Notes: generated by a model not told the origin, from the letters alone. Positions 1 to 64,000 are shown, counted from the stretch's first letter. The stretch: DNA of 64,000 bases from Candidatus Eiseniibacteriota bacterium (GCA_963792585.1 CAWBWI010000001.1:1792001-1856000); one strand, 5' to 3'. Program-made: numbers and translations.

Positions 1-1398
1 CGTGGCGCGGTTCTCGGCGATCAAGTCCCCACCGTGTTTGAGCGCGATTTGACGGGATCCCGAAAGTCCGAAGCCGTGGCCGCCCTTCTTGGTGGTGAAG
101 CGCGGCCGGAAGATGCGCGGCAGCGCGTCGGCGGGGATCCCCGGTCCCGTGTCGCTTACCATCACCCACACCACGCGCCGGGCGCGGTCCCAACCGCTCT
201 CGACGTGGATCCGCTTCTCGGCAAGGTTGAGAGCTTCGTTCATCGCATCGGCTGCGTTCACAAAGAGGTTCCCGAGTACGCGCTGGATCTGGACCGCATC
301 GGCAAGGACGGGGGGCAAATCGTCGCCCGGAACGACGCTCCACTCCACGCCCTCCAACCGGGGCTGGTTGCGCACCGCGTCCACCACCTGGCGCAGAACC
401 GCGTTCACGTCGACCCGCGCCAGCTTGGGCTCCGTGAGCTTGGCGTCTCGCAGATCGCGCGACATCTCGCCGGCCACCGCGGTCTGTTCGAGGATGATTC
501 CGGCATTCTTGGCAACGTTGTCCCATACAGCACGTTCGGCGTCGCGCACCAGCATCTCGGCGCGGACGCTGATCGGCGTTATCACGTTGTTGAGGTCGTG
601 GCCGATCTCGCGCGCCAGGTCCCCCATCTCGGCCGCCAGCTCGCTCTGGATTAGACGTTCCTGGGCCTCCTGCAGCGCCTCGTAAGCCTTGCGCAGCTCG
701 AGGCGGCGCCGATCCGAGAGGTAGATCATGTACAGCGGCGCATAGAAGAGAGCGACCCCGAGGTAGCTGATGGCGTGATAGGCGATCACCATCAGTGGGC
801 AAAGCAAGTAGGCCGCTGCGTCGTTCAGCAGCCGCTCGGTGTAGAACCAATCTTCACGCAGCGCGCGCAGATACGGGCGCCCGGCGGACCATGCGATCGG
901 AATGCCCGCCAGCACGCGGTTCATCATGTGGTAACAGATCACGAGCGCGCCGACTGCGGGTGCGAGCCGCACGGCGGCGGCCCAGCGCGTGCCGGCCGGC
1001 AGCAGCGCGTCCAGTCCCCCGCCGGTGTTCGCGAGCAGCCCATAGAGCCAGCCGGCCACGGCGATCGTGAGCGCGATCTGGGCGCTGTTGAAAAGGGCGC
1101 GGATCCACGGCTTCCGCAGCAGAGTTTTTTCGGAGACCAGGGTACTCACGGCGGAGATCCAGACCGCCGGCGCGGTCCCCCAGAGCACCACGCTCGCCAG
1201 CGCGACGGTCGAGGAGAGGCTCCAGGTGCCGTGGCGGTCCGGAGCTTCGGTGGTCATGCTGTCGCCGATCAGGCACAGGACCGCCCACGCCAGGTAGTGC
1301 GGCCACCATGGGCCGGCCAGTGCCCGAGCAGTTGCGATCAGGATGACCGCCGCGGCCAGTCCGATTGCGATCAAGAAGACGCGCAGCTTGAGGCTCAC
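1..1398 (-). CDS. Membrane-bound sensor histidine kinase (multi-TM N-terminus, HisKA and HATPase_c); 3' end lies beyond the left edge
   Basis: Not in the ORF track because it has no stop in the window. Manual translation from GTG at 1398 gives MSLKLRVFLIAIGLAAAVILIA with several hydrophobic helices, then H-box EIGHDLNN, N-box LGNLFVNAADAM, G1 VSDTGPGIP and F/G2 FTTKKGGHGFGL. Confidence 0.9.
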   Translation of the reverse strand, partial: MSLKLRVFLIAIGLAAAVILIATARALAGPWWPHYLAWAVLCLIGDSMTTEAPDRHGTWSLSSTVALASVVLWGTAPAVWISAVSTLVSEKTLLRKPWIRALFNSAQIALTIAVAGWLYGLLANTGGGLDALLPAGTRWAAAVRLAPAVGALVICYHMMNRVLAGIPIAWSAGRPYLRALREDWFYTERLLNDAAAYLLCPLMVIAYHAISYLGVALFYAPLYMIYLSDRRRLELRKAYEALQEAQERLIQSELAAEMGDLAREIGHDLNNVITPISVRAEMLVRDAERAVWDNVAKNAGIILEQTAVAGEMSRDLRDAKLTEPKLARVDVNAVLRQVVDAVRNQPRLEGVEWSVVPGDDLPPVLADAVQIQRVLGNLFVNAADAMNEALNLAEKRIHVESGWDRARRVVWVMVSDTGPGIPADALPRIFRPRFTTKKGGHGFGLSGSRQIALKHGGDLIAENRAT

Positions 1399-1752
1399 GC
1401 AGGAGTCCTTGTCCCTTCCACAAACACCTTCCTGATGGCAGAACTGCGCACGGGTCTCGCTCCGCCCTCAAGACCGTAGCCTTGTGCACTCGATGATATG
1501 CCGATCGGGTCTTGGATTCGAGTGCCTGGGTTTGCACCGAGTGGGACCAAATCCAACTCCGAAATGGGGGAAGCCTCCAGGCAATCCGGACCGCAACTTC
1601 GAGGCGTGGGCCATGGGCCAGCGCACCGGTCTCTGACTGTCTTGAAGTTTCCGGCAAGCCCGCTCACCTAGGGGGCTCCCGATGGTGAGGCGCGACGTGT
1701 CCGAAGTGCCGAGATCAAGGTGGGAACAACGGTGAAAGGAGTGATGGAGAGA

Positions 1753-1810
1753 CTATCGCGGAACTGAAGTTAACCTCGAGTCAGGCAACGTGGACGAGGT
1801 ATTTGGAAGG
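1753..1810 (-). promoter_or_regulatory. Copy 1 of a duplicated ~58-bp intergenic motif, upstream of the histidine kinase
   Basis: 1784-1810 GGCAACGTGGACGAGGTATTTGGAAGG matches 3328-3354 at 25/27 positions; gap-free similarity extends left to CTATCGCGG at 1753. Confidence 0.55.
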
Positions 1811-1928
1811 GACGAGGAGTGCGACCCTGCGTCATGGGTTGCCTTCGCAACACCCAAGATGCCTTCCGCTGTGCGGTCTGGACGATGGTTGATCATGGGT
1901 CCTGAAGCGGTGCGTTCAGCGCGATCGT

Positions 1929-2786
1929 TCAGTCTCTCGCATATGGAAGGGACGGCTGAGGGTCTATTGGATGCTGCGCGAGAGAAGGGGCAGATCCCTT
2001 CGGATTACCCATCTGATGGCATCCTAGACACAGATCGTACTTCGAATCGAATCGGACGAGCGCGTCCTTAGCCGTCTCCGTCAAGTCGTGGCAGGTGAGA
2101 CACTCGATCTTCCCGTCGATCAGGCGGATCCTCGGATCGAGGGGATTGCGCATCTCAATCAAGCCCCCGTTTGAACCGAGCTGCACATCGATTCCGAACG
2201 GATGGGTCGCCTCCACATGGAACTGGGGCGGCGTAGTGGTGAGCGACACCTGCAAGAACTCCGATCGCCCCCCTTGGGATGGTGAGTGACAGTCGAGGCA
2301 AACGTCGGACGGCGGCACGGCATCGGACTCTTCGTGATCCGAGTGATAGTAGGCCGCCGCCGCGCGGTGACCCTCCGAGATCCGCGACACGTCCTTGCCC
2401 GCAACGTGGCATGCGGCGCACTCCTCGTAACGCACCACGTGAAAGCGGGCGTCTTTCGCCCGCACGACCTTCGGGTCGTGGAAGGTATGGCAATCGATGC
2501 AAGAGCGGCCCGGCGTGTGGAAGGCCTGCAGAACGCGATCCCCTCCGGTCGATCCCTCGGAGTGGCACGAGGTGCAGATCATGGCAGGGGACGCGGCGAA
2601 ACTTGCGGTCCCTCCGGCATGGCAACGGGAGCAGCTGACCGACTCGTGCGCGGCACCGCCGGACGCGGCGGGAAGATCGGCGTGGTTGGCCGCGCCTGCC
2701 GCCGCCGACGGGGCTCCTACCGGAGCAAGTAACGCGACGAGGAACCACGGCAGCACTGCCGAGGAGAGCCGAGGAGGGTGTTGCAT
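1929..2786 (-). CDS. Exported multiheme c-type cytochrome, 7 CxxCH motifs (doubled-CXXCH / cytochrome c3-like)
   Basis: Signal-peptide-like N-terminus; motifs CSRCH, CTSCH, CIDCH, CAACH, CLDCH, CLTCH, CLGCH; C-terminal HP...CxTCH...LCxxCH pattern. Confidence 0.9.
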   Translation of the reverse strand: MQHPPRLSSAVLPWFLVALLAPVGAPSAAAGAANHADLPAASGGAAHESVSCSRCHAGGTASFAASPAMICTSCHSEGSTGGDRVLQAFHTPGRSCIDCHTFHDPKVVRAKDARFHVVRYEECAACHVAGKDVSRISEGHRAAAAYYHSDHEESDAVPPSDVCLDCHSPSQGGRSEFLQVSLTTTPPQFHVEATHPFGIDVQLGSNGGLIEMRNPLDPRIRLIDGKIECLTCHDLTETAKDALVRFDSKYDLCLGCHQMGNPKGSAPSLAQHPIDPQPSLPYARD

Positions 2787-3296
2787 CCGGTCTTCCTTTC
2801 ACAGTCGCCGGCACGCGTTCCACGCCCTCGAGGAGCTTGAGAGGGCCCACTCAAGGGAAACGACCGAGCGCACCGTTGGCCCCGGGGGATGGGTGCAACA
2901 AATGTTCCAGCAGCTGGAATCACCGCAAACGCGCACAGCGCAAGGGGAATCACGCTCCGGGTGATCCTGCGGTGTGCAAAATGCCCTATCCCGCTACTCC
3001 GCCATCGCAACTTGCGCTATCGGGAGGGGCCATCCCTAGGCCGCGGTGCGGGATCCCGGAGGGACTTCGTTGGGTGGGTCACGAACTCCATGCTCTCGCT
3101 CAGTTGTCGGGATGAGGGCTGACCGGGCGTCCATGGCCGAGACCAACCTCTGTGCCCGCCGTTCCCGCCTTCGTTCCCCTGGGGCAGTCCATGCTTTGTC
3201 CCCCGCGATCCCTCCGCTCAAGCAGCCACGCTGGGCATGTGCGGATCGCATCAGCGCCAACCGTGAGGACGGCAGTCCGAAAGTTGTCTCGGGGGT

Positions 3297-3354
3297 CTAT
3301 AGCGGGTCCGGCGCTACGTGCAAGCCTGGCAACGCGGACGAGGTATATGGAAGG
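3297..3354 (-). promoter_or_regulatory. Copy 2 of the duplicated motif, upstream of the multiheme cytochrome; contains a sigma70-like TTGCAC-N16-TATAGA on the minus strand
   Basis: 3328-3354 GGCAACGCGGACGAGGTATATGGAAGG; see copy 1. Confidence 0.55.
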
Positions 3355-3411
3355 AATGGGATTCTCTTCGATGGTCGATACACAGTCTCCATGGCTCCCT
3401 GGATCGCGCGC

Positions 3412-3849
3412 CTATCCACCGAGGAGACGAAGTCGCTCCGTCCGGATTTGAGCGTACTCAACGTCGAGGTTGTGGAGCGCCGTGGCCGCAACTCCACTCC
3501 CCTCTCGCGCGAGTCCCAGAAGGAGATAATCTGTACCGATGGACCCCGCCCCAAGCCTTTCGGATTCCTCAATGGCAAGTTCGAGGCCGCGCAGTGCATT
3601 TACGGTGAACCGATTGTCATCAACAACGGACGGTTCCCTCAGCTGCGCCATCACAATTGCGACTTCCTGATCGATCATGCCGTAGTCCAGCCCCCGGTTA
3701 TCCAAGATCGCTTTTGCTAACCCATCTTCACTGGCTATGGCCAGGAGGAGATGACCTGTACCGACAGACTGGTGTCGTAGGCGGCCAGCAATCGCCTCCG
3801 CCCTATGAATCTCCTTCAGCATCCGTTGACTGAATTCAGGACGTGGCAC
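3412..3849 (-). CDS. Stand-alone Clp protease N-terminal (double Clp-R) domain protein
   Basis: Two Clp-N repeats (AEAIAGRLRHQSVGTGHLLLAI and AIEESERLGAGSIGTDYLLLGL); no AAA+ domain; GTG start at 3849 is my choice. Confidence 0.8.
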   Translation of the reverse strand: MPRPEFSQRMLKEIHRAEAIAGRLRHQSVGTGHLLLAIASEDGLAKAILDNRGLDYGMIDQEVAIVMAQLREPSVVDDNRFTVNALRGLELAIEESERLGAGSIGTDYLLLGLAREGSGVAATALHNLDVEYAQIRTERLRLLGG

Positions 3850-3968
3850 TGGGAACCCCCACCGTACTACGGGTGTCAGGACCACCCAACTCCGCCTCGA
3901 ACCCATGTTACCGCAGTGTGAAACCGTTGCCGACTGCGTACCTGACCGGATCCATGCCTGAGGCGGTC

Positions 3969-4778
3969 CTATGTTCCATGGGACCCGGGGCATGCATCGA
4001 GAAGATCGAGCGCACGGTTGATCGCGCCTACAATGCTGCCCAGGAGTCGCTCCCTTTCCGGACGCAACAAGGACACCAGTTCCGGGTCGATCAGATCAGC
4101 TCCGCTGGGTTCGCGTCGGCCTTGACACAGGTGGACGATCTTCTGCAGTGTTTCTTTCCCCCCCGTCTCGGCTGGCCACCAGCGAGGCCCCTTGTCTTTG
4201 CCCATGGCAATCTCCTTGGGCAAGAACCAGTTCCATACAAAGGGTTGCGCCGCGAGAGGGTGGACGACTCCTGTGAGCTCCGCTGCTCCGACCCGAGCAA
4301 CCTCGGGGGGAATCCGGTACACCTCGCCAGCTATGGTCGAGAAGATCGGCAACCGCGGGCCGCCATCTGAATCGTACGAGAGATGGCCAAATCGCGATCT
4401 GTATTCCTTGGTCGTCATCCAAGTGTAGTGAAATGGCACACCGTCCTCTGTACGTTCCTCGTGATGCAACTCTCCGTCAGGCCGGAGGATGCAATCATGG
4501 CCAGAGAGTGGATCAACGAAGAATCGGAAGGTCACACCAGGCCGCAGGAGGGGTAGGTGCTTGTACCAGCTGTGCGCCTCGGAGACGAACCGAGCGAAGC
4601 TCTCGATCTGCTCCGCGGTGGGTCTTGGTAAGCCAGAGACGGCACCACGATAGTCTGAAAGAGAACACGGTGGAATACTCGATAGCCAGGCACAGATCTC
4701 GCCGCAGAAGCGCGTCTCGCCAACCCGAATCCCATCATCAAAGAAAAGCATCCCGTTGCAATAGGCGCAGAGTTCCAT
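3969..4778 (-). CDS. Hypothetical protein with an N-terminal CxxC...CxxxC putative zinc ribbon
   Basis: 269-aa ORF with protein-like composition; CAYC and FCGEIC near the N-terminus. Confidence 0.6.
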   Translation of the reverse strand: MELCAYCNGMLFFDDGIRVGETRFCGEICAWLSSIPPCSLSDYRGAVSGLPRPTAEQIESFARFVSEAHSWYKHLPLLRPGVTFRFFVDPLSGHDCILRPDGELHHEERTEDGVPFHYTWMTTKEYRSRFGHLSYDSDGGPRLPIFSTIAGEVYRIPPEVARVGAAELTGVVHPLAAQPFVWNWFLPKEIAMGKDKGPRWWPAETGGKETLQKIVHLCQGRREPSGADLIDPELVSLLRPERERLLGSIVGAINRALDLLDACPGSHGT

Positions 4779-4947
4779 CGACCGCTCCAGTCCGCTTGAA
4801 CGCGAGCCCGAAGGTGCAGCACCATCTACGTGCCGCGCGGATGCATGTTACGCCCTGCGACCGACTGTGCCTAGAACCGGCCTTCGAGTTGCTCGTCGCC
4901 TGGCGACTATGGAGGCGATGGGTCCTTGCGGACCACTCCGTCACCCG

Positions 4948-4970
4948 CACGGGGCCGGCCCGGCCCCGTG
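4948..4970 (-). terminator. GC-rich hairpin just downstream of the methyltransferase stop
   Basis: Perfect inverted repeat CACGGGGCCGG-C-CCGGCCCCGTG; no U-tract, so terminator function is uncertain. Confidence 0.4.
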
Positions 4971-4972
4971 GC

Positions 4973-5806
4973 CTACTTGATCCCGATGACGTACCCCAGC
5001 CAGCCGGCGATGTTCTCGAAGTAGGTCCGGCGGCGATAGACGTTGTCCGCCTCGTTCTTCCTGTCATCCCACCCGTCGACGTAGACCTCGACGGAGCGGA
5101 AGCCGACCTCGTGCATCAGCTCTTGCAGTTCCGGTAGCATCCAGAGTCGCCAGTCGTAGCGGAAGGCATTGCGGATCTCCGGTCCATTTTTCGGGCGGAA
5201 GTGGATCTTGCAGAGAAGGCTGTGGTCGACCGGATTGAAGCGGGCCTGTTCCCAGATGTAGGTGAATGCCGGGACGGTCGTCCCGTCGAGCCGGACGGAT
5301 GCCGGGATCTCTCGCTCCTCCACCAGTTCGGTGACGGCCTCGGTCCCGCCGAAGATGTCGACCACGAAGATCCCGTCCTCGGTCAGGGTTCGGTAGGCGT
5401 TCTCGAAGTAGGTGCGGAGTCGCTCCCGCGTCTTGAAGACCTGATAGGAGTAATTGAAGGCGACGATCGCCTCGACCTTCGGCTCACTGACGTGCAGGAC
5501 GTCATCGCAGATCAGGCGCAGGCGATGCACTTCGTTGCCGAGCCGCGGCAGGTGGTTCTTGATACCCCAGTCGAGGGTGGCGCGGTGAAGATCGACGCCG
5601 ATGGCGAGGTTGCCGGGGGCGCGCTGGATCCAATCGACGGCGAGCGCAGCGGTGCCGCAGAAATCTTCCCGCAGGAAGAGCGGAAGCCGCCCTCGCTTGG
5701 CCTTGAAGATCCTGCTGACCAGATCGAGTTCGAAATCGGTGGACTGGACGGACGCCTCATAGAGGACGTGCCGATCGATCGCCGCGGTCTTCTTCCCCGT
5801 CTTCAT
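4973..5806 (-). CDS. Class I SAM-dependent methyltransferase
   Basis: LREDFCGTAALA motif-I variant, GVDL after strand 2, AFNYSY, GIFVVDIFGG; ATG at 5806 with an upstream GGAGG. Confidence 0.8.
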   Translation of the reverse strand: MKTGKKTAAIDRHVLYEASVQSTDFELDLVSRIFKAKRGRLPLFLREDFCGTAALAVDWIQRAPGNLAIGVDLHRATLDWGIKNHLPRLGNEVHRLRLICDDVLHVSEPKVEAIVAFNYSYQVFKTRERLRTYFENAYRTLTEDGIFVVDIFGGTEAVTELVEEREIPASVRLDGTTVPAFTYIWEQARFNPVDHSLLCKIHFRPKNGPEIRNAFRYDWRLWMLPELQELMHEVGFRSVEVYVDGWDDRKNEADNVYRRRTYFENIAGWLGYVIGIK

Positions 5807-5881
5807 CCCTTCCCCTCCCTCGGACAACCGGCATCATACGGCGACCGATCTGGATTCCCCACGGAAATCAACGGCCCGGTC

Positions 5882-5890
5882 TGGTATAAT
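5882..5890 (+). promoter_or_regulatory. Extended -10 promoter element for the C25 peptidase gene
   Basis: TGGTATAAT (TGn-TATAAT) about 55 bp upstream of the ATG at 5946, which is preceded by AGGAG. Confidence 0.55.
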
Positions 5891-5945
5891 TGAACGGGGT
5901 CTGAAAGTGTGCATTTGGATGCGGTTAACTAATAGGAGTGAACCG

Positions 5946-8900
5946 ATGTTGGATCGCAGCGGGTCGCGTCGCGGTGAAGGATCATGGTTCATCGGGTACG
6001 CAGCAGTCCTCATCTGCTGCCTGACCGCGGGGGGAGCGGGTAGGAGCGAGGCGGCGCGGATCCGCTTGACGGCCGACTTCGGACCGCCGAGCGTTCGCAC
6101 CGTCGAGACGGGTGCCGGCATCGTCGAGATGGCAGGATGCGTCCCTCTCGGCGCGCCCGGAAACCCTCTCCTGCCGGCCCGCAAGATGATCGTCCTCTTG
6201 CCTCCGGGTGAGAAGGTCCTCGAGGTCCGGATGAGCGCCTCGCCGGAACGGGCCCTCGACGGTTCGTGGCAGGTAACGTGGGCCCAGACCCCGCAACCCA
6301 TGAGCCTCCCGGCTCCCTTCGTCCAGACGCCGCCGAACCCGGCCGTTTACGAGAGCGACGCACCGTTTCCCGCGGAACGCGGGCGCCTGATCACCGAGGA
6401 AACGCTTTCGGGCCATCGGATCGCCTTCCTCCAGCTCTACCCGGTGCTCTACCGAGCGGCATCGGGATATCTCTCCTGGTCGGACCACATCGCGGTCGAG
6501 GTCGTGACCGCGCCGATCGACGGCGTCAATCCCTCCCGGATTGCAAACTTCCGGCAGACGGCGGAGGTGAACGGGCGGATCGCGGCGCTGGTCGACAACC
6601 CTGAGGCTCTCTCGCTCTACGGACGCGCGGCGCCCGCCGGCAACGCGGGTACCCGCCTCGACGCAGGTTCCTACCCTTACGTCATCATCACGACCGCCGA
6701 GATGGCGGAGGCCTACCAGGCGCTTGCCCTCTTCGAGGCGAGTCGCGGGATGCACACGAAGATCGTCCTGCTCGATGAGATCACGACCGATTATCCGGGC
6801 GTCGATGCGGCGGAGCAGCTCCGCAACTTCGTGATCGATGCCTATCAGACCTGGGGTGTCGAGTACATCATGCTCGGCGGCGACTCGAACATGATTCCCG
6901 TCCGCAATCTCTATTGCGACGCGGGCGGGACGATCGATTCGTTCCCCGGCGATTGCTACTACGAGGCGCTGGACGGGACCTGGGACGACGATCGCGACGG
7001 AGTCTGGGGCGAACCGGAGGAGGCGGATCTCGCCGGGGAACTCGCCGTCGGCAGGATCACCGCGCGCAACGCGGCCGATCTGAACAACTGGCTCCACAAG
7101 AACGAGATGTACACCGATCGGCCGGTCGTCGCCGAGATCCAGAAAGCCCTCTTCATGGGCGAACGGATGGACGACGTGCCGACCTACTCCGGCATCTACA
7201 TGGACGATGTGAAGGACTATTGCTGCGATTGGGGCTACTGCACCTCCGGCTACCCGAACTCCTACCTGAAGCAGACGCTCTACGATTCCCCGACATACAC
7301 CTGGGGTCCGGCCGACGCGATCGCGATGTTCAACTCCGGATTCCCGACGAGCCACCACCTCGGTCACTCGAACACGACGTACGGGATGAAGATGTCGAAC
7401 CCCGACGCCCTGTCCTTCACGAACGACGGCGTCACGCACAGCTACGTCTTCATGTCCACCCAGGGGTGCTACTCGAACAACTTCGACAACGCCGATACTC
7501 CCTCGATCTCCGAGGCCTTCGTCCTGGACGACCACTGCGCGGTCGCCTTCCTCGGCTGCACGCGCTACGGCTGGTACTGCCCCGGCTACGACATCGGTCC
7601 CTCGCAGCACTACGACCGGCAGCAGGTCGACGCGCGCTACGGTGAGGGGCTCGTCACCGCAGGGTGGGCAAATGTCGACTCGAAGATCGATAACATCTGG
7701 CAGATGGACCCGTGGAATCGCTGGTGTCACTACGAAATCTGCCTTCTCGGCGACCCGGCGATGCCGCAGTGGAACATCCTGCAGGGACAGCTCGTCGTCA
7801 CGCACGATGCGGGCTACGTGATGGGCCAAGGGGCGATGACCGTGACGGTGACCTGTGACGGCCAGCCCGTGGCAGGCGCCACGGTCTCGATCTATAGCGA
7901 CGATCTCGACGCGTGGGCGAGCGCCGTCTCCGACGCGCAGGGAATCGTGACCCTCGATCCGGCTCCGGTCGATCCGTTCCCGCTCCGCGTCAAGGCCGTC
8001 AAGACCGACTACCTGCCGGGCACGGGCGACATCGCCGTCGATCCTGGCATGCAGGCCTGGCTCGAGTGGGATGCCACGACTCTGGACGACAACATGACGG
8101 GCCCGAGCATCGGCGACGCCGACGGGATGGCGGACCGCGGCGAGACGGCCCAGTTCATGGTCCGCCTGCGGAACATCGGCCACGTCGCGGCGCAGAACGT
8201 GATCGCCCTCATCGCAACGGACGATCCGCGGGTGGAGATCCTCGACCCGACCGGCTCCTACGGCGTGATCGACGGAATGGGGTATCAAACGAATGCGGAT
8301 GACATCCTGGTCCGCGTGACCGACGCGATCGCGGACGGCGACGTCATCCCCTTCAGCGTGCGCATGACCTGCGACAACCGGCGCGAGTGGACGGGCGCCT
8401 TCAACGTCACGCTCCATGCGCCGATCTTCTCGCTGGCTTCCTGGTCGATCGACGACACGGCCGAAGGTGACGGCGACGGCAAGATCGAGCCGGGCGAGCG
8501 CTTCGCGATCCGTGTTTCGATCGGAAACTCGGGCTCCGACCAGGGACGCGACATTCAGGCGCAGCTTTCCAGCACCGACCCGAATCTAACGATTCTCTCC
8601 GGCACGGCCGGGCATCCCTCGATTCCGGCGGGCGGCGGCGCCGACCTCGCGCCCTTGTTCCAAGGACTGCTCGAGCCTCCCGCGCCGACCGAGTCGTTCG
8701 TTCCCTTCGCGATCGCGATCACGACCTGGTGCGGCCAGACGTTCGAGGCATCCTTCGAGGCCCGCGTGCAGTCCTACGTCGAGGAGCCTCTTGAGGTCGA
8801 GTCCGGATGGACCGTCGGCGTACCCGGCGACAATGCGACGCAGGGAGCCTGGGTCCGCGTCGACCCGAACGGGACCTGGCGGTCGGGGAATCCCGTTCAG

Positions 8901-9647
8901 CCTGAGGACGACCACTCCCCCGACGGAGCGGCCTGCTTCGTCACCGGACAGGGCGCCGTCGGCGGCACCGCGAACTATAGCGATGTCGATGCGGGCACGA
9001 CGACGCTGACATCGCCGACGTTCGACACCCGCGGATCGGTCAACCCGAAGCTCGTCTACTGGCGGTGGTATACGAACAACCTCGCCCAGTTCCCAAACCT
9101 GGATACGTGGCAGGTCGACATCTCGAGCGACGGCGGCGCGAGCTGGATCTCCCTCGAATCGACGACCGCCAGCAACAACAGCTGGGTGCGGATGGAGTTC
9201 AATCTCGACGGGCTCATCCAGAAGTCGGCCAACGTGAAGCTGCGGTTCATCGCGAGCGACCTCGGCTATGACTCCCTCGTCGAGGCGGCGATCGACGATC
9301 TCTCGATCGAGAATCAGCCGCTGCCGATGGATGCGGGTGAGGGCGCGGCGCCGCTGGTCTTCGCGCTTCACCGTATCTCTCCGAATCCGTGCGTATCGGC
9401 CCGCGGGGGAATCACGATCGGATACGACCTGCCCAAGGCGGGCGCCGTCTCGTTGCGGGTCTATGACGTCACCGGAGCGCTGGCCCGCACTCTCGTCGAA
9501 GGGGCCGGCACCGCGGGGAGCGCCTCGGTCGCGTGGGACGGGCGTGACGATGCCGGTCGCGCCGTTCCGGCCGGGGTTTACTTCGCCCGCTTGCGCGGGC
9601 CCGGGGGCGAGGCGGTGCGCAAGGTGACGATCCTCTCCGCGCGGTAG
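5946..9647 (+). CDS. Secreted C25 (gingipain-like) cysteine peptidase with propeptide, Ig-like repeats, jelly-roll domain and FlgD-Ig/T9SS-like C-terminal domain
   Basis: YVIIT, YIMLGGD..IP and LAVGRI motifs; His (HHLGHS) and Cys (TQGCYS) dyad; two DD..G.GD.DG..D/EPGE..V...N.G units; C-terminal PNP...YDVTG..ARTL...WDGRDDAGRAVPAGVYFARL. Confidence 0.9.
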   Translation: MLDRSGSRRGEGSWFIGYAAVLICCLTAGGAGRSEAARIRLTADFGPPSVRTVETGAGIVEMAGCVPLGAPGNPLLPARKMIVLLPPGEKVLEVRMSASPERALDGSWQVTWAQTPQPMSLPAPFVQTPPNPAVYESDAPFPAERGRLITEETLSGHRIAFLQLYPVLYRAASGYLSWSDHIAVEVVTAPIDGVNPSRIANFRQTAEVNGRIAALVDNPEALSLYGRAAPAGNAGTRLDAGSYPYVIITTAEMAEAYQALALFEASRGMHTKIVLLDEITTDYPGVDAAEQLRNFVIDAYQTWGVEYIMLGGDSNMIPVRNLYCDAGGTIDSFPGDCYYEALDGTWDDDRDGVWGEPEEADLAGELAVGRITARNAADLNNWLHKNEMYTDRPVVAEIQKALFMGERMDDVPTYSGIYMDDVKDYCCDWGYCTSGYPNSYLKQTLYDSPTYTWGPADAIAMFNSGFPTSHHLGHSNTTYGMKMSNPDALSFTNDGVTHSYVFMSTQGCYSNNFDNADTPSISEAFVLDDHCAVAFLGCTRYGWYCPGYDIGPSQHYDRQQVDARYGEGLVTAGWANVDSKIDNIWQMDPWNRWCHYEICLLGDPAMPQWNILQGQLVVTHDAGYVMGQGAMTVTVTCDGQPVAGATVSIYSDDLDAWASAVSDAQGIVTLDPAPVDPFPLRVKAVKTDYLPGTGDIAVDPGMQAWLEWDATTLDDNMTGPSIGDADGMADRGETAQFMVRLRNIGHVAAQNVIALIATDDPRVEILDPTGSYGVIDGMGYQTNADDILVRVTDAIADGDVIPFSVRMTCDNRREWTGAFNVTLHAPIFSLASWSIDDTAEGDGDGKIEPGERFAIRVSIGNSGSDQGRDIQAQLSSTDPNLTILSGTAGHPSIPAGGGADLAPLFQGLLEPPAPTESFVPFAIAITTWCGQTFEASFEARVQSYVEEPLEVESGWTVGVPGDNATQGAWVRVDPNGTWRSGNPVQPEDDHSPDGAACFVTGQGAVGGTANYSDVDAGTTTLTSPTFDTRGSVNPKLVYWRWYTNNLAQFPNLDTWQVDISSDGGASWISLESTTASNNSWVRMEFNLDGLIQKSANVKLRFIASDLGYDSLVEAAIDDLSIENQPLPMDAGEGAAPLVFALHRISPNPCVSARGGITIGYDLPKAGAVSLRVYDVTGALARTLVEGAGTAGSASVAWDGRDDAGRAVPAGVYFARLRGPGGEAVRKVTILSAR

Positions 9648-9755
9648 GATCGAATCGGGTTCCATGACGGTCGGGCCGTGGGGCGCCTTGCGCCTTGCGG
9701 CCCGACCCCGTTCGGCGGTAAAATCGGTTGCCGACCGAACCGACAGGAGGTCCTC

Positions 9756-11164
9756 ATGAGATCGCTCATCTGCATCGCCGCCGTTGTCCTCGTCTCGATG
9801 CTGTCGATCCCGACTCCCGCTCCCGCGGCGCCCTACTGGAGCCCGGCGGAGATCGAGGCTTGGTACGCCCGATCCGATGCGCCGCCGGAGATTTCCTCTT
9901 TCCTGTTCCACGCGGCGGTCCTCGCAACAGCCTCTCCTACGCGGATGAGTACGCCCGCATCGTCGCGTTCCTCAGGACCTGGCAGGTTTCGCAGATCGGA
10001 ACCAACTTCGGCGGAATCCGCGAGGGGGAGCACCTACAGAACATTATCCAGACCGACAACACCTCGGAGGCGATCTGGGTCTGGTCGCGCTACTACGAAC
10101 TGACCGGGGACAACCAGTATTACTCGAATATCATCAATGCCTTCACCTACTCGCTCAATCACCCGGCCTACTTGGAAGAGGGCGGAGACACGGAAACGAA
10201 CGGGTACTACCGGATGTACAACTGCGGCTGGGCGGTCTGCGCCGAGCAGAAGTTCCGCGACGTGTACGGAGATCTGACCTACAAGGCGTACGGCGACTCG
10301 TGCGCGGGCTATCTCCGCTACCACACGCTTCGCCACATCAACAACCCTTCCATCGACAACGTCAACACGCATGTCCTCGCCTGGGCCTGTGGCAACCTCT
10401 ACCTGGCGGGCGTCCATGAGGGAAATCAGGCGTGGAAGGACCGCGCCGTCTCCGAGATGCAGACCAAGGTCAAGGTCTGGGTCGAGGCCGATCCGACCCA
10501 GTTGGCCAACGAGGCGTGGGCGATGTCGGGCGGGGCAACGATGTGGGGGCTCTTGAATTCCTACTTCCTGGCGAACCCAGCGGAGGCGCCCACCTGGCTG
10601 GCCACGTACAAGGGGAGCATGGACACCTATGCCAGCCCGGGCGATTTCACGAATGCCTGGAACGGATGGTACGCCTATGGGCACCGGGCCGTAGGGTTGG
10701 CCCTGCATGATAGCGCCCATCTTGCGCTCCATATCGCACTGACCGACACGCTGAAGGCGGAGGACGGCGACGAAGACGGCGGCGTCCCGGCCAAGCCGGC
10801 GGACAGCGACACGATGGACCAGACCTGGGTGTCGAACTATCTCGCGGTCTTCGGCCTGAGCGATGCTCTTGGACCGACGAGCGCGGTGAATGCCGCGATC
10901 CCGGGCACGCGCCTGCCGGTCCTCGACGCCGCTCCGAACCCCTTCACCCGCGGGACCCTTCTCACGTGGAATCCCGGGAGGCAGGGGATCGCGCTGGTAT
11001 CGATCTACGACATGAGCGGGCGCCGCGTGGCGGACCTCCCCGCCGCACCCTCCGGGTCGGCGGCGCTGCAGTGGCGCCCCGAGGGGCTGCCCTCGGGCAC
11101 CTATGTCGCGGTCGTCCGCTCACCGGAAGGAACGGCCTCGCGGAGGATCACCTTCCTCCGCTGA
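9756..11164 (+). CDS. Secreted alpha/alpha-toroid (six-hairpin glycosidase / GH76-like) protein with T9SS-like C-terminal domain; one frameshift near 9910
   Basis: AGGAGG then ATG at 9756 with a signal peptide (MRSLICIAAVVLVSML) in one frame; the body (TDNTSEAIWVWSRYYELTGDNQY) and CTD (APNPF...IYDMSGRRV...LPSGTY) are in the 9728..11164 frame. The fold call is inference. Confidence 0.65.
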
Positions 11165-11286
11165 CGACTCTCTCGCGCCGTCACGGAACCGACCCCGGGC
11201 GATGGTGTATCCACCTCGTCCGGGGTTTCCATCTTGGAGTTCCTGCTCGTCGCCCGTCCAAGGTGGGGACCCCGGCGCGAATTTCA

Positions 11287-11369
11287 TCAGTGAAGAATCA
11301 CGATGCCGCGCGTCACCGGCCTCGCGATCGGCGTTCGCCGGGCGAGACGAATTTCATAGCGACCGCTAG
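11287..11369 (-). pseudogene. Displaced 3' end of the esterase gene, separated from it by IS1380
   Basis: Removing the IS and one CTAG rejoins ...NRLA to SGRYEIRLARRTPIARPVTRGIVILH*, in frame, with the stop at 11287-11289. Confidence 0.85.
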
Positions 11370-13085
11370 CCCGGATTTCTCACCAAGGGGAATAGCAACG
11401 GGCGGACAGATTCGTTTAAAGGGTGTTGTCTACGCACCTACAACGAATCATGAGGTCCGCCCGATGCAGACACACTGTAACTCCGCTCAACTCGCGTTCC
11501 AACCCCTTGGTCGTCGAATCGTAGAGGCCGCTTTCGACGCGGGTCATGTGACTAGCGACGCGGGCGGCCTCCTGCTTCGAGAGATCGCTTCCACCACGCG
11601 GATGATGGAGCGGATCGCCTCCTGCTTCACCGACGCCCGTGATCCTGCCCGGGGCTGAGCATTCCCTCGACGGTCTGATTGCCCAGAGGATTTATGGCCT
11701 GGCCCTCGGCTACGAGGACCTCAACGACCACGATCAGCTCCGTCGGGATCCCCTGCTTGCCGTTCTGGTGGGCAAGACCGACCCGGATGGCCAGGATCGG
11801 GTCCGAGAGCGGGACCGGGGCTGCGCCCTGGCCGGCAAGAGCACTCTGAATCGGTTGGAGCACACTCCTCCCACCGAGCGGGATCGTTATCACCGGATCG
11901 CCTACGACTCTGGAAAGCTCGACCGATTGCTGGTGGATCTGTTCCTGGAGTCCTACGATCACGCCCCTCGACAGATCATTCTGGATCTGGACGCTACGGA
12001 TGACCCGGTGCACGGATCCCAGGAGGAGCGGTTCTTCCACGGCTACTACGGGCACTACTGCTTTCTGCCGCTCTACGCTTTCTGCGGGGAGCACCTGCTC
12101 CTGGCCCGATTGCGGCCGTCGAACATCGATGCCTCTGCGGGGACTGTCAAGGAGTTGGCGCCCATCATTCATCAGATCTGGCAGCGGTGGCCGAGAACCC
12201 AGATCGTCTTGCGTGCGGATTCAGGCTTTGCACGGGAAGAGATCATGGTTTGGTGTGAGGAACAGGGCGTCGACTACGTCTTTGGGTTGGCGAAGAACTC
12301 TCGGTTGATCCGCAAGATTGCCCGGGAGTTGAAACGGGCCCTGAAACGCTATGGCCGGACAGGAAAGCCTGCCCGATTCTTCCGGGACTTCCTTTACCGG
12401 ACCCGAGAGAGCTGGAGTCGATCTCGACGGGTGGTAGGGAAAGCGGAGCATCTGGAGAAGGGGAGCAATCCGAGATTCGTGGTGACCTCTCTTGAATCGG
12501 CACCAGCCCGGGATCTCTACGAAGCCATCTACTGCGCCCGCGGCGAGATGGAGAACCGGATCAAAGAACAACAGCTGGATCTGTTTGCCGACCGGACGAG
12601 CGCGACCAGCATGCGGTCGAATCAGTTGCGACTCTATTTCTCGAGCTTTGCCTACGTCCTGCTGCAGTACCTGCGGCGCGTCGGACTGCGGGGAACGGAA
12701 CTGGCGCGAGCTCAGTGCGGGACGATCCGTCTGAAACTCCTGAAGATCGGCGCCCTCATCGCGGTGAGTGTCCGCCGGATCCGTTTCCGGATGGCCAGCG
12801 GCTATCCACATGCCGACCTGTTCCGCCAAGTGATGGAAAACCTACGACACGATCCGAGTCCAGGCTAATCCCCGAAGGTCCCCGAACACCAAAGATCCGC
12901 GTCGATTACGGAGACAAGGGAGGAGTCTGCCTCGGGCGGACTGGCGCACCTCCCAGGACGCCAGATTCCGGTCTCATGATCGGGAATCGAACGGCGGATG
13001 CGCGACGAGGGGCGCGAGAGAGGATCCATCGTCCTCCGGCACGCCCCTCGATCAGCTTCTTCCTACACCTGGTGAGAAATGCGGG
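11370..13085 (+). mobile_element. IS1380-family insertion sequence (1716 bp) with CTAG target-site duplication
   Basis: Terminal inverted repeats CCCGGATTTCTCACCA (from 11370) and TGGTGAGAAATGCGGG (to 13085), 15/16 match; CTAG at 11366-11369 and 13086-13089. Confidence 0.92.
11464..12868 (+). CDS. IS1380-family DDE transposase; frameshift in the G-run near 11651-11654
   Basis: MQTHC...TSDAGGLLL...FTDARDP in frame 1, continuing as EHS...GYEDLNDHD.LR.DP, LDLDATDDPVHG.QE, LRADSGF and YCARGEMENRIKEQQ. Confidence 0.92.
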
Positions 13086-14491
13086 CTAGCCAACCGGTTC
13101 GCGAACGCGATCCTGCCGTCCCCCGCTTCCCCCCGTCCAACCAGGCGACCGACCATGTCATAGAGCCGCCAGTCGACCGCGCCTTGGGGTGTGACCTGAT
13201 AGCGCACGCTCCCATCCTCCGCCTGCCAAACGCGAATCGGAGAGACCCCGTCCTCGGGTGCGGAAGCCGGATCAAAGAGGACCGTGTAGAGCCCCGACCC
13301 GCCCGATTCCAGGCGCAGGAGGTGTGCGAGAGCGTCGTAATCCCACCCCCCGAACGGAGCTCCGTCCCGGAGGATTGCGGCTGGCGCGGCATGCACGTCC
13401 TTGAAGGACAGGGCCGCGGATCCCGCGTCCGCGATCTCCCAACGGCACGCGAATTGCTCGCCCAGGGGGAAGCCGAGCGGCGCCAGATCGAGGGAGACTT
13501 CCGCGACATTCGCGAGGCAATCGACGTCGACGCGCGATCCGGCCGCATCGACGGCCGCATCGAAGCGGGCGAACGAATCGATCGACCCGCGCATCTTCAG
13601 ATCGGCCCAATACCAGCGCCCTTCTTCGTCCGCGCGAATCGAGATCCGGTCGGGGGCTCGGTCGAGGATGAAGCCTCCCAGGAAATCGCAGATGCGCGAT
13701 TCCTCCGCGCAGACCCATCCGTGTCCCTCGTTCGCGGATTCCCGCAGCTCGACGGCGTCGGCGAAGCCAGCCATGGCCGCATGGAGATCCTCCGCATGCG
13801 CGCGCCAGATGGAATCCGACGAGCCATTTCCAAACGTCAGGTAGAGGGGCAGGTGGCGTGCGTTGATGTGCATGCTCCGCGTGGAGTCTCCGAAGACAAT
13901 TGAGGAGTTGCGGTGGTAGGTGAACGGGACCTGTTCCGGCGTTCCACCGAAGGCACCGACCATCGAGTTGTTGAAGCCCTGCTCGTGGAATCGACGATCG
14001 CAGTCCTGGATGCCCGAGATCGACGCGGCAGCGGCGACCATGGGGCCGTCCGGATCGAGATGATTGTTCGAGAAGACCATCCCCGCCGCGCCCCCCATCG
14101 AGGCGCCGACCATGTAGATCCGATCCGGGTCGACGGCGTATTGCTCCTCGATCCACCGGATCACATCGACCATGTGGGATTGCGCTGCCTGGTTGTTCCA
14201 GTGCGTCGGGGTAGGCCCGCCCATCGCGGCGCAGAGCCAGCCGCGCGCGTCACACTCCTCGTCGAAGGAGGTCGCGTCCCGCATCTCGCGCCATCCGCCG
14301 CCGAGTTGATGCCAGCCGATCAGGATGGGGCAGGGCACGCTGGAGAGGTAGGTCGTGGGAATCTGGAGCCAGAAGGTCTCGGTCGTGTCCCCGAGAGCGG
14401 TCTCGATCGTGATCTCATACTCCTGGCGTGCCCCGCACGGGGCGGGACACGCCAGAATCGCCAGAAGAATCAGAAGCCAAGGACGCGCCAC
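13086..14491 (-). CDS. Secreted alpha/beta-hydrolase (PHB-depolymerase / esterase-like), C-terminal domain interrupted by IS1380
   Basis: Signal peptide; VDPDRIYMVGASMGG nucleophile elbow; GHGW His motif; CTD starts with LYDMVGRLV and runs into the IS end. Confidence 0.85.
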
Positions 14492-14512
14492 CGCACGCCC
14501 TCCATCCCTGCG

Positions 14513-17299
14513 TTACGGAGCCTTCGGAGTCGCCTCGGCCTTGCCCGCGGGCGCCTGCGCGGCCTTGGCGAAATCGCCCGCCTCGACCTTGCAGATCTTC
14601 GCCGGGTCGATGTACTTCTTCATCGCCGCGTTGATCTGCTCGAGCGTCAGCATGCCCACCTTCTTCTCGAGATCGGCGTCCCATGCCAGCGTGCGGCTCT
14701 GGAACTCGCGCTGTCCGAGATTGCGCGCCAGTTCGCGGTCGTTGGAGCGCGAGACCGTTCGCTGCTGCAGCCAGCCCGACTTCGCGTCGGCGACCTCCTG
14801 CGCGCTGAACCCCTTGTCCACGATCGCCGTCGATCTCCTCGTCGAAGGCCGCGACCAGACGCTCGGAGTTCTGCGGCGCGTAGATCGCGACGGCCGCCGA
14901 ACTAGGCGTCCTTGTCGAAGGCGCTGGCGAAGAACGATCGAGCCGACGCCGTAGGAGAGCCCTTCCTTCTGGCGGATCCGCGGACGGCGAGGCGCGAGTT
15001 GAGGAAGCCGCCGCCGGTCATGAAGTTGCCCGAGCACGAGGGCGGGGTAGTCGGGATCGTCGTCCCGGATCGGGAATTCGCAGGCCCGCGCCGAAGACGG
15101 CGCTTTCCTTGTCGGGCGTCTCGATCCGCTCGTGGATCGGCGGGACGGTCCTGCCAGACGTGGCGACGCGCGTGAACGGCTTCGCGGCTCTTCCAGTCGC
15201 CGAAGAGCTCGCGCGGCGAGCGCCTCGCCTGCTGCGGGTCGACGTCGCCGACGACGGCGATCTCTGCCGGCGGACGCGCCGTAGAAGTCGCGCGTGGAAT
15301 CGCTTCACCTCGTCGAGCGTCACGGCCTGGAGCCGCTCGATCTGCTCCTCGGGCGTGCGCGACGTAACGGGGTCGTCCTTCGGGCCAGGGGTTCAGGTGC
15401 TGCTGCGATCGTGGTGAAGGCCTTCTGACGAACGGCTCGCTCTTCGCGTCCTCGAGGGCCGTCAGCTGTCTCCTGCTGGAGCTGCGCGAGCTCCGGTCGC
15501 GGGGAAGGACGGCTCGCGCAGGATCTCGGCAGCGAGCCGCATCGAGTCGGCCAGGTTCTCCCGGGTCGTCTCGATGGCCCGGCGGAGACCTCGGTCGCGC
15601 TGCCGCCGACGCGGATGCGCGTCTTCAGCCGATCGATCTCGTCCTGGATCTGCTGGCGCGTCGTGCTTCTTCGTGCCGCGCTCGAGCAGATCCACCGTCA
15701 TCTCGCCGACGCTGGCGAGACCCTTGAGACTCTGCTCGTCACCCATGCGCAGGGTCATGGCGACTTGGACGCGTCGCACCACGGGTCTTCTTCGGGAGGA
15801 TCACGACCTTCGATTCCGCTCGGGAGAGTCGCTCGCACCACGTCGCGCCTCGATCGCCGTCGGGACTGGCGTCGAACTCCTCGCCCTGAGAAAGCCCCTC
15901 GCCGCCCTTGTAGTCCTTCACCATCGAGGCGACGTCGGGAGTGGCCGGGATTTCGGCCCGCTACGGCTCCTTCGTCGGGATGTAGAGGCCCACGGTTCGG
16001 TTCCCTTGCCTGAGGTAGGCGGAGGCCACGCGCTGGATGTCGGCCGCGGTGACGGCCTTGAGCCGGTCGCGATGGAGGAAGAGTAGCCGCCAGTCGCCCA
16101 TCGCGGACCACTCGGAAAGCCCCACCGCCGCGCGCTCGGTGTTGCGCATCGCCATGTCCCAGCCCTTCAAGAGACGCTCGCGCGCGCGGTCGATCTCCTC
16201 CCCCGTGGGCGGCGCGTTCCCCGCCGCCTCGGTGGTGCGAATCAACTCGTCGCGAACCGGCTCGAGGGGCTGATCGGCGCGCACCTCGGCCCGGGCCATG
16301 AAGAGCGAGGGCTCCGCGAACTGGGCCGCGTCGGCCGAGATGCTCGATGCCATCTTCGTCTCGACGAGAGCCTTGTAGAGCCGGCCCGAGGGCTCGTTTC
16401 CCAGGATGTTGGCGAGCATCTCGAGGGCGGGAAAGTCCGGATGCGAGCCCGCGGGGATGTGGTAGGCCGCCGCCGCGACCTGCGTGTCGCCGACGCGGCG
16501 CAGGGTCACCGTGCGCTCCCCATCCTGCGCCGGCTCGGTGGTATAGGTGACCGGAATCGACCGGGTCGGACGCGGGAGCTTGCCGAATGTGGCCTCGATC
16601 ATGCCCAGCGTCTTCCTTGGATCGAACCGCCCGGCCACCACCAGCACGGCGTTGTCCGGCTGGTACCACTTCCGGTAGAAGGCCTGGAGGTTATCGATCG
16701 GCACGTTCTCGATGTCGGAACGGGCCCCGATGGTCGATTTGCCGTAGTTGTGCCAGAGATAGGCGGTGGAGAAGATCCGCTCTTCCAGGACTTGCGCCAG
16801 GATCGTTCTCGTCGACCTCGAATTCGTTCCGGACGACCGTCATTTCCGAGTCGAGATCCTTCCGGGCGATGAAGCTGTTGACCATGCGATCGGCTTCCAT
16901 GTCGAGCGCCCACGCGAGATTCGAGTCGGTCGCGGCGAAGGTCTCGAAGTAGTTCGTTCGATCGAACCAGGTCGAGCCGTTCGGCCGGCAGCCGTGGGAG
17001 GTCAGTTCCTGCGGGATGTTCGGGTGCCGCGGGGTGCCTTTGAACACCATGTGCTCGAGCAGGTGCGCCATTCCGGTCTCGCCGTATCCTTCGTGCCGAG
17101 ATCCGACGAGGTAGGTGATGCAGACGGTCGCCGTCTCCTTCGAGGGATCGGGGAAGAGGAGAACGCGCATTCCGTTGTCGAGCCGGTACTCCGTGATCCC
17201 CTCGACCGAGGTCACCTGGACCGGCGCGGCAAACGCGGGCGGGGCCGCGAGCGACCCCAGAGTGATCGCGGCCAGCAAGAACAACGAGCAGAGCTTCAT
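14513..17299 (-). CDS. M16 family zinc metallopeptidase (PqqL / insulinase-like) with multiple frameshifts
   Basis: Signal peptide; [14 protein letters not shown] (HxxEH), [46 protein letters not shown]; pieces lie in several frames. Confidence 0.85.
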
Positions 17300-17359
17300 G
17301 GATCCTTCCCTTTCCAATCCTTGGTTCCTGGTGAACTGCGGTCGCGGCCGGACCCTCGC

Positions 17360-19984
17360 TTACTCCATGACGGTGATCTTGGTCGTGGCGACCTTGCCGC
17401 CGACCGCGAGACGGGCGAAGTAGACGCCTCCCGCGACGCGGCTGCCGCGATCATCCCGGCCGTTCCAGACGACCTCGCCCGCGCCGGCACGGCGCGCGCC
17501 GTCCGCGAGCGAACGGACGCGGCGCCCGGCCAGGTCATAGATCTCCAGACGAACGTCCGCCCCCTTCGCGAGGGCGAAGCGGATCGTCGACGCATCGCGG
17601 AGCGGGTTCGGCAACGCGCCGAGTTCGAACCCGGCCGCGGCGAGCGCATCGGGCGCATCCGAGGTCTGCGGCAAGTCAATCTCGTAGATCCCGTTGCCGA
17701 AGGTCGCGGCCCGCATGATCCGATCCTGCGGCCGGATCACGACGTCGAGGACCATCGCGATCGGCATTCCCTGGTTGTAGTCGGTCCAGGAGAGACCGCC
17801 GTCGATAGTGCGGTAGATGCCGAGATCCGTGCCGACGTATACCCAGTTCGGATCGATCGGATCGACCGCGATGCTCTGGACCGGAATGTCGGGAAGGTTG
17901 CCCGAACGATCGGCCCAGGTCAGCCCGGCGTCGGTCGACCTGTAGACGTGCGGGGTGCCGTAGCCCGAGAAGGTGAGCCAGGCATTGAGGCTGTTCCCGC
18001 GATGGTAGGTGATGTCGGTCGGGTAGCGCTGCGGCAGGCCGGCCGTGACGTCCGTCCACCCGGCGCCGCCGTTCGTCGAGCGACGGATCTCGAAGACCGC
18101 CCCCGTGCTGCCGCTGCCGGTCCCGGCCAGCAACGTGTCGGGGCTCGTGAAGGAAACCCCGATAACGGCCATCGGCGTGCCGTTCCAGTTCGAGTTCCCG
18201 TCAGGGAAGCTCCAGCTGCCTCCCCCGTTCGTCGACTTCTGCACCGCCCGCTGGCCGGCATAGAGGATGTTCGGGTTCGTCTCGCAGATCACGAACGGCG
18301 CGATGAAGTTCGCCTCGTTGGAGTTGCCGCCGTGCACCTCGGACCAGTTGCTCCCGCCGTCGGTGCTCTTGTACATGTTCAGGTAGACGTACTCCTCGTA
18401 GAGGACGTTCTCGTTCGACGGGTCGATCGCGCACCAGCCGCCGTCGCCCCCGAAGACCTTCGACCAGGTCGGGGAGCCGGTGTACTTGACCGTCCCGTTG
18501 TCCTGGAGTCCGCCGAGGGCCAGGCTTGCGGTCGCCGTTCCGTTCGCGAACCCGGCGTAGAACTGGGTCGTGACGAAGCCGCCGTTCTTGCCGCCCCAGT
18601 GGACGCCGCCGTCGGTCGATTTGAAGACGCCGCCGTCGGAGCCGACGTAGACGATCTGCGGGTTCGTCGGGTCCCAGACGATCGCGTGCTGGTCGGCGTG
18701 AACGTAGTTGGAGGGTCCCTCCGGTCCGCCCGGCGGGACTTCACCCTCGTAGCCGAGATACCAGAGCGTGATCTGGGGCAAAGTGCTCCCGCCGTTGGTG
18801 CTCCGGTACCAGTCGAGCCCGCCGCAGAAGACGATGTTCGCATTCAGGGGGGAAACGCCCACAACGTTGTCGTACCAGGCCTGCGAACTCGTCCAGTTCG
18901 TGCTGTTGACGTTGGTCCAGGTCGTCCCCTCGTTCGTGCTCTTGAACAGGCCGATGATCTGGCGGCTGCTCGCATCCGAGACTCCCGCGTACAGGATGCG
19001 CGGCGACACCGGAGAGTCGACATGCAACGCAAGCGGCGTGCGGCCGAAGTTGGCCGTCGGCAGCCCTCCGCCGAGCTGTGTCCAGCTCGCTCCGCCGTCG
19101 GTCGTGCGATAAATGCCGGGATCAGGCGTGCTGTTGAGCTGCCCGTGAGATACCCAGACCTTCTGCGGGTTGTACGGATCGACCACCACGTCCATCGCCA
19201 TCAGGGAGGCGTGGGAGAGCGTCCAGTTCGTTCCGGCGTCGGTCGTCTTGTAGAGCCCCTCGCTCGTCGCCGCCCAGAGGACGTTCGAGTCGGTGGGATC
19301 CATCTTGAGGGCCAGAACGGCGCGACTGATGTCGAAGGTCCAGGTCAGACCTGTCTCCTGCCACGTGACGCCGCCGTCTACGCTCTTGAGGATTCCGAGG
19401 CCATAGCTCGAGCGGGCGCCCGGCGTGCCGACCTGCGGCCGGAGATAGCGGCTCATCTCACCGGTGCCGATGTACATTACCTGGGTGTCGTTCGGATCGA
19501 TGACGATCGCGCTCACCGACAGGGACGGGAAGCCCGTCTCGATCCGCGTCCAAGCCGAAGCCCCTTCACCAGCGGACGTCGACTTCCAGAGGCCGCCGCT
19601 CGCCGCGCCACACCAGAGCACGCTCGGGTTGCCGGGGTCGACCGCAAGCGACAGAACCCGTCCGCCTACGTTGTCCGGCCCGATCGAACGCCACTCGGTC
19701 ATCGCATCGCGCGTTCCCGCCGGCATCAGGTTCTCGCGGGAGTAGCGGTAGGCATCGAAGTAGGCCGCCTTCGGGAGCAGCTCGAACGGGTAAGCGCGGG
19801 TGCCGTACCACCATTCGAAGGCCTCCCACGCATGCCCCTCTTCCTTGCGGTCCTTCTCCTCTTCCTCCTTGGGCAACTGGAGACGGGACGGACCCGAGGT
19901 CCGATCGTTTCCGCCAATTTGGATCACGACCACAGCAAGGAGGGCGACGCCGAGCGCCGCGCCGATCCATCGAACCGCTTTCAT
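17360..19984 (-). CDS. Secreted BNR / Asp-box (Vps10, sortilin-like) beta-propeller protein with FlgD-Ig/T9SS-like C-terminal domain
   Basis: WRSIGPDNVGGRV start; many S/T-x-D/N-G-G-x-x-W Asp-boxes; HADQH and GGLQDNG; CTD PNP...IYDLAGRRV...WNGRDDRG...GGVYFARL. Confidence 0.88.
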   Translation of the reverse strand: MKAVRWIGAALGVALLAVVVIQIGGNDRTSGPSRLQLPKEEEEKDRKEEGHAWEAFEWWYGTRAYPFELLPKAAYFDAYRYSRENLMPAGTRDAMTEWRSIGPDNVGGRVLSLAVDPGNPSVLWCGAASGGLWKSTSAGEGASAWTRIETGFPSLSVSAIVIDPNDTQVMYIGTGEMSRYLRPQVGTPGARSSYGLGILKSVDGGVTWQETGLTWTFDISRAVLALKMDPTDSNVLWAATSEGLYKTTDAGTNWTLSHASLMAMDVVVDPYNPQKVWVSHGQLNSTPDPGIYRTTDGGASWTQLGGGLPTANFGRTPLALHVDSPVSPRILYAGVSDASSRQIIGLFKSTNEGTTWTNVNSTNWTSSQAWYDNVVGVSPLNANIVFCGGLDWYRSTNGGSTLPQITLWYLGYEGEVPPGGPEGPSNYVHADQHAIVWDPTNPQIVYVGSDGGVFKSTDGGVHWGGKNGGFVTTQFYAGFANGTATASLALGGLQDNGTVKYTGSPTWSKVFGGDGGWCAIDPSNENVLYEEYVYLNMYKSTDGGSNWSEVHGGNSNEANFIAPFVICETNPNILYAGQRAVQKSTNGGGSWSFPDGNSNWNGTPMAVIGVSFTSPDTLLAGTGSGSTGAVFEIRRSTNGGAGWTDVTAGLPQRYPTDITYHRGNSLNAWLTFSGYGTPHVYRSTDAGLTWADRSGNLPDIPVQSIAVDPIDPNWVYVGTDLGIYRTIDGGLSWTDYNQGMPIAMVLDVVIRPQDRIMRAATFGNGIYEIDLPQTSDAPDALAAAGFELGALPNPLRDASTIRFALAKGADVRLEIYDLAGRRVRSLADGARRAGAGEVVWNGRDDRGSRVAGGVYFARLAVGGKVATTKITVME

Positions 19985-20212
19985 GGGGCTTCCTTTTGCG
20001 AGAGAACCATGCCGGAGGGACCACGCGGGTCCCCCGATGACGTTGTTACATTCATCAATTGTACCGTAGATGGGGGTACCCGAAGGAGCGGATTCTACCC
20101 GCTGAGATCCGCCACAGGTCTGGAATTCGGCTATCCTGGGCCTCGCGGACCCGTTTCTTCATCCACCGCGGGGCGGCTTCGAAGGAGGTCACCGCGGGAC
20201 AGGAGTCTTCCG

Positions 20213-20698
20213 ATGGCCAGGGCGCTAATCCGAACGTTCACAATGGCCGACTATGACGCCGTAACCCGCCTGTGGGGTCTATTCCCAGGCGCGATCGGCG
20301 TCGGACGCTCCGACACGCGACAGGAGATCGAGAAGAAACATGCGCGCGACTCCGACCTCTTTCTCGTCGCCGAGGAGTCGGGGACGATCGTCGGCACCGT
20401 GATCGGAGGATTCGACGGGCGGCGCGGGCTGATCTATCACCTCGCGGTCGACCCGGCACCGGCCCATTGCGGCCTCGGCAGGATCCTGATGGCCGAGGTC
20501 GAACGCCGTCTCGCCGCGAAGGGGTGCATCCGCGCCTACTTGTTGGTGCTGCCCGAGAACGATCGACTGGTTGGCTACTATGCGCACCTCGGCTGGGATG
20601 CGATGCGGATCACGACCATGGCGAAGAACCTGACTTCCCCGGATCACCCGCGGGCCCGCGATGGCGGAGTCTGCGAGGATCGCGCCGACCCCTGCTAG
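20213..20698 (+). CDS. GNAT family N-acetyltransferase (YpeA-like)
   Basis: Real gene at the tail of the 1310-aa shadow ORF; LFLVAE..G.IVGTVIGGFDGRRGLIYHLAVDP...GLGR; AGGAG before the ATG at 20213. Confidence 0.85.
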   Translation: MARALIRTFTMADYDAVTRLWGLFPGAIGVGRSDTRQEIEKKHARDSDLFLVAEESGTIVGTVIGGFDGRRGLIYHLAVDPAPAHCGLGRILMAEVERRLAAKGCIRAYLLVLPENDRLVGYYAHLGWDAMRITTMAKNLTSPDHPRARDGGVCEDRADPC

Positions 20699-21408
20699 GC
20701 GACGCGCGGACGCTTCTGCGTTCGCTTCGTTCCGGGACGATCGAAGCGCCAGCCTTCCTCTTCGAGGATGCGCAGGAGCAGGCCACCTACCTGGGAAGTG
20801 ATCGCCGAGAGGCGCGAGCGGATCACGGGAGTCAACTCGGAACCCGGCTCGACGCGATACGGCTCGATCGCGATCAGATCGGTGCCGTGTTCGGGCACCG
20901 CCTCCTCGAGCCAGAACGGAAGGTGATCGAAGATCTCATGCGGGGCGGGGTGGTAGAAGCGAATCAAGTTCAGCCCTGAGGGGCGACGCTGTTCGAGGTG
21001 CCAGTGCTGCACGTGCCCGGGACTGGCGTCGTGGCAGACCGCATCGATGAGGATCACGCGGCGGCGCCGGTCGAGCGCCGGACGGAGATTCTCGGAGGCC
21101 GTGGCTCCCTCGATCCAATCGACGATCGATCCGAGCTGGTGCTCGGTCGGCTTCACGGGCGCCGTCCCCTCGCGCGCCACCGCCGCGATCCAAGCGTGCT
21201 GCTGCCGTTCATCCACGAAGGCGACCTCGCCGCGCGGGGGCATCTTGCCGTGGAGCGAAGCGGATCGGGTCCCGGCCAAGGCGATCTCACCCAGGAGGGG
21301 GCGTACACGTCCCATCACGCGGAGCGCGAGGCCGTCGTCCGACATTTGCGGATTGCCCATGGCGACGACGGCGACCGGCCGAACCGGACGTCCCGACCTT
21401 TCGTCCAT
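20695..21408 (-). CDS. Hydrogenase-maturation-protease-like protein (HybD/HycI, peptidase A31 fold) with an internal insertion
   Basis: VVAMGNPQMSDDGL, VILIDAV and IAIEP......GSELTPVI motifs. Confidence 0.7.
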   Translation of the reverse strand: MDERSGRPVRPVAVVAMGNPQMSDDGLALRVMGRVRPLLGEIALAGTRSASLHGKMPPRGEVAFVDERQQHAWIAAVAREGTAPVKPTEHQLGSIVDWIEGATASENLRPALDRRRRVILIDAVCHDASPGHVQHWHLEQRRPSGLNLIRFYHPAPHEIFDHLPFWLEEAVPEHGTDLIAIEPYRVEPGSELTPVIRSRLSAITSQVGGLLLRILEEEGWRFDRPGTKRTQKRPRVA

Positions 21409-21513
21409 GCGATGCCTCCCAGGGGCGGGCGAAGGGCGCCCCCCTCCAGGATGTGTCGGCTCGTCCGGGGATCGCCTTGAGTCGGGAGGCGTTCGCGCCG
21501 AAATCTTCCGCCG

Positions 21514-23259
21514 TCAGCGCGCCCCGTCGGGGGACGAAACGGTCGTGCGGGGCAATCTCGACACCATGGATGGTCTGCGGCCGGGGCCGCGCCCGGGCGC
21601 CTCCCGCCGCGGAATCCTCATCTCCATGCGCACGAGTTCGATCGGGATCGTGCCATGGCCGAGGACCTCATCATGGAAGGTGAGCAGATCGAATCGGTCT
21701 CCCAGCGTCGCTTTGGTGTCCTCGAGCAGCTCATCGATCAGGATCTTGCCGGCGACGTAGCTCATCGGCTGGGTCGGGTTCGCGCAATAGCGTCGAACCT
21801 CCGCGCGCGCATTCGGCCGCTCGATGCGCGCCTTGCGAACAAGGAAGGTCTCCGCTTCGGTGAACCCCATCTGACCCGTCTGCAGGCCAACGTCGATGAT
21901 GACGCGGCAGGCCCGCCAGAGCAGGTCCTTCAATTGCAGGAGTCTCACCCGTTCGTCCGTGAAATACCCGCGGCGGTACATCAGGTCCTCACAGTAGAGC
22001 GCCCATCCTTCGGAGAAGGTGCTCGACGTATAGATGAAACGGAGAGGATGACCCTTCACCTGATTCGCGCGGATCTGCTGAAGGTGGTGTCCCGGGCAGG
22101 CCTTGTGCAGGGCCGTGACCGGAATCCCGAAGCGCGCGTGTCCCCTCAAGAGAACCTCGCGCCGCTCCTCGGGCAACCCGGGGTCGACGGTCGTGACCCA
22201 GAAGGTGCCGCACTGCTTCTCCTCGAACGGGGCGGGACCGAGATAGGCGGCGTATGGGAAGATCGGCCGCGCGAACGCGGGGGTCGGCACGACCTCGCAG
22301 CACGCGTTCTCGGGAAGGGTGGCCAGCCCCGTCGAGCGGACGAATTCGCGCGCGCGCGCCATCTCGGAAGCGTAGGCGTTCAACACCTCGGCCTCGGTCG
22401 GGTGGACGAGCTTGACGCTCTCCACGACCTTGCTCCACGGCTTCCCTGATTCGATGCGCGCGGAGACCCGCTTCATCTCCCGCATCGCCTCCTGGTAGAC
22501 ATGCTGGCCGACGGCAATCAGCTCGTCCGCGTTCCAGGGAAGCGCATGCTCCTCGACGAGGAGCCGCTCGTAGGTCGCGCGTCCGACCGCAAAATCACCG
22601 TGGCTGTGCGGCATCAGGCTGCCCTCGAGCCACTCGTGGAACGCAAGCATCGCGGCGCGCGCTTCGAGCCCGGCGCTTTCGATGCCGCTGCGCAGGCGCG
22701 GATCACCGAGCGATGCCGCGAAGTCCTGGAGGGAGCGGTCGAAGAAGTCGATCGATCCGGCTGCGCTCATCGCGGCCGATTCCGTGAAGATCGCGGGAGG
22801 ATTGTGGAGGTTCTCCCGAGCTCGCTCGAGATGATGCGGGACCTGCTTCAGCCGGTCGATGAGCGGTTTCGCCCGTTTCTCCGGCGGGGCGAAGTCCCGC
22901 ACGAGGAGCGAGTAGAGACCGAAGACCACGTCGTCGACGTACAGAATCGGGGACTCGCGCCAGGCCGGGTGCTTCTGCAGTCGCAGGATCTGCGAGGCGA
23001 TCCCTCCGCGCGCAAGGCGCAGGTCGACCGCGCGATCGATCGAAAGTTCCCGCTCGCGGAAGTGCCCGAGGCTGTGGAGGTGGTCTTGTAGCGTCCCCAG
23101 TTCGCGCTCTGCCGCTTCCGGTGCGCGGTCGGGAAGCTCCCCGTCATTCGAGCCGTGAATCCCCAGCCAGGTGCCCTCGATGGGGTTCAACTCGACGTGG
23201 GACTTCAGGATCTGTTCGGCGAGTCGGTCAAACGCAGCATTCGTGTCCTGCTCCGGCAT
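21514..23259 (-). CDS. DUF885 family protein
   Basis: LHKACPGHHLQ, FSEGWALYCE, LWRACRVIIDVGL, EVRRY...PTQPMSY..GK, FDL..FHD..L..G.IP. Confidence 0.85.
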   Translation of the reverse strand: MPEQDTNAAFDRLAEQILKSHVELNPIEGTWLGIHGSNDGELPDRAPEAAERELGTLQDHLHSLGHFRERELSIDRAVDLRLARGGIASQILRLQKHPAWRESPILYVDDVVFGLYSLLVRDFAPPEKRAKPLIDRLKQVPHHLERARENLHNPPAIFTESAAMSAAGSIDFFDRSLQDFAASLGDPRLRSGIESAGLEARAAMLAFHEWLEGSLMPHSHGDFAVGRATYERLLVEEHALPWNADELIAVGQHVYQEAMREMKRVSARIESGKPWSKVVESVKLVHPTEAEVLNAYASEMARAREFVRSTGLATLPENACCEVVPTPAFARPIFPYAAYLGPAPFEEKQCGTFWVTTVDPGLPEERREVLLRGHARFGIPVTALHKACPGHHLQQIRANQVKGHPLRFIYTSSTFSEGWALYCEDLMYRRGYFTDERVRLLQLKDLLWRACRVIIDVGLQTGQMGFTEAETFLVRKARIERPNARAEVRRYCANPTQPMSYVAGKILIDELLEDTKATLGDRFDLLTFHDEVLGHGTIPIELVRMEMRIPRREAPGRGPGRRPSMVSRLPRTTVSSPDGAR

Positions 23260-23303
23260 GCGACCTCCCCCGGCAAACCCACCCCAAACGCGTAACCAGC
23301 CGG

Positions 23304-23332
23304 AGTATAGCAAGACGGCGAGATCGGCTGAA
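23304..23332 (-). promoter_or_regulatory. Putative sigma70 promoter for the DUF885 gene
   Basis: Minus strand TTCAGC-N17-TATACT with a TG extension. Confidence 0.45.
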
Positions 23333-23390
23333 GAAAATCTGAATAGAAAGAGCTATTCGTATTAGTAGGACTGTTTATCATGCGGTGCGG

Positions 23391-24482
23391 TCAGGGGGCG
23401 TGGAAGAGGATATGGCAGATATCTCCGTCCCGCACGACATACTCCTTTCCCTCCACGCGGATTCTCCCGTGGCGGTGAAGCTCCGCGCGCGTTCGCAACT
23501 CCTCGACGTCCTCGAGATGAAAGACCTCCATCCGGATGAAGCCGCGCTCCATGTCCGTGTGGATGCGTCCCGCCGCTGCGGGGGCCTTCATCCCCTCGGG
23601 GATCAGCCACGCCTGCAGCTTCTCGTTCGCCGTCGTGTAGAAGGCGATCAGACGCAAGAGCGCGCGGGAAAGATCGAGCAGACGGTCGATTCCGCGACGG
23701 GGCAGGCCCAGGTCGGCGAGCATGCCGGCGCGCTCATCGGGGTCGAGGCGGGCGATCTCCTCCTCCAGCGAGACGGCGAGGGGCAGCAACGACTCGTCGC
23801 GCAGAGCACCGCGAAGCCGTTCGACCGCTGGAGCGCTCCCGCTGGGATCGTCCTCGGCGACGTTGGCGACGACGACCAACGGCTTCAGGGTCAACAGGAA
23901 GAGCTCGCGCGCCTTCGCGTGCTCGTCGGGCGCAAGGTCCATGCGGCGCAACGGCTCACCACGACGCAAGTCGGCGATGAGCCGATCCAGGATCCCGACC
24001 TCCGCGTCGGCCTGCCGCGGGCTGGCTTTCGCGCGGGCGAGCACCTTGGCCCGATGCCGCTCGACCGTATCGAGATCGGCGAGCAACAGCTCGGTCTCCA
24101 CGATCTCGAGGTCGCGCAGGGGATCGATGGCGCCCGCCACGTGAACGATCCGCTCGTGGTCGAAGCAGCGGACGACGTGCACGAGGGCGTCCACCTCCCG
24201 GATGTGTCCGAGGAACTGGTTGCCGAGCCCTTCTCCCTTGCTCGCTCCCTTCACCAGACCGGCGATGTCGACGAAGCGAATCGCTGCCGGAATCGTCTCC
24301 TGGGGCGTCAGCAGTTCGGCGAGACGCGCGAGGCGCGGATCCTCGATCGAGGCTACACCGACGTTCTTGTCGATCGTGCAGAATGGGTAGTTCGAGGCTT
24401 CGGCGTGCGCGTGCGTGAGGGCGTTGAGCAATGTCGACTTGCCGACGTTCGGCAATCCGACGATTCCCATCTGCAGGGCCAT
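23391..24482 (-). CDS. ychF: Redox-regulated ATPase YchF (Obg family)
   Basis: GIVGLPNVGKSTL, NYPFCTI, DIAGLVKGASKGEGLGNQFL, APAAAGRIHTDMERGFI, EGKEYVVRDGD. Confidence 0.95.
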   Translation of the reverse strand: MALQMGIVGLPNVGKSTLLNALTHAHAEASNYPFCTIDKNVGVASIEDPRLARLAELLTPQETIPAAIRFVDIAGLVKGASKGEGLGNQFLGHIREVDALVHVVRCFDHERIVHVAGAIDPLRDLEIVETELLLADLDTVERHRAKVLARAKASPRQADAEVGILDRLIADLRRGEPLRRMDLAPDEHAKARELFLLTLKPLVVVANVAEDDPSGSAPAVERLRGALRDESLLPLAVSLEEEIARLDPDERAGMLADLGLPRRGIDRLLDLSRALLRLIAFYTTANEKLQAWLIPEGMKAPAAAGRIHTDMERGFIRMEVFHLEDVEELRTRAELHRHGRIRVEGKEYVVRDGDICHILFHAP

Positions 24483-24514
24483 GGCACCTCCCCGGCGCGG
24501 CGGTCCGGAGCGAT

Positions 24515-25162
24515 CTAGGGCTGCTGCGCGCTGAGATAGGCGACGAGCGAACGAACCTGCGATTCCGTTAATCCGAAGTTCGGCATCTCGGATGTCGGCC
24601 AGAGTCGCTGCGGGTCGCGCAAGTTCGCGGCGATATAGGAAGGGCGTAGCCTGCCCCCCACGCCGGTCAGATCGGGTCCGATCGTCTCCCCCACCCCGTT
24701 CATCCGGTGGCATGAGCCGCAGGCTGTCTGCTGGTAGAGGGTGGCTCCCGCAGCAACCGCTGCGGTGTCCGCGGCAACCGTCTCGAGTCCCGGCGCCTCG
24801 GGCACGAGGGACGTGTCGCGAAGCGTCTCGAGGAATCGGGCGACCGAAAGGGCGTCGATCCCCGAAAGCCCGCTGCCTGCCGCGGGTGGCTCCATCAGAA
24901 ACGTCTCGATCCAGCCGCGCTGGAAGCGGCTGCCCGCGAAGCGATGCGGTCTGGCAACCGCTCTCGGCCCGCGAATCGGATGCAGCGGGGCGGGCGCATC
25001 CGGGACGACGGCGGCGGCGTCATGGCAGGTCCCGCAGTGGCGCTCTTCGTAGAGTCTCTTGCCCCGCTCGGCGGTCGCCGCGGGCCGATCGGCCGAGGCC
25101 GAGCAGGAGGCGAGGCCGGCGAACACGATCCCCGAGAGGGCCAAGAGAGCGAGCCTGTTCAT
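24515..25162 (-). CDS. Diheme c-type cytochrome lipoprotein
   Basis: Lipobox LASC; CGTCH and CGSCH; IGPDLTGVG and MPNFGL distal-ligand region. Confidence 0.85.
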   Translation of the reverse strand: MNRLALLALSGIVFAGLASCSASADRPAATAERGKRLYEERHCGTCHDAAAVVPDAPAPLHPIRGPRAVARPHRFAGSRFQRGWIETFLMEPPAAGSGLSGIDALSVARFLETLRDTSLVPEAPGLETVAADTAAVAAGATLYQQTACGSCHRMNGVGETIGPDLTGVGGRLRPSYIAANLRDPQRLWPTSEMPNFGLTESQVRSLVAYLSAQQP

Positions 25163-25485
25163 GGCCGGGAGAATACCACGCGGGGGGAACGCCCGGCGAC
25201 CGGGGGGATCCTGGTCCGCATGGGCCATTAGGAGCTCGGATCGGGGAGCCGGAGGACTCCCGGCGGGTGAAGCCCGCTGGGGAAATATCAGAAGGGAATG
25301 TGGCGGGATGTGGAGCGAAGTGCTAATGTTGCTCGATTGGTCCGAAAGCGTGTGGCCCGATCGACGATCGACCGCAGCACCGGCAACCGTACCGTCCCCG
25401 GCCACTCCCACGTCCCGGATCAATCATAGTGTCGACTCGCTTAGAGGCCGCCCCGGATCAAATTGTGCCAGCAGGGAGGCGCGCC

Positions 25486-27072
25486 ATGGTTCATCGGAAG
25501 CATCTGGTGACCGTCTTGGTTGGGATCGCATTGGGGGGCACCGGGTGCTCCTCGAGTCATAGGGGGTCCTCCGCGGCCTTGCGCGACGGAGACCCGACGC
25601 GGGCCGAATCGCTTGCCGAGGAGCGCCTCGCAACCAGCGAAGATGATTGGGTCTCATGGCGCGATCTGGGGATTGCCAGATACCAGCTCACCCGGCCGGC
25701 GGAGGCCATCGACCCACTTGGGCGTGCACTCAACCTCCGGCCCGAAGATCGGCAAACGCTGCTGTTCCGAGGGCGTGCGTATGACGCGATTGACAGCATC
25801 CCCAAAGCAATCGCGGCCTATGGAGCTTACGTCGCGCGGGCGAAGGGCAAGGATGAGGCCACCGTCCGGGGACGGATGGAGCAGCTCCGGCGGCAACTCA
25901 TGAAGGCTGACATCGCCCGGATCGTCGCACGCGAGCACGACATCAACAGAATCCCCCTGCAGAAGAACACGATTGCGGTTCCAGATTTCACGAATCCCGC
26001 GAAAACCGACACCCTTCGACCGGTGGCCAAGGGACTCGCGGTGATGACCATCACGGATCTCCTGCGGGTCGACAGTCTCCGGATCGTCGAGAGAGACCGA
26101 CTCACGACCCTTCTGGATGAGTTGCGGCGGGCGAATCCGCGAGCCACCGAAGCATCCAACGCTTCCGCGCCCCAACTGGAACCGGTATCGAGCGTGAAGG
26201 GACAGCAGCAGAGACTGGCAGGGCTCAGAGATCCCGCTGGGGGTGCACCTTTCTACGGTGGGGAAACGAACGGCAGATCGGCCCCCGAGTTCATCGACGC
26301 GGTGAAGCGCTTCCAGAAGGCGCACCGCTTGACGGCGGATGGGATCGCGGGCCGTAAGACCCAGAGCACGTTGGAGGATGAGTGGAATCGCCTCGGCGGA
26401 GAAACGGCTGAGCCGACGCCGGCGACGGCCATCGAGGCAGGAACCGCTCCCCGATTGGGCCGATTGCTTGGCGCACAGAAGATTGTGCAGGGATCTGTCC
26501 TCCCGCTGGGCTCGGAGAGGATCCAGGTCACGGCGGACCTGCAAAACACTCTGACAGGTGAGGCGATCGGCACAACCCCGCCGATCGAAGGTGCCTTCAC
26601 TCAGATCCTCGATCTTCAGAAGGGTCTCGTCTTCGAGATTCTCGAGCTGCTCGGCGTCCGACCGGGTAACAAATTGCGCCGGGAGTTGGAACAAAGGAGC
26701 ACCCGAGACCTGGAAGCCTTCCTGGCCTTCTGCCGCGGGCTTGATCTGGAAGACCGCGGATTGCGCTCCGAGGCCCTCGATGCGTACCGAGAGGCAACCT
26801 CCCGGGATCCTGGGTTCGGGCTGGCGAGCCGTTCCGCAGCCGCCCTCTCGGTCGGAGCGAATGATCTTCAAGAGACGGAACAATCGGAGGCCAGCGAGCT
26901 GGGCGGAGAATCGTTGGACATTGGAGATCGTGCCGCGGAGACCGGCGATCGACTCGGGATCTCTCCTACCGACGGCAACCCGACGGCGCTGGACACGCGC
27001 CGCCCCGACAACCTCCGAGGAGGGACGATTGTTGTAGAGGGAGAGCTCCCCGGTGGTGGGAGGAAACGATGA
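25486..27072 (+). CDS. Lipoprotein with TPRs and a CsgG/HfaB-like domain that has an inserted peptidoglycan-binding domain
   Basis: Lipobox GTGC; TPR helices; IAVPDFTN, LRIVERDRL..LLDEL, RLGRLLGAQKIVQGS; inserted AVKRFQKAHRLTADGIAGRKT (PG_binding_1-like). Confidence 0.75.
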   Translation: MVHRKHLVTVLVGIALGGTGCSSSHRGSSAALRDGDPTRAESLAEERLATSEDDWVSWRDLGIARYQLTRPAEAIDPLGRALNLRPEDRQTLLFRGRAYDAIDSIPKAIAAYGAYVARAKGKDEATVRGRMEQLRRQLMKADIARIVAREHDINRIPLQKNTIAVPDFTNPAKTDTLRPVAKGLAVMTITDLLRVDSLRIVERDRLTTLLDELRRANPRATEASNASAPQLEPVSSVKGQQQRLAGLRDPAGGAPFYGGETNGRSAPEFIDAVKRFQKAHRLTADGIAGRKTQSTLEDEWNRLGGETAEPTPATAIEAGTAPRLGRLLGAQKIVQGSVLPLGSERIQVTADLQNTLTGEAIGTTPPIEGAFTQILDLQKGLVFEILELLGVRPGNKLRRELEQRSTRDLEAFLAFCRGLDLEDRGLRSEALDAYREATSRDPGFGLASRSAAALSVGANDLQETEQSEASELGGESLDIGDRAAETGDRLGISPTDGNPTALDTRRPDNLRGGTIVVEGELPGGGRKR

Positions 27073-28169
27073 AGCCGATCTCGCTTCTCGTATTCGCGGC
27101 GGGTGCGGTTCTCACCGTGACCGCTCCATCGAGGGGTGCGACCGAGATCAAGGTGAGGATCCCCGCGTCGTACCGATCGTGGCAATTCTCCGAGGCCGAC
27201 ACGACCGTGACTGCATCGCAGTGGGTAGCGCCGGTGGTCATCTCGCTCGGACTGTCGCGGAGCGTCGATCTGCTGCTGCAGGGCGCGGTGCAGACGGGCA
27301 AGCGCGACGCCGTGGAGTCCTCCAACCTCTCCGGAGCAACGGATGCGCGCGCGGCACTCCGATGGGGCTCGTCCGGCGGACGGCTGCAGCTCCAGGCAGG
27401 GCTGAACATTCCGACGGGAACTCGCGAGCTGGATGAGGAGCAGCAACGCGTCTCGATAGCGCTGGCGCCTCCGTTCCTCGGGTATCGGGTGCGCCAGACC
27501 GGGAAGGGTCTGGATGTTGGTGGTGGCGTCACGTGTGCGTTCCCGCTGTCGGACGGATGGGCCCTCGGCGTGGGTGGAAGCTATCTCCATCGTGGCAGCT
27601 TTCGCGCGGTGAAGGGGGCCGCGGAGATCCGCCCTGGTGGCGAGATCACCGCCTCCGCCGGAGTCAGCGGTGAGCTCGCGGGACTGGGCGTCCGGGTGGA
27701 CGGCACACGGCGCATCTACGCTGAGGACGGAGAAGGTTCGAACTACAAAGAGCCGGCCGTGTGGGAGGGATCGATGGCCGCGGGCAATGCAGGGCGCGTA
27801 TGGGGATTCGATGTCGCCCTCCTCTTGAGCCACAAGGAAGACGCCGAGGCCGGGTCGTCACCCTATTCGGGGAATTATCTGGGAGGATCGGGCGAGATTC
27901 GACACAGCCTCGGATCGGGCGTCCAGATCGGGGTCGCCGGTGAGGTTGTTCGTTTTCGCAGTACCGAGATCGAGGGCGTGAGTTTCGCCAGCACGACGGG
28001 CGGTGTGGGCCCCAGTCTGGTCCTCTCGTTCGGCGAGGGCACGCGCGTCGAGGGCCGGCTCAAGCGGCTCATGGGAACTCTGGATCCGGGAATCGGAGAC
28101 AGCCAGTCGATCGATGGCTGGGACGCCGTCGTCGCTCTGAGCTTCACCGGGGGCTCGCGGGATCGTTGA
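27069..28169 (+). CDS. Putative outer-membrane beta-barrel protein
   Basis: Signal peptide; alternating Gly/hydrophobic strands (LNIPTG, WALGVGGSY); ATGA overlap with the upstream gene. Confidence 0.65.
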   Translation: MKPISLLVFAAGAVLTVTAPSRGATEIKVRIPASYRSWQFSEADTTVTASQWVAPVVISLGLSRSVDLLLQGAVQTGKRDAVESSNLSGATDARAALRWGSSGGRLQLQAGLNIPTGTRELDEEQQRVSIALAPPFLGYRVRQTGKGLDVGGGVTCAFPLSDGWALGVGGSYLHRGSFRAVKGAAEIRPGGEITASAGVSGELAGLGVRVDGTRRIYAEDGEGSNYKEPAVWEGSMAAGNAGRVWGFDVALLLSHKEDAEAGSSPYSGNYLGGSGEIRHSLGSGVQIGVAGEVVRFRSTEIEGVSFASTTGGVGPSLVLSFGEGTRVEGRLKRLMGTLDPGIGDSQSIDGWDAVVALSFTGGSRDR

Positions 28170-28240
28170 TCTCCAATGAACCGCTGCCCCGTTGAACGAT
28201 CGGTGAAGGGACGCGCCCGGTCCAAGGAGGTTTTTCACAG

Positions 28241-29803
28241 GTGTCCGAGACGATGGTGAACGCAAAGCCTCTCGCGCCGGTCGACGAGCTTTCCGAATGG
28301 AGGACGGAGGCATTCGAAGCTCTCAGGGCAGCCCTCCTCCGAACAGGTTACACGGACTCGATCCTCCACTTCGCCGAGGGCGTCGCGCCGGCGATGTTCG
28401 ATCACCTGCGTCTCCCCCTGGTGAACCGTGCGCTCGAGAGGCGGGGAGACGCCGCGGCCACCCTCGCACGCCTCTTCGCCTATGACGACGCGATCGAGCC
28501 CAGGACTCTGCAGGGGCTTCTCGGGACAGAGTGCTACGGCGTCCTGGAATCCTCCGGGATCCTGAAGACCGCCTCTTCTGCGGCCGATCGGGTGCGATCC
28601 CGATTCCGTCTGCTGCCTCTGGAGGGTCTCTGGATCCTCTCGGATCGGTTCGATGCCGGGACGGATTGTGTCATGGGCCCGGGGCCGACGACCGTGCAGC
28701 TCATCCGCCTCCTCCCCGAACGCGTCACCGGATCGGTGCTCGACGTGGGCTGCGGCGCGGGCAGCCTTGCGCTGGTGGCGGCTTCCCGTGGGGCATCGCC
28801 AGTAATCGGAGTCGATCTCAATGCGCGGGCGCTGGAAACGGCCCGCTTCAACGCGCGGCTGAATGGGCTAAACGTGGACTTCAGGCAAGGGGATCTGCTC
28901 CAGCCGGTGATTCACGACTCCTTCGATCTGATCGTCGCCCAACCCCCCTATGTCTCCCATCCCCCCGGTGTGCCCGCGACGACCTACCTGCACGGTGGTC
29001 CGCAAGGGGATGAAATCGCGATGCGGCTGATCTCGGATCTGCCGCGCGTCCTCTCCCCGACAGGACGCGCGCTGATCCTCATGGATACAGCAGTGCGAAA
29101 GGGAGACTTGCTGTCGAATCGTATCCGCCTCCTCCTGCACGATGCCCCCGTCGACCTGGTCGTGCTCGCAGCGCCGGGCGCGTCGGCGGATCTCCAATCA
29201 ATCGGCTATGCCCTCCTCGATTCTGCCGAAGTCGGATCCGAGTATTCGGCCGCCGTACGCCGGTACCGGGACCACATGGATGCCCTTGGTATCGAGGAAT
29301 TCCGGCACTGCTTGGCCATGCTGCGCGCTCATATCGGCGGTCCCCGGACGGGCGGCCGCTTCACGATCCAACTGAGGGTTCGCACTCTCCCCAAGCGCGC
29401 AGCGACCCTGGAGCGGATCCTCGCGGGACTCGACCTCGCCGCCTTGGATGACGGGGCCCTACGCCGCCGCGCCGTCCGGGCCGCGTCTGGCGCGTTGTGG
29501 GTCGAAGAGAGGCAGGGGTTGGATCCGGCGAGCGAGTCTACGAACTGTGTTCGGTTCGCTCCCGATGACATTCTTCTCGATCAGGAGATCAGCGAGGCCG
29601 GGCGGACCTTGATCGAGGTCCTACATGAGGAAGCGACGATCGACGCCGCGATCGCCCGCTATGCCGCTGTTTGTGATGCCGCGCCCGATGAGGTGAGCGG
29701 TCACGTCCTCGACTTCGTCAGGGAAGGTCTATCGCGAGGCACGCTCGAAGGGGCTCCGGCGGCAACGGAGCACGGCTGTGCGCCCGGGCTGCAGGAGGGG
29801 TGA
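28241..29803 (+). CDS. HemK/MTS-like SAM methyltransferase with a C-terminal PqqD/RRE-like winged-helix domain
   Basis: VLDVGCGAG, GVDLNARAL, FDLIVAQPPY; tail TIDAAIARYAAVCDAAPDEVSGHVLDFVREGLSRGTLE; AAGGAGG RBS. Confidence 0.8.
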   Translation: MSETMVNAKPLAPVDELSEWRTEAFEALRAALLRTGYTDSILHFAEGVAPAMFDHLRLPLVNRALERRGDAAATLARLFAYDDAIEPRTLQGLLGTECYGVLESSGILKTASSAADRVRSRFRLLPLEGLWILSDRFDAGTDCVMGPGPTTVQLIRLLPERVTGSVLDVGCGAGSLALVAASRGASPVIGVDLNARALETARFNARLNGLNVDFRQGDLLQPVIHDSFDLIVAQPPYVSHPPGVPATTYLHGGPQGDEIAMRLISDLPRVLSPTGRALILMDTAVRKGDLLSNRIRLLLHDAPVDLVVLAAPGASADLQSIGYALLDSAEVGSEYSAAVRRYRDHMDALGIEEFRHCLAMLRAHIGGPRTGGRFTIQLRVRTLPKRAATLERILAGLDLAALDDGALRRRAVRAASGALWVEERQGLDPASESTNCVRFAPDDILLDQEISEAGRTLIEVLHEEATIDAAIARYAAVCDAAPDEVSGHVLDFVREGLSRGTLEGAPAATEHGCAPGLQEG

Positions 29804-31707
29804 TCGTGGAGAAGCCTCAGGTTGTCTTGGACATCGTGATGCTTGCAGATCTGGTGGACGATGTCGGTGGAGATCGCTCCCCGCTCGCGCGGCAATTCCA
29901 CTCTGTAGACAGAGACAATCTGGACGCCATGCTGCGAGAGGCAGCGCCGAGGTTCTCATCCATGCCAGGCGGGCCGTTCGGTTCCGCGGAAAACCACTCT
30001 GTCGCTTCGTCGGTCCACTTCGCTCGAAAGCACGTCATCGGGTCGTTCCGGGACTTCCGCCCCGAGCAGCTGGTCGAGGCGATCCCCGAAGCCAGAGAGC
30101 TCCGGCGGCTGCGATCAGTACTGATCGAGGTCGCGCAGGGGAGGAGCGGCCCCGCCTCCGTGCGAGAGGCGCTGTCATCAATCAAGGAGCCGGCGGAGCT
30201 GGTGGAGGCGATCCAGCGCGCGCTCGGAGGATCACCCCCCGTCGGAGGCGGCTCGACCCCGACGACGCACCCGGAGGGACCTGTCTCCGCAATCCCACCC
30301 TCCCCCGGCACATCGCTGTTCGATCTGGTGGACGTCGAAGGATCCAGAGAGGGGGGTGGCGGCGCGGAATCCCACGCCCCCGCGGATAGCCCAGGAGCTC
30401 CCGACAGCGTGCGAGAGGGCTTGGACCGGCTCATCGCGGGCCTGCTGGGGCTCGGGCGCTCGCAGGACGCACCGTCCCCCGCCACAATACGTCCTCTCAT
30501 TGCCGAGACTGATCGCGCGATCGCGAGAATAATCCGCGCCACCCTTCTCGATGCACGATTCCAAACCCTCGAGGCGGCCTGGCTCTCCCTTCGATTTCTC
30601 GTTCGTCGCGTCGACTTTCGTACCGGAATCCGCTTACACATTCTCGCGGCGGATCGCGCCACTCTCATGGATGCACTTCGCGGGGTGACACTCCCCTTCC
30701 TCGATGAGCTTCGCGCCGAAGGACGTCTCGCGTGCGTCCTCCTGGACTTCTCGTTCGGGGGCACAGCCGAGGATCTCTCCGACCTGACGGAGATTGCCGA
30801 AATCGCCGCGGAAGCCAGAACCCCGATCGTCGCTGCGGTCGAAGCTTCCATCCTGGGTGTCCGCTCTCTCCATGAGATCCATACGCTTCCCGATGTGAGC
30901 GACATCTTCGAGACGGCGGGACGGGAAGCCTGGGGAGCCCTCCGCGGACGGGAGGAGTCTCGATGGCTCTCGCTCTGCCTGAATCGCTTCCTACTCCGAT
31001 CCCCGTACGGCAAGGACGCGGACCAGGTGAAGGGACTCGAATTCGAGGAGATCCCAGATGGAATAGAGCATCCTGCCGCGGCCACGCAGGGGGTGTGGGG
31101 ACGTCCGATCTGGTTGATGGGGGCTCTCGTCTCGGACAGCTTCGCCCGCACGGGATGGGGGGTCGAGATCACAGGACCGGGACATGGGGAATCGATCGGC
31201 GATCTTCCGGTCCGTCCCCTCGAGCTGCGAACTGGAGAGATTGTCCAATCGCCCCTCGAAACCCTTCCTTCCGAGAATCGGGTGCTCGAGCTTTCGCGGG
31301 CGGGGATCATCACATTCGCCGCCGCGCGGAACACCGACCGGGCTTTCATCGCAAGCGCCCCGTCGTTCTACCGGCCAGCCAAGGTGGCTGACAGAAATGC
31401 GCAAATCGCCGAGGCGCGCCGCGCGACCCTTCCCTATCAGTTCTTCCTATCCCAGATTCTCGCCTGGACGGAATCGATCTGGCGCAACCTGGATCCAAAC
31501 TCCGCCGCGGAGGATGTCGCCCGGACGCTTGTCGCGGGGGTGCAATTCCTGGCCCTCGGTCCTGCCGGGCCGATCGCGAAGATTTCGGGCGAAGCCGTGG
31601 GCGGCGAGGCGGGATCCACGCGCATCTCCCTTCGGGTCGAGCCCTCGGGAGAACCCTTGCGGGGTTTGCCGCCGATCGCCCTCGAGCTGCCGCTGCCCGG
31701 GATTTGA
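29800..31707 (+). CDS. Single-chain TssB-TssC (VipA-VipB) contractile-sheath fusion homolog 1
   Basis: N-terminal VDRDNLDAML and SFRDFRPEQLVEAIPEARELRRLR align with local TssB (IDKDSFSDVM, TLKDFEPQSVARQVPELAKLLELR); then FQTLEAAWLSLRFLV, RFLLRSPYG and SFARTGW as in TssC. Confidence 0.82.
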   Translation: MIVEKPQVVLDIVMLADLVDDVGGDRSPLARQFHSVDRDNLDAMLREAAPRFSSMPGGPFGSAENHSVASSVHFARKHVIGSFRDFRPEQLVEAIPEARELRRLRSVLIEVAQGRSGPASVREALSSIKEPAELVEAIQRALGGSPPVGGGSTPTTHPEGPVSAIPPSPGTSLFDLVDVEGSREGGGGAESHAPADSPGAPDSVREGLDRLIAGLLGLGRSQDAPSPATIRPLIAETDRAIARIIRATLLDARFQTLEAAWLSLRFLVRRVDFRTGIRLHILAADRATLMDALRGVTLPFLDELRAEGRLACVLLDFSFGGTAEDLSDLTEIAEIAAEARTPIVAAVEASILGVRSLHEIHTLPDVSDIFETAGREAWGALRGREESRWLSLCLNRFLLRSPYGKDADQVKGLEFEEIPDGIEHPAAATQGVWGRPIWLMGALVSDSFARTGWGVEITGPGHGESIGDLPVRPLELRTGEIVQSPLETLPSENRVLELSRAGIITFAAARNTDRAFIASAPSFYRPAKVADRNAQIAEARRATLPYQFFLSQILAWTESIWRNLDPNSAAEDVARTLVAGVQFLALGPAGPIAKISGEAVGGEAGSTRISLRVEPSGEPLRGLPPIALELPLPGI

Positions 31708-31731
31708 GCAGGGAATCGGAGGCATACATCC

Positions 31732-32202
31732 ATGGCCCTCGTCATTCCCCCGGTGACCATCGCCCATGATGACTACGCGGGAGCGACCCTGAGAGGTGTG
31801 TACGAGGCTCTCCCGAACGAGCCGGGGTTGTGTGAGTGGATTCCGAGCTTCAGCTACGAGGGAGTCTCGTCCCGGGGTCTCCCGGAGCGGCTCACCGTGA
31901 CGATGCAGATATCGATCCGCATGCCCCGCTGGACGGGGCGGGCCGGCGCGAGAGCGGTCGAAATGGCGGAATGGGATCGTTTCTACGCGGCGCTGCTGGA
32001 GCATGAGCGGGGCCACGAGTCTCGCGCCCGCGCGGGGGCGGCGGCAATGCACGCCCGCATGCAGAAGGCGCTGGCGGCAGACCTGCAGTCGGTCATGGAT
32101 GAGGAAAACGAGAAGATCAAGGCCACGAACGCGGCCTACGACAACGCGACGGATCACGGAAGACAACCCCCACCGGGAACGACCATCACGTTTCCGCCGT
32201 AG
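31732..32202 (+). CDS. Small HExxH zinc-peptidase-like protein (DUF922-like)
   Basis: IRMPRW...EWDRFYAALLEHERGH...YDNATDHG; no signal peptide. Confidence 0.72.
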   Translation: MALVIPPVTIAHDDYAGATLRGVYEALPNEPGLCEWIPSFSYEGVSSRGLPERLTVTMQISIRMPRWTGRAGARAVEMAEWDRFYAALLEHERGHESRARAGAAAMHARMQKALAADLQSVMDEENEKIKATNAAYDNATDHGRQPPPGTTITFPP

Positions 32203-32245
32203 CCCACCCCCCGGCGGGATTCGGTTCGATGGAAAGGAGCCGTAG

Positions 32246-33637
32246 ATGAACACCATGCCCTGGAAGCTTCTGGTTCTCACGGAAGCGGGTGTCCCGGGGA
32301 ATGCGGGCGTCGAGGGGCCGATCCGCTGCCCCGGTGGTGACGACGGAGCCTCCGCGTGGCTTGGGACCCTTCGTCCCGTTGTGGAGGTGCCGTCTTCGGG
32401 CGGGTCTGTTCCCCCGTCGGCGAACGTCATGCTCGATTGCCACGACCCTACGGCATTCGAGCCCGCTGCGATTGCCGCACGCCTCTCATCCACGGGGAGC
32501 GTTGAGCCCAAAGAGATCGATGCTGTGCTGCATCATCCCCCGTTCCAGAAGGTGGAATCGGCCTATCGGGGATTGCGGCTCCTTCTTTCGCATACGACGG
32601 ACGAGATCGAGGTGTGGGTCCTTTCGCTGTCGCGGAAGGAACTCGCGGAGCGGTTCCGCAAGGTGATCTTCGATCCGTGGAATGCCGACGCAGAGGCTGC
32701 TCCCTGGGCCTTGATCCTCGCAGATTTCGATTTCACCCATCGGCCCGAGGATCTCGCAATGTTGCGTGAGCTGGGGACGATGGCCAGGGTCCTGAAGGCC
32801 CCGATCGTCGGCGCGACGTCACCGGCGTTCTTCGACCTCCGCCATATGTTCCACGTGACAGCGCTGCCGGATCTCGCGGGCCGGTTCATGGATCCGGCGC
32901 ACGCGGCCTGGCGCATATTCCAGGCCAGCGAGGACGCACGATGGGTGGCCCTCACGATCAATCGCTATCTGCAACGACCTTCCTACGATCTCGATTCGAT
33001 CGGGTTCAAGGAGGCGGCGGAGGAGGCGAAGCCGGAAACGTACCTGTGGGGACGAGGGATCTGGCTGGTCGGCGCGGCGGTCGCGCGAAGCGTCGCCACC
33101 CATCGTCATGCCTTGGACCTCTCCGGGCGCGGCGGCCACTTCGATGATCTACCGTTTCGACCCTTTCCGGTCGCCGCCAATGAGATGGTTTCCTTGTCGA
33201 CAGAAGTCCCCATGCCCGAGGAGAAGTCGCAGGAGTTTTCCCGGGCCGCATTCACCCCGCTGGTGGGTCGGATCCGCAGCAACGTCGCGGTTCTTCCGAT
33301 TGCGGTCACTCTGTTCCGGCTGCAGCCCGGCCGTTTGACCGTGGAAGGGACGCTTGCTTATCCGCTCATGGCCGGTCGGCTCGCCCAGTTCTGCGATCTC
33401 CTGTTATCAAATCTTCCGGAGGGGGATGAGAGCGTGGCGGCGGGCTTCTTGAGGACCGAGCTGCTCGGATTCTTAGGTGCACTCGCCGGTGAGGAGCCCG
33501 AAGCGGCGGTGACGGTGGAACTGGAACACCAGGAGGCCGACGGAAAGAGCCGGGTGCTCGCGAATGTGATGGTTCGTCCGGCGGTTCCATTGGAGGGGAA
33601 GAGGATCGAGTTCGGATTCGTGCTGCCGCTTTCCTGA
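32246..33637 (+). CDS. Compact TssB-TssC sheath fusion homolog 2
   Basis: MPWKLLVL and AFEPAAIAARL resemble TssB LPLKLMVL and DFEPQSVARQV; then VLHHPPFQKVESAYRGL, EDARWVAL and YLWG as in TssC. Confidence 0.8.
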   Translation: MNTMPWKLLVLTEAGVPGNAGVEGPIRCPGGDDGASAWLGTLRPVVEVPSSGGSVPPSANVMLDCHDPTAFEPAAIAARLSSTGSVEPKEIDAVLHHPPFQKVESAYRGLRLLLSHTTDEIEVWVLSLSRKELAERFRKVIFDPWNADAEAAPWALILADFDFTHRPEDLAMLRELGTMARVLKAPIVGATSPAFFDLRHMFHVTALPDLAGRFMDPAHAAWRIFQASEDARWVALTINRYLQRPSYDLDSIGFKEAAEEAKPETYLWGRGIWLVGAAVARSVATHRHALDLSGRGGHFDDLPFRPFPVAANEMVSLSTEVPMPEEKSQEFSRAAFTPLVGRIRSNVAVLPIAVTLFRLQPGRLTVEGTLAYPLMAGRLAQFCDLLLSNLPEGDESVAAGFLRTELLGFLGALAGEEPEAAVTVELEHQEADGKSRVLANVMVRPAVPLEGKRIEFGFVLPLS

Positions 33638-33658
33638 CGGAGAAACAAGACGGGCGCT

Positions 33659-34936
33659 CTAGATGCTGAGGCCCAGTTCCAACGCCTGGCGGAATCCAGG
33701 AGCCCTGGTTTCATACAATGCGCCGCGGCGTTCGTACGCCGCGAGGGCGAGCGCCGCCGCTCGGCGGTGACGCTGGCGCCCGGTCCTCAGAGCTTCCCGC
33801 AGCCCCTCGACCGAGAACGGTTGGCCGAGGAAGTATCTCTCTCCCGGTTGGAATCGGCTTCGGTTCGTGTCCCACCATCGCCGCACGAGCTTGGGGTCAG
33901 GCATGGGCAGATCCTCATCGGGATCCAACTCAATCGACTTGTCTGGAGAAGTCTCGACCTGATCTTCCATTGCTCCCTCCGGGGGCGAGCAATCGAGATC
34001 GTTCAGCGCCAAGTCAACACCGGTCAACAAACTGAATCCCTCTCCGGCGCTTTTCGTCACCTCCTGGTCATCCATCATTTCGAGCAAGACCGGGATTCCG
34101 ATGGGGTCTCCCATGAGTCCGATTCCGACCAGAGCGAGCGCGGTGGTGGCCGGTCGCTTGCTCAGTTCGATCAGCCAATCGTAGGCAGAGCCGGAAGGGC
34201 TACAAGCCACGATCGTCTCCAACGCCCTGCGGCTAAACGGGCCCTCACGATCTAACGACTCATGGAGGATCCTAAGAGCCTGGGGATCGCAGGTGAGCAG
34301 CGCGGCCGACCAGGCCGCGGCAATCATGACTTCCGGCTGTCCGTCCTCCAACCCTCGGCGCAGAGTGGGGCTATGCGCCATCGCACCGATCTCCCCGATC
34401 GCAAGATAGGCGCGGGTACGCAGCTCGGGGTCGGGGTCATTGGCCGCCTGCAGGAGGGCGGGCCCCGGATCTCGTCGTTGGTTTGCATAGGCCGCTACGG
34501 CGACTCGCCTAGCGGGACCGCCGGACTCCATCAGGAGAGTCGCGAGGTAGTGCTCCGCGACCTCGAAATCGAGCCAGCTCAAAGCCGACGCGAGCCCCCG
34601 GGACAGATCGTACGAGGCGATCCCAGCCTGAAGGGCATCATCCATCCACTCGGACTCGTCCTGTTGCAGCCCGAGCACGGCGGCAACGAATACCTCCCCC
34701 GCGTCGCCTCCCGACAGAGCGGCCCGGCAGATTGCCCAGCCCGCATCACCCGCGATCCGGAGGCCATCGAGATGCGCCTCGATTCGGCCGTCCAGTCGAG
34801 CAAGATCGCGCAGGTCATAGTGGGGAGCAGATACGGCCGCGTCCCTCAGGATCCAGAGGAACGCGGCGTCCTCCGCGTGCTGGTCGACGATGACCCGATT
34901 GATCCTCTTCGGGCCGGCTAGTCGATTCGTGTCCAT
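33659..34936 (-). CDS. TIGR02270-family HEAT-repeat protein (T6SS effector-module associated)
   Basis: HAEDAAFLW..R..AV.APHY.L.DL..LD.RI.AHLDGL; AGEGFSLLTG; LPMPDP..V.RWW. Confidence 0.82.
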   Translation of the reverse strand: MDTNRLAGPKRINRVIVDQHAEDAAFLWILRDAAVSAPHYDLRDLARLDGRIEAHLDGLRIAGDAGWAICRAALSGGDAGEVFVAAVLGLQQDESEWMDDALQAGIASYDLSRGLASALSWLDFEVAEHYLATLLMESGGPARRVAVAAYANQRRDPGPALLQAANDPDPELRTRAYLAIGEIGAMAHSPTLRRGLEDGQPEVMIAAAWSAALLTCDPQALRILHESLDREGPFSRRALETIVACSPSGSAYDWLIELSKRPATTALALVGIGLMGDPIGIPVLLEMMDDQEVTKSAGEGFSLLTGVDLALNDLDCSPPEGAMEDQVETSPDKSIELDPDEDLPMPDPKLVRRWWDTNRSRFQPGERYFLGQPFSVEGLREALRTGRQRHRRAAALALAAYERRGALYETRAPGFRQALELGLSI

Positions 34937-35823
34937 TCCGATCCATCGAAAGACATGACGTCCTTCGCACCGATCGACCAGAGTACCCCGTCCGCCGCGC
35001 TGAGATGGTAGGCGGATTCGGCGGGGTCATCCCCCATACCCACTACCACAAGCGCGTTCCCTTCGAGGGTGAAGACCTGGCGGAGCGTAGAGGCATAGAG
35101 TTTATCGTTGTACCATGCGAGTCCCCAGATGTCCTGTAATGAACTCTCGTGCTCGATGACCTCCCATGTCTCTCCTCGACCCCGCAGCAGAACACCCCGC
35201 CGGCCGGAGACATAGACGTTTCCATCACCCGCACAGCAAACGTTCGTGAGGATCGTGTTCGTCGGGCTGTCAATCTGCCGCCAGACCTTGCCATCGTAGT
35301 GCCAGATTGCCCCCTGCCAGCCAACGGCGTAGATGTCTTTCTCGGAGAAGCCATCGATTGACTCGAAACCGACCACCTCGCTACTGCCGGGTTCGGGGCG
35401 CATCGTGGCGTCGATGCAAATCCAGCGGTTCGCGTCCTCCCGGCGGTAGACTTGTCGATCCATCCCGGCTGCGTAGGCCCGGCCCCCGATGGATCGGACA
35501 CAGCGGAGGGTCCCGCGTTTCTCGGGGATGCTTGGTCCGTCTGCAATTTGCTCGGTATGCATGTCCCCACCACCGGCTACCTGGACGTCCCCGAATTCGC
35601 CGATTGCCACACCCTGTCTGGCCGGGTGGGACATGACAGCCACAGACACTGGGTTCCACTTCAATGCGACTTGCGCCCACTTTCCAGAGTCCCATTGCAG
35701 CATGTACCCGTGAGGCGCTTGCTGTTTCGCGAGATCGTCATTGACGATCAGAAGGTAGGCTCTTGTCCTTGAATACACCGCGGCGGTCATATAGCTGAAT
35801 TCGTCCGTCCAATGCCCCGCCAT
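34918..35823 (-). CDS. Beta-propeller protein, candidate immunity protein
   Basis: Directly downstream of the toxin gene; repeated blades (IYAVGWQGAIWHYDGKVW, VYVSGRRG, FDGSEW); no signal peptide. Confidence 0.65.
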   Translation of the reverse strand: MAGHWTDEFSYMTAAVYSRTRAYLLIVNDDLAKQQAPHGYMLQWDSGKWAQVALKWNPVSVAVMSHPARQGVAIGEFGDVQVAGGGDMHTEQIADGPSIPEKRGTLRCVRSIGGRAYAAGMDRQVYRREDANRWICIDATMRPEPGSSEVVGFESIDGFSEKDIYAVGWQGAIWHYDGKVWRQIDSPTNTILTNVCCAGDGNVYVSGRRGVLLRGRGETWEVIEHESSLQDIWGLAWYNDKLYASTLRQVFTLEGNALVVVGMGDDPAESAYHLSAADGVLWSIGAKDVMSFDGSEWTRID

Positions 35824-35855
35824 TTCGTCACCTCCTGCATCTTTCAACCGGAGAA

Positions 35856-37040
35856 CTACGCCCAGTCTCCGGTCTCGCGACTGGCAGCGAGCGCGTCCTT
35901 GGCTGCGGTTACGTCTGCATCACTGGTCCGCCCGCTGGCTGATCCCCTCAGGCTCGTCTTGTCGTCAATATTCTTGTCGTTGTGATACTTGTTGAGCTGC
36001 GCCTCCAGGCACTTCGTGGAACAGCCGGACTCCGGAAACACCTCTTTGGCGGCATCGACCCCTTGTTTCCTCGCCTGGGCGAATGTCACCTTGTCGCTGT
36101 TGTTCGCAGCCATGTTCTTGATGGCGGCATTCCCCTTGAATGTGTGCATCAGTCCGTGCGTGGCCGTCGTGTTGTTTGGGCCCTCGACGCACATGCATGG
36201 CGCCTTCTTGGCGTCATAGTCCTTGCACCCCGGCATGGGGGTGGAGTCGGACCCCTTCTCACCGCGGCCCTTGTCGAAGAAACAACTAGCGTCCACTAGA
36301 TGGTCTCCGGTCTGACCCGGGCAGCATCTGACGGGTCTGAACGGCGCGAGGAGGCAACGCATTTTGGTGTGGCAGTCGCTCGCCCCGATCTCCTCCGAGA
36401 GCTTCCGGTACTCGCCTGCCCAAACTACTTTGGCAGCCTCATGCTGCGGGCTGCCGTCTCCTCCGAGTTCCTTCGCTTTCGCCATCTTTTCAGTGGCGGC
36501 ATCGATCCCCGCTTTGCTCGGGCACTTCAGCTTTTCCTTCTCGGGTGTACAGGCCGTCTTGGCATCCTCAACCTCCTTTGCGCACTCCCCCGTGCTGTCC
36601 GCCAGCGCTGCCCGCTTCATGAACGTCCAGGGGGGGGTCTGCCCCGGTTGTGACATGTGGTTATGCGTCATCATGTCGAGATGTCGGACCGCGTTCTGCC
36701 CCTCGAACTTCACATCCATCGACCACGTGCAGAAGAAGACCTTCCCCGTGATACCGTGAGTGATCACACCCATCCCGAGGGTCTTCGTCGCGGCTTCGTC
36801 ACCCGTGCATTTCTTGAAGCTGGACTGATCCTTGAGCATCACCTCCTTGCCGCTGACCTTCACGTGCTTTGAGCCGCTCTTCGTGTCGGAGTCCATTGCG
36901 GTGACCGGATACGGAATCGGGACCGGGCCGGCCGGTGGCGAAGGAGGACTCAGACAAACGTCCGGGAAGGCAGCTATCGACTTCCCGCTTCCCGCCTTGC
37001 AGGCAACCTCTCTGCCGTTTGCAAAGACCTTGTTGCCCAT
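35856..37040 (-). CDS. Specialized PAAR-like effector: DUF4150 fused to a Tox-GHH2-type HNH nuclease
   Basis: FPDVCLSPPSPPAGPVPIPYP and SMDVKFEGQNAVRHLDMMTHNH; C-terminal CCPGQTGDHLV...APCMCVEG...THGLMH...CLEAQL. Confidence 0.85.
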   Translation of the reverse strand: MGNKVFANGREVACKAGSGKSIAAFPDVCLSPPSPPAGPVPIPYPVTAMDSDTKSGSKHVKVSGKEVMLKDQSSFKKCTGDEAATKTLGMGVITHGITGKVFFCTWSMDVKFEGQNAVRHLDMMTHNHMSQPGQTPPWTFMKRAALADSTGECAKEVEDAKTACTPEKEKLKCPSKAGIDAATEKMAKAKELGGDGSPQHEAAKVVWAGEYRKLSEEIGASDCHTKMRCLLAPFRPVRCCPGQTGDHLVDASCFFDKGRGEKGSDSTPMPGCKDYDAKKAPCMCVEGPNNTTATHGLMHTFKGNAAIKNMAANNSDKVTFAQARKQGVDAAKEVFPESGCSTKCLEAQLNKYHNDKNIDDKTSLRGSASGRTSDADVTAAKDALAASRETGDWA

Positions 37041-38071
37041 TAGCCCGTTCGCTCCATCCAGTGGAGGGGGGCCGTCCCGCGGGCACCATCGTCACTGGTG
37101 AACTGACAGAGGGCCCCCTTGCCGGGGGCGTAGCCCTTCCTGGCAGCGGCCAGGGCAACCCCCAGCATGCATGGACCGATCGCGGCGCCCACCTCCCCGA
37201 CGCATTCGGCGGGGTGCCAGATCGGGAAGGTCGGCTTGACCTTGCGAAGCGTGCGGCCAACCGCGAGCGCCGCCTCTTTGAAGCCGTACTGCTCGCCGCT
37301 CACATCGACAAGGCGGTAGCTCAGGTCGTCATAGGTGACTCCCGCGTCTGCGAGGCCTGTCCGGATCGCTTCCACCATGCCATCGGCTCGCAGAGGTTTC
37401 TCCGATTCCACCGTGGACTTCTCCGTCCCCCAGCCAATTCCTAGGCACTGCAGTTCCGCCGCACGCGTCCGCCCGGCTGGCATGATCAAGACTGCCGTTC
37501 CTGCTTCTCCAGGAATGAACCCGTTCGAGTTCCGGCTGGTGAGGAGCCGCTCCTTGATCTCCAGCGCTGCGAGCGCAGGTCCCGTGAGCAGGGAGTCGAC
37601 CCCAGCCACGATGCAGGCCGGCCGTCCCCCGTCGTGCAGAAGGTGCTCCGCAGCGCGCAGTCCGTGGGCGATCCCAATCCTCCCTGCGCAGTGGACCACG
37701 GAATCCCTGTGGAAGCGCAATCCCAGACGCGCCTCGACTTCGACCCCGAGTCGCCGTTCAAGATCCATAGGTAGACCGGGCCGACCCCGTTCGGGCAGTA
37801 GCAGAATGAGCGGGATCTCATCGGCGGGAATTGTCGTCGCCGCGGCAAGACACTCGGCGATCGCCGGGACGATGAGGCGGACAAGCTTTTCAAAGCCGCG
37901 GACCGGAGTCTCGAATTGTACCGCGGATCCGATGAGAGGCTCTCCACCATCATCGATGAACAGGGTCTCTGCGGCGGCGCTCAGTCCGGAACGGATTGCC
38001 GCGCATGTGGACGGTGAATCGAACCCAACGGCGGTCACCATTCCGGAGGCAACGACGGCGACGGGTCTCAT
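37040..38071 (-). CDS. Beta-ketoacyl-synthase-like T6SS adaptor-associated protein (PRK06147-like)
   Basis: GMVTAVG, VAGVDSL, GFIPGEAG, LRADGM, GEQYGFKE, HPAECVGEVGAA; ATGA overlap with the DUF2169 gene. Confidence 0.85.
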   Translation of the reverse strand: MRPVAVVASGMVTAVGFDSPSTCAAIRSGLSAAAETLFIDDGGEPLIGSAVQFETPVRGFEKLVRLIVPAIAECLAAATTIPADEIPLILLLPERGRPGLPMDLERRLGVEVEARLGLRFHRDSVVHCAGRIGIAHGLRAAEHLLHDGGRPACIVAGVDSLLTGPALAALEIKERLLTSRNSNGFIPGEAGTAVLIMPAGRTRAAELQCLGIGWGTEKSTVESEKPLRADGMVEAIRTGLADAGVTYDDLSYRLVDVSGEQYGFKEAALAVGRTLRKVKPTFPIWHPAECVGEVGAAIGPCMLGVALAAARKGYAPGKGALCQFTSDDGARGTAPLHWMERTG

Positions 38072-39195
38072 TCGCCATCCTCGACCGCCGGTCTCACGAG
38101 GGTCGGCGATCCGACCGTCTCGGCCAGAGAACGGTAATGGGTCTTTCCCATCTCCCTCGCCCGATGCCATCCGGGAGACATCCTCCCGACCACGACCTGC
38201 GCGATCTCGAACATATTCCTCCGGAGCGGAAGGGTGGATCGCCAGGTGAGCATTAAGCGTTCCGCGTCCGGCTCGATCACGACTGTGTCGATAGCCCCCT
38301 CGGCGTCCTCGCGACTCCCGTCGTTACGGAAGAAGACGATCGGCATCTCGACCCTCGGAATGAGGAATCGTCTCAAGCCTTCCGGCGTCAAATTCGAAAG
38401 CGTCACTCGCTCGCCACCCTTTGGATATGGGATCTGCTGATCCGACGGAGCGGTCTGGTAGTACACCTCCTGAAAGTCCCCCGGCAGAAAGGGGCACACA
38501 TTCTGAAGCCAATTATCGTCATAAGTTCCTGCCAGGGCCGCGCGAGGATGCCACGCCCGGCCAATCGGGCCGAATGCCATTGGCCGGTACTTGCCCTTGG
38601 GGTTCATAACCCGCACGCCGGGAGCCTGGGTGTTCGGGAGCGGCGCACCTTGAATCGCCTTCCTCGCCAGGTTCGCATGGAAGCCGACACCGACATGATT
38701 CGTGAGGTAGGTTCGGTGCTTGCCTTCTTTCTTGTGCGAAGTATCCCGCCCGCCAAAGGCGTTGTTGTACGAGATCGGCATCGAGAGGAAAGGCCTCGGC
38801 CGGGACGTACCGAGCCACAAGAACCACTTCCACCACTTGCGATCGCCGGTCACCTCGATGGACTTGTCGACAGCTCCCAGTTGGAGTCGCACGTGCACTT
38901 TTCGGGCGGGTTTGCCGCCCGGTGCGTATGCCGAACCGTTGAGCAGCACGTCGCAACGGGGCTTGTGTGGTGCAAAGTCGCTCTCGTAAAGCGGGGCGGA
39001 AAGACCCGCCTCTCCGCTGAAGACATCCGACTCCGTGATCGGGACTTGCTCAGACGACGGGACGGGATCTGTGTCGTTCTTTCGGCTCAGAATCTGAAAC
39101 GTTCCCTTCACGACAACGACGAGGAGTTCTCGTCCTTCGGGCGAGAGACCCATAGTGCAGGCAGATGGAAATCCAGTTCCGTTCGTCAGATTCAT
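38068..39195 (-). CDS. DUF2169 T6SS effector adaptor / chaperone
   Basis: VVVVKGTF, YESDFAPHKPRCDVLLNGSAYAP, GDR.W, AFGG, FGPIGRAW.PR..LAGTYD..W, DTVVIEPD. Confidence 0.9.
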   Translation of the reverse strand: MNLTNGTGFPSACTMGLSPEGRELLVVVVKGTFQILSRKNDTDPVPSSEQVPITESDVFSGEAGLSAPLYESDFAPHKPRCDVLLNGSAYAPGGKPARKVHVRLQLGAVDKSIEVTGDRKWWKWFLWLGTSRPRPFLSMPISYNNAFGGRDTSHKKEGKHRTYLTNHVGVGFHANLARKAIQGAPLPNTQAPGVRVMNPKGKYRPMAFGPIGRAWHPRAALAGTYDDNWLQNVCPFLPGDFQEVYYQTAPSDQQIPYPKGGERVTLSNLTPEGLRRFLIPRVEMPIVFFRNDGSREDAEGAIDTVVIEPDAERLMLTWRSTLPLRRNMFEIAQVVVGRMSPGWHRAREMGKTHYRSLAETVGSPTLVRPAVEDGE

Positions 39196-39210
39196 AGTAG
39201 TCGTTCGGCC

Positions 39211-39666
39211 CTAGTTGATCTGGACGGAGCCGCCCTTGATCCGGTTCACGCCCGAGGACCTGCTCACGAGGTAAGATCCCCTCACCACGATCTTTCCATC
39301 CCGAGTCAGAACGATACTCGCCTTCCCGCACCGCAGGATGATCTGTCGCTTCCCCTCGAGGAGGATTGAGTCCCCGTCGATCTCCGCTTCCAGATCTGCG
39401 GGAGCGACTCCTGAAGGGGTTTGGATCACCCCGGCAATGATCGGCTTGTCCAGATCTCCGTCTTCATAGAACAGTGCCACCTGGCAGCCCACATGCTGCG
39501 GCCCTAGCCTGATGAGGGAACGCGCCGCCTTGCCGGTACCGTCCTTGTCGTGGGCTGCGACGGAGGGTGTCCCCATCTGGTCCACGTACACCAAGGTTGC
39601 CACCCTGATGGAGCCTTCTGCAGGAATCGAATTCTCGAGTGATTCCCTCAACTGGAATGGCTGCAT
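39211..39666 (-). CDS. DUF6484-like protein
   Basis: VALFYEDGDLDKPIIAG; LRCGKASIVLTRDGKIVVRG.Y.VSRSSG.NRIKGGSVQIN. Confidence 0.78.
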   Translation of the reverse strand: MQPFQLRESLENSIPAEGSIRVATLVYVDQMGTPSVAAHDKDGTGKAARSLIRLGPQHVGCQVALFYEDGDLDKPIIAGVIQTPSGVAPADLEAEIDGDSILLEGKRQIILRCGKASIVLTRDGKIVVRGSYLVSRSSGVNRIKGGSVQIN

Positions 39667-39668
39667 AG

Positions 39669-41899
39669 TCAATTCTCCAGAATGTTCTTCCCCTTGATCG
39701 TGATGTCACTGCTCGCCTTGATGTTGATCTTGCCGCTGGCCTTTAGGGTTATGTTCTTGGCTTCGATCGTCACATCTCCGGCCTTCGTCATCACGATTGA
39801 GGACTTACCGTTGCGGATTGAAATCGAGTCTCCCTTGGCCTCGATGGCGATTGTCTTCTTCGAGATGAGCGAATAGTCCTCGGTCGTGGTCTCGGCATGG
39901 GTGCCACCGATTGCCTCGGTGAAGTCTTCACCGATCTTGGTCTGTTTGGCTCCCGCCACGCTTTCGTTCCGACTTCCCCCAATCGTCTCAGACTTGTCGC
40001 CTCCGATCTTCTCCGAGTTCGACCCACCAACTTCTACGGCCTTCGCGGCACCCACCGTCTCGTTCATCGCGGCTCCTACGGTCACCTGATATACGGCGCC
40101 GATCGACAACGTCTTCTCCGCACCTACGGTCTCGGTGGAAGCGATCGCAATGGTCTCGGTTTTGTTCGAGCCGACGCTCAGGCTCATGTTCGCGCCGATC
40201 GTCTCATCGTGGTCCACCCCAACCGAGATCGTCTTGTTGGAACCGATCGTCTCGGACTGGTCGACGCCGACCGTCTTGGAACGGTTGTTCTTCACGTCGA
40301 TCGTTTCGTCGTGGCCAATCGACTCCGTGTTGTCGTTTCCGATCTTCTCCGTCTTGTCGTGCTCAATGACTGTGTTCCAGTCCTTCTGCCCGTGGAGGTA
40401 GACCTCCTCGCTCCCCGCGGCGTCCTCGAATCGAAGCTCGTTCGAACCGCCGCCCCCGGGGGAGCTGTTGGACTTGAAGCTGCTCATCGTTTTCGCCCCC
40501 GGCAGCCCGTAAGGGGGAGGACTCTCTCCGTTGTACACGCGCCCGACGATCAGCGGCTGATCCGGATCCCCTTCCAGGAAGTCGACCACGACCTCGTGGC
40601 CGATGCGCGGGATGATGACCATCCCGTAGCCGGCTCCACCCCATCCCTGGCTCACGCGAATCCAGCAAGAACTCTTGTCGTCCTTCTGGCCCGCGCGATC
40701 CCAATGGAATTGGACCTTCACCCGTCCGTACTCATCCGTGTGGATCTCCTCGCCGGCAGGTCCCACGACGATCGCAGTCTGAGGACCATCGACCACGGGA
40801 CGTGGCGTCCACCGCCGTGGCCGATAGGGCACGGAGTAGGGAGCGCACTCGAAGGAGTTCTGATAGACCGACTGCTCCGCCGGACCCGCCTGTTCTTCCG
40901 CCGCCTGTGGCTGGCTGCACCAGTGCTGCACGCGGAGGAGGACCCATTCCTGGTTCATCTCCGCCCAGGGATGATCCTCCAGCGTGAACTTGTATCCGGA
41001 GATCAGATGGGTGCAGTTCCCCTCGCCGAGCCCGAGCGCGCGTTCGGATCGGAATTCTGGAGGCGCACCTCGGCCAGATCCTTTCCGGTCGAGAGTTCCG
41101 TGTACTCACCGGGATAGTCGTACCACTCCAATTCGCTTTCGATGTCGGCTGCCTTCGCGTTCTCGACCTTGAGACTGGGCTTTTTGAAGTCGAAATCGCG
41201 GAGTGTAACTGCCCCGTGACGGATTTGGACCGAGTAGCGGAAGCGAGAGATCTGCTCCTGCTCGCCTACGCCGAGTCCCACATCCCTGAACGGGATGTTG
41301 GAGTTTCCCGGAGTCGGTTCGTGCACGGAGGAGACGTCCGCCATGACCAGCTTGTGAGCATCCTCCGTGTGCTCGAAGAAGTAGAAGATCCCCTCCTCCT
41401 CCATGAGGCGCGAGGCGAAGTTCCAGTCGCTCTCGCGGTACTGGACGCAGTACTCGCGAGCCTTGTGGCTGCCCTTCAGCCGGAAATCGTAGAGATCTGC
41501 TGTGATTCCGGCCTTGTCGAGGACTTCTTTCAGGATGTCCGGCACCGTCTTGTTCTGGAAGATCCGGCTCTGCCGGCGCAAGGTGAGGAGCCAGACCTTG
41601 GGCACCAGTCGCGCTTGATAGTTCGCGAATTGCCCCGCCCTCCCCGTTTGCTCGAAGCGGCAGACGATCCCGTGGACACACCGATCCCCCTCCTTGTCCT
41701 TCCAGGTCAACTTGGCGTCCTGCCCGACCACGGCGTCCAGATCGATCTCGTGATCCCGGCTACCGATGACGATGTCGAATCGGTACAGCTCGGAGATGCC
41801 CTCTGTTCCGTGGAAACTCAGAACGCGAAGATCATCGGAACCGTAGGGGCCGGCCTCGAACTCGAAGACCGGAGCGTTCTGGACTTGGTCGGATGCCAT
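39669..41899 (-). CDS. vgrG: VgrG spike protein; frameshift near 41058
   Basis: EGISELYRF, YCVQYRESD.NF.SRLMEEEGI, GPQTAIVVGP..EEIHTDEYGRVKVQFHWD, PRIGHEVVV.FLEGDPDQP, gp5 C-terminal 8-aa repeats. Confidence 0.95.
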
Positions 41900-41958
41900 G
41901 GTCGCCGCCCTTCCGTTTCTTCGGAACCCGCCGGGTTCAATCTCCCGAGTCGGACGTC

Positions 41959-43077
41959 CTACCGACCCGCGTCCTGCTTTCCGAGATCGAGGTAGGCCTG
42001 CAGTGCCCGCGTTCGATTCCCTGCGCCCGGATCCGCCGGGTTCAGATCACGAACCTCCTTCCAGGCAGCGGCCGCCGCCGCGTAGTCGCCTCGATCCTCG
42101 GCCTCGATCGCCTCTCCACTCTTCAGGAGCAGATCCAAGTAGACGGTCTTGACCTGCTGTTTCTTGTCGTTCAGATACGACTTCACGTTGCCCTGGAGAT
42201 CCCGCTTCTTCCCACCGGATGCGAGAAAGGTCTCCACTTCCGGGATGAGAAGATCGAGCAGGACCTTGCTCTCCAACTTGAAGAGGTCATCCGAGGAACG
42301 CACGGACATCGCGATCCCTTTGGACAGGAGCACCTCTCCGGTCTCGGTCTGCACCCAGCGGAGATCCAACCGGATGTGCTTCTCGTCAGTCTGCATGATG
42401 CTCCCAAAGAGAAACGACTGGGCCCCCGTGAGTTTTCCGAAGCGGACACGCGTTTCCGGATCCCCGATGACCCCCGCCTGCCCCATTTCGATCTCCTTGA
42501 GCAGGACGGCCAGACGCTGCCTGTCGACAATCTTCAGCGGGGTGACAGCCTGAAGGTCCGTCGTGATGACCTGTGTCAGGCCGCGTGCGAATCGATCGAG
42601 GTCATAGGCGCCCCGCACAATTGAGTTGTTCTCGATCTCCCCCACCGCAAGCGTGGTGATGTTCGATTCGGGGGCGCCTCCCGTAGCGCTGAGAACGCTG
42701 TCCCGCAGCGAATAGAAGAGCCGCACGACGGGAGGGGGCAGCAAGTCGGGTCGTGGGAGATCTGCGCCCGGATTCTCCGACAGAAGTTGCAGGAAGGAGG
42801 CGCGGGCCGGAGCTGTTTTGCCGGTCGACACGTAGATCGCTGCCAGGGTCGTCAAGACATCAGCTCTCTGATCGGCGGATAGGGATTCTCGTCCCGTGAG
42901 AACCGCCTGCCCGCACTGGATCGCTTCGGGGGCTCGCAACTCGAAGAAGAACGAGATCGGATCGTTGACGAATTGGGCCATTACCTCATTGGCCTGCGCC
43001 CCCGCAACTCCGGACGCAAGCGGGGCTGCCCAAGCGGCCAGGCCGATCGCCATGCGGTACGCGGTCCGCGCCATCAT
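41959..43077 (-). CDS. Exported CsgG/HfaB-like domain protein with TPR-like helices, located between tssH and vgrG
   Basis: Signal peptide; LAVGEIEN, LKIVDRQRL..LLKEI, FGKLTGAQSFLFGSI, LRWVQTETGEVL; start overlaps the tssH stop. Confidence 0.72.
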   Translation of the reverse strand: MMARTAYRMAIGLAAWAAPLASGVAGAQANEVMAQFVNDPISFFFELRAPEAIQCGQAVLTGRESLSADQRADVLTTLAAIYVSTGKTAPARASFLQLLSENPGADLPRPDLLPPPVVRLFYSLRDSVLSATGGAPESNITTLAVGEIENNSIVRGAYDLDRFARGLTQVITTDLQAVTPLKIVDRQRLAVLLKEIEMGQAGVIGDPETRVRFGKLTGAQSFLFGSIMQTDEKHIRLDLRWVQTETGEVLLSKGIAMSVRSSDDLFKLESKVLLDLLIPEVETFLASGGKKRDLQGNVKSYLNDKKQQVKTVYLDLLLKSGEAIEAEDRGDYAAAAAAWKEVRDLNPADPGAGNRTRALQAYLDLGKQDAGR

Positions 43078-45814
43078 CGGGTCACCTCCGGGGTTGGGCC
43101 GAAATCGAGGGTGAAGTTCTCATCCGGGCCGATTCCGACCCGCACCGAACTGGGAAGCGCGGCTTCGGCCATCCGTTCGAGGAGCGCGGTGGAGAGCATT
43201 GGAAGGAGCGTCTGCTGAATAATGTGGTCGATGTTCCTTGCCCCAGCGTCGACGTCGGTGCATCGCCTTGCGATCATCTCTTCCACCTCAGGATCGAACG
43301 TCATGCGCATCCGATGGCTGTCCTGCAGCCGACTTTCGATCTGGCGGAGCTTCAATCGCACGATCTGCTGCAGGAACTCCGGGGCGAGCGGGAAGAACGG
43401 CACGACTTGCATACGGCCCAGCAGCGCCGGCTTGAAGTGCTTCGACAGGATCGGGCGAATGGCGCTCACCACCTCGTCCCCCGTGGGGGGTACGGGACCC
43501 GAGCAAAGCTGCATGATCACGTCCGTCGCGAGGTTGCTCGTAAGGAAGAGAACCGTGTTCTTGAAATCGATGATCCGCCCCTCTCCGTCGGCAAGCATCC
43601 CCTTGTCGAAGACCTGATAGAAGATGTTCATCACTTCCGGATCGGCCTTCTCGACCTCGTCCAGCAAGACGACGGAGTAGGGGCGCTGGCGAACCGCCTC
43701 GGTCAGAACGCCCCCTTCGCCATACCCGACATATCCCGGAGGAGATCCCACGAGCCGGCTCACCGTGTGCTTCTCCTGGAATTCAGACATATTGATGGTC
43801 GTGACGAACCGCTCGCCGCCGAACATCAAATCGGCGACCACGAGCGCCGTCTCCGTCTTGCCCACTCCGCTTGGACCGACGAAGAGGAAGACGCCGATCG
43901 GGGTCCTCGGGTTCTTCATTCCCGCCCGCGCGGCCCGGATCCCCTTGTCCACGGCCTCCAGCGCTTGATCCTGCCCCTTGATCCGCTCAGCCATCCGCTG
44001 CTTGAACGTGAGGATGAGGGCTGCCTCGTCGCTGACCATCTTGCCCACGGGAATCCCCGTCCAGCTGCTGACGACCGAGGCGATCAGACGGGCGTCGACG
44101 TCGAGAGGAACCAAGGGGATCGGGCCCTGCATCCCGCGCAGCTCTGCCATCGCCTCGACGAGTTCGGCCTTGACCGTCGTTTCCTCTTCAGGAGAGAGCA
44201 GTCCCGTCCCGGGATTCTCCGACCCCGTCGACGCTGCGCCCGACGTAGAAGCGCGCGGGGATTCTGCCGGAGGATTGCCGTCACCCGGGGCCAGCGCCCC
44301 CTCGAGCCTCGCTCGCAGGGCTTTCACCTTCTCGACGGCCGCTTTCTCCTTCTCCCATCGACCGGCCAGCTCCGTGCGCTGCTCCGTTAGTGATTTCACT
44401 TCCTCCTCGATCTCGAGAACCCGAGGCGTCACCGCCTCCCCACGCACCACTTTCTCTCGGAGCAGCGCGTTGCGTTCGCGGTCGAGGGCCTGCAGCTTGC
44501 GGTCGAAGTCGTCTACGGATTCCGGAATGGTCGCCTGGCCGATCTTGACCCGCGCCGCGGCCGTGTCCAGGAGGTCGACCGCTTTGTCCGGGAGTTGACG
44601 ACCCGAGATGTAACGGCTCGAAAGACGCGCCGCGGCTTCAACGCCCTCTTCCAGGATTCTCACCTTGTGGGCGGCCTCGTACTTGTCCCGCAGGCCGCGC
44701 ATCATCCCGATCGCCGCTTCTTCCGACGGCTCGTCGAGCTTCACGACCTGGAAACGACGCTCGAGCGCGGCGTCCTTCTCGAAGTACTTCTTGTATTCCG
44801 ACCAGGTCGTCGCTGCGATGGTGCGAAGCTCCCCGCGCGCGAGGGCGGGCTTCAGCAGGTTGGCCGCGTCGCTGCCACCTGCAGTTCCCCCGCGCCGATC
44901 AGGGTGTGCGCCTCGTCGATGAAGGTGACGATCGGGGTCGGCGAGGCTTTCACCTCCGTGATCACGCCCTTCAGCCTGTTCTCGAACTCTCCGCGCACGC
45001 CCGCCCCCGCCTGCAGCAGCCCCAGGTCGAGGCTCAAGAGGCGCACATTCTTCAGGACATCGGGAACGTCGCCGCTCACGATCCTGAGCGCCAGGCCTTC
45101 GACGACGGCTGTCTTCCCTACACCCGGCTCACCAACGACGATCGGGTTGTTCTTCCGCCGGCGGGCGAGGATGTCGATCATCTGCCGGATCTCCCGGTCG
45201 CGACCGAAGACGGGATCGATTTCGCCCGCCCGCGCCCTTTCCGTGAAGTCGATCATGAAACGGCCGATCGCCGTCTCCTCAACGGGGCGTCCAGGCCGCC
45301 CGGCGGTCGGCTTCCCTCCTTCGGTCGCCGACGCCTCCGCTTCGCGAGAGCCGGTCGTGATTCGATAGAGATCGCCGCGCAGCTCGTCCCGCTTGATCCC
45401 CTCCAGCGGCCGAGAGAGATCGTCCGCCGTATACCGATCCGGGCGGAGCATCAACGCAAGAAGGAGCATTCCCGAACGAACCTGGGTGTCCTGATACTCC
45501 ACCGACGCAAGAACCCAGGCGTCCTGGATCCACTCGAGCAGAAGCGGAGAAAACACCGGCCTGCCCGAGTTGCCGGACCGCATGCGCTCGAGGTTGTGCT
45601 GGAGCGTGCCGAGGAGCGGGGCGGGGTTGATTCCGAAGTGCCGGAGGATCTGTTGCAAGTCCGCTTGTGGATCCTCGACCATCTGAAGCAGGAGATGCTC
45701 GGGTCCAACCTCGTAGTGGCCGCGAGAGATGCATAGCCCCGCCGCCGCCTCCAAGGACTTCGTGCAGTAGCCGTTTAGTTTCCGGATCAGACCCTTGATA
45801 TCGACGTCCATCAT
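43074..45814 (-). CDS. tssH: T6SS AAA+ ATPase TssH/ClpV; frameshift in the G-run near 44890
   Basis: [76 protein letters not shown]. Confidence 0.95.
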
Positions 45815-45837
45815 CTCATTCTCCTGCTCGTGGCATC

Positions 45838-46896
45838 TCACGCACTTCGGCGTGCGCCGTGCGCCGCCGTCAGAGGGTCGTATTCCCTTGTCTGGAACAC
45901 GCCCTCGCCTTGCTCGGCTCCGGAGGGCGACAACCAACTCATCTGCCCGAGGGCAAGGCCAAGCTCTGGTGATAGGCAAAGGGGTGGCACTTCTTCAGGC
46001 CGGATCACCATTCGTAGATCGAACTGAAGCGGATCGCATACGTAGAATCGGGTCAGCCGGACAATCCGATCGAATGCACCAGAACCCGGCAGAAAGGACT
46101 GATATTGCATCGCAGAAAGAGGAGACAGCGTGATCCTGAATCCACCCTCCATGTCCTGAACCGACTCTCCCAGGACCGCGTCCTCACCCAGCCGGCACCC
46201 ACCTTGGCCCAATCGCATGACTTGATCTGCCGGGATTCGGACCGTTCTTCGGATCAAAGATTCAATCTGAACTGGAGTCCCCTCGAAAAGCTCCCGAAGC
46301 ATGCATTCCAACCCGACGGCGGATCGGGGGCGAGTGTTGAGGAGTCCGGCGACCCGCAGGAACGAGAGCCACGAAGCCTCCAGGGCGGGGACCATTCCTT
46401 CGCTGCCCAATCCAACGAGCGAGAGCGTGGAGCGTGTGTAGCTGTCCGGCCCCTCGGGGGAGAAACGGATGTAGTGCCTGTACTTCTCCCACGCGGCGTA
46501 AATGAATGAGATGAACCGATGATGAAAGAGGTCCAGGAACTCGCGGAGGGTTTCGCCGTCAGTGCCCGACCAGATCAAGTCCTCCGTAAGGTGGGTCGGC
46601 ATCGGGGACGCTGGGCCGTAGAGCCCCATGAAGTCGACGGTCACTAGGTAGCGGGGCGGGCCGTCATCATCGAGCGCCGGGACGATATCGATCCCGCTTA
46701 CGTCGGACGCCGAGAACCCCAGGCTGGTCGCCGGCCGAAATCGCACCGTCTCCCGCCGGGGCGGCCCTGGCCCGCCCGGCGCGATCGCACCCTCGCCTTG
46801 GCGCAGGAGCAACTGCACGAGTTGGAAAAACGAGAACCTGTGGCCATCGGCCGCAAGGCGCTCGATCAGAGCAACTGCTGCCTGCCGGTCTTGCAT
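45838..46896 (-). CDS. tssG: T6SS baseplate TssG
   Basis: FSFFQLVQLL, FMGLYGPASPMP, FLDLFHHR, RLGEDAVLG; forms the C-terminal part of the 929-aa ORF. Confidence 0.9.
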   Translation of the reverse strand: MQDRQAAVALIERLAADGHRFSFFQLVQLLLRQGEGAIAPGGPGPPRRETVRFRPATSLGFSASDVSGIDIVPALDDDGPPRYLVTVDFMGLYGPASPMPTHLTEDLIWSGTDGETLREFLDLFHHRFISFIYAAWEKYRHYIRFSPEGPDSYTRSTLSLVGLGSEGMVPALEASWLSFLRVAGLLNTRPRSAVGLECMLRELFEGTPVQIESLIRRTVRIPADQVMRLGQGGCRLGEDAVLGESVQDMEGGFRITLSPLSAMQYQSFLPGSGAFDRIVRLTRFYVCDPLQFDLRMVIRPEEVPPLCLSPELGLALGQMSWLSPSGAEQGEGVFQTREYDPLTAAHGARRSA

Positions 46897-48627
46897 GGCC
46901 AGATGTGTACCTCTCCCCGTTGGGTTCCACGGACCGTAAGCTGGACGAAGGAGTTCAGACTCACATGAAGGCTCATGAACTCGCTCAGGACGCTCGCAAA
47001 GAGGTAGAGGTCGCCGTCGCCGGCGAAACAGGTCCTCTCGCAGGCCCACCTCGACTGCCGTTCCGCGCACGGGACAGCCCCGTACGAGGATATCTTTGGG
47101 AGCGGCGCGAATTGCTTCAATCCCCTCCAGACGCAGCGCGTTTGCGCGGAACGCGCGGGAATCTCGAGAGGCCTGGATGTTGTATAGACCCAGAATCCCG
47201 CGGAGCGCTTCGAGTTTGGTCAGCGACAGATAGGAAAGCGACATGTGCGAGATCAATCGCCAGTGCAGATCCCCATCCAAGGGAGGGGAAGCGGACATGG
47301 TCGGCACGGTCAGATTGCGGAACCGCACAAACTCGGGAGAGGAGTCGGTGGGGATCTGGATGTCTCCGGCCCTGAGGCCTTCGGGAAGTCGGCGGTTCGT
47401 GCAGGTCAGGTCGACCCCGATGATCTCGACCGATGGGATTGCCGCGGCCCCTCTAGCGTCCATGAAAGAGAGGTAGGTGTCGGACCGCCCGTCAACGACC
47501 GAGTTGCGTGATCGCGGGAGGTAGTAGGCGAATCCGTCCGTCCCCACCGGTCTGTGGGCGAAGGAATAGAAGGGGGGAATCTCGCGCTCCGTCGCGGTCC
47601 CCGGAAGCGAGCCCGCAACCCGGTCGATCGAGTGAACCTCGTAGTGAAGAGAGTTCTGTCCGGCGGGTCGCACTCGGTACTCGGCTTTCGTGCGGTCCAC
47701 CCGCATCGGGTCCGCTTCATGCGGAAAGAGGTTGACGATCGGGGTACAAAACAGCCGGACCTCCTCCTTGGTCGGACGGAGGGTCGTAGGAAGCGCCCGG
47801 TCGAATCGAATCTCCACCCAGAATCGATCCTCCACGGCGAGCTCGGGGAGCGCTTGCAGGCCCTCCAGATCCAGGAACAAGAACTTCTCCGGCAGGGAGA
47901 AGTACTCCTGCAGGAGCCGGTATCCCGGAAGCGACCGGATTGGATACGGAAGGAGCGCCCCGTCCTCCTCAAACCCCGACGCGAGGATGCGGATCGGGCG
48001 AGACGCTTCGCCGGGGCTACGACCGTCCGGATTCGAGGCGGTCGCCACAGCGTCGACTACATGGGTGCGAAGATGGTAATAGAGTGCGAGTGCCAGGGCG
48101 GGGTCGCCGTGCAGGTAGAGGCGCACCCGATTCAGATCGAGGACCTCCGGCTTCACCTGATTCCAGATCCTGAAACCGAGTCGCATGCGGGACGGCCCGG
48201 CGCCGGTTACCTCGAGCTGCACTTGCTCTAGCGAGATTGGGTTCAAGACGACGTCGTATGCGGTGCGAAAACGACATGCGGTCCCCTCTACCGGCACCGA
48301 CTGCACCTCCACCCCTCGAGCCACTCGCTGGGACTGGCGGAGAGCGGGCAGAACCGGTTGAAACTCGAGGATCGACATGGAAGGAACGGGCCTCAGGTAA
48401 TGCGGCCAGAGGAGACCCATCAGAGCGTGAGTGACCTCCGGCAGCTCATCATCGAGTTTCTGTCGGATTCGGCCCGCGATGAAGGCGAAGCCTTCGAGCA
48501 GCCGCTCTACGTCCGGATCGCTTCCAGGAGTGGAGAGGAAATGAGCGGCGGCCGGATGGGCACGGGCGAACTCGGTCCCAAGCTCCCTCAGGTAGAGCAG
48601 CTCATCTTGGTAGTACCTGTTGAACAT
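46866..48627 (-). CDS. tssF: T6SS baseplate TssF; frameshift near 47028
   Basis: YYQDELLYLRELG.EF, DPDVERLLEGFAF, YRLLQEYF..PEKF, CTPIVNLF; true end GDLYLFASVL...NSF..L...WP lies in the 46866..47120 frame. Confidence 0.92.
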
Positions 48628-48695
48628 GGGCGGGCGCGCGCCCTCCTCTCCATGGCGGACTCAGCATTCCGGATGAGGAACGCCCGGACATTCCG

Positions 48696-49112
48696 TCACC
48701 CCTTCAGCAGCACCCTTCCGCTCGAGTCGATCTTCGTTTCGAACCAGACCGAGGTCTTCTCCTCCGATGTCACCAACTCGGCGGTAATCTCGAGGCGCAA
48801 AGAGAAGATCTCATCCGTCGGACCGCTCTGCTTCACCGTGACGCGACGAAGGCGCGGTTCATACTTCTCTACGGCCACCTTGATCGCCGCTCGCATCCTC
48901 GCCGACGCCTCCGGAAAGCTGTGCAGCAAGTCGGCGAGATCAGGTATCCCGTAGTCCGACTGAATCGGGGTGATCCCGTGTCGCGAATTCAGGAGCCGCT
49001 CGAGGTTGGCGAGGACCGAATCCGCGAGCCGCGCTGTATTCTCGCGGATCGCGGGTACTCGATCGCTCTGTGGATCCCGCAATCGTTCAAGCAGGCTCCG
49101 CTCCCGTGGCAT
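48696..49112 (-). CDS. tssE: T6SS baseplate TssE (gp25-like)
   Basis: SLLERL, NLERLLNSR, DYGIPDL, YEPRL. Confidence 0.92.
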   Translation of the reverse strand: MPRERSLLERLRDPQSDRVPAIRENTARLADSVLANLERLLNSRHGITPIQSDYGIPDLADLLHSFPEASARMRAAIKVAVEKYEPRLRRVTVKQSGPTDEIFSLRLEITAELVTSEEKTSVWFETKIDSSGRVLLKG

Positions 49113-49187
49113 TCTTCACCCTCAGGCGATGCCACCCCGCTGGGAGGACACCACCGGACGCCGTCCTCGGTCGTTACCCGTCTGGAC

Positions 49188-49680
49188 CTAGGTCTGAGCC
49201 GACCAGGTGTCCTCGTGCGTGATTCCTCCGTTCGTGTAGGTCCAGCTGATCGTGTGGAACTGGAACGAGATCTCCTCGAGAGGAGGATCCATGGACGAGG
49301 CAGGATCAATGCAATCCGGCGACACCGCCTTGAAGGACGACACCCGTCCCTGCTTGATTTCGACGGTGTAGAACTGCTCCGTCGTTCCGTCTCCCGTTGG
49401 GTTCGGCCTGAAGAATTTGAAGATGCCGTCAATCACCTCGTTGCGGACCAGCGCCTTGTAGATGAGCGGGGTCGACTTGTCGATCCTCTTGCGGATGATG
49501 AGCGGCTCGTAACTTCGACGACCCGTCGCCGCTCCGCTTCCCGCTTCGCGCGCGGTACGCACGGAACTCTCGAAGTAAACACATTCGATGCTGTCCTGCC
49601 TCCCCAGGGAGGTTTGCGTGCTTTCGCCCTTTATGTCTGCTCCGTTCGCCTTCAGGTAGAGATGGACTGGTTTCCGCCAT
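49188..49680 (-). CDS. hcp: Hcp (TssD) tube protein; extra base in the first codons
   Basis: AAGGAG RBS then ATGGCGGAAACCAGTC; corrected N-terminus MAE(T/P)VHLYLKANG.DIKGES; IRKRIDKSTPL and EEISFQFHTISW. Confidence 0.92.
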
Positions 49681-49797
49681 GGTTCCCCACTCCTTGGGTG
49701 GCAGTCTTCAAACCTTCGGTGCGGGCGCGCCACCGATTCACCCCCCGATTGCCTCCATGCGGCCGCCTCGACGACTCTCAAGACCTCAGGGCGCGAC

Positions 49798-51283
49798 CTA
49801 CTTCTTGTCCAGCTTCCCAACGAGGGACAGGGTGAAGAAGGCGCCCATGTACTTGAAATGCGGTCGAACGTTGAGTCCGACTCTGAACCAACCCGGATCT
49901 CCTTCGACATCTTCCACGGTCGACCTCGGCCTGACGAAGGGGTCGGCGTCCGCGGGTGGCAGCGCTGGCGTCGTCCATCTCAGCAACGTACTGGTTGATC
50001 CAGGCGTTCAGCTCCCGGCTGAGATCGCTCTTCTCTTTCCAGCTGCCGATGTTCTCGCGCTGGATGACTTTGAGGTAATGCGCAAGTCTGGAGATGATGA
50101 ACATGTAGGGAAGCTGCATACCCAGCTTGTAGTTCGCCTCCGCTTCCTTGCCTTCCTTGCTTTGGCCGAAGTACTTCGGCTTCTGGCAGGAGTTCGCGCT
50201 GAAGAACGCAGCGTTGTCCGACCCCTTGCGCATCGTCAGTCCGATGAACCCCTCTTCGGAGAGTTCGAGCTCCCGGCGCTCGGATATCAGCACCTCGGTC
50301 GGGATCTTCTGCTCCGTCACCCCCATCGTCTTGTAGACATGGACCGGGAGGTCTTCGACAGCGCCGCCGCTCTGGGGCCCGATGATGTTGGGACACCACC
50401 GGTATTTCGCGAAACTGTCGGTCAATCGGGTCGCGAAGGCGAAGACTGCATTCCCCCAGAGGTACTTGTCGTGGCCGTCGGTGACGGTTTCCTCGTATTG
50501 GAACTCCTTGATCGGAACCGTCTCCTCGCCATATGGCAGACGGAGCAAGAACCGCGGCATCACAAGACCCACGTAGCGGGCGTCTTCCGATTCGCGGAAC
50601 GACCTCCACTTCGCATACTGCGGGGCCTCGAAGATCGACTTCAGGTCTTTCAGGTTCGGAAGGGGCAGGTACGAGTCTTCGCCGAAGAACTTCGGTCCCG
50701 CCGCCGCCAGGAACGGAGCGTGAGCCATCGTCGCAACGGAACCGCTGTACTGGAGGAGCTTCATGTCCTGAGGATGCGCCGTGAACTCGTAGTTGGCGAT
50801 CATGGCGCCTACGGGCTCACCGCCGAATTGCCCATACTCCGCCGTGTAGACGTGCTTGTACAGGCCGGACTTCACGATCTCCGGAGAATCCTCGAAGTCG
50901 TTCAGCAGATCGTCCTTCGAGACATTCAGGATCTGCATCCTGATGTTCTCCCTGAAATCAGTCCGATCCACGAGCAGCTTCAAGCCCCGCCATGCCGATT
51001 CCATCTTCTGGACCGAAGCATGATGGAGGATCTCGTCGATCTGGAGGCTCATCTTCCGATCCAGCTCGGTGATCATCTCATTGACGATCGATTGATGAAC
51101 CTTGACCGAACCCTCGGCGCGGACCAGCTCCTTCATGAAGGCCTCGAGGCCCCGCTTCGCAATGGAGTAGCTTTCGTCGGAGGGTTTGTACTTTGTCGTT
51201 GAGATGATCTCGTCCAGAACGTTCGCCTCTGCCTCGGTCGTCTCTTTCGACGAGGGTTCCCGTTTATCTTCCGTTTCCGCCAT
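49798..51283 (-). CDS. tssC: T6SS sheath large subunit TssC (VipB); frameshift near 49920
   Basis: VLDEII N-terminal helix, ILHH..VQKMESAWRGL, EYGQFGGEP, RFLLRLPYG, YLWGNA, RLAHYLK; end RPHFKYMGAFFTLSLVGKLDKK in the shifted frame. Confidence 0.95.
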
Positions 51284-51318
51284 TTCCGTTCCTCCCGCGA
51301 CTCGCGCGGATTTCGAGC

Positions 51319-51828
51319 CTAAGCGCCTGAACCGGAGTCTCCGGACTCGTCGAGTCCGAGTTCCTTCATGATCCGCTCCCTCTGCGACTCGTCCTTCAGC
51401 AGTTCCTCGATCTTCCGCCGGAAGGCGGGAACGTTGGCGAGCGGTCCCTTCAGGGCGGTGAGCGCGTCCCGCAGTTCGAGCAACTTTGCCAGTTCGGGCA
51501 CCTGCCGAGCGACCGACTGCGGCTCGAAGTCCTTCAGGGTGTTGAGGGAGAGACTGACGGGGAGCTCGTCTCCCTCCTTGCCGGTGAGCTTGTTGGCGAC
51601 GTTCATGGTCACGCTGAGCTTGTGCTGCGCCATCACGTCGCTGAAGCTGTCCTTGTCAATGGAAACCGGCTTGCGTTCTTCCAGCGGCGTTGCGTCGGAC
51701 CGGCCGGTAAAGTCACCGAGGACCATCAACTTCAAGGGCAGTTCGATTTCCGCCTGCGCTGAGCCGGTGGCCGGCTTGTATACGATGTTGACCCGTTCCT
51801 TCGGGGCGACTGAAGCTTCCTTCGCCAT
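51319..51828 (-). CDS. tssB: T6SS sheath small subunit TssB (VipA)
   Basis: SVAPKERVNIVY, ELPLKLMVLGDF, DFEP..VARQVPEL.KLLELR.AL..LKGPL.N. Confidence 0.95.
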   Translation of the reverse strand: MAKEASVAPKERVNIVYKPATGSAQAEIELPLKLMVLGDFTGRSDATPLEERKPVSIDKDSFSDVMAQHKLSVTMNVANKLTGKEGDELPVSLSLNTLKDFEPQSVARQVPELAKLLELRDALTALKGPLANVPAFRRKIEELLKDESQRERIMKELGLDESGDSGSGA

Positions 51829-51952
51829 GGCAACCTCCTCCGAGGCAATTCGCCCTTAGTACCGCAACACGAAGATTCGAAAACTAATCAGGATGCCAGA
51901 AATCAACCTGCTTTGCCACAATAGAAAGGACTCGACCCCGCGACGGGGCCGC

Positions 51953-53567
51953 TCAGCCCTTCCCCTCAAGTGAAACTGCGGAACCAAGGTCCAGCCGGGA
52001 GATTCTCCCGAGGAGCTCCCGGGCACGCGCAAGGTCCGCCGCTGAGGCTGGATGTCCTGCGGACATAGCCTTCTGGTGGCATGAATAGAGGGCTTTCAGG
52101 ACTTCCAGGCAGAGATCGGGGGCCCAGTCTTCGCAACGGGAGGACTGGAGATCCCCATCCAGCATTACGAGTTGGGCAAGCGCCGTTTGCACAGCCCCCG
52201 CCTCCAAACAGAGCCGGGCCATTTCCAGGTTCCACATTGCTCTTCCCCTGATCGAGTAGGCCTTCGCGGCTCCATCCTCAAGCAGCCTCAGAGCTTCGGG
52301 GAGCTTCTTCTTCCTTGCGAGATTCCGAGCTTCCTCCCGCGTCCGGCTCAGCCGCGCACGCTCTTCAGCGGATTGGTCTCCGGACTCTGCCGATGCGGTC
52401 GGTCCTTCGGAACCCGTAGTGGTAGCTGGACCACCAGACCCATCGGGGGCCCCCACGCGGTCCCGGATCCAGGCACGGGTCCTCTCGTCAGCCAAGGGTT
52501 GTCCATTCTGGAAACGGAGCGATTCGAGGCCAGGAACTCGAGCCAGCAATTGGGCCAACTCCAGCACGACCGCTTGCGCCGCCGTGAGAAATGATTCACC
52601 CATTCCCTCCAAGGCAGTGACGGTGAAGCGGTGCAGATCCACCCAGAGCACGGCCGTTGGGAGCCGTGATTCGCTTTGTTCTAGTGCCGCCACCCATTGC
52701 CCTTCATCGAGGAGAGCTTGGATCTTCGCAGCAAGATCTTGCGGCAGGGGCGCCGGGATCTGGGTCTGACCGTTCTCGTTGGGAGGCGGCCCTACGAGGC
52801 TCAACCAGCAGGACATCCGGAGAAGCCGGTAAGGTAGCGGGTCAGCGGGGTCGTTCGTCCGCAGGAACTCGGATGTCCTTCGGGCCAGATCCTTGAGATC
52901 GCTGATCGCATGGACGGCTTCGTCCTTGCTCCGGACTTGCGCAGGGATACGCCCCTCAGCGGCCGCGGCCGGAACGACGGACGCCGGCTCGGATGGGCTC
53001 CCTTGCGCCGCCCGCCGCCCGGACTCCTCGAGCGCGCCCTGCAAATTCTTGAGCAACTGCGAGCCCGAGTCGAGCTTTGGTTCCAGGCTGGATGCGATCT
53101 CTGTGGCCAGCGTCTTGCAAAGCGCCAACCACTCGCCGTCGTCGGATCCTGGTGGTCGATTCTCGATCGCCTTCGAACCGCGCTCGACGAGCCACTCGAT
53201 GGCGGCCGTCCGGCCGCGCACTCGCTTCAAATTCGGGGTAGAGCGTCTCCCAGTACCGATCGATGAGCTCTTTCAATATGCTGAGACCCGTCACGAGTCC
53301 CGAATAGCCATCCCTTTGGAAGAGGCCAAGGCAGAGATAGCTGGCAGGGAGAAGATCCTTGGACTTCCTCCCAAGAAGCTCCGCGGCTGCGTCGATCACG
53401 ACTCCCCAATCGGGTTGCCGACCATCGGGCTCTTCCAACTTCCGAATCTCACCTTGTAGGACCTCGAACTGCGGCTCGTCGCGCCCCGGATCCCCAGCCG
53501 GCGCGTCCGGCCGAATGGGTTGGATCCCCATTTCGAGAATCTCGGCGGCTGTGAAGTTCTGGCTCAT
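51953..53567 (-). CDS. tssA: TssA (ImpA_N plus VasJ-like C-terminus); frameshift near 53228
   Basis: PI..DAPAG.....EPQFE.LQ.EI.KL, DW..V......LL..KSKDL, RYWE.LYP; then DPLPYRLLR, WVDLHR, LRFQNGQPLADE.T..WI. Confidence 0.9.
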
Positions 53568-53606
53568 CTTCGCGCTCCATTCCCCATTGAAGTCCCGTGC
53601 GCAGTC

Positions 53607-54593
53607 TTACGAATCCCGCCCTTCGGCCGGAGCAAGGATATGGAGGGCATCCACCAATGAAAGTGCCGGGTCGTTCAGCCGCGCGAACGGATCGTCGGCA
53701 TTCTGCGTCGTCCCCGCGCGCACATTCGCCCCTCCTTCCTCCACCGGGTAGAGGCGATCGCTATCGAATTCGGGGGTGAGCAGATGGAGAAACCCGAGTG
53801 AATCGGCCGGATCGAAGTATGCATCGAGGTTTCCATCGATGCCCTCGCGGGCAAGTGTCCAGAAGCAGTTCGGCGGCTGGCGGGTGGGCCCCAGCAATCT
53901 GCGGAGCAAACCTAGCCAGAAGGAGGCGGCGGCTCGTCCCTCGTGATCCGCCGCGGGAATCGGGAAGCGCAGGCCGGACAGCGGGCCCCCACCCTTGCGA
54001 TCCAATGAGGACGGAATCCAGGCGCGAACGTTCGAGGCCGCCCACGAAACCAATCTCGAGCGGTCTTTCCCTCCGCCGATGAGGCTCTGGACCGTCGTCG
54101 TTCCCAGCAGTTCCGACTGGGGATCGTGGACCGCAAGCGGCGGAATGTGGCCACGAAGTCCCTCGACACTTCGAGCCAACTCTCCAACGTCTTGCCATTC
54201 CCGCTTACCCACCTGCGCGGCCTCGAAGAGGAAGCGATCGAAGAGAAGGGGCCAATCCTCGAACGCGGATCTCGGGATGGCGCTACGCGCCTCGAGGAAG
54301 ACGCTGAAGGGAAATACCCGGCCGCTTCGATCCCTTCCCGGGAGGATCACCCCGATGAGAGGCGCGTGTGGGTCACTCCACCAGAGGATGAAGTACGTTT
54401 CGGGGAGTTGGCGAAGCAGAAGTTCCGAGCGGGGACCATGTCTCTGCCTTGCGAGGCTGACACCATCCTGGAGCCACCGCTCCAATGCGAGCGCATCACG
54501 GTTATGCGAATGGAGCCCTATGAAATCCGCAGCGACGGGGAGTTTGCCGAAGCAACCCGGCTCGAATGCCGCCGCGTTCATGGATCCCCGCAT
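53607..54593 (-). CDS. tagF: T6SS-associated regulator TagF
   Basis: FGKLPVAADF, LERWLQDG, GVILPGRDRSGRVFPF; start codon uncertain (54581-54620). Confidence 0.85.
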   Translation of the reverse strand: MRGSMNAAAFEPGCFGKLPVAADFIGLHSHNRDALALERWLQDGVSLARQRHGPRSELLLRQLPETYFILWWSDPHAPLIGVILPGRDRSGRVFPFSVFLEARSAIPRSAFEDWPLLFDRFLFEAAQVGKREWQDVGELARSVEGLRGHIPPLAVHDPQSELLGTTTVQSLIGGGKDRSRLVSWAASNVRAWIPSSLDRKGGGPLSGLRFPIPAADHEGRAAASFWLGLLRRLLGPTRQPPNCFWTLAREGIDGNLDAYFDPADSLGFLHLLTPEFDSDRLYPVEEGGANVRAGTTQNADDPFARLNDPALSLVDALHILAPAEGRDS

Positions 54594-54603
54594 GGCACGC
54601 GAC

Positions 54604-57600
54604 TCATTCCTGCTGGACAATTGACTCTGGACAACTGAATCGCAGCAGCCCCTTCTCGAGTGGATGAACCGCGGGGAGCCCGGTGATTCGGTAGGTGACC
54701 GGGAGCCCTCCCTTGTCCGTTTCTACGTTCCAGGTGACGGTCACGTCTCCGCCGGAACTCGTGATCTTCGCTAGATCGAGAAGACGGAAGAACCCCCATT
54801 CCCCCTCCCCGGCAACCGGGGTCGCCGAGGCGGATGACCGGAGGTTGACGCTCAGACTCGCCCCCGCCGCCGGATTCTCGCCAGGCCAGGAAAGGCGGGA
54901 GGGCAGGGGTGGGCCTGATTTCTGTGTGATCGATTCGCCGCCGACGCTCAGGCTGGTCGCGAACCAAGAGACTCCCGGTGGCCGTGGGGTCGGTGTCGTC
55001 GTCGTCAAGGTGAGGGAGAAGCCCGCCCCGCTTCCGGACGGGAAGAACGCCTTGCGGATCCGGTATGCAGCCTTCAGGCTGGCCCGCAGGCCCGGGTTGA
55101 ACGTAACCTCGCTGCCAGGCATTTCGGTGCCGTCCTCTGCGAGTGACCCGCTGAGCGTCTTGGCATAGAATTTCCAGAACGTGCCATCGGGCCCGAAGAA
55201 TGCCTCGAAATCACTCAAAGCCACCGCGTCGGTGGCCTTTGCATTGAATGGGTACTTACTCGCGAGGTTCTGGTGGTACTCGCGGTAGACGGAACTCCAC
55301 TCCGACTGGACTCCCTTCGTGGCCACGTCGACCTTCTTGTGGATGAACTTCTTCGTGATCGCCTGACTGGGCAGCGTCAACAGCCTTTCCATTTCGGAAC
55401 CGACCGGATCCGTGGACAAATGGGTCGCGACCCAGCTCTCGAGGTCTCCAACTTCCTGCGCCTCGCTCGGGTCGTCCTCCTTCGCGATGTCGGCGTAGGC
55501 TTCCTTCAAGGCACCCATGCGTTGCAGGTACTCGTCAACGGCGGGCTTCTGTGGATCGATCTTCCCCTTGAGCCGCTGGTATAGGTTTCCTTTGCCGGGA
55601 GGATGAAAGAACTCGTGAACGACCTGGAACTCATCAAGGATCGGAGAAAGCTCGGATTCGGTCTTCTCGGCAAACCGCGTGCTCTCATCGACCCCCCGGA
55701 GGAGCTTCAGGATGGGTGAGTTCTCCGAGGCGGCACGCTCGACGAAATCTCGAATCTCCTTGTCACTCATGTCCGAGTCGACGCTCGTCACGCTCAGGAA
55801 CTGCAACCACCGCTCGCTGAACTCGCCTACGTACCGCGTGAGAAGACGATCACGCAGCGGCGGAGGATCCCCGTCCCACGCGTCCTTGAGCGCCCAGTCG
55901 CCAGCGGCCCCGGACGCCCAATCGAGGTACTCTCGCACCGAACTCTTCCATCCCTGTTCCGTGTAGGCGCCGGAGACCGTCGCTTCGTTCGATAGGCCGA
56001 AGCCCTCCCCCACGAACGTAGAGAGGGTGATTGCCGGGACGCTCGACGCCGCGGTGACAAGTCCGGGATAGAGCCCCTCCTCCGACCAGTTCATCCGCAA
56101 CTTGCCCTTGGCGATCTCATCTGTCCCGCGATCGACACGCTGCGGGGGAAAAAGCTCCGAAAGGACGTCGGGAAACCTGCTCGCGTACTCGAGCTGGCTT
56201 TGAAGGAGCGCCCTGTACTCGGCGGGATCTCCCGTGCCCCCGACGGATGTCCAGTAATCGGTCAGGGCGGCAGCCGCCAGCTGCGCATCTTCGAGATTCC
56301 GAAGCCGCGCGGCGGGATCCAGCAGCATTCGCCAGGTTCGGTACCAGAAGTAGAACCTGCGGTAGTCGACCGCTTGTCCGATGCTCTCATTTCGCAGCTT
56401 CTGTGCAAGGTACGGAAGGGCAGGGAGCATCTCCCCATCGTGGAGCGTGGTGAAATGAGCGCGCCGCGCTTCTGCCGCGGCGGCCTCCCCCTGATAGGTG
56501 CCCAGGAATACGGCTTTCATCGCCGGCCGGTGCCGCCCATCCATCGTTTCGAGCCTGTCCCGGAGCCGATCGAGGAGGCGGAGATCCTCAACCTGCAGGA
56601 CATCTCCTCCTGCATGTAGCGAGGCGATTGCGCGGTTACAGAGCGAACGCGTCTCGATGACGAGAGATCGATTGATCGCGTAGAGAGTCCCGAGGAGAAC
56701 AAGTAGGAGAGCGAGCACGACGCTGCCCGCGATGAAGGACCGGACCCGCAGCGCGCGGCGACGCCTCTCTCCCTCCGCCGAGGGGCCGGCAATATTGCGG
56801 TCGGGGAATGCGACCTTCGAAAAGACGTCCTCGATGAAGTAGCTCTTTGTTTGCGACGGCTCTACGATCATCCCCCCCGCCGCCCCCTCGATCCCGAATC
56901 CCCTCAGCATCGCATTCAGGACCTGATCGATCGGCCGCCCTTCCTGCGTCCCGCTCGTGAAATAGAAACCGCGGAAGATCGGGACCTCATGGTAGGGATT
57001 CGGCCGGAATAGGATCTCCAGAAACCTCGACAGGCGAGCCCGCATCGCCTGGAACTGAAGGGGGAAGAACAGGACCTCCGGCCGGCAGTCTGCGTCCGTC
57101 ACCTGCGCCAATCGGGAGACCTTCGCCTGGCTCACGGCTTCGGTCAGGCGATCCATCTCCTCTTCGAAGATCAAGTCGGGCGCCTGCCTGGTCGTTCGAT
57201 CTCTGGCGATGGTCGCGCCCCATGCTTGAGCCCTTTCCGTCTTCGAAAGGGATCCGAAGAACTCCACAAAGCCTCGTATCAAGTCGCACTTCGTGAAGAG
57301 GACGTATACAGGGAAGGTGATTCCCAACTGCTTGATCAACTCGTCGACCCGGCTACGGATCTTCAGCGCGTGGTTCTCGAGTTCCTCATCGGTGCCGCCG
57401 ATCAGATCTTGAACGGAAACGCCGACCATCAAGCCATTGATAGGCTTCCGGCCCCGGTTCTTCCGGAGCAGGTCCAGGAATGCGAGCCACTCCTGCGTGT
57501 CGTCCGCCTCGACCGGCATCACATACCGCCCCGCGGTATCCAAGATCACCGCTTCGTCTGCGAACCACCAATCGCAGTTCCGCGTTCCCCCAACTCCTTT

Positions 57601-58077
57601 GACGGATGAACGGCTTCGGTTCGGATCGAGATATGGATAATTGAGGCCCGAGTTTTGGAGAAGGGTGGTCTTTCCCGCCGCCGGAGGTCCGATGATCATG
57701 TACCAGGGAAGAACGTAGAGAGAGCTCGCCCCTTTCTTACCCTTCCCGACGCGGGAGGCCTTCAAGGCAGCGATCGCCTCGAGGAGCTGGTCCCGAATCT
57801 GCTCGATGTCCTTCTCTCTGCCGGGCCGGCTGCTGGAGATCTGTTTTTGAGCCTGAGCCTCGATCGACTTCTCCAGCGCCTCGCCCTTGCGGGCAGCGGT
57901 AAGCCGGATGATCCAGAGCACCAGGAGCCAAATGATCAGAATCGCGAGGACTATCGCGATCATCATGATCCGCGGCCAGTGGAGTCGGTAGCCTACCCAC
58001 AGGGTGAGAAACGCCAGTCCCCCCGCGCTCATAGTCACGAGCGGGACCGGGCTCAGCAGCTTCAACAATCCCTTCAT
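54604..58077 (-). CDS. tssM: T6SS membrane subunit TssM (IcmF)
   Basis: N-terminal TMs; LYVLPWYMIIGPPAAGKTT, GTRNCDWWF, DTAGRY, FPVYVLFTKCDL, RGFYFTSGTQEG, DF..FFGP.G. Confidence 0.95.
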   Translation of the reverse strand: MKGLLKLLSPVPLVTMSAGGLAFLTLWVGYRLHWPRIMMIAIVLAILIIWLLVLWIIRLTAARKGEALEKSIEAQAQKQISSSRPGREKDIEQIRDQLLEAIAALKASRVGKGKKGASSLYVLPWYMIIGPPAAGKTTLLQNSGLNYPYLDPNRSRSSVKGVGGTRNCDWWFADEAVILDTAGRYVMPVEADDTQEWLAFLDLLRKNRGRKPINGLMVGVSVQDLIGGTDEELENHALKIRSRVDELIKQLGITFPVYVLFTKCDLIRGFVEFFGSLSKTERAQAWGATIARDRTTRQAPDLIFEEEMDRLTEAVSQAKVSRLAQVTDADCRPEVLFFPLQFQAMRARLSRFLEILFRPNPYHEVPIFRGFYFTSGTQEGRPIDQVLNAMLRGFGIEGAAGGMIVEPSQTKSYFIEDVFSKVAFPDRNIAGPSAEGERRRRALRVRSFIAGSVVLALLLVLLGTLYAINRSLVIETRSLCNRAIASLHAGGDVLQVEDLRLLDRLRDRLETMDGRHRPAMKAVFLGTYQGEAAAAEARRAHFTTLHDGEMLPALPYLAQKLRNESIGQAVDYRRFYFWYRTWRMLLDPAARLRNLEDAQLAAAALTDYWTSVGGTGDPAEYRALLQSQLEYASRFPDVLSELFPPQRVDRGTDEIAKGKLRMNWSEEGLYPGLVTAASSVPAITLSTFVGEGFGLSNEATVSGAYTEQGWKSSVREYLDWASGAAGDWALKDAWDGDPPPLRDRLLTRYVGEFSERWLQFLSVTSVDSDMSDKEIRDFVERAASENSPILKLLRGVDESTRFAEKTESELSPILDEFQVVHEFFHPPGKGNLYQRLKGKIDPQKPAVDEYLQRMGALKEAYADIAKEDDPSEAQEVGDLESWVATHLSTDPVGSEMERLLTLPSQAITKKFIHKKVDVATKGVQSEWSSVYREYHQNLASKYPFNAKATDAVALSDFEAFFGPDGTFWKFYAKTLSGSLAEDGTEMPGSEVTFNPGLRASLKAAYRIRKAFFPSGSGAGFSLTLTTTTPTPRPPGVSWFATSLSVGGESITQKSGPPLPSRLSWPGENPAAGASLSVNLRSSASATPVAGEGEWGFFRLLDLAKITSSGGDVTVTWNVETDKGGLPVTYRITGLPAVHPLEKGLLRFSCPESIVQQE

Positions 58078-58089
58078 GGAGAGCTCGGC

Positions 58090-58884
58090 CTACCGGGCCG
58101 CGGTTCGAGCGAGACCCTCTTGAATGGTCCGCGCGGCTTCACGGGAATCCAGGCCGGCGATGGCCCCGAAGATGAGCAACATGATCAGGACGACGCCAAC
58201 CACACCCATCGCGGTCACCCAAACCGGCACGCCTTCGCCAACGGCTTCCGGGAAGTCGTCCGGACGCCGCCAGTCTGGAGACAGATTCTCCATTTTCCAC
58301 TCCGAACCGTGCATGAGATCGGAGGCCAACGCCTTGATCAATGCCTCGAGCTTGTCGCGGCCGAGGAGTTTGAACCGCCCCTCGAATCCCATGATGAGGC
58401 ACGCGTAGAAGACCTCGAGAACGGGTCGACTCTCCTCGCGGTTCTGTCGGAGCAGATCCAGATCGGTGTAGAACTTCTCGCCGGCTACGTTCAGTTTGAA
58501 CAGCTCCTTCTGCAGGGGATTGGCGATCCAGCTCGTCCTCCCCTGCCATCGGGAACTCAGGATCCCCTCGTCGATCAGAGCGACCAGGGCGAAACGTGCC
58601 CCATCGACGTGCGTACTCGAGTATCCCGCCTTCCGGGCATCACCCTCGATCCGTTCCAGAAGCTGGAGGATCTTCCGGCGCAGTTCGGTCGGATCACCCA
58701 GCTCGTCCGTTGTGCGGAGGCTGTAGGCCAGGGAGAGGAGATCGGTACACAGTTCAACGAGACTCGCGGACCGACCGGGCCTGCCGAGGGCGGATCCACC
58801 AGGCGCCGGGGAAGCGCCGCCTGCGGGCATGGATCGCTCACGGTCCTTGCTCTTGCCAAGCTTGATCCCGAGGAACGCACTCAT
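58090..58884 (-). CDS. tssL: T6SS TssL (DotU) without an OmpA-like extension
   Basis: FALVALIDE, W...PLQ..LF....AGEKFY, LEVFY.CL..GFEGR; C-terminal TM. Confidence 0.93.
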   Translation of the reverse strand: MSAFLGIKLGKSKDRERSMPAGGASPAPGGSALGRPGRSASLVELCTDLLSLAYSLRTTDELGDPTELRRKILQLLERIEGDARKAGYSSTHVDGARFALVALIDEGILSSRWQGRTSWIANPLQKELFKLNVAGEKFYTDLDLLRQNREESRPVLEVFYACLIMGFEGRFKLLGRDKLEALIKALASDLMHGSEWKMENLSPDWRRPDDFPEAVGEGVPVWVTAMGVVGVVLIMLLIFGAIAGLDSREAARTIQEGLARTAAR

Positions 58885-60233
58885 TCTCGCACCGCAACCA
58901 GCTCGAGGAGGATTCCCGGATACTCCGGAGGTGCATAGATGGCGACGTTTCTGGACCCCGCGATTCCGTCCCAGATCTCACCGACCTTCTCCACCTGGAA
59001 GTAGACATACCCCGCCTGTATGGGGACCGCGGGCGGAAGAGTCTGCGCGAGGCGAAGTCCGATCCCCTTCAGGGCATGAGCAACGAGGAAGTCCAGCTTG
59101 TCGGGTGAGGCCATCTTCGCGATCTCGGGAAATGCCGCCTGCAGATCGGACGCCGGCACGTTCGCATAGACGCCGAGGTACCAGATCATCGCGGGATCCA
59201 GGAGGCGATCGTCCTGGATCTTCCCGATGTGGACGACCTCGTCGCGCCGCGTCAGGGTGATCCTCGTGTAATGGCGAGGGAGCACCGTCTCCAGAAGGCG
59301 CGGGATCCTCGTAGCAAGGTCGGCGAACGCGGCTTCGATCCGGTCATGCTCGTACGGAGGAATGTCGCGGACCTGAAGTTCGCTCAGCGTCGTCAACTCC
59401 CCCGCCAGGCGCGCGAGGGTCAGGTAGGCCTCCTCGGGGTGGGCATTCGCGGCCCGAAGGTGGTGGGAAAGGAGGGGGATGTTGCCATTCACGACCCCCA
59501 GAAGCCAGAAACCCGCGGTGTCGTCCCGACCGAATTCCGCGACACCCTTGCCGCTCATCCGCCGGCGATCCGCCAGCTCGGTCGACTTGGCGACCAGAAT
59601 CTCCAGAAGACGCCGGAGGACGCGGAGGATCGCCGAGGAGGCGGCGATTCCGATACATGGCGGGATGTAGTCGGCTCGGTATGCATACCCGCCCTCGGGC
59701 TTCCGGACGATCTCCGCGACGGGGATCGCCTCATAGTCCCCCAGACTCTCGTCCTTGAAGAGGATTCGCAGGTTGTGCCGCGCGACCCTGACTTCCCTCT
59801 CTCCCTCTCCCGTGATCTCGTTCGCGACCTTGATCGAGGTCTCGCGATATCGCGCCTCCGTGGTGCCGTCCGCCGACGGAGGCGCCAGCTGCGCCTGCCC
59901 GGGTCGGTGGATCCTGAGCCCCAGGTAGACGGGGATCGCGCTCTCGTTCAGGGGAAAGTGACCGTCGACCGATCGACCGACCGGCACCTCATCACGATCG
60001 GGGATCGAGAACGGACATCCGGCGGACAGAACGCCGGCTGCGTTGTGGATCAGAACCTGGCCGTTGTGGATGGCGTCCTCGTCCAGTTCCAACCGGAGGA
60101 GCCCGTAACTGAACGGTCTTGCTGCACGAAACAGATCGACACCTCGGTCCTCGTGGTATCGATCACTTTGCTGCAGATGCTCGGGGCTCAAGAGAAGCCC
60201 CTCGCTCCAGACGACACGCGTTCGTTTGCTCAT
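58881..60233 (-). CDS. tssK: T6SS baseplate TssK
   Basis: VVWSEGLLLSPEHLQQSDRY, YIPPC, HPEEAY..L.RLAGEL, Y.HD. Confidence 0.93.
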   Translation of the reverse strand: MSKRTRVVWSEGLLLSPEHLQQSDRYHEDRGVDLFRAARPFSYGLLRLELDEDAIHNGQVLIHNAAGVLSAGCPFSIPDRDEVPVGRSVDGHFPLNESAIPVYLGLRIHRPGQAQLAPPSADGTTEARYRETSIKVANEITGEGEREVRVARHNLRILFKDESLGDYEAIPVAEIVRKPEGGYAYRADYIPPCIGIAASSAILRVLRRLLEILVAKSTELADRRRMSGKGVAEFGRDDTAGFWLLGVVNGNIPLLSHHLRAANAHPEEAYLTLARLAGELTTLSELQVRDIPPYEHDRIEAAFADLATRIPRLLETVLPRHYTRITLTRRDEVVHIGKIQDDRLLDPAMIWYLGVYANVPASDLQAAFPEIAKMASPDKLDFLVAHALKGIGLRLAQTLPPAVPIQAGYVYFQVEKVGEIWDGIAGSRNVAIYAPPEYPGILLELVAVRE

Positions 60234-60248
60234 TCGCCTTTCCCCGAG

Positions 60249-60773
60249 TTAGCGTCCCTCCGCACGGGCCTCTTGAATGCAAGACTCATCGAAGGTCAGC
60301 TTCACCGTGTCCGTCAACTCCTCGGTGCGACGAATCCACCGCCAGCAGGTTCCTTCCGGCTTGCAATAGCTCGCGGTGACGGCCAGGAATCTCGCGTTCG
60401 ACATTCTCTCGACCGGCACCGTGACCACGGCGTCCGGGTCGAGAACGACTTCCTGCAGCTCAATCAGCTCGTCCCCGAGCTCATCCTTCTCATGGTCCCA
60501 GACTTGCGTGAGCCCAAGACCCGTCAGGGCACCGTCGCTCGTAAGCTGGAGGATTCGGACGCTCAAGGCATTGCCCGCCTCCTCGCCGCACGAGTTGAGG
60601 CGAGCAATTCCGGTGAAGACCAGGCGCATCTTCTTCCCACCGCTGTCCGCGGGTGGGTTGCCTCCTCCACGTCCGAATAGACCGCACCCGGACGACAGCG
60701 TGAGTACAGCAAACGCAATGAGCCCCCAGCGAATCCGGCTCCATGCGGCCATTCGGTCTACAAGTCGAGACAT
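60249..60773 (-). CDS. tssJ: T6SS lipoprotein TssJ
   Basis: Lipobox SSGC; LNS......LSVRILQL, ARFLAVTASY, WR; immediately upstream of tssK. Confidence 0.85.
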   Translation of the reverse strand: MSRLVDRMAAWSRIRWGLIAFAVLTLSSGCGLFGRGGGNPPADSGGKKMRLVFTGIARLNSCGEEAGNALSVRILQLTSDGALTGLGLTQVWDHEKDELGDELIELQEVVLDPDAVVTVPVERMSNARFLAVTASYCKPEGTCWRWIRRTEELTDTVKLTFDESCIQEARAEGR

Positions 60774-60846
60774 TTCCAGCCCTCTCCAGCTTGATCGGCG
60801 ATACCGATCCGACGGCACGAGCGACGCCGACTTCTTGTACAATTAT

Positions 60847-61437
60847 TCACGGGCCGGAGGGAGGCGCGATACCCGTGTCGGGCAGTTGTTCTTGCCAGAA
60901 GCGCCGATACCCGCGACGAAACCCGTCCACAAAGAAGCGCTCGAAGTCCCCAGGTTCGAGGGTCCGGTATTCCTGGAATTTCCTCAGCATCTCCTCCCAG
61001 ATTGCCTGCACCAGGAGGGGTTTCCAACCGGAACTCAATCGCAGCGGGCCCACCTGCACACTTCCACCCTCGAAAGCCTCGCGAAGCCGTTCCGGATCCA
61101 CGCTTTGCAGCAACTCGCGCGCGCCATCCTGGGTTGCCTGCTGGTATCCCTCGAGCAGCGCGGCGTGGTGGATTTTGAGTTCGTGGATCCCCATCTCCAA
61201 CTCGCGGAGGGCTTCACTCCACTCGTGGGGGTTGAACAGCCGCTCTGCGAGCATCTCGGGCCGAAGGACGGTGCCGGGCGTTTCAGAAGTGGAGAGCCCG
61301 TAGACGCGTCGGAACTCCTCCATTCCTCGACGCATCTCCAGGTAGAATCCCAGGAGAACAAGATTCAATTCACCTAACCGGGAGGGAGCGCTTCTGGCAC
61401 CCGGCCCGGCACCCGGAATCGCGCCCTCTGCTTCCAT
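60847..61437 (-). CDS. TagH-like C-terminal domain protein lacking an FHA domain
   Basis: ELKIHHAALLEGYQ.A....LL..VDPE.L, W......Y and F...F...FRRGY resemble the TagH/Fha C-terminus; only 196 aa. Confidence 0.65.
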   Translation of the reverse strand: MEAEGAIPGAGPGARSAPSRLGELNLVLLGFYLEMRRGMEEFRRVYGLSTSETPGTVLRPEMLAERLFNPHEWSEALRELEMGIHELKIHHAALLEGYQQATQDGARELLQSVDPERLREAFEGGSVQVGPLRLSSGWKPLLVQAIWEEMLRKFQEYRTLEPGDFERFFVDGFRRGYRRFWQEQLPDTGIAPPSGP

Positions 61438-61495
61438 ATCTCCTAATGCCTCTCTGTGCGGAGATGAGGTGAACGATATTCGCACGAAACATGAA

Positions 61496-61551
61496 TTGAC
61501 CGTACGCTTTGAAGAACTATAGAACTTAATGCGTCTGAATCGATTGGTCAA
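61496..61551. promoter_or_regulatory. Overlapping divergent sigma70-like promoters for the T6SS operon and the rightward genes
   Basis: Plus strand TTGACC(61496)-N16-TATAGA; minus strand TTGACC(61551)-N17-TAAGTT; the -10 elements abut in an AT-rich gap. Confidence 0.55.
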
Positions 61552-61621
61552 GAACTAGCGGGATTCTCCGGGGACGACCCGGCTCCCAAACAAGGCGGCC
61601 AACGCGAGATTCTGGATCTAG

Positions 61622-61843
61622 GTGAATCGGGCAACCCTAACAGGTGCTTCACTCTCCTCCCCTCGGAGAGCAACGGGGCCACCATCCGGACCCCAGTCTG
61701 TGGGCTGGGTGCCATTCATTCTCTCCCTCCTCCTCCTGATTGGCTGCTTGTTTCTGTCACGTGCGTGGCCCGATGCCCCCATCCATGAAATGGAACGGCT
61801 CTTGAGCCCGGATGTCGGGCGGTCGGAGGGAGTGGAGCGGTGA
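61622..61843 (+). CDS. Possible small membrane protein
   Basis: One hydrophobic segment (WVPFILSLLLLIGCLFL); GTGA overlap with the next ORF; weak RBS. Confidence 0.35.
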   Translation: MNRATLTGASLSSPRRATGPPSGPQSVGWVPFILSLLLLIGCLFLSRAWPDAPIHEMERLLSPDVGRSEGVER

Positions 61844-62892
61844 GCGCGCAGGGAGCCTCGGGCAAAAGGCAGCGTCCGCGCCGGCCTGGGGATCGCGTAC
61901 CGGTTTCCGCAGGCGGGGTTTTGTGGCGTCTGGTCGGGATGATGTTGTGGCGCATGGCCCGGCCGGAGACCTTGCCCGTTCCCCCACTTGACGGCCCCCA
62001 AGTGACCATGGGTCCTCCCATGACGGCCCCGCGCCTGGCGCTGGCGCGGCTTCTCCGCATCGTCTCGGTCATCGGGCTCTTCGCCTCCGTTTGCGTCATT
62101 GGGATCAGCGCGATCGCCGTCGATCGCCTCATCTCGATCCGAGCAAACCTCATGACCAATCCGGAGGGCGAAACACTGCTCCAACAGGCCGATCGGCTGG
62201 AAAGGAGCGTTGATGGCGCTTGGTGGTTTCGGTTCTACCCCGACTATCCGCGCCGGCTTGCCCAGATCAGCATGGAATTGCGCAATGGTAGGCTGGCTCT
62301 CATCGATGCGGCCGTGAAGTATGGCGCATGCCGCGAGGCGCTCTCGTCGCTCGGACTTCCAGCCAGGCTCGTGCGCGGAGCCGAGATCACGACGCCCTTG
62401 GCGGAAGCGATCGCCAAGGTACCGACTCAGTTTCATCGAGAAACCGTAACTTATCTTCAGATTGAATCCGAGATTCGCCCCTACAGGCGACCGGAGCAAA
62501 ATCGGACCGTTCTCACGGGGGTCTTGTCTTCCTGCCCGACGGGCCACGGTCTCCTCATCGCAGGGCTCGATCGGGACGGGAGCATCAAGTGGAGGACTCC
62601 CGATCCGGTGCAGAGTGGAAAAGGGTTCAACATCCATCTGGCAGCAGTCGCCACCGTGCGTCTGACCGATCTCTTCAGACCTGCCGGGGCCGGTCCGTGG
62701 AAGGTCGTCGAGACCGTGGACGTTCCTTTCGAGACCTGGGACGATGGCCCAGTCCCCTTCGCGAGCGCGGAGACTCCGTTCCAGGTAACGTTTGCCCGCG
62801 AGGAGGATGCGCAAGCTCCGAAACTCGCCAAGCTGTCGGCGTATGCACGAGCTGTCATCGCCCCCCTGCCATCGGCTCTTCGCGGCGGTTGA
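61840..62892 (+). CDS. Hypothetical membrane-anchored protein
   Basis: One strong TM (IVSVIGLFASVCVIGISAIAV) followed by a soluble domain; start uncertain. Confidence 0.55.
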   Translation: MSAQGASGKRQRPRRPGDRVPVSAGGVLWRLVGMMLWRMARPETLPVPPLDGPQVTMGPPMTAPRLALARLLRIVSVIGLFASVCVIGISAIAVDRLISIRANLMTNPEGETLLQQADRLERSVDGAWWFRFYPDYPRRLAQISMELRNGRLALIDAAVKYGACREALSSLGLPARLVRGAEITTPLAEAIAKVPTQFHRETVTYLQIESEIRPYRRPEQNRTVLTGVLSSCPTGHGLLIAGLDRDGSIKWRTPDPVQSGKGFNIHLAAVATVRLTDLFRPAGAGPWKVVETVDVPFETWDDGPVPFASAETPFQVTFAREEDAQAPKLAKLSAYARAVIAPLPSALRGG

Positions 62893-63061
62893 CAGTGGAC
62901 ATGAGAGATCTCCAAATGGCCTCCGTGGATTCCGGTGGTATATTGTGGATCCACTCACCGAACATGCGAAGTCTCAGCCCCGATTCGTTTCGGCCGGGAA
63001 ACTCGGGGCCCGGGGCCGGACCCCGCCGCTTCCGCCGGATGTGCAGAACGAGGAGGGTAGG

Positions 63062-64000
63062 TTGGTAAAGCGATCTCGTCCACCGGTGGTCGGTTGCCTC
63101 GGTCTCGCGGCCCTCTTCTTGCTTGTCACCACACTGCTCTCTTCATGTGGAGGGAAGAAAAAAGAACTCATCTTCATCGTGGGGGATGAGGACGGGGCGC
63201 GGGTGCAGGGTCTGGTGATCAGCGATGTCGGCTCCGGCGCGCGATTGGGAGTCAGCGATGAAAACGGACAGGTCAGCCTCATGCTTGCGCGACCCAAGGA
63301 CTCCCGCCTCTTTCTTCGTCTAGCCTCGCCCGAGCAGGACGGACGGCCCCTCTACATCCTCGAGGACGAGGAAATCGAGATCGTGGACCAGGACTTGAAG
63401 AGAGGCCGCCGCGTGATTCGCGTCGAACGCAGCGCTCCGCCCGAGAGCACCATCGTCGAGGTGGCGAGCTTCCGAATTGCGTCCGATCCGCCGGGCGCGA
63501 CGGTCTTGATCAACGGGGTGGACAAAGGCCTCACACCGGCGGATCTGATTGATCTCTCCCCGGGGAGGATCCACGTTGAGTTGCGGCTGGACGGGTACCA
63601 GCCGTGGAGCAAGGATCTTCTGCTCACAGCAGAAGGGACGGCAGATACGATCGTCTTGCAGAAGGCTGCGGACACCATGGCTTCCGTGCGGGTCGAATCC
63701 AGTCCCAAGGGCGCCACGATCGCGCTCGACGAAAGGGGAACGGGCGAGAAGACACCGGCAACGCTGACCGGTCTGCGGCCGGGGCGGCACACGATACGAC
63801 TCGAGCTGGCCGGTTACGAGCCGACCGGAACGAGGGTCGAACTGCGGGCCGGCGAGCAGGCGCAGGTCAAACTCCAACTTCAACCCACCGGTGGCCCTGA
63901 TGAACCGGTCCCGCCCCCACCACCGCCCAAGCCCAAGAGGATCACCTACAGCGTGAGCGCGAAGCCTTGGGCTCTCGTATACGTGGACGGCGATCCGGTG
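63062..64000 (+). CDS. PEGA-domain lipoprotein, truncated by the right edge
   Basis: AGGAGG then TTG; MVKRSRPPVVGCLGLAALFLLVTTLLSSC lipobox; repeats SDPPGATVLING..KG.TP...PG...V...LDGY and SSPKGATI.LD...KTP...PG.H.I...LAGY; a third begins KPWALVYVDG. Not in the ORF track. Confidence 0.85.
   Translation, partial: MVKRSRPPVVGCLGLAALFLLVTTLLSSCGGKKKELIFIVGDEDGARVQGLVISDVGSGARLGVSDENGQVSLMLARPKDSRLFLRLASPEQDGRPLYILEDEEIEIVDQDLKRGRRVIRVERSAPPESTIVEVASFRIASDPPGATVLINGVDKGLTPADLIDLSPGRIHVELRLDGYQPWSKDLLLTAEGTADTIVLQKAADTMASVRVESSPKGATIALDERGTGEKTPATLTGLRPGRHTIRLELAGYEPTGTRVELRAGEQAQVKLQLQPTGGPDEPVPPPPPPKPKRITYSVSAKPWALVYVDGDPV

Follow-up and report, generated by a model that had tools for sequence, protein, structure and literature searches.

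A six-gene cassette with armless single-chain TssB-TssC paralogs beside a T6SS cluster of a Candidatus Eiseniibacteriota bacterium

Results

A co-oriented cassette converges on the T6SS cluster

The window, i.e. the entire 64-kb stretch of Candidatus Eiseniibacteriota bacterium DNA analysed here, contains a cassette of six + strand ORFs at positions 25486-33637 that converges on T6SS genes. The relevant features are:

25486-27072, + strand: gene 1, predicted lipoprotein (Cys21) with TPR, CsgG-like and PG-binding domains (Pfam, tail conservation, complex model)
27069-28169, + strand: gene 2, exported, likely outer-membrane beta-barrel of an unnamed family (Atlas neighbours and complex-model contacts; fold inferred)
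28241-29803, + strand: gene 3, SAM-dependent methyltransferase, variable passenger (profiles, motifs, genomic contexts)
29800-31707, + strand: gene 4, single-chain TssB-TssC paralog, long form (profiles, hhalign, structure model)
31732-32202, + strand: gene 5, DUF922, putative zinc peptidase, variable passenger (profile, HExxH motif)
32246-33637, + strand: gene 6, single-chain TssB-TssC paralog, short form (profiles, hhalign, structure model)
41959-43077, - strand: second TPR/CsgG-like gene, between clpV and vgrG (profile search, synteny in relatives)
49778-51828, - strand: normal tssC (49778-51283) and tssB (51319-51828) of the main cluster (Pfam/NCBIfam profiles)
51953-53567, - strand: long tssA (ImpA_N + VasJ), in two frames (profiles)

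Successive cassette genes are spaced by -4 (ATGA), 71, -4 (GTGA), 24 and 43 bp, an SD-like site precedes each of the six starts, and 21 bp separate the gene 6 stop from the converging TIGR02270 gene; the layout given in an earlier note on this DNA was thus reproduced by the ORF and spacing check. Gene 1 starts at an ATG with an SD site (528 aa), an in-frame GTG at 25429 having none. Matches run, in gene order, TPR + CsgG + PG_binding_1, none, MTS, VipA (weak) + VipB, DUF922 and VipB, and each ORF aligns in a single reading frame with its ortholog in G003, a genome of the same family (59-74% identity). In most relatives, the second TPR/CsgG-like gene opens the cassette, immediately before gene 1.

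From the gene overlaps, co-transcription of the cassette is likely. A scan for sigma-70 sites and + strand terminators returned none and is uninformative on this point. RNA-library contigs from a ~89% identical relative span genes 1-3 and also connect the 3′ end of gene 4 with the beginning of gene 6; they extend over flanking genes at similar depth, however, and may derive from DNA. The contig pieces of this relative are consistent with the cassette gene order.

Genes 4 and 6 encode sheath subunits without the TssB N-terminal arm

Structure models of the gene 4 and gene 6 products (pLDDT 87 and 94.5) matched T6SS sheaths with Z-scores of 31-34 (about 33) and an rmsd of 2.6-3.9 Å. The TssB-like core is supported in gene 4 by sequence (PF05591, E 1e-8; hhalign, 96%); in gene 6 it is weak by sequence (hhalign 16.7%, E 0.0015) and clear by fold, its model aligning to single-chain sheaths from residue 1-5 onward. 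Both genes carry the TssC middle and inner (gp25-like) domains (PF05943 match, inner domain by structure), with no match to the PF18945 profile in either. The single chains score below the NCBIfam cut-offs of TIGR03355 and TIGR03358 (208.6 and 142.3 versus 271.5 bits; 33.4 versus 97.25). Domains, fold and the coordinates of a normal tssB and tssC thus bear out the previous claim of two sheath homologs additional to the main-cluster pair; their designation as single-chain holds for both by fold, with gene 6 weak by sequence.

Both paralogs lack the TssB N-terminal arm, i.e. the handshake strand and linker. In hhalign, the alignment of their profiles with TssB does not begin until residue 27-29, and their models start near residue 19-30 when compared with most single-chain sheaths. 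Of 81 gene-6 homologs, 78 have at most six residues ahead of the first core strand, and all 11 gene-4 homologs have seven to nine; an in-frame stop lies immediately 5′ of the gene 6 start. The inner domain and the C-terminal TssC arm are retained: model alignments extend to TssC residue about 475-484, and the terminal strands of the C-arm fall at residues 456-461 (gene 6) and 626-631 (gene 4). The arm pattern of gene 6 is conserved (E450 in 80/81 and F456 in 70/81 sequences), as is an acid aligned to VipB D333 (80/81 gene-6 and 11/11 gene-4 sequences). Since both retain the acceptor domain, the paralogs are not natural chain terminators. The outer ClpV-binding domain is missing from gene 6, with TssB residue 112 joining TssC residue 76 within five residues (hhalign). 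Gene 4 keeps its outer domain, including an SLFDLVD motif (11/11 sequences, in a stretch of pLDDT<50) that resembles the TssC helix VLDEII. By eye, the region matching the TssC tube-contact helix appears diverged in the paralogs.

Both models end in a strand that aligns up to the final residues of crystallised sheath proteins (one entry is titled pre-assembled), and this match would suit a closed free monomer equally well. The paralogs could accordingly be read as soluble sheath mimics that act outside the sheath, with the C-arm folded into its own groove. Envelope or phosphothreonine signalling would then have the monomer as its output, which would bind or titrate TssE, TssA, ClpV or an FHA protein. 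High-confidence monomer models, the fit of the C-terminal strand to monomer-like structures up to its end, and the TssC-like N-terminal helix motif in all 11 gene-4 sequences speak for such a role; however, that helix is gone from gene 6, which is the more universal of the two paralogs, and conservation of the D333-aligned acid and the C-arm pattern argues against such a role. We consider this reading unlikely, albeit worth serious attention.

The paralogs are conserved and accompany normal sheath genes

At least one single-chain paralog occurs in 20 of the 21 relatives with TssC, and ~96 gene 6 homologs were found at an identity of at least 39%. As judged from the tree, gene 6 (21/21 rows, support 99) and gene 4 (14/15 rows, support 95) are old, separate clades. 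In four of the 14 gene-6 relatives, no gene 4 was detected next to gene 6. The ~24-31% identity of the paralogs to TssC and the frameshifted core genes of this assembly might recall decaying tssBC duplicates, a reading refuted by the conservation of the paralogs—intact frames, ~96 homologs of gene 6, fixed start and end, deep separate clades—and to which we attach practically no weight.

Normal tssB is present in 31 of the 32 gene-6 genomes, as is normal tssC (31/32), and the paralogs are therefore not part of a separate machine; nor does the cassette hold a tube, baseplate or cap gene of a stand-alone contractile injection system. The separate sheath-derived assembly considered in the earlier note is therefore not supported. 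The lone candidate for a cassette without a T6SS (G077) has gene 6 at a contig end and was not counted as evidence.

The paralog genes often lie distant from tssBC, on the opposite strand or, as in G008, ~30 kb from the nearest core gene. This placement bears on a further possibility, namely that the paralogs are required adaptor rings—a first baseplate ring or a distal collar—that promote assembly and do not lock the sheath, comparable to the extra Agrobacterium TssC or the multiple sheath proteins of extracellular injection systems. Their near-universal presence (20/21 relatives) is consistent with this, and Agrobacterium TssC40 and TssC41 are non-redundant for Hcp secretion (PMC3702570). 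Against it stand the scattered gene positions and published models (PMC5924787) in which the baseplate pulls on the ring 1 N-arms, a pull that an armless first ring would be unable to transmit. We regard adaptor rings as improbable.

Among 62 metagenome loci of the wider paralog family, an FHA gene lies nearby in 23 and a kinase gene in 18, which suggests a connection to signalling and favours the soluble-mimic reading; yet, in the source genome, a search out to ~85 kb from gene 1 revealed no Ser/Thr kinase. Every gene-4 and gene-6 carrier found is a metagenome-assembled genome or contig: none of the plasmid records, searched for cultured carriers, covers 80% of gene 6, and the named matches of a gene 6 profile search comprised MAG or metagenome proteins only. 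A third single-chain type, found in cultured Leisingera and Eleftheria, forms its own clade (support 98).

Genes 3 and 5 are passengers that vary between lineages

Gene 3 carries the motifs DVGCGAG and QPPY of an MTS/DUF7059-like family that is widespread; its matches to DUF7059 (E 0.004) and, at the C-terminus, to a PqqD-like profile (E 0.07) are both weak and under cut-off. Gene 5 matches PF06037 (71.4 bits, cut-off 27) with HERGH (HExxH) at residue 91, suggestive of a putative zinc peptidase. Only one of the 32 gene-6 loci has the methyltransferase in the cassette and five have the DUF922 gene, and neither gene was found in the 62 metagenome loci. Gene 5 occurs in 2 of 60 relatives; at every locus that has it, it is flanked by genes 4 and 6. 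We conclude that genes 3 and 5 are lineage-specific variable passengers.

This weighs on the proposal of the earlier note that all six genes form one module, which builds, modifies or anchors an alternative sheath or else is a separate assembly derived from sheath proteins. The genes are tightly packed, their order recurs in G003 and is matched by the pieces from the ~89% identical relative; moreover, full-length methyltransferase orthologs occur in nine relatives, all of which have a T6SS, and a further ortholog (G019) sits at a T6SS edge. However, the methyltransferase lies away from the T6SS in seven of those nine genomes and belongs to a widespread family, gene 5 is rare, the cassette has no tube, baseplate or cap gene of its own, and both paralogs lack the N-arm. 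Full six-gene order was found in just 1 of 60 relatives (G003), with synteny for the core genes 1, 2, 4 and 6. The assignment as T6SS accessory genes thus stands, with conserved synteny for these four, and a six-gene module as a conserved unit is largely refuted; we rate joint action of all six genes as highly improbable. Literature searches returned no description of the cassette, in agreement with its having been called undescribed.

Genes 1 and 2 encode a predicted lipoprotein-barrel pair

Gene 1 has a cysteine (Cys21) after a hydrophobic stretch and a partial PF03783 match (22.2 bits, cut-off 20.8). In a complex model, its C-terminal tail (residues 476-512) is predicted to be bound inside the likely barrel of gene 2, and tail positions are conserved (R482 in 19/22, P494 in 20/22, G519 in 21/22 and P522 in 22/22 sequences). 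The pair scored 0.83, compared to 0.00 for the best of three controls; the mark applied was attained by 116 of 157 solved pairs and 2 of 215 mismatched pairs. Contact agreement was at least 73% and partner pLDDT at least 84, and the contact residues of gene 2 alternate. Gene 2 has no Pfam match (at E 1) and no NCBIfam family match (NCBIfam returned single-member matches only), and no relatives with solved structures were found. Among its Atlas neighbours at 0.98-0.99, one is named 'Transporter family protein' and one has Phenol_MetA_deg (PF13557) in 11% of its members. Gene 2 is thus likely an outer-membrane beta-barrel, its fold being inferred.

The pair also adjoins kinases and other T6SS types, three kinds of T6SS in total, and its closest relatives outside the family are in genomes without sheath paralogs. 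Genes 1 and 2 are a module separate from the paralogs, on the same likely transcript, and probably serve as envelope input or anchor for T6SS assembly. Independence of the pair from injection systems was rejected, as G002 and G011, the two genomes with the closest pair and at first classed as T6SS-negative, carry a Bacteroidota-type TssC/TssD/VgrG cluster within ~6-7 kb. Weaker CsgG-barrel sets occur in genomes without a TssC match (e.g. G007, G016), and the scanned neighbours of gene 1 include no curli genes. A possible kinship of the window gene at 61840-62892 with the kinase-like gene next to the Planctomycetota pair was not borne out, the two showing no similarity.

The companion T6SS has a long TssA

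TagA is a second TssA-family gene with an ImpA_N domain. Long TssA normally cooperates with TagA in keeping the sheath primed (PMC10433429). In the source genome, the long tssA is the only ImpA_N gene found, and Pfam detected no ImpA_N domain in any cassette gene. All 15 genomes with the long-TssA subtype have gene 6 and a single ImpA_N gene each, and no ImpE/TagJ was found in them; conversely, the seven genomes with TagJ have no gene-6 type. With one ImpA_N gene per genome in 22/22, TagA was absent by this measure, which a divergent TagA/TagB could escape. The association between gene 6 and TssA type covers two related subtypes, i.e. about two independent events.

Five core T6SS genes carry frame changes here, that of tssC near its 3′ end, amounting to 5 in ~15.6 kb of core versus 2 across 23 other genes totalling 28.3 kb. 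An origin in homopolymer errors was rejected, the runs at the breaks being no longer than background. The changes may reflect assembly error or decay, either of which fits the data.

Discussion

Armless subunits would bear on how the T6SS sheath is held extended and on what triggers its contraction. Linker-altered VipA subunits are non-contractile and dominant, co-assembly being inferred (PMC5797969), sheaths containing them have rings connected by the VipB arm alone (PMC5813253), and deletion of the IglA N-terminal strand abolishes secretion while foci remain (PMC5924787). Because loss or rerouting of the N-arm halts secretion or contraction in these systems, the alternative working sheath suggested earlier is unlikely for paralogs that both miss the arm.

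We tentatively favour, with confidence slightly short of even, armless gene 4 and gene 6 rings that join the single T6SS sheath, do not contract and hold it extended in place of TagA. A paralog would use its C-arm to dock into either TssE or a TssC ring, and would accept the arms of the next ring; for want of an N-arm, the ring-to-ring pull of contraction would halt there, and the ring might act as a latch or end collar in a TagA-like role. Gene 4, with its TssC-like N-terminal helix, could be removable by ClpV, and gene 6 could not. It is a rather doubtful extension of this model that armless one-piece rings replace TagA as the natural safety catch of the extended T6SS in Eisenbacteria and other uncultured phyla, with the tail-plugged barrel sensing the envelope and timing the assembly site or latch removal. 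If true, natural subunits without the contraction-carrying arm would allow the ring-by-ring model to be tested readily and would represent a new form of firing control. The predicted barrel-plug pair is an unnamed envelope complex, beside three T6SS kinds and kinases. No literature on armless sheath rings as a TagA substitute was found, and the role of extra sheath genes has been called unclear (PMC5813230). A natural TssB-TssC fusion was likewise absent from the searched main texts of non-subscription journals, in which the three fusion matches were GFP fusions.

Among known systems, the gene 1-2 pair is reminiscent of TslA/OmpA (PMC9251886) and TagQRST-PpkA-Fha, which likewise combine a TPR exported protein or lipoprotein and an outer-membrane protein with a T6SS; genes for Ser/Thr kinases and FHA proteins adjoin many copies of the pair. 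This likeness is one of architecture, no homology having been found, and the pair differs in the CsgG-like domain of gene 1, its dedicated, predicted-plugged barrel and the lack of a kinase near the locus.

The paralogs share with the TssB/TssC protomer (VipA/VipB; PDB 3j9g, 5n8n, 5urw, 9n4v) the middle and inner fold, the C-arm and the D333-aligned acid, but are single chains without the TssB N-arm, additional to tssBC and, for gene 6, without the ClpV domain. The third single-chain type, in TagJ-type systems, is also a TssB-TssC fusion apart from tssBC; its consensus ends before the inner domain, whereas genes 4 and 6 keep it. Agrobacterium TssC40 likewise supplements a normal pair as an additional sheath paralog; however, it is TssC-only and adjoins tssC, whereas genes 4 and 6 are fused, on the opposite strand and 16 kb from tssC. 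A second TssC in Agrobacterium-like arrangement (G038) clusters with normal TssC and away from genes 4 and 6, in a tree that did not include the Agrobacterium protein itself. The engineered VipA-N3/N5 and the IglA N-strand deletion likewise have no ring link through the N-terminal arm, and non-contraction is therefore predicted for the paralogs; in contrast to the engineered sheaths, the paralogs are natural, conserved, single-chain and encoded by separate genes, their behaviour being a prediction. With TagA and TagB/TagJ, finally, they share a proposed role in holding the extended sheath, yet those proteins are not sheath homologs, whereas the products of genes 4 and 6 are.

The six-gene cassette and the converging T6SS

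All six plus-strand ORFs of the cassette were confirmed where the earlier note had placed them, with spacings of -4, 71, -4, 24 and 43 bp and SD-like sites. Pfam assigned genes 1-6, in order, to TPR/CsgG/PG_binding_1, nothing, MTS, VipA plus VipB, DUF922 and VipB, and the cassette was not set apart by GC content. The names carried by homologs indicate Candidatus Eisenbacteria. Twenty-one bp from its end lies a converging TIGR02270 gene, followed within one T6SS by a likely immunity gene, a PAAR-like/GHH2 gene, adaptors, vgrG, a second TPR/CsgG gene, clpV, tssGFE, hcp, tssCB, a long tssA, tagF, tssMLKJ and an FHA C-terminal piece. Together with tssC, genes 4 and 6 make up the only three VipB-family genes of the genome.

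Features of the window:
25486-33637 (+): six-gene cassette
29800-31707 (+): gene 4, long-form single-chain sheath paralog
32246-33637 (+): gene 6, short-form single-chain sheath paralog
33659-61551 (-): one T6SS
34918-37040 (-): PAAR-like protein with GHH2 nuclease domain, then likely immunity gene
41959-43077 (-): second TPR/CsgG gene
60847-61551 (-): TagH, C-terminal part only (T6SS_FHA_C, weak)
61840-62892 (+): 350-aa gene, no confident family
62792-64000 (+): PEGA protein

A genome search found no FHA domain near the TagH C-terminal gene. RNA-library contigs from a close relative leave the stretch 34918-37040 without coverage, which would fit a variable effector module. Homologs of the 350-aa gene, the PEGA gene and a third TPR/CsgG gene just past the window edge (locus L091:3375-4544) recur at the T6SS FHA end in three of the genomes compared (G008, G013 and G040).

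Relative to intact relatives, vgrG, clpV, tssF, tssC and tssA of the assembly each carry a single frame change (approximate window positions 41057, 44890, 47027, 49930 and 53234), reflecting either assembly error or early decay. Cassette genes 1-6, unlike these five core genes, have unbroken frames; we regard them as real T6SS accessory genes and consider decay of the sheath paralogs scarcely credible.

Single-chain sheath paralogs without the TssB N-terminal arm

Profile comparison matched gene 4 to TssB 27-126 (96%) and TssC 37-473, and gene 6 to TssB 29-112 (16.7%, weak) and TssC 76-481; on this mapping, both begin past the TssB N-terminal arm. The first core strand is preceded by at most 6 residues in 78 of 81 gene-6 homologs and by 7-9 in all 11 gene-4 homologs, and an in-frame stop lies immediately upstream of the gene 6 start. 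Judged from these sequences, the missing arm is a family trait of both genes.

The best structural matches of both models (gene 4: pLDDT 87, pTM 0.85; gene 6: pLDDT 94.5, pTM 0.94) were T6SS sheaths (Z 31-34, rmsd 2.6-3.9 Å). Since the match extends to TssC residue ~478, the inner domain and C-terminal arm are retained, even though Pfam VipB_2 gave no match in either gene. Among single-chain phage, pyocin and eCIS sheaths, most were matched from their residue ~19-30 onward. In gene 6, TssB 112 runs almost straight into TssC 76, the outer domain being lost; gene 4 retains this domain with a conserved motif resembling the TssC N-terminal helix, which binds ClpV in other systems (PMC5048182). The acid aligned to VipB D333, a numbering that assumes chain 3j9g_B to begin at residue 61, is conserved in 80 of 81 gene-6 and 11 of 11 gene-4 sequences.

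Distribution of the paralogs

In a quick tree built from 68 rows picked by hand, without fragments or near-duplicates, separate groups were formed by 21 gene-6-type rows (support 99), by 14 of the 15 gene-4-type rows (support 95) and by 16 rows of a third fusion type without the inner domain (support 98). Normal TssC and a second TssC formed one group (16 rows, support 99), and deeper forks were without support. VipB-type TssC occurred in 21 of 60 relatives, 20 of which carry at least one single-chain paralog; the one without is a 68%-complete assembly of 1250 contigs.

Gene 6 marked 32 GTDB loci (about eight overlapping with the 60 relatives) from Eisenbacteria, Planctomycetota, Myxococcota, Acidobacteriota and unnamed lineages, with T6SS genes inside the locus in 24. 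Normal tssB and tssC were each present in 31 of the 32 genomes.

The 22 T6SS genomes fall cleanly into two sets. Fifteen, namely the window genome and 14 relatives, all have gene 6, a TssB of the window's type and a single ImpA_N gene, with no ImpE/TagJ match and with TssA long in every case seen whole; a gene-4-like gene is found in 10 of the 14 relatives, that of genome G047 falling outside the gene-4 clade. TagJ and short TssA frames characterize the other seven, six of which carry the third fusion type instead. This split amounts to about two events, because related genomes are not independent.

We found no cultured carrier of gene 6; the third fusion type is present in cultured Leisingera, which is non-pathogenic, and in cultured Eleftheria. 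On a Leisingera plasmid (L087:17592-21704), it forms the C-terminal end of an annotated ORF of ~1370 aa between tssH and vgrG, and the Eleftheria terrae plasmid T6SS carrying it has four tandem hcp genes (L088:2270-4506). In genome G038, a second TssC accompanies the third-type fusion (L076 with L085), and in G047 tagF is followed directly by two divergent single-chain paralogs (L035:8812-11425). A short-chain dehydrogenase gene lies immediately 5′ of gene 4 in three genomes from two families:
L024:8847-9626 (G008)
L030:11045-11809 (G025)
L084 (G021)

A possible latch on the extended sheath

A normal sheath subunit is held to the ring below via two arms, and making the TssB arm longer reroutes it, so that rings are linked through the TssC arm alone (PMC5813253). 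Sheaths so linked fail to contract, with mutant subunits being dominant (PMC5797969), and deletion of the IglA N-terminal strand abolishes secretion (PMC5924787). By analogy, genes 4 and 6 would be natural versions of this N-arm-unlinked state. Long-TssA systems are described as staying primed with TagA (PMC10433429); TagA was not detected in the 15 long-TssA-type genomes (one ImpA_N gene each). On these grounds we tentatively favor a latch made of armless rings, which would hold the sheath extended, a reading we would put somewhat short of an even chance. The paralogs would enter the sheath as rings; we infer this incorporation, as well as the place of the rings within the sheath and the release of the latch. 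Paralogs acting as soluble mimics, by the same measure, appear rather unlikely. That they are required adaptor rings seems to us improbable, and that the six genes encode an alternative sheath more improbable still.

Break-up of the six-gene unit and a predicted envelope complex

The earlier proposal of one six-gene accessory unit broke up on comparison: among the 32 gene-6 loci, gene 4 occurred in 13, genes 1 and 2 together in seven, gene 5 in five and gene 3 in one. Full-length gene 3 orthologs were found in nine of 60 relatives, every one with a T6SS and only two beside it; members of this family are frequent among Myxococcota, Actinomycetota and Acidobacteriota. Gene 5 occurs in two of 60 relatives and, where present, lies between genes 4 and 6. 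The 62 metagenome loci, which include many short ones and some normal tssBC or near-duplicates, yielded neither gene; FHA genes occurred in 23 of them and kinase genes in 18.

Genes 1 and 2 are adjacent in the loci examined, mostly downstream of the second CsgG gene. A close ortholog of this CsgG gene (E<1e-40) is carried by 18 of the 21 relatives with a T6SS and by none of the 39 others. Among the 21, the pair lies upstream of a sheath paralog on the same contig in nine, and in three further it lies at another point of the T6SS cluster; in the remainder it is cut by contig ends, far away or not found. The gene 3′ of gene 2, the putative barrel, differs, being a methyltransferase, an Ig-repeat protein, a kinase or a sheath paralog.

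The nearest non-family relatives of the pair, in G002 and G011, are followed by a Ser/Thr kinase; these genomes are without VipB-type TssC and have a Bacteroidota-type TssC/TssD/VgrG cluster nearby. No kinase was found within ~85 kb of gene 1 in our genome. G002 and G011 are Eisenbacteria-related genomes with Bacteroidota-type T6SS genes, namely a PF17541 TssC, two TssD tube genes and VgrG (L101:11264-15597 in G002; L102:84-5031 in G011). Each also has a second copy of the lipoprotein-barrel pair (L104:3382-9013 and L105:6927-12100, respectively), here followed by a Ser/Thr kinase gene and then CsgG, with FHA next in G002; this arrangement likely constitutes a trans-envelope signalling unit.

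Modelling of a gene 1-gene 2 complex gave a score of 0.83 versus 0.00 for the best control (116 of 157 solved pairs reach that mark, as against 2 of 215 mismatched ones), with contact agreement of at least 73% and partner pLDDT of at least 84. This model supports binding between the two proteins. The predicted interface pairs gene 1 residues 476-512 with alternating residues across most of gene 2, which we read as the gene 1 tail sitting inside the lumen of the putative barrel.

Additional TssC genes are already known (PMC3702570, PMC5813230 and PMC5807055); in literature outside subscription journals and supplements, we found no natural TssB-TssC fusion or six-gene cassette. New here are the division of T6SS genomes according to TssA/TagA/TagJ type, the prediction of a plug complex and the finding that the six genes do not hold together as a unit. 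Genes 1 and 2 may be likened, as analogy only, to TslA with OmpA (PMC9251886) and to TagQRST.
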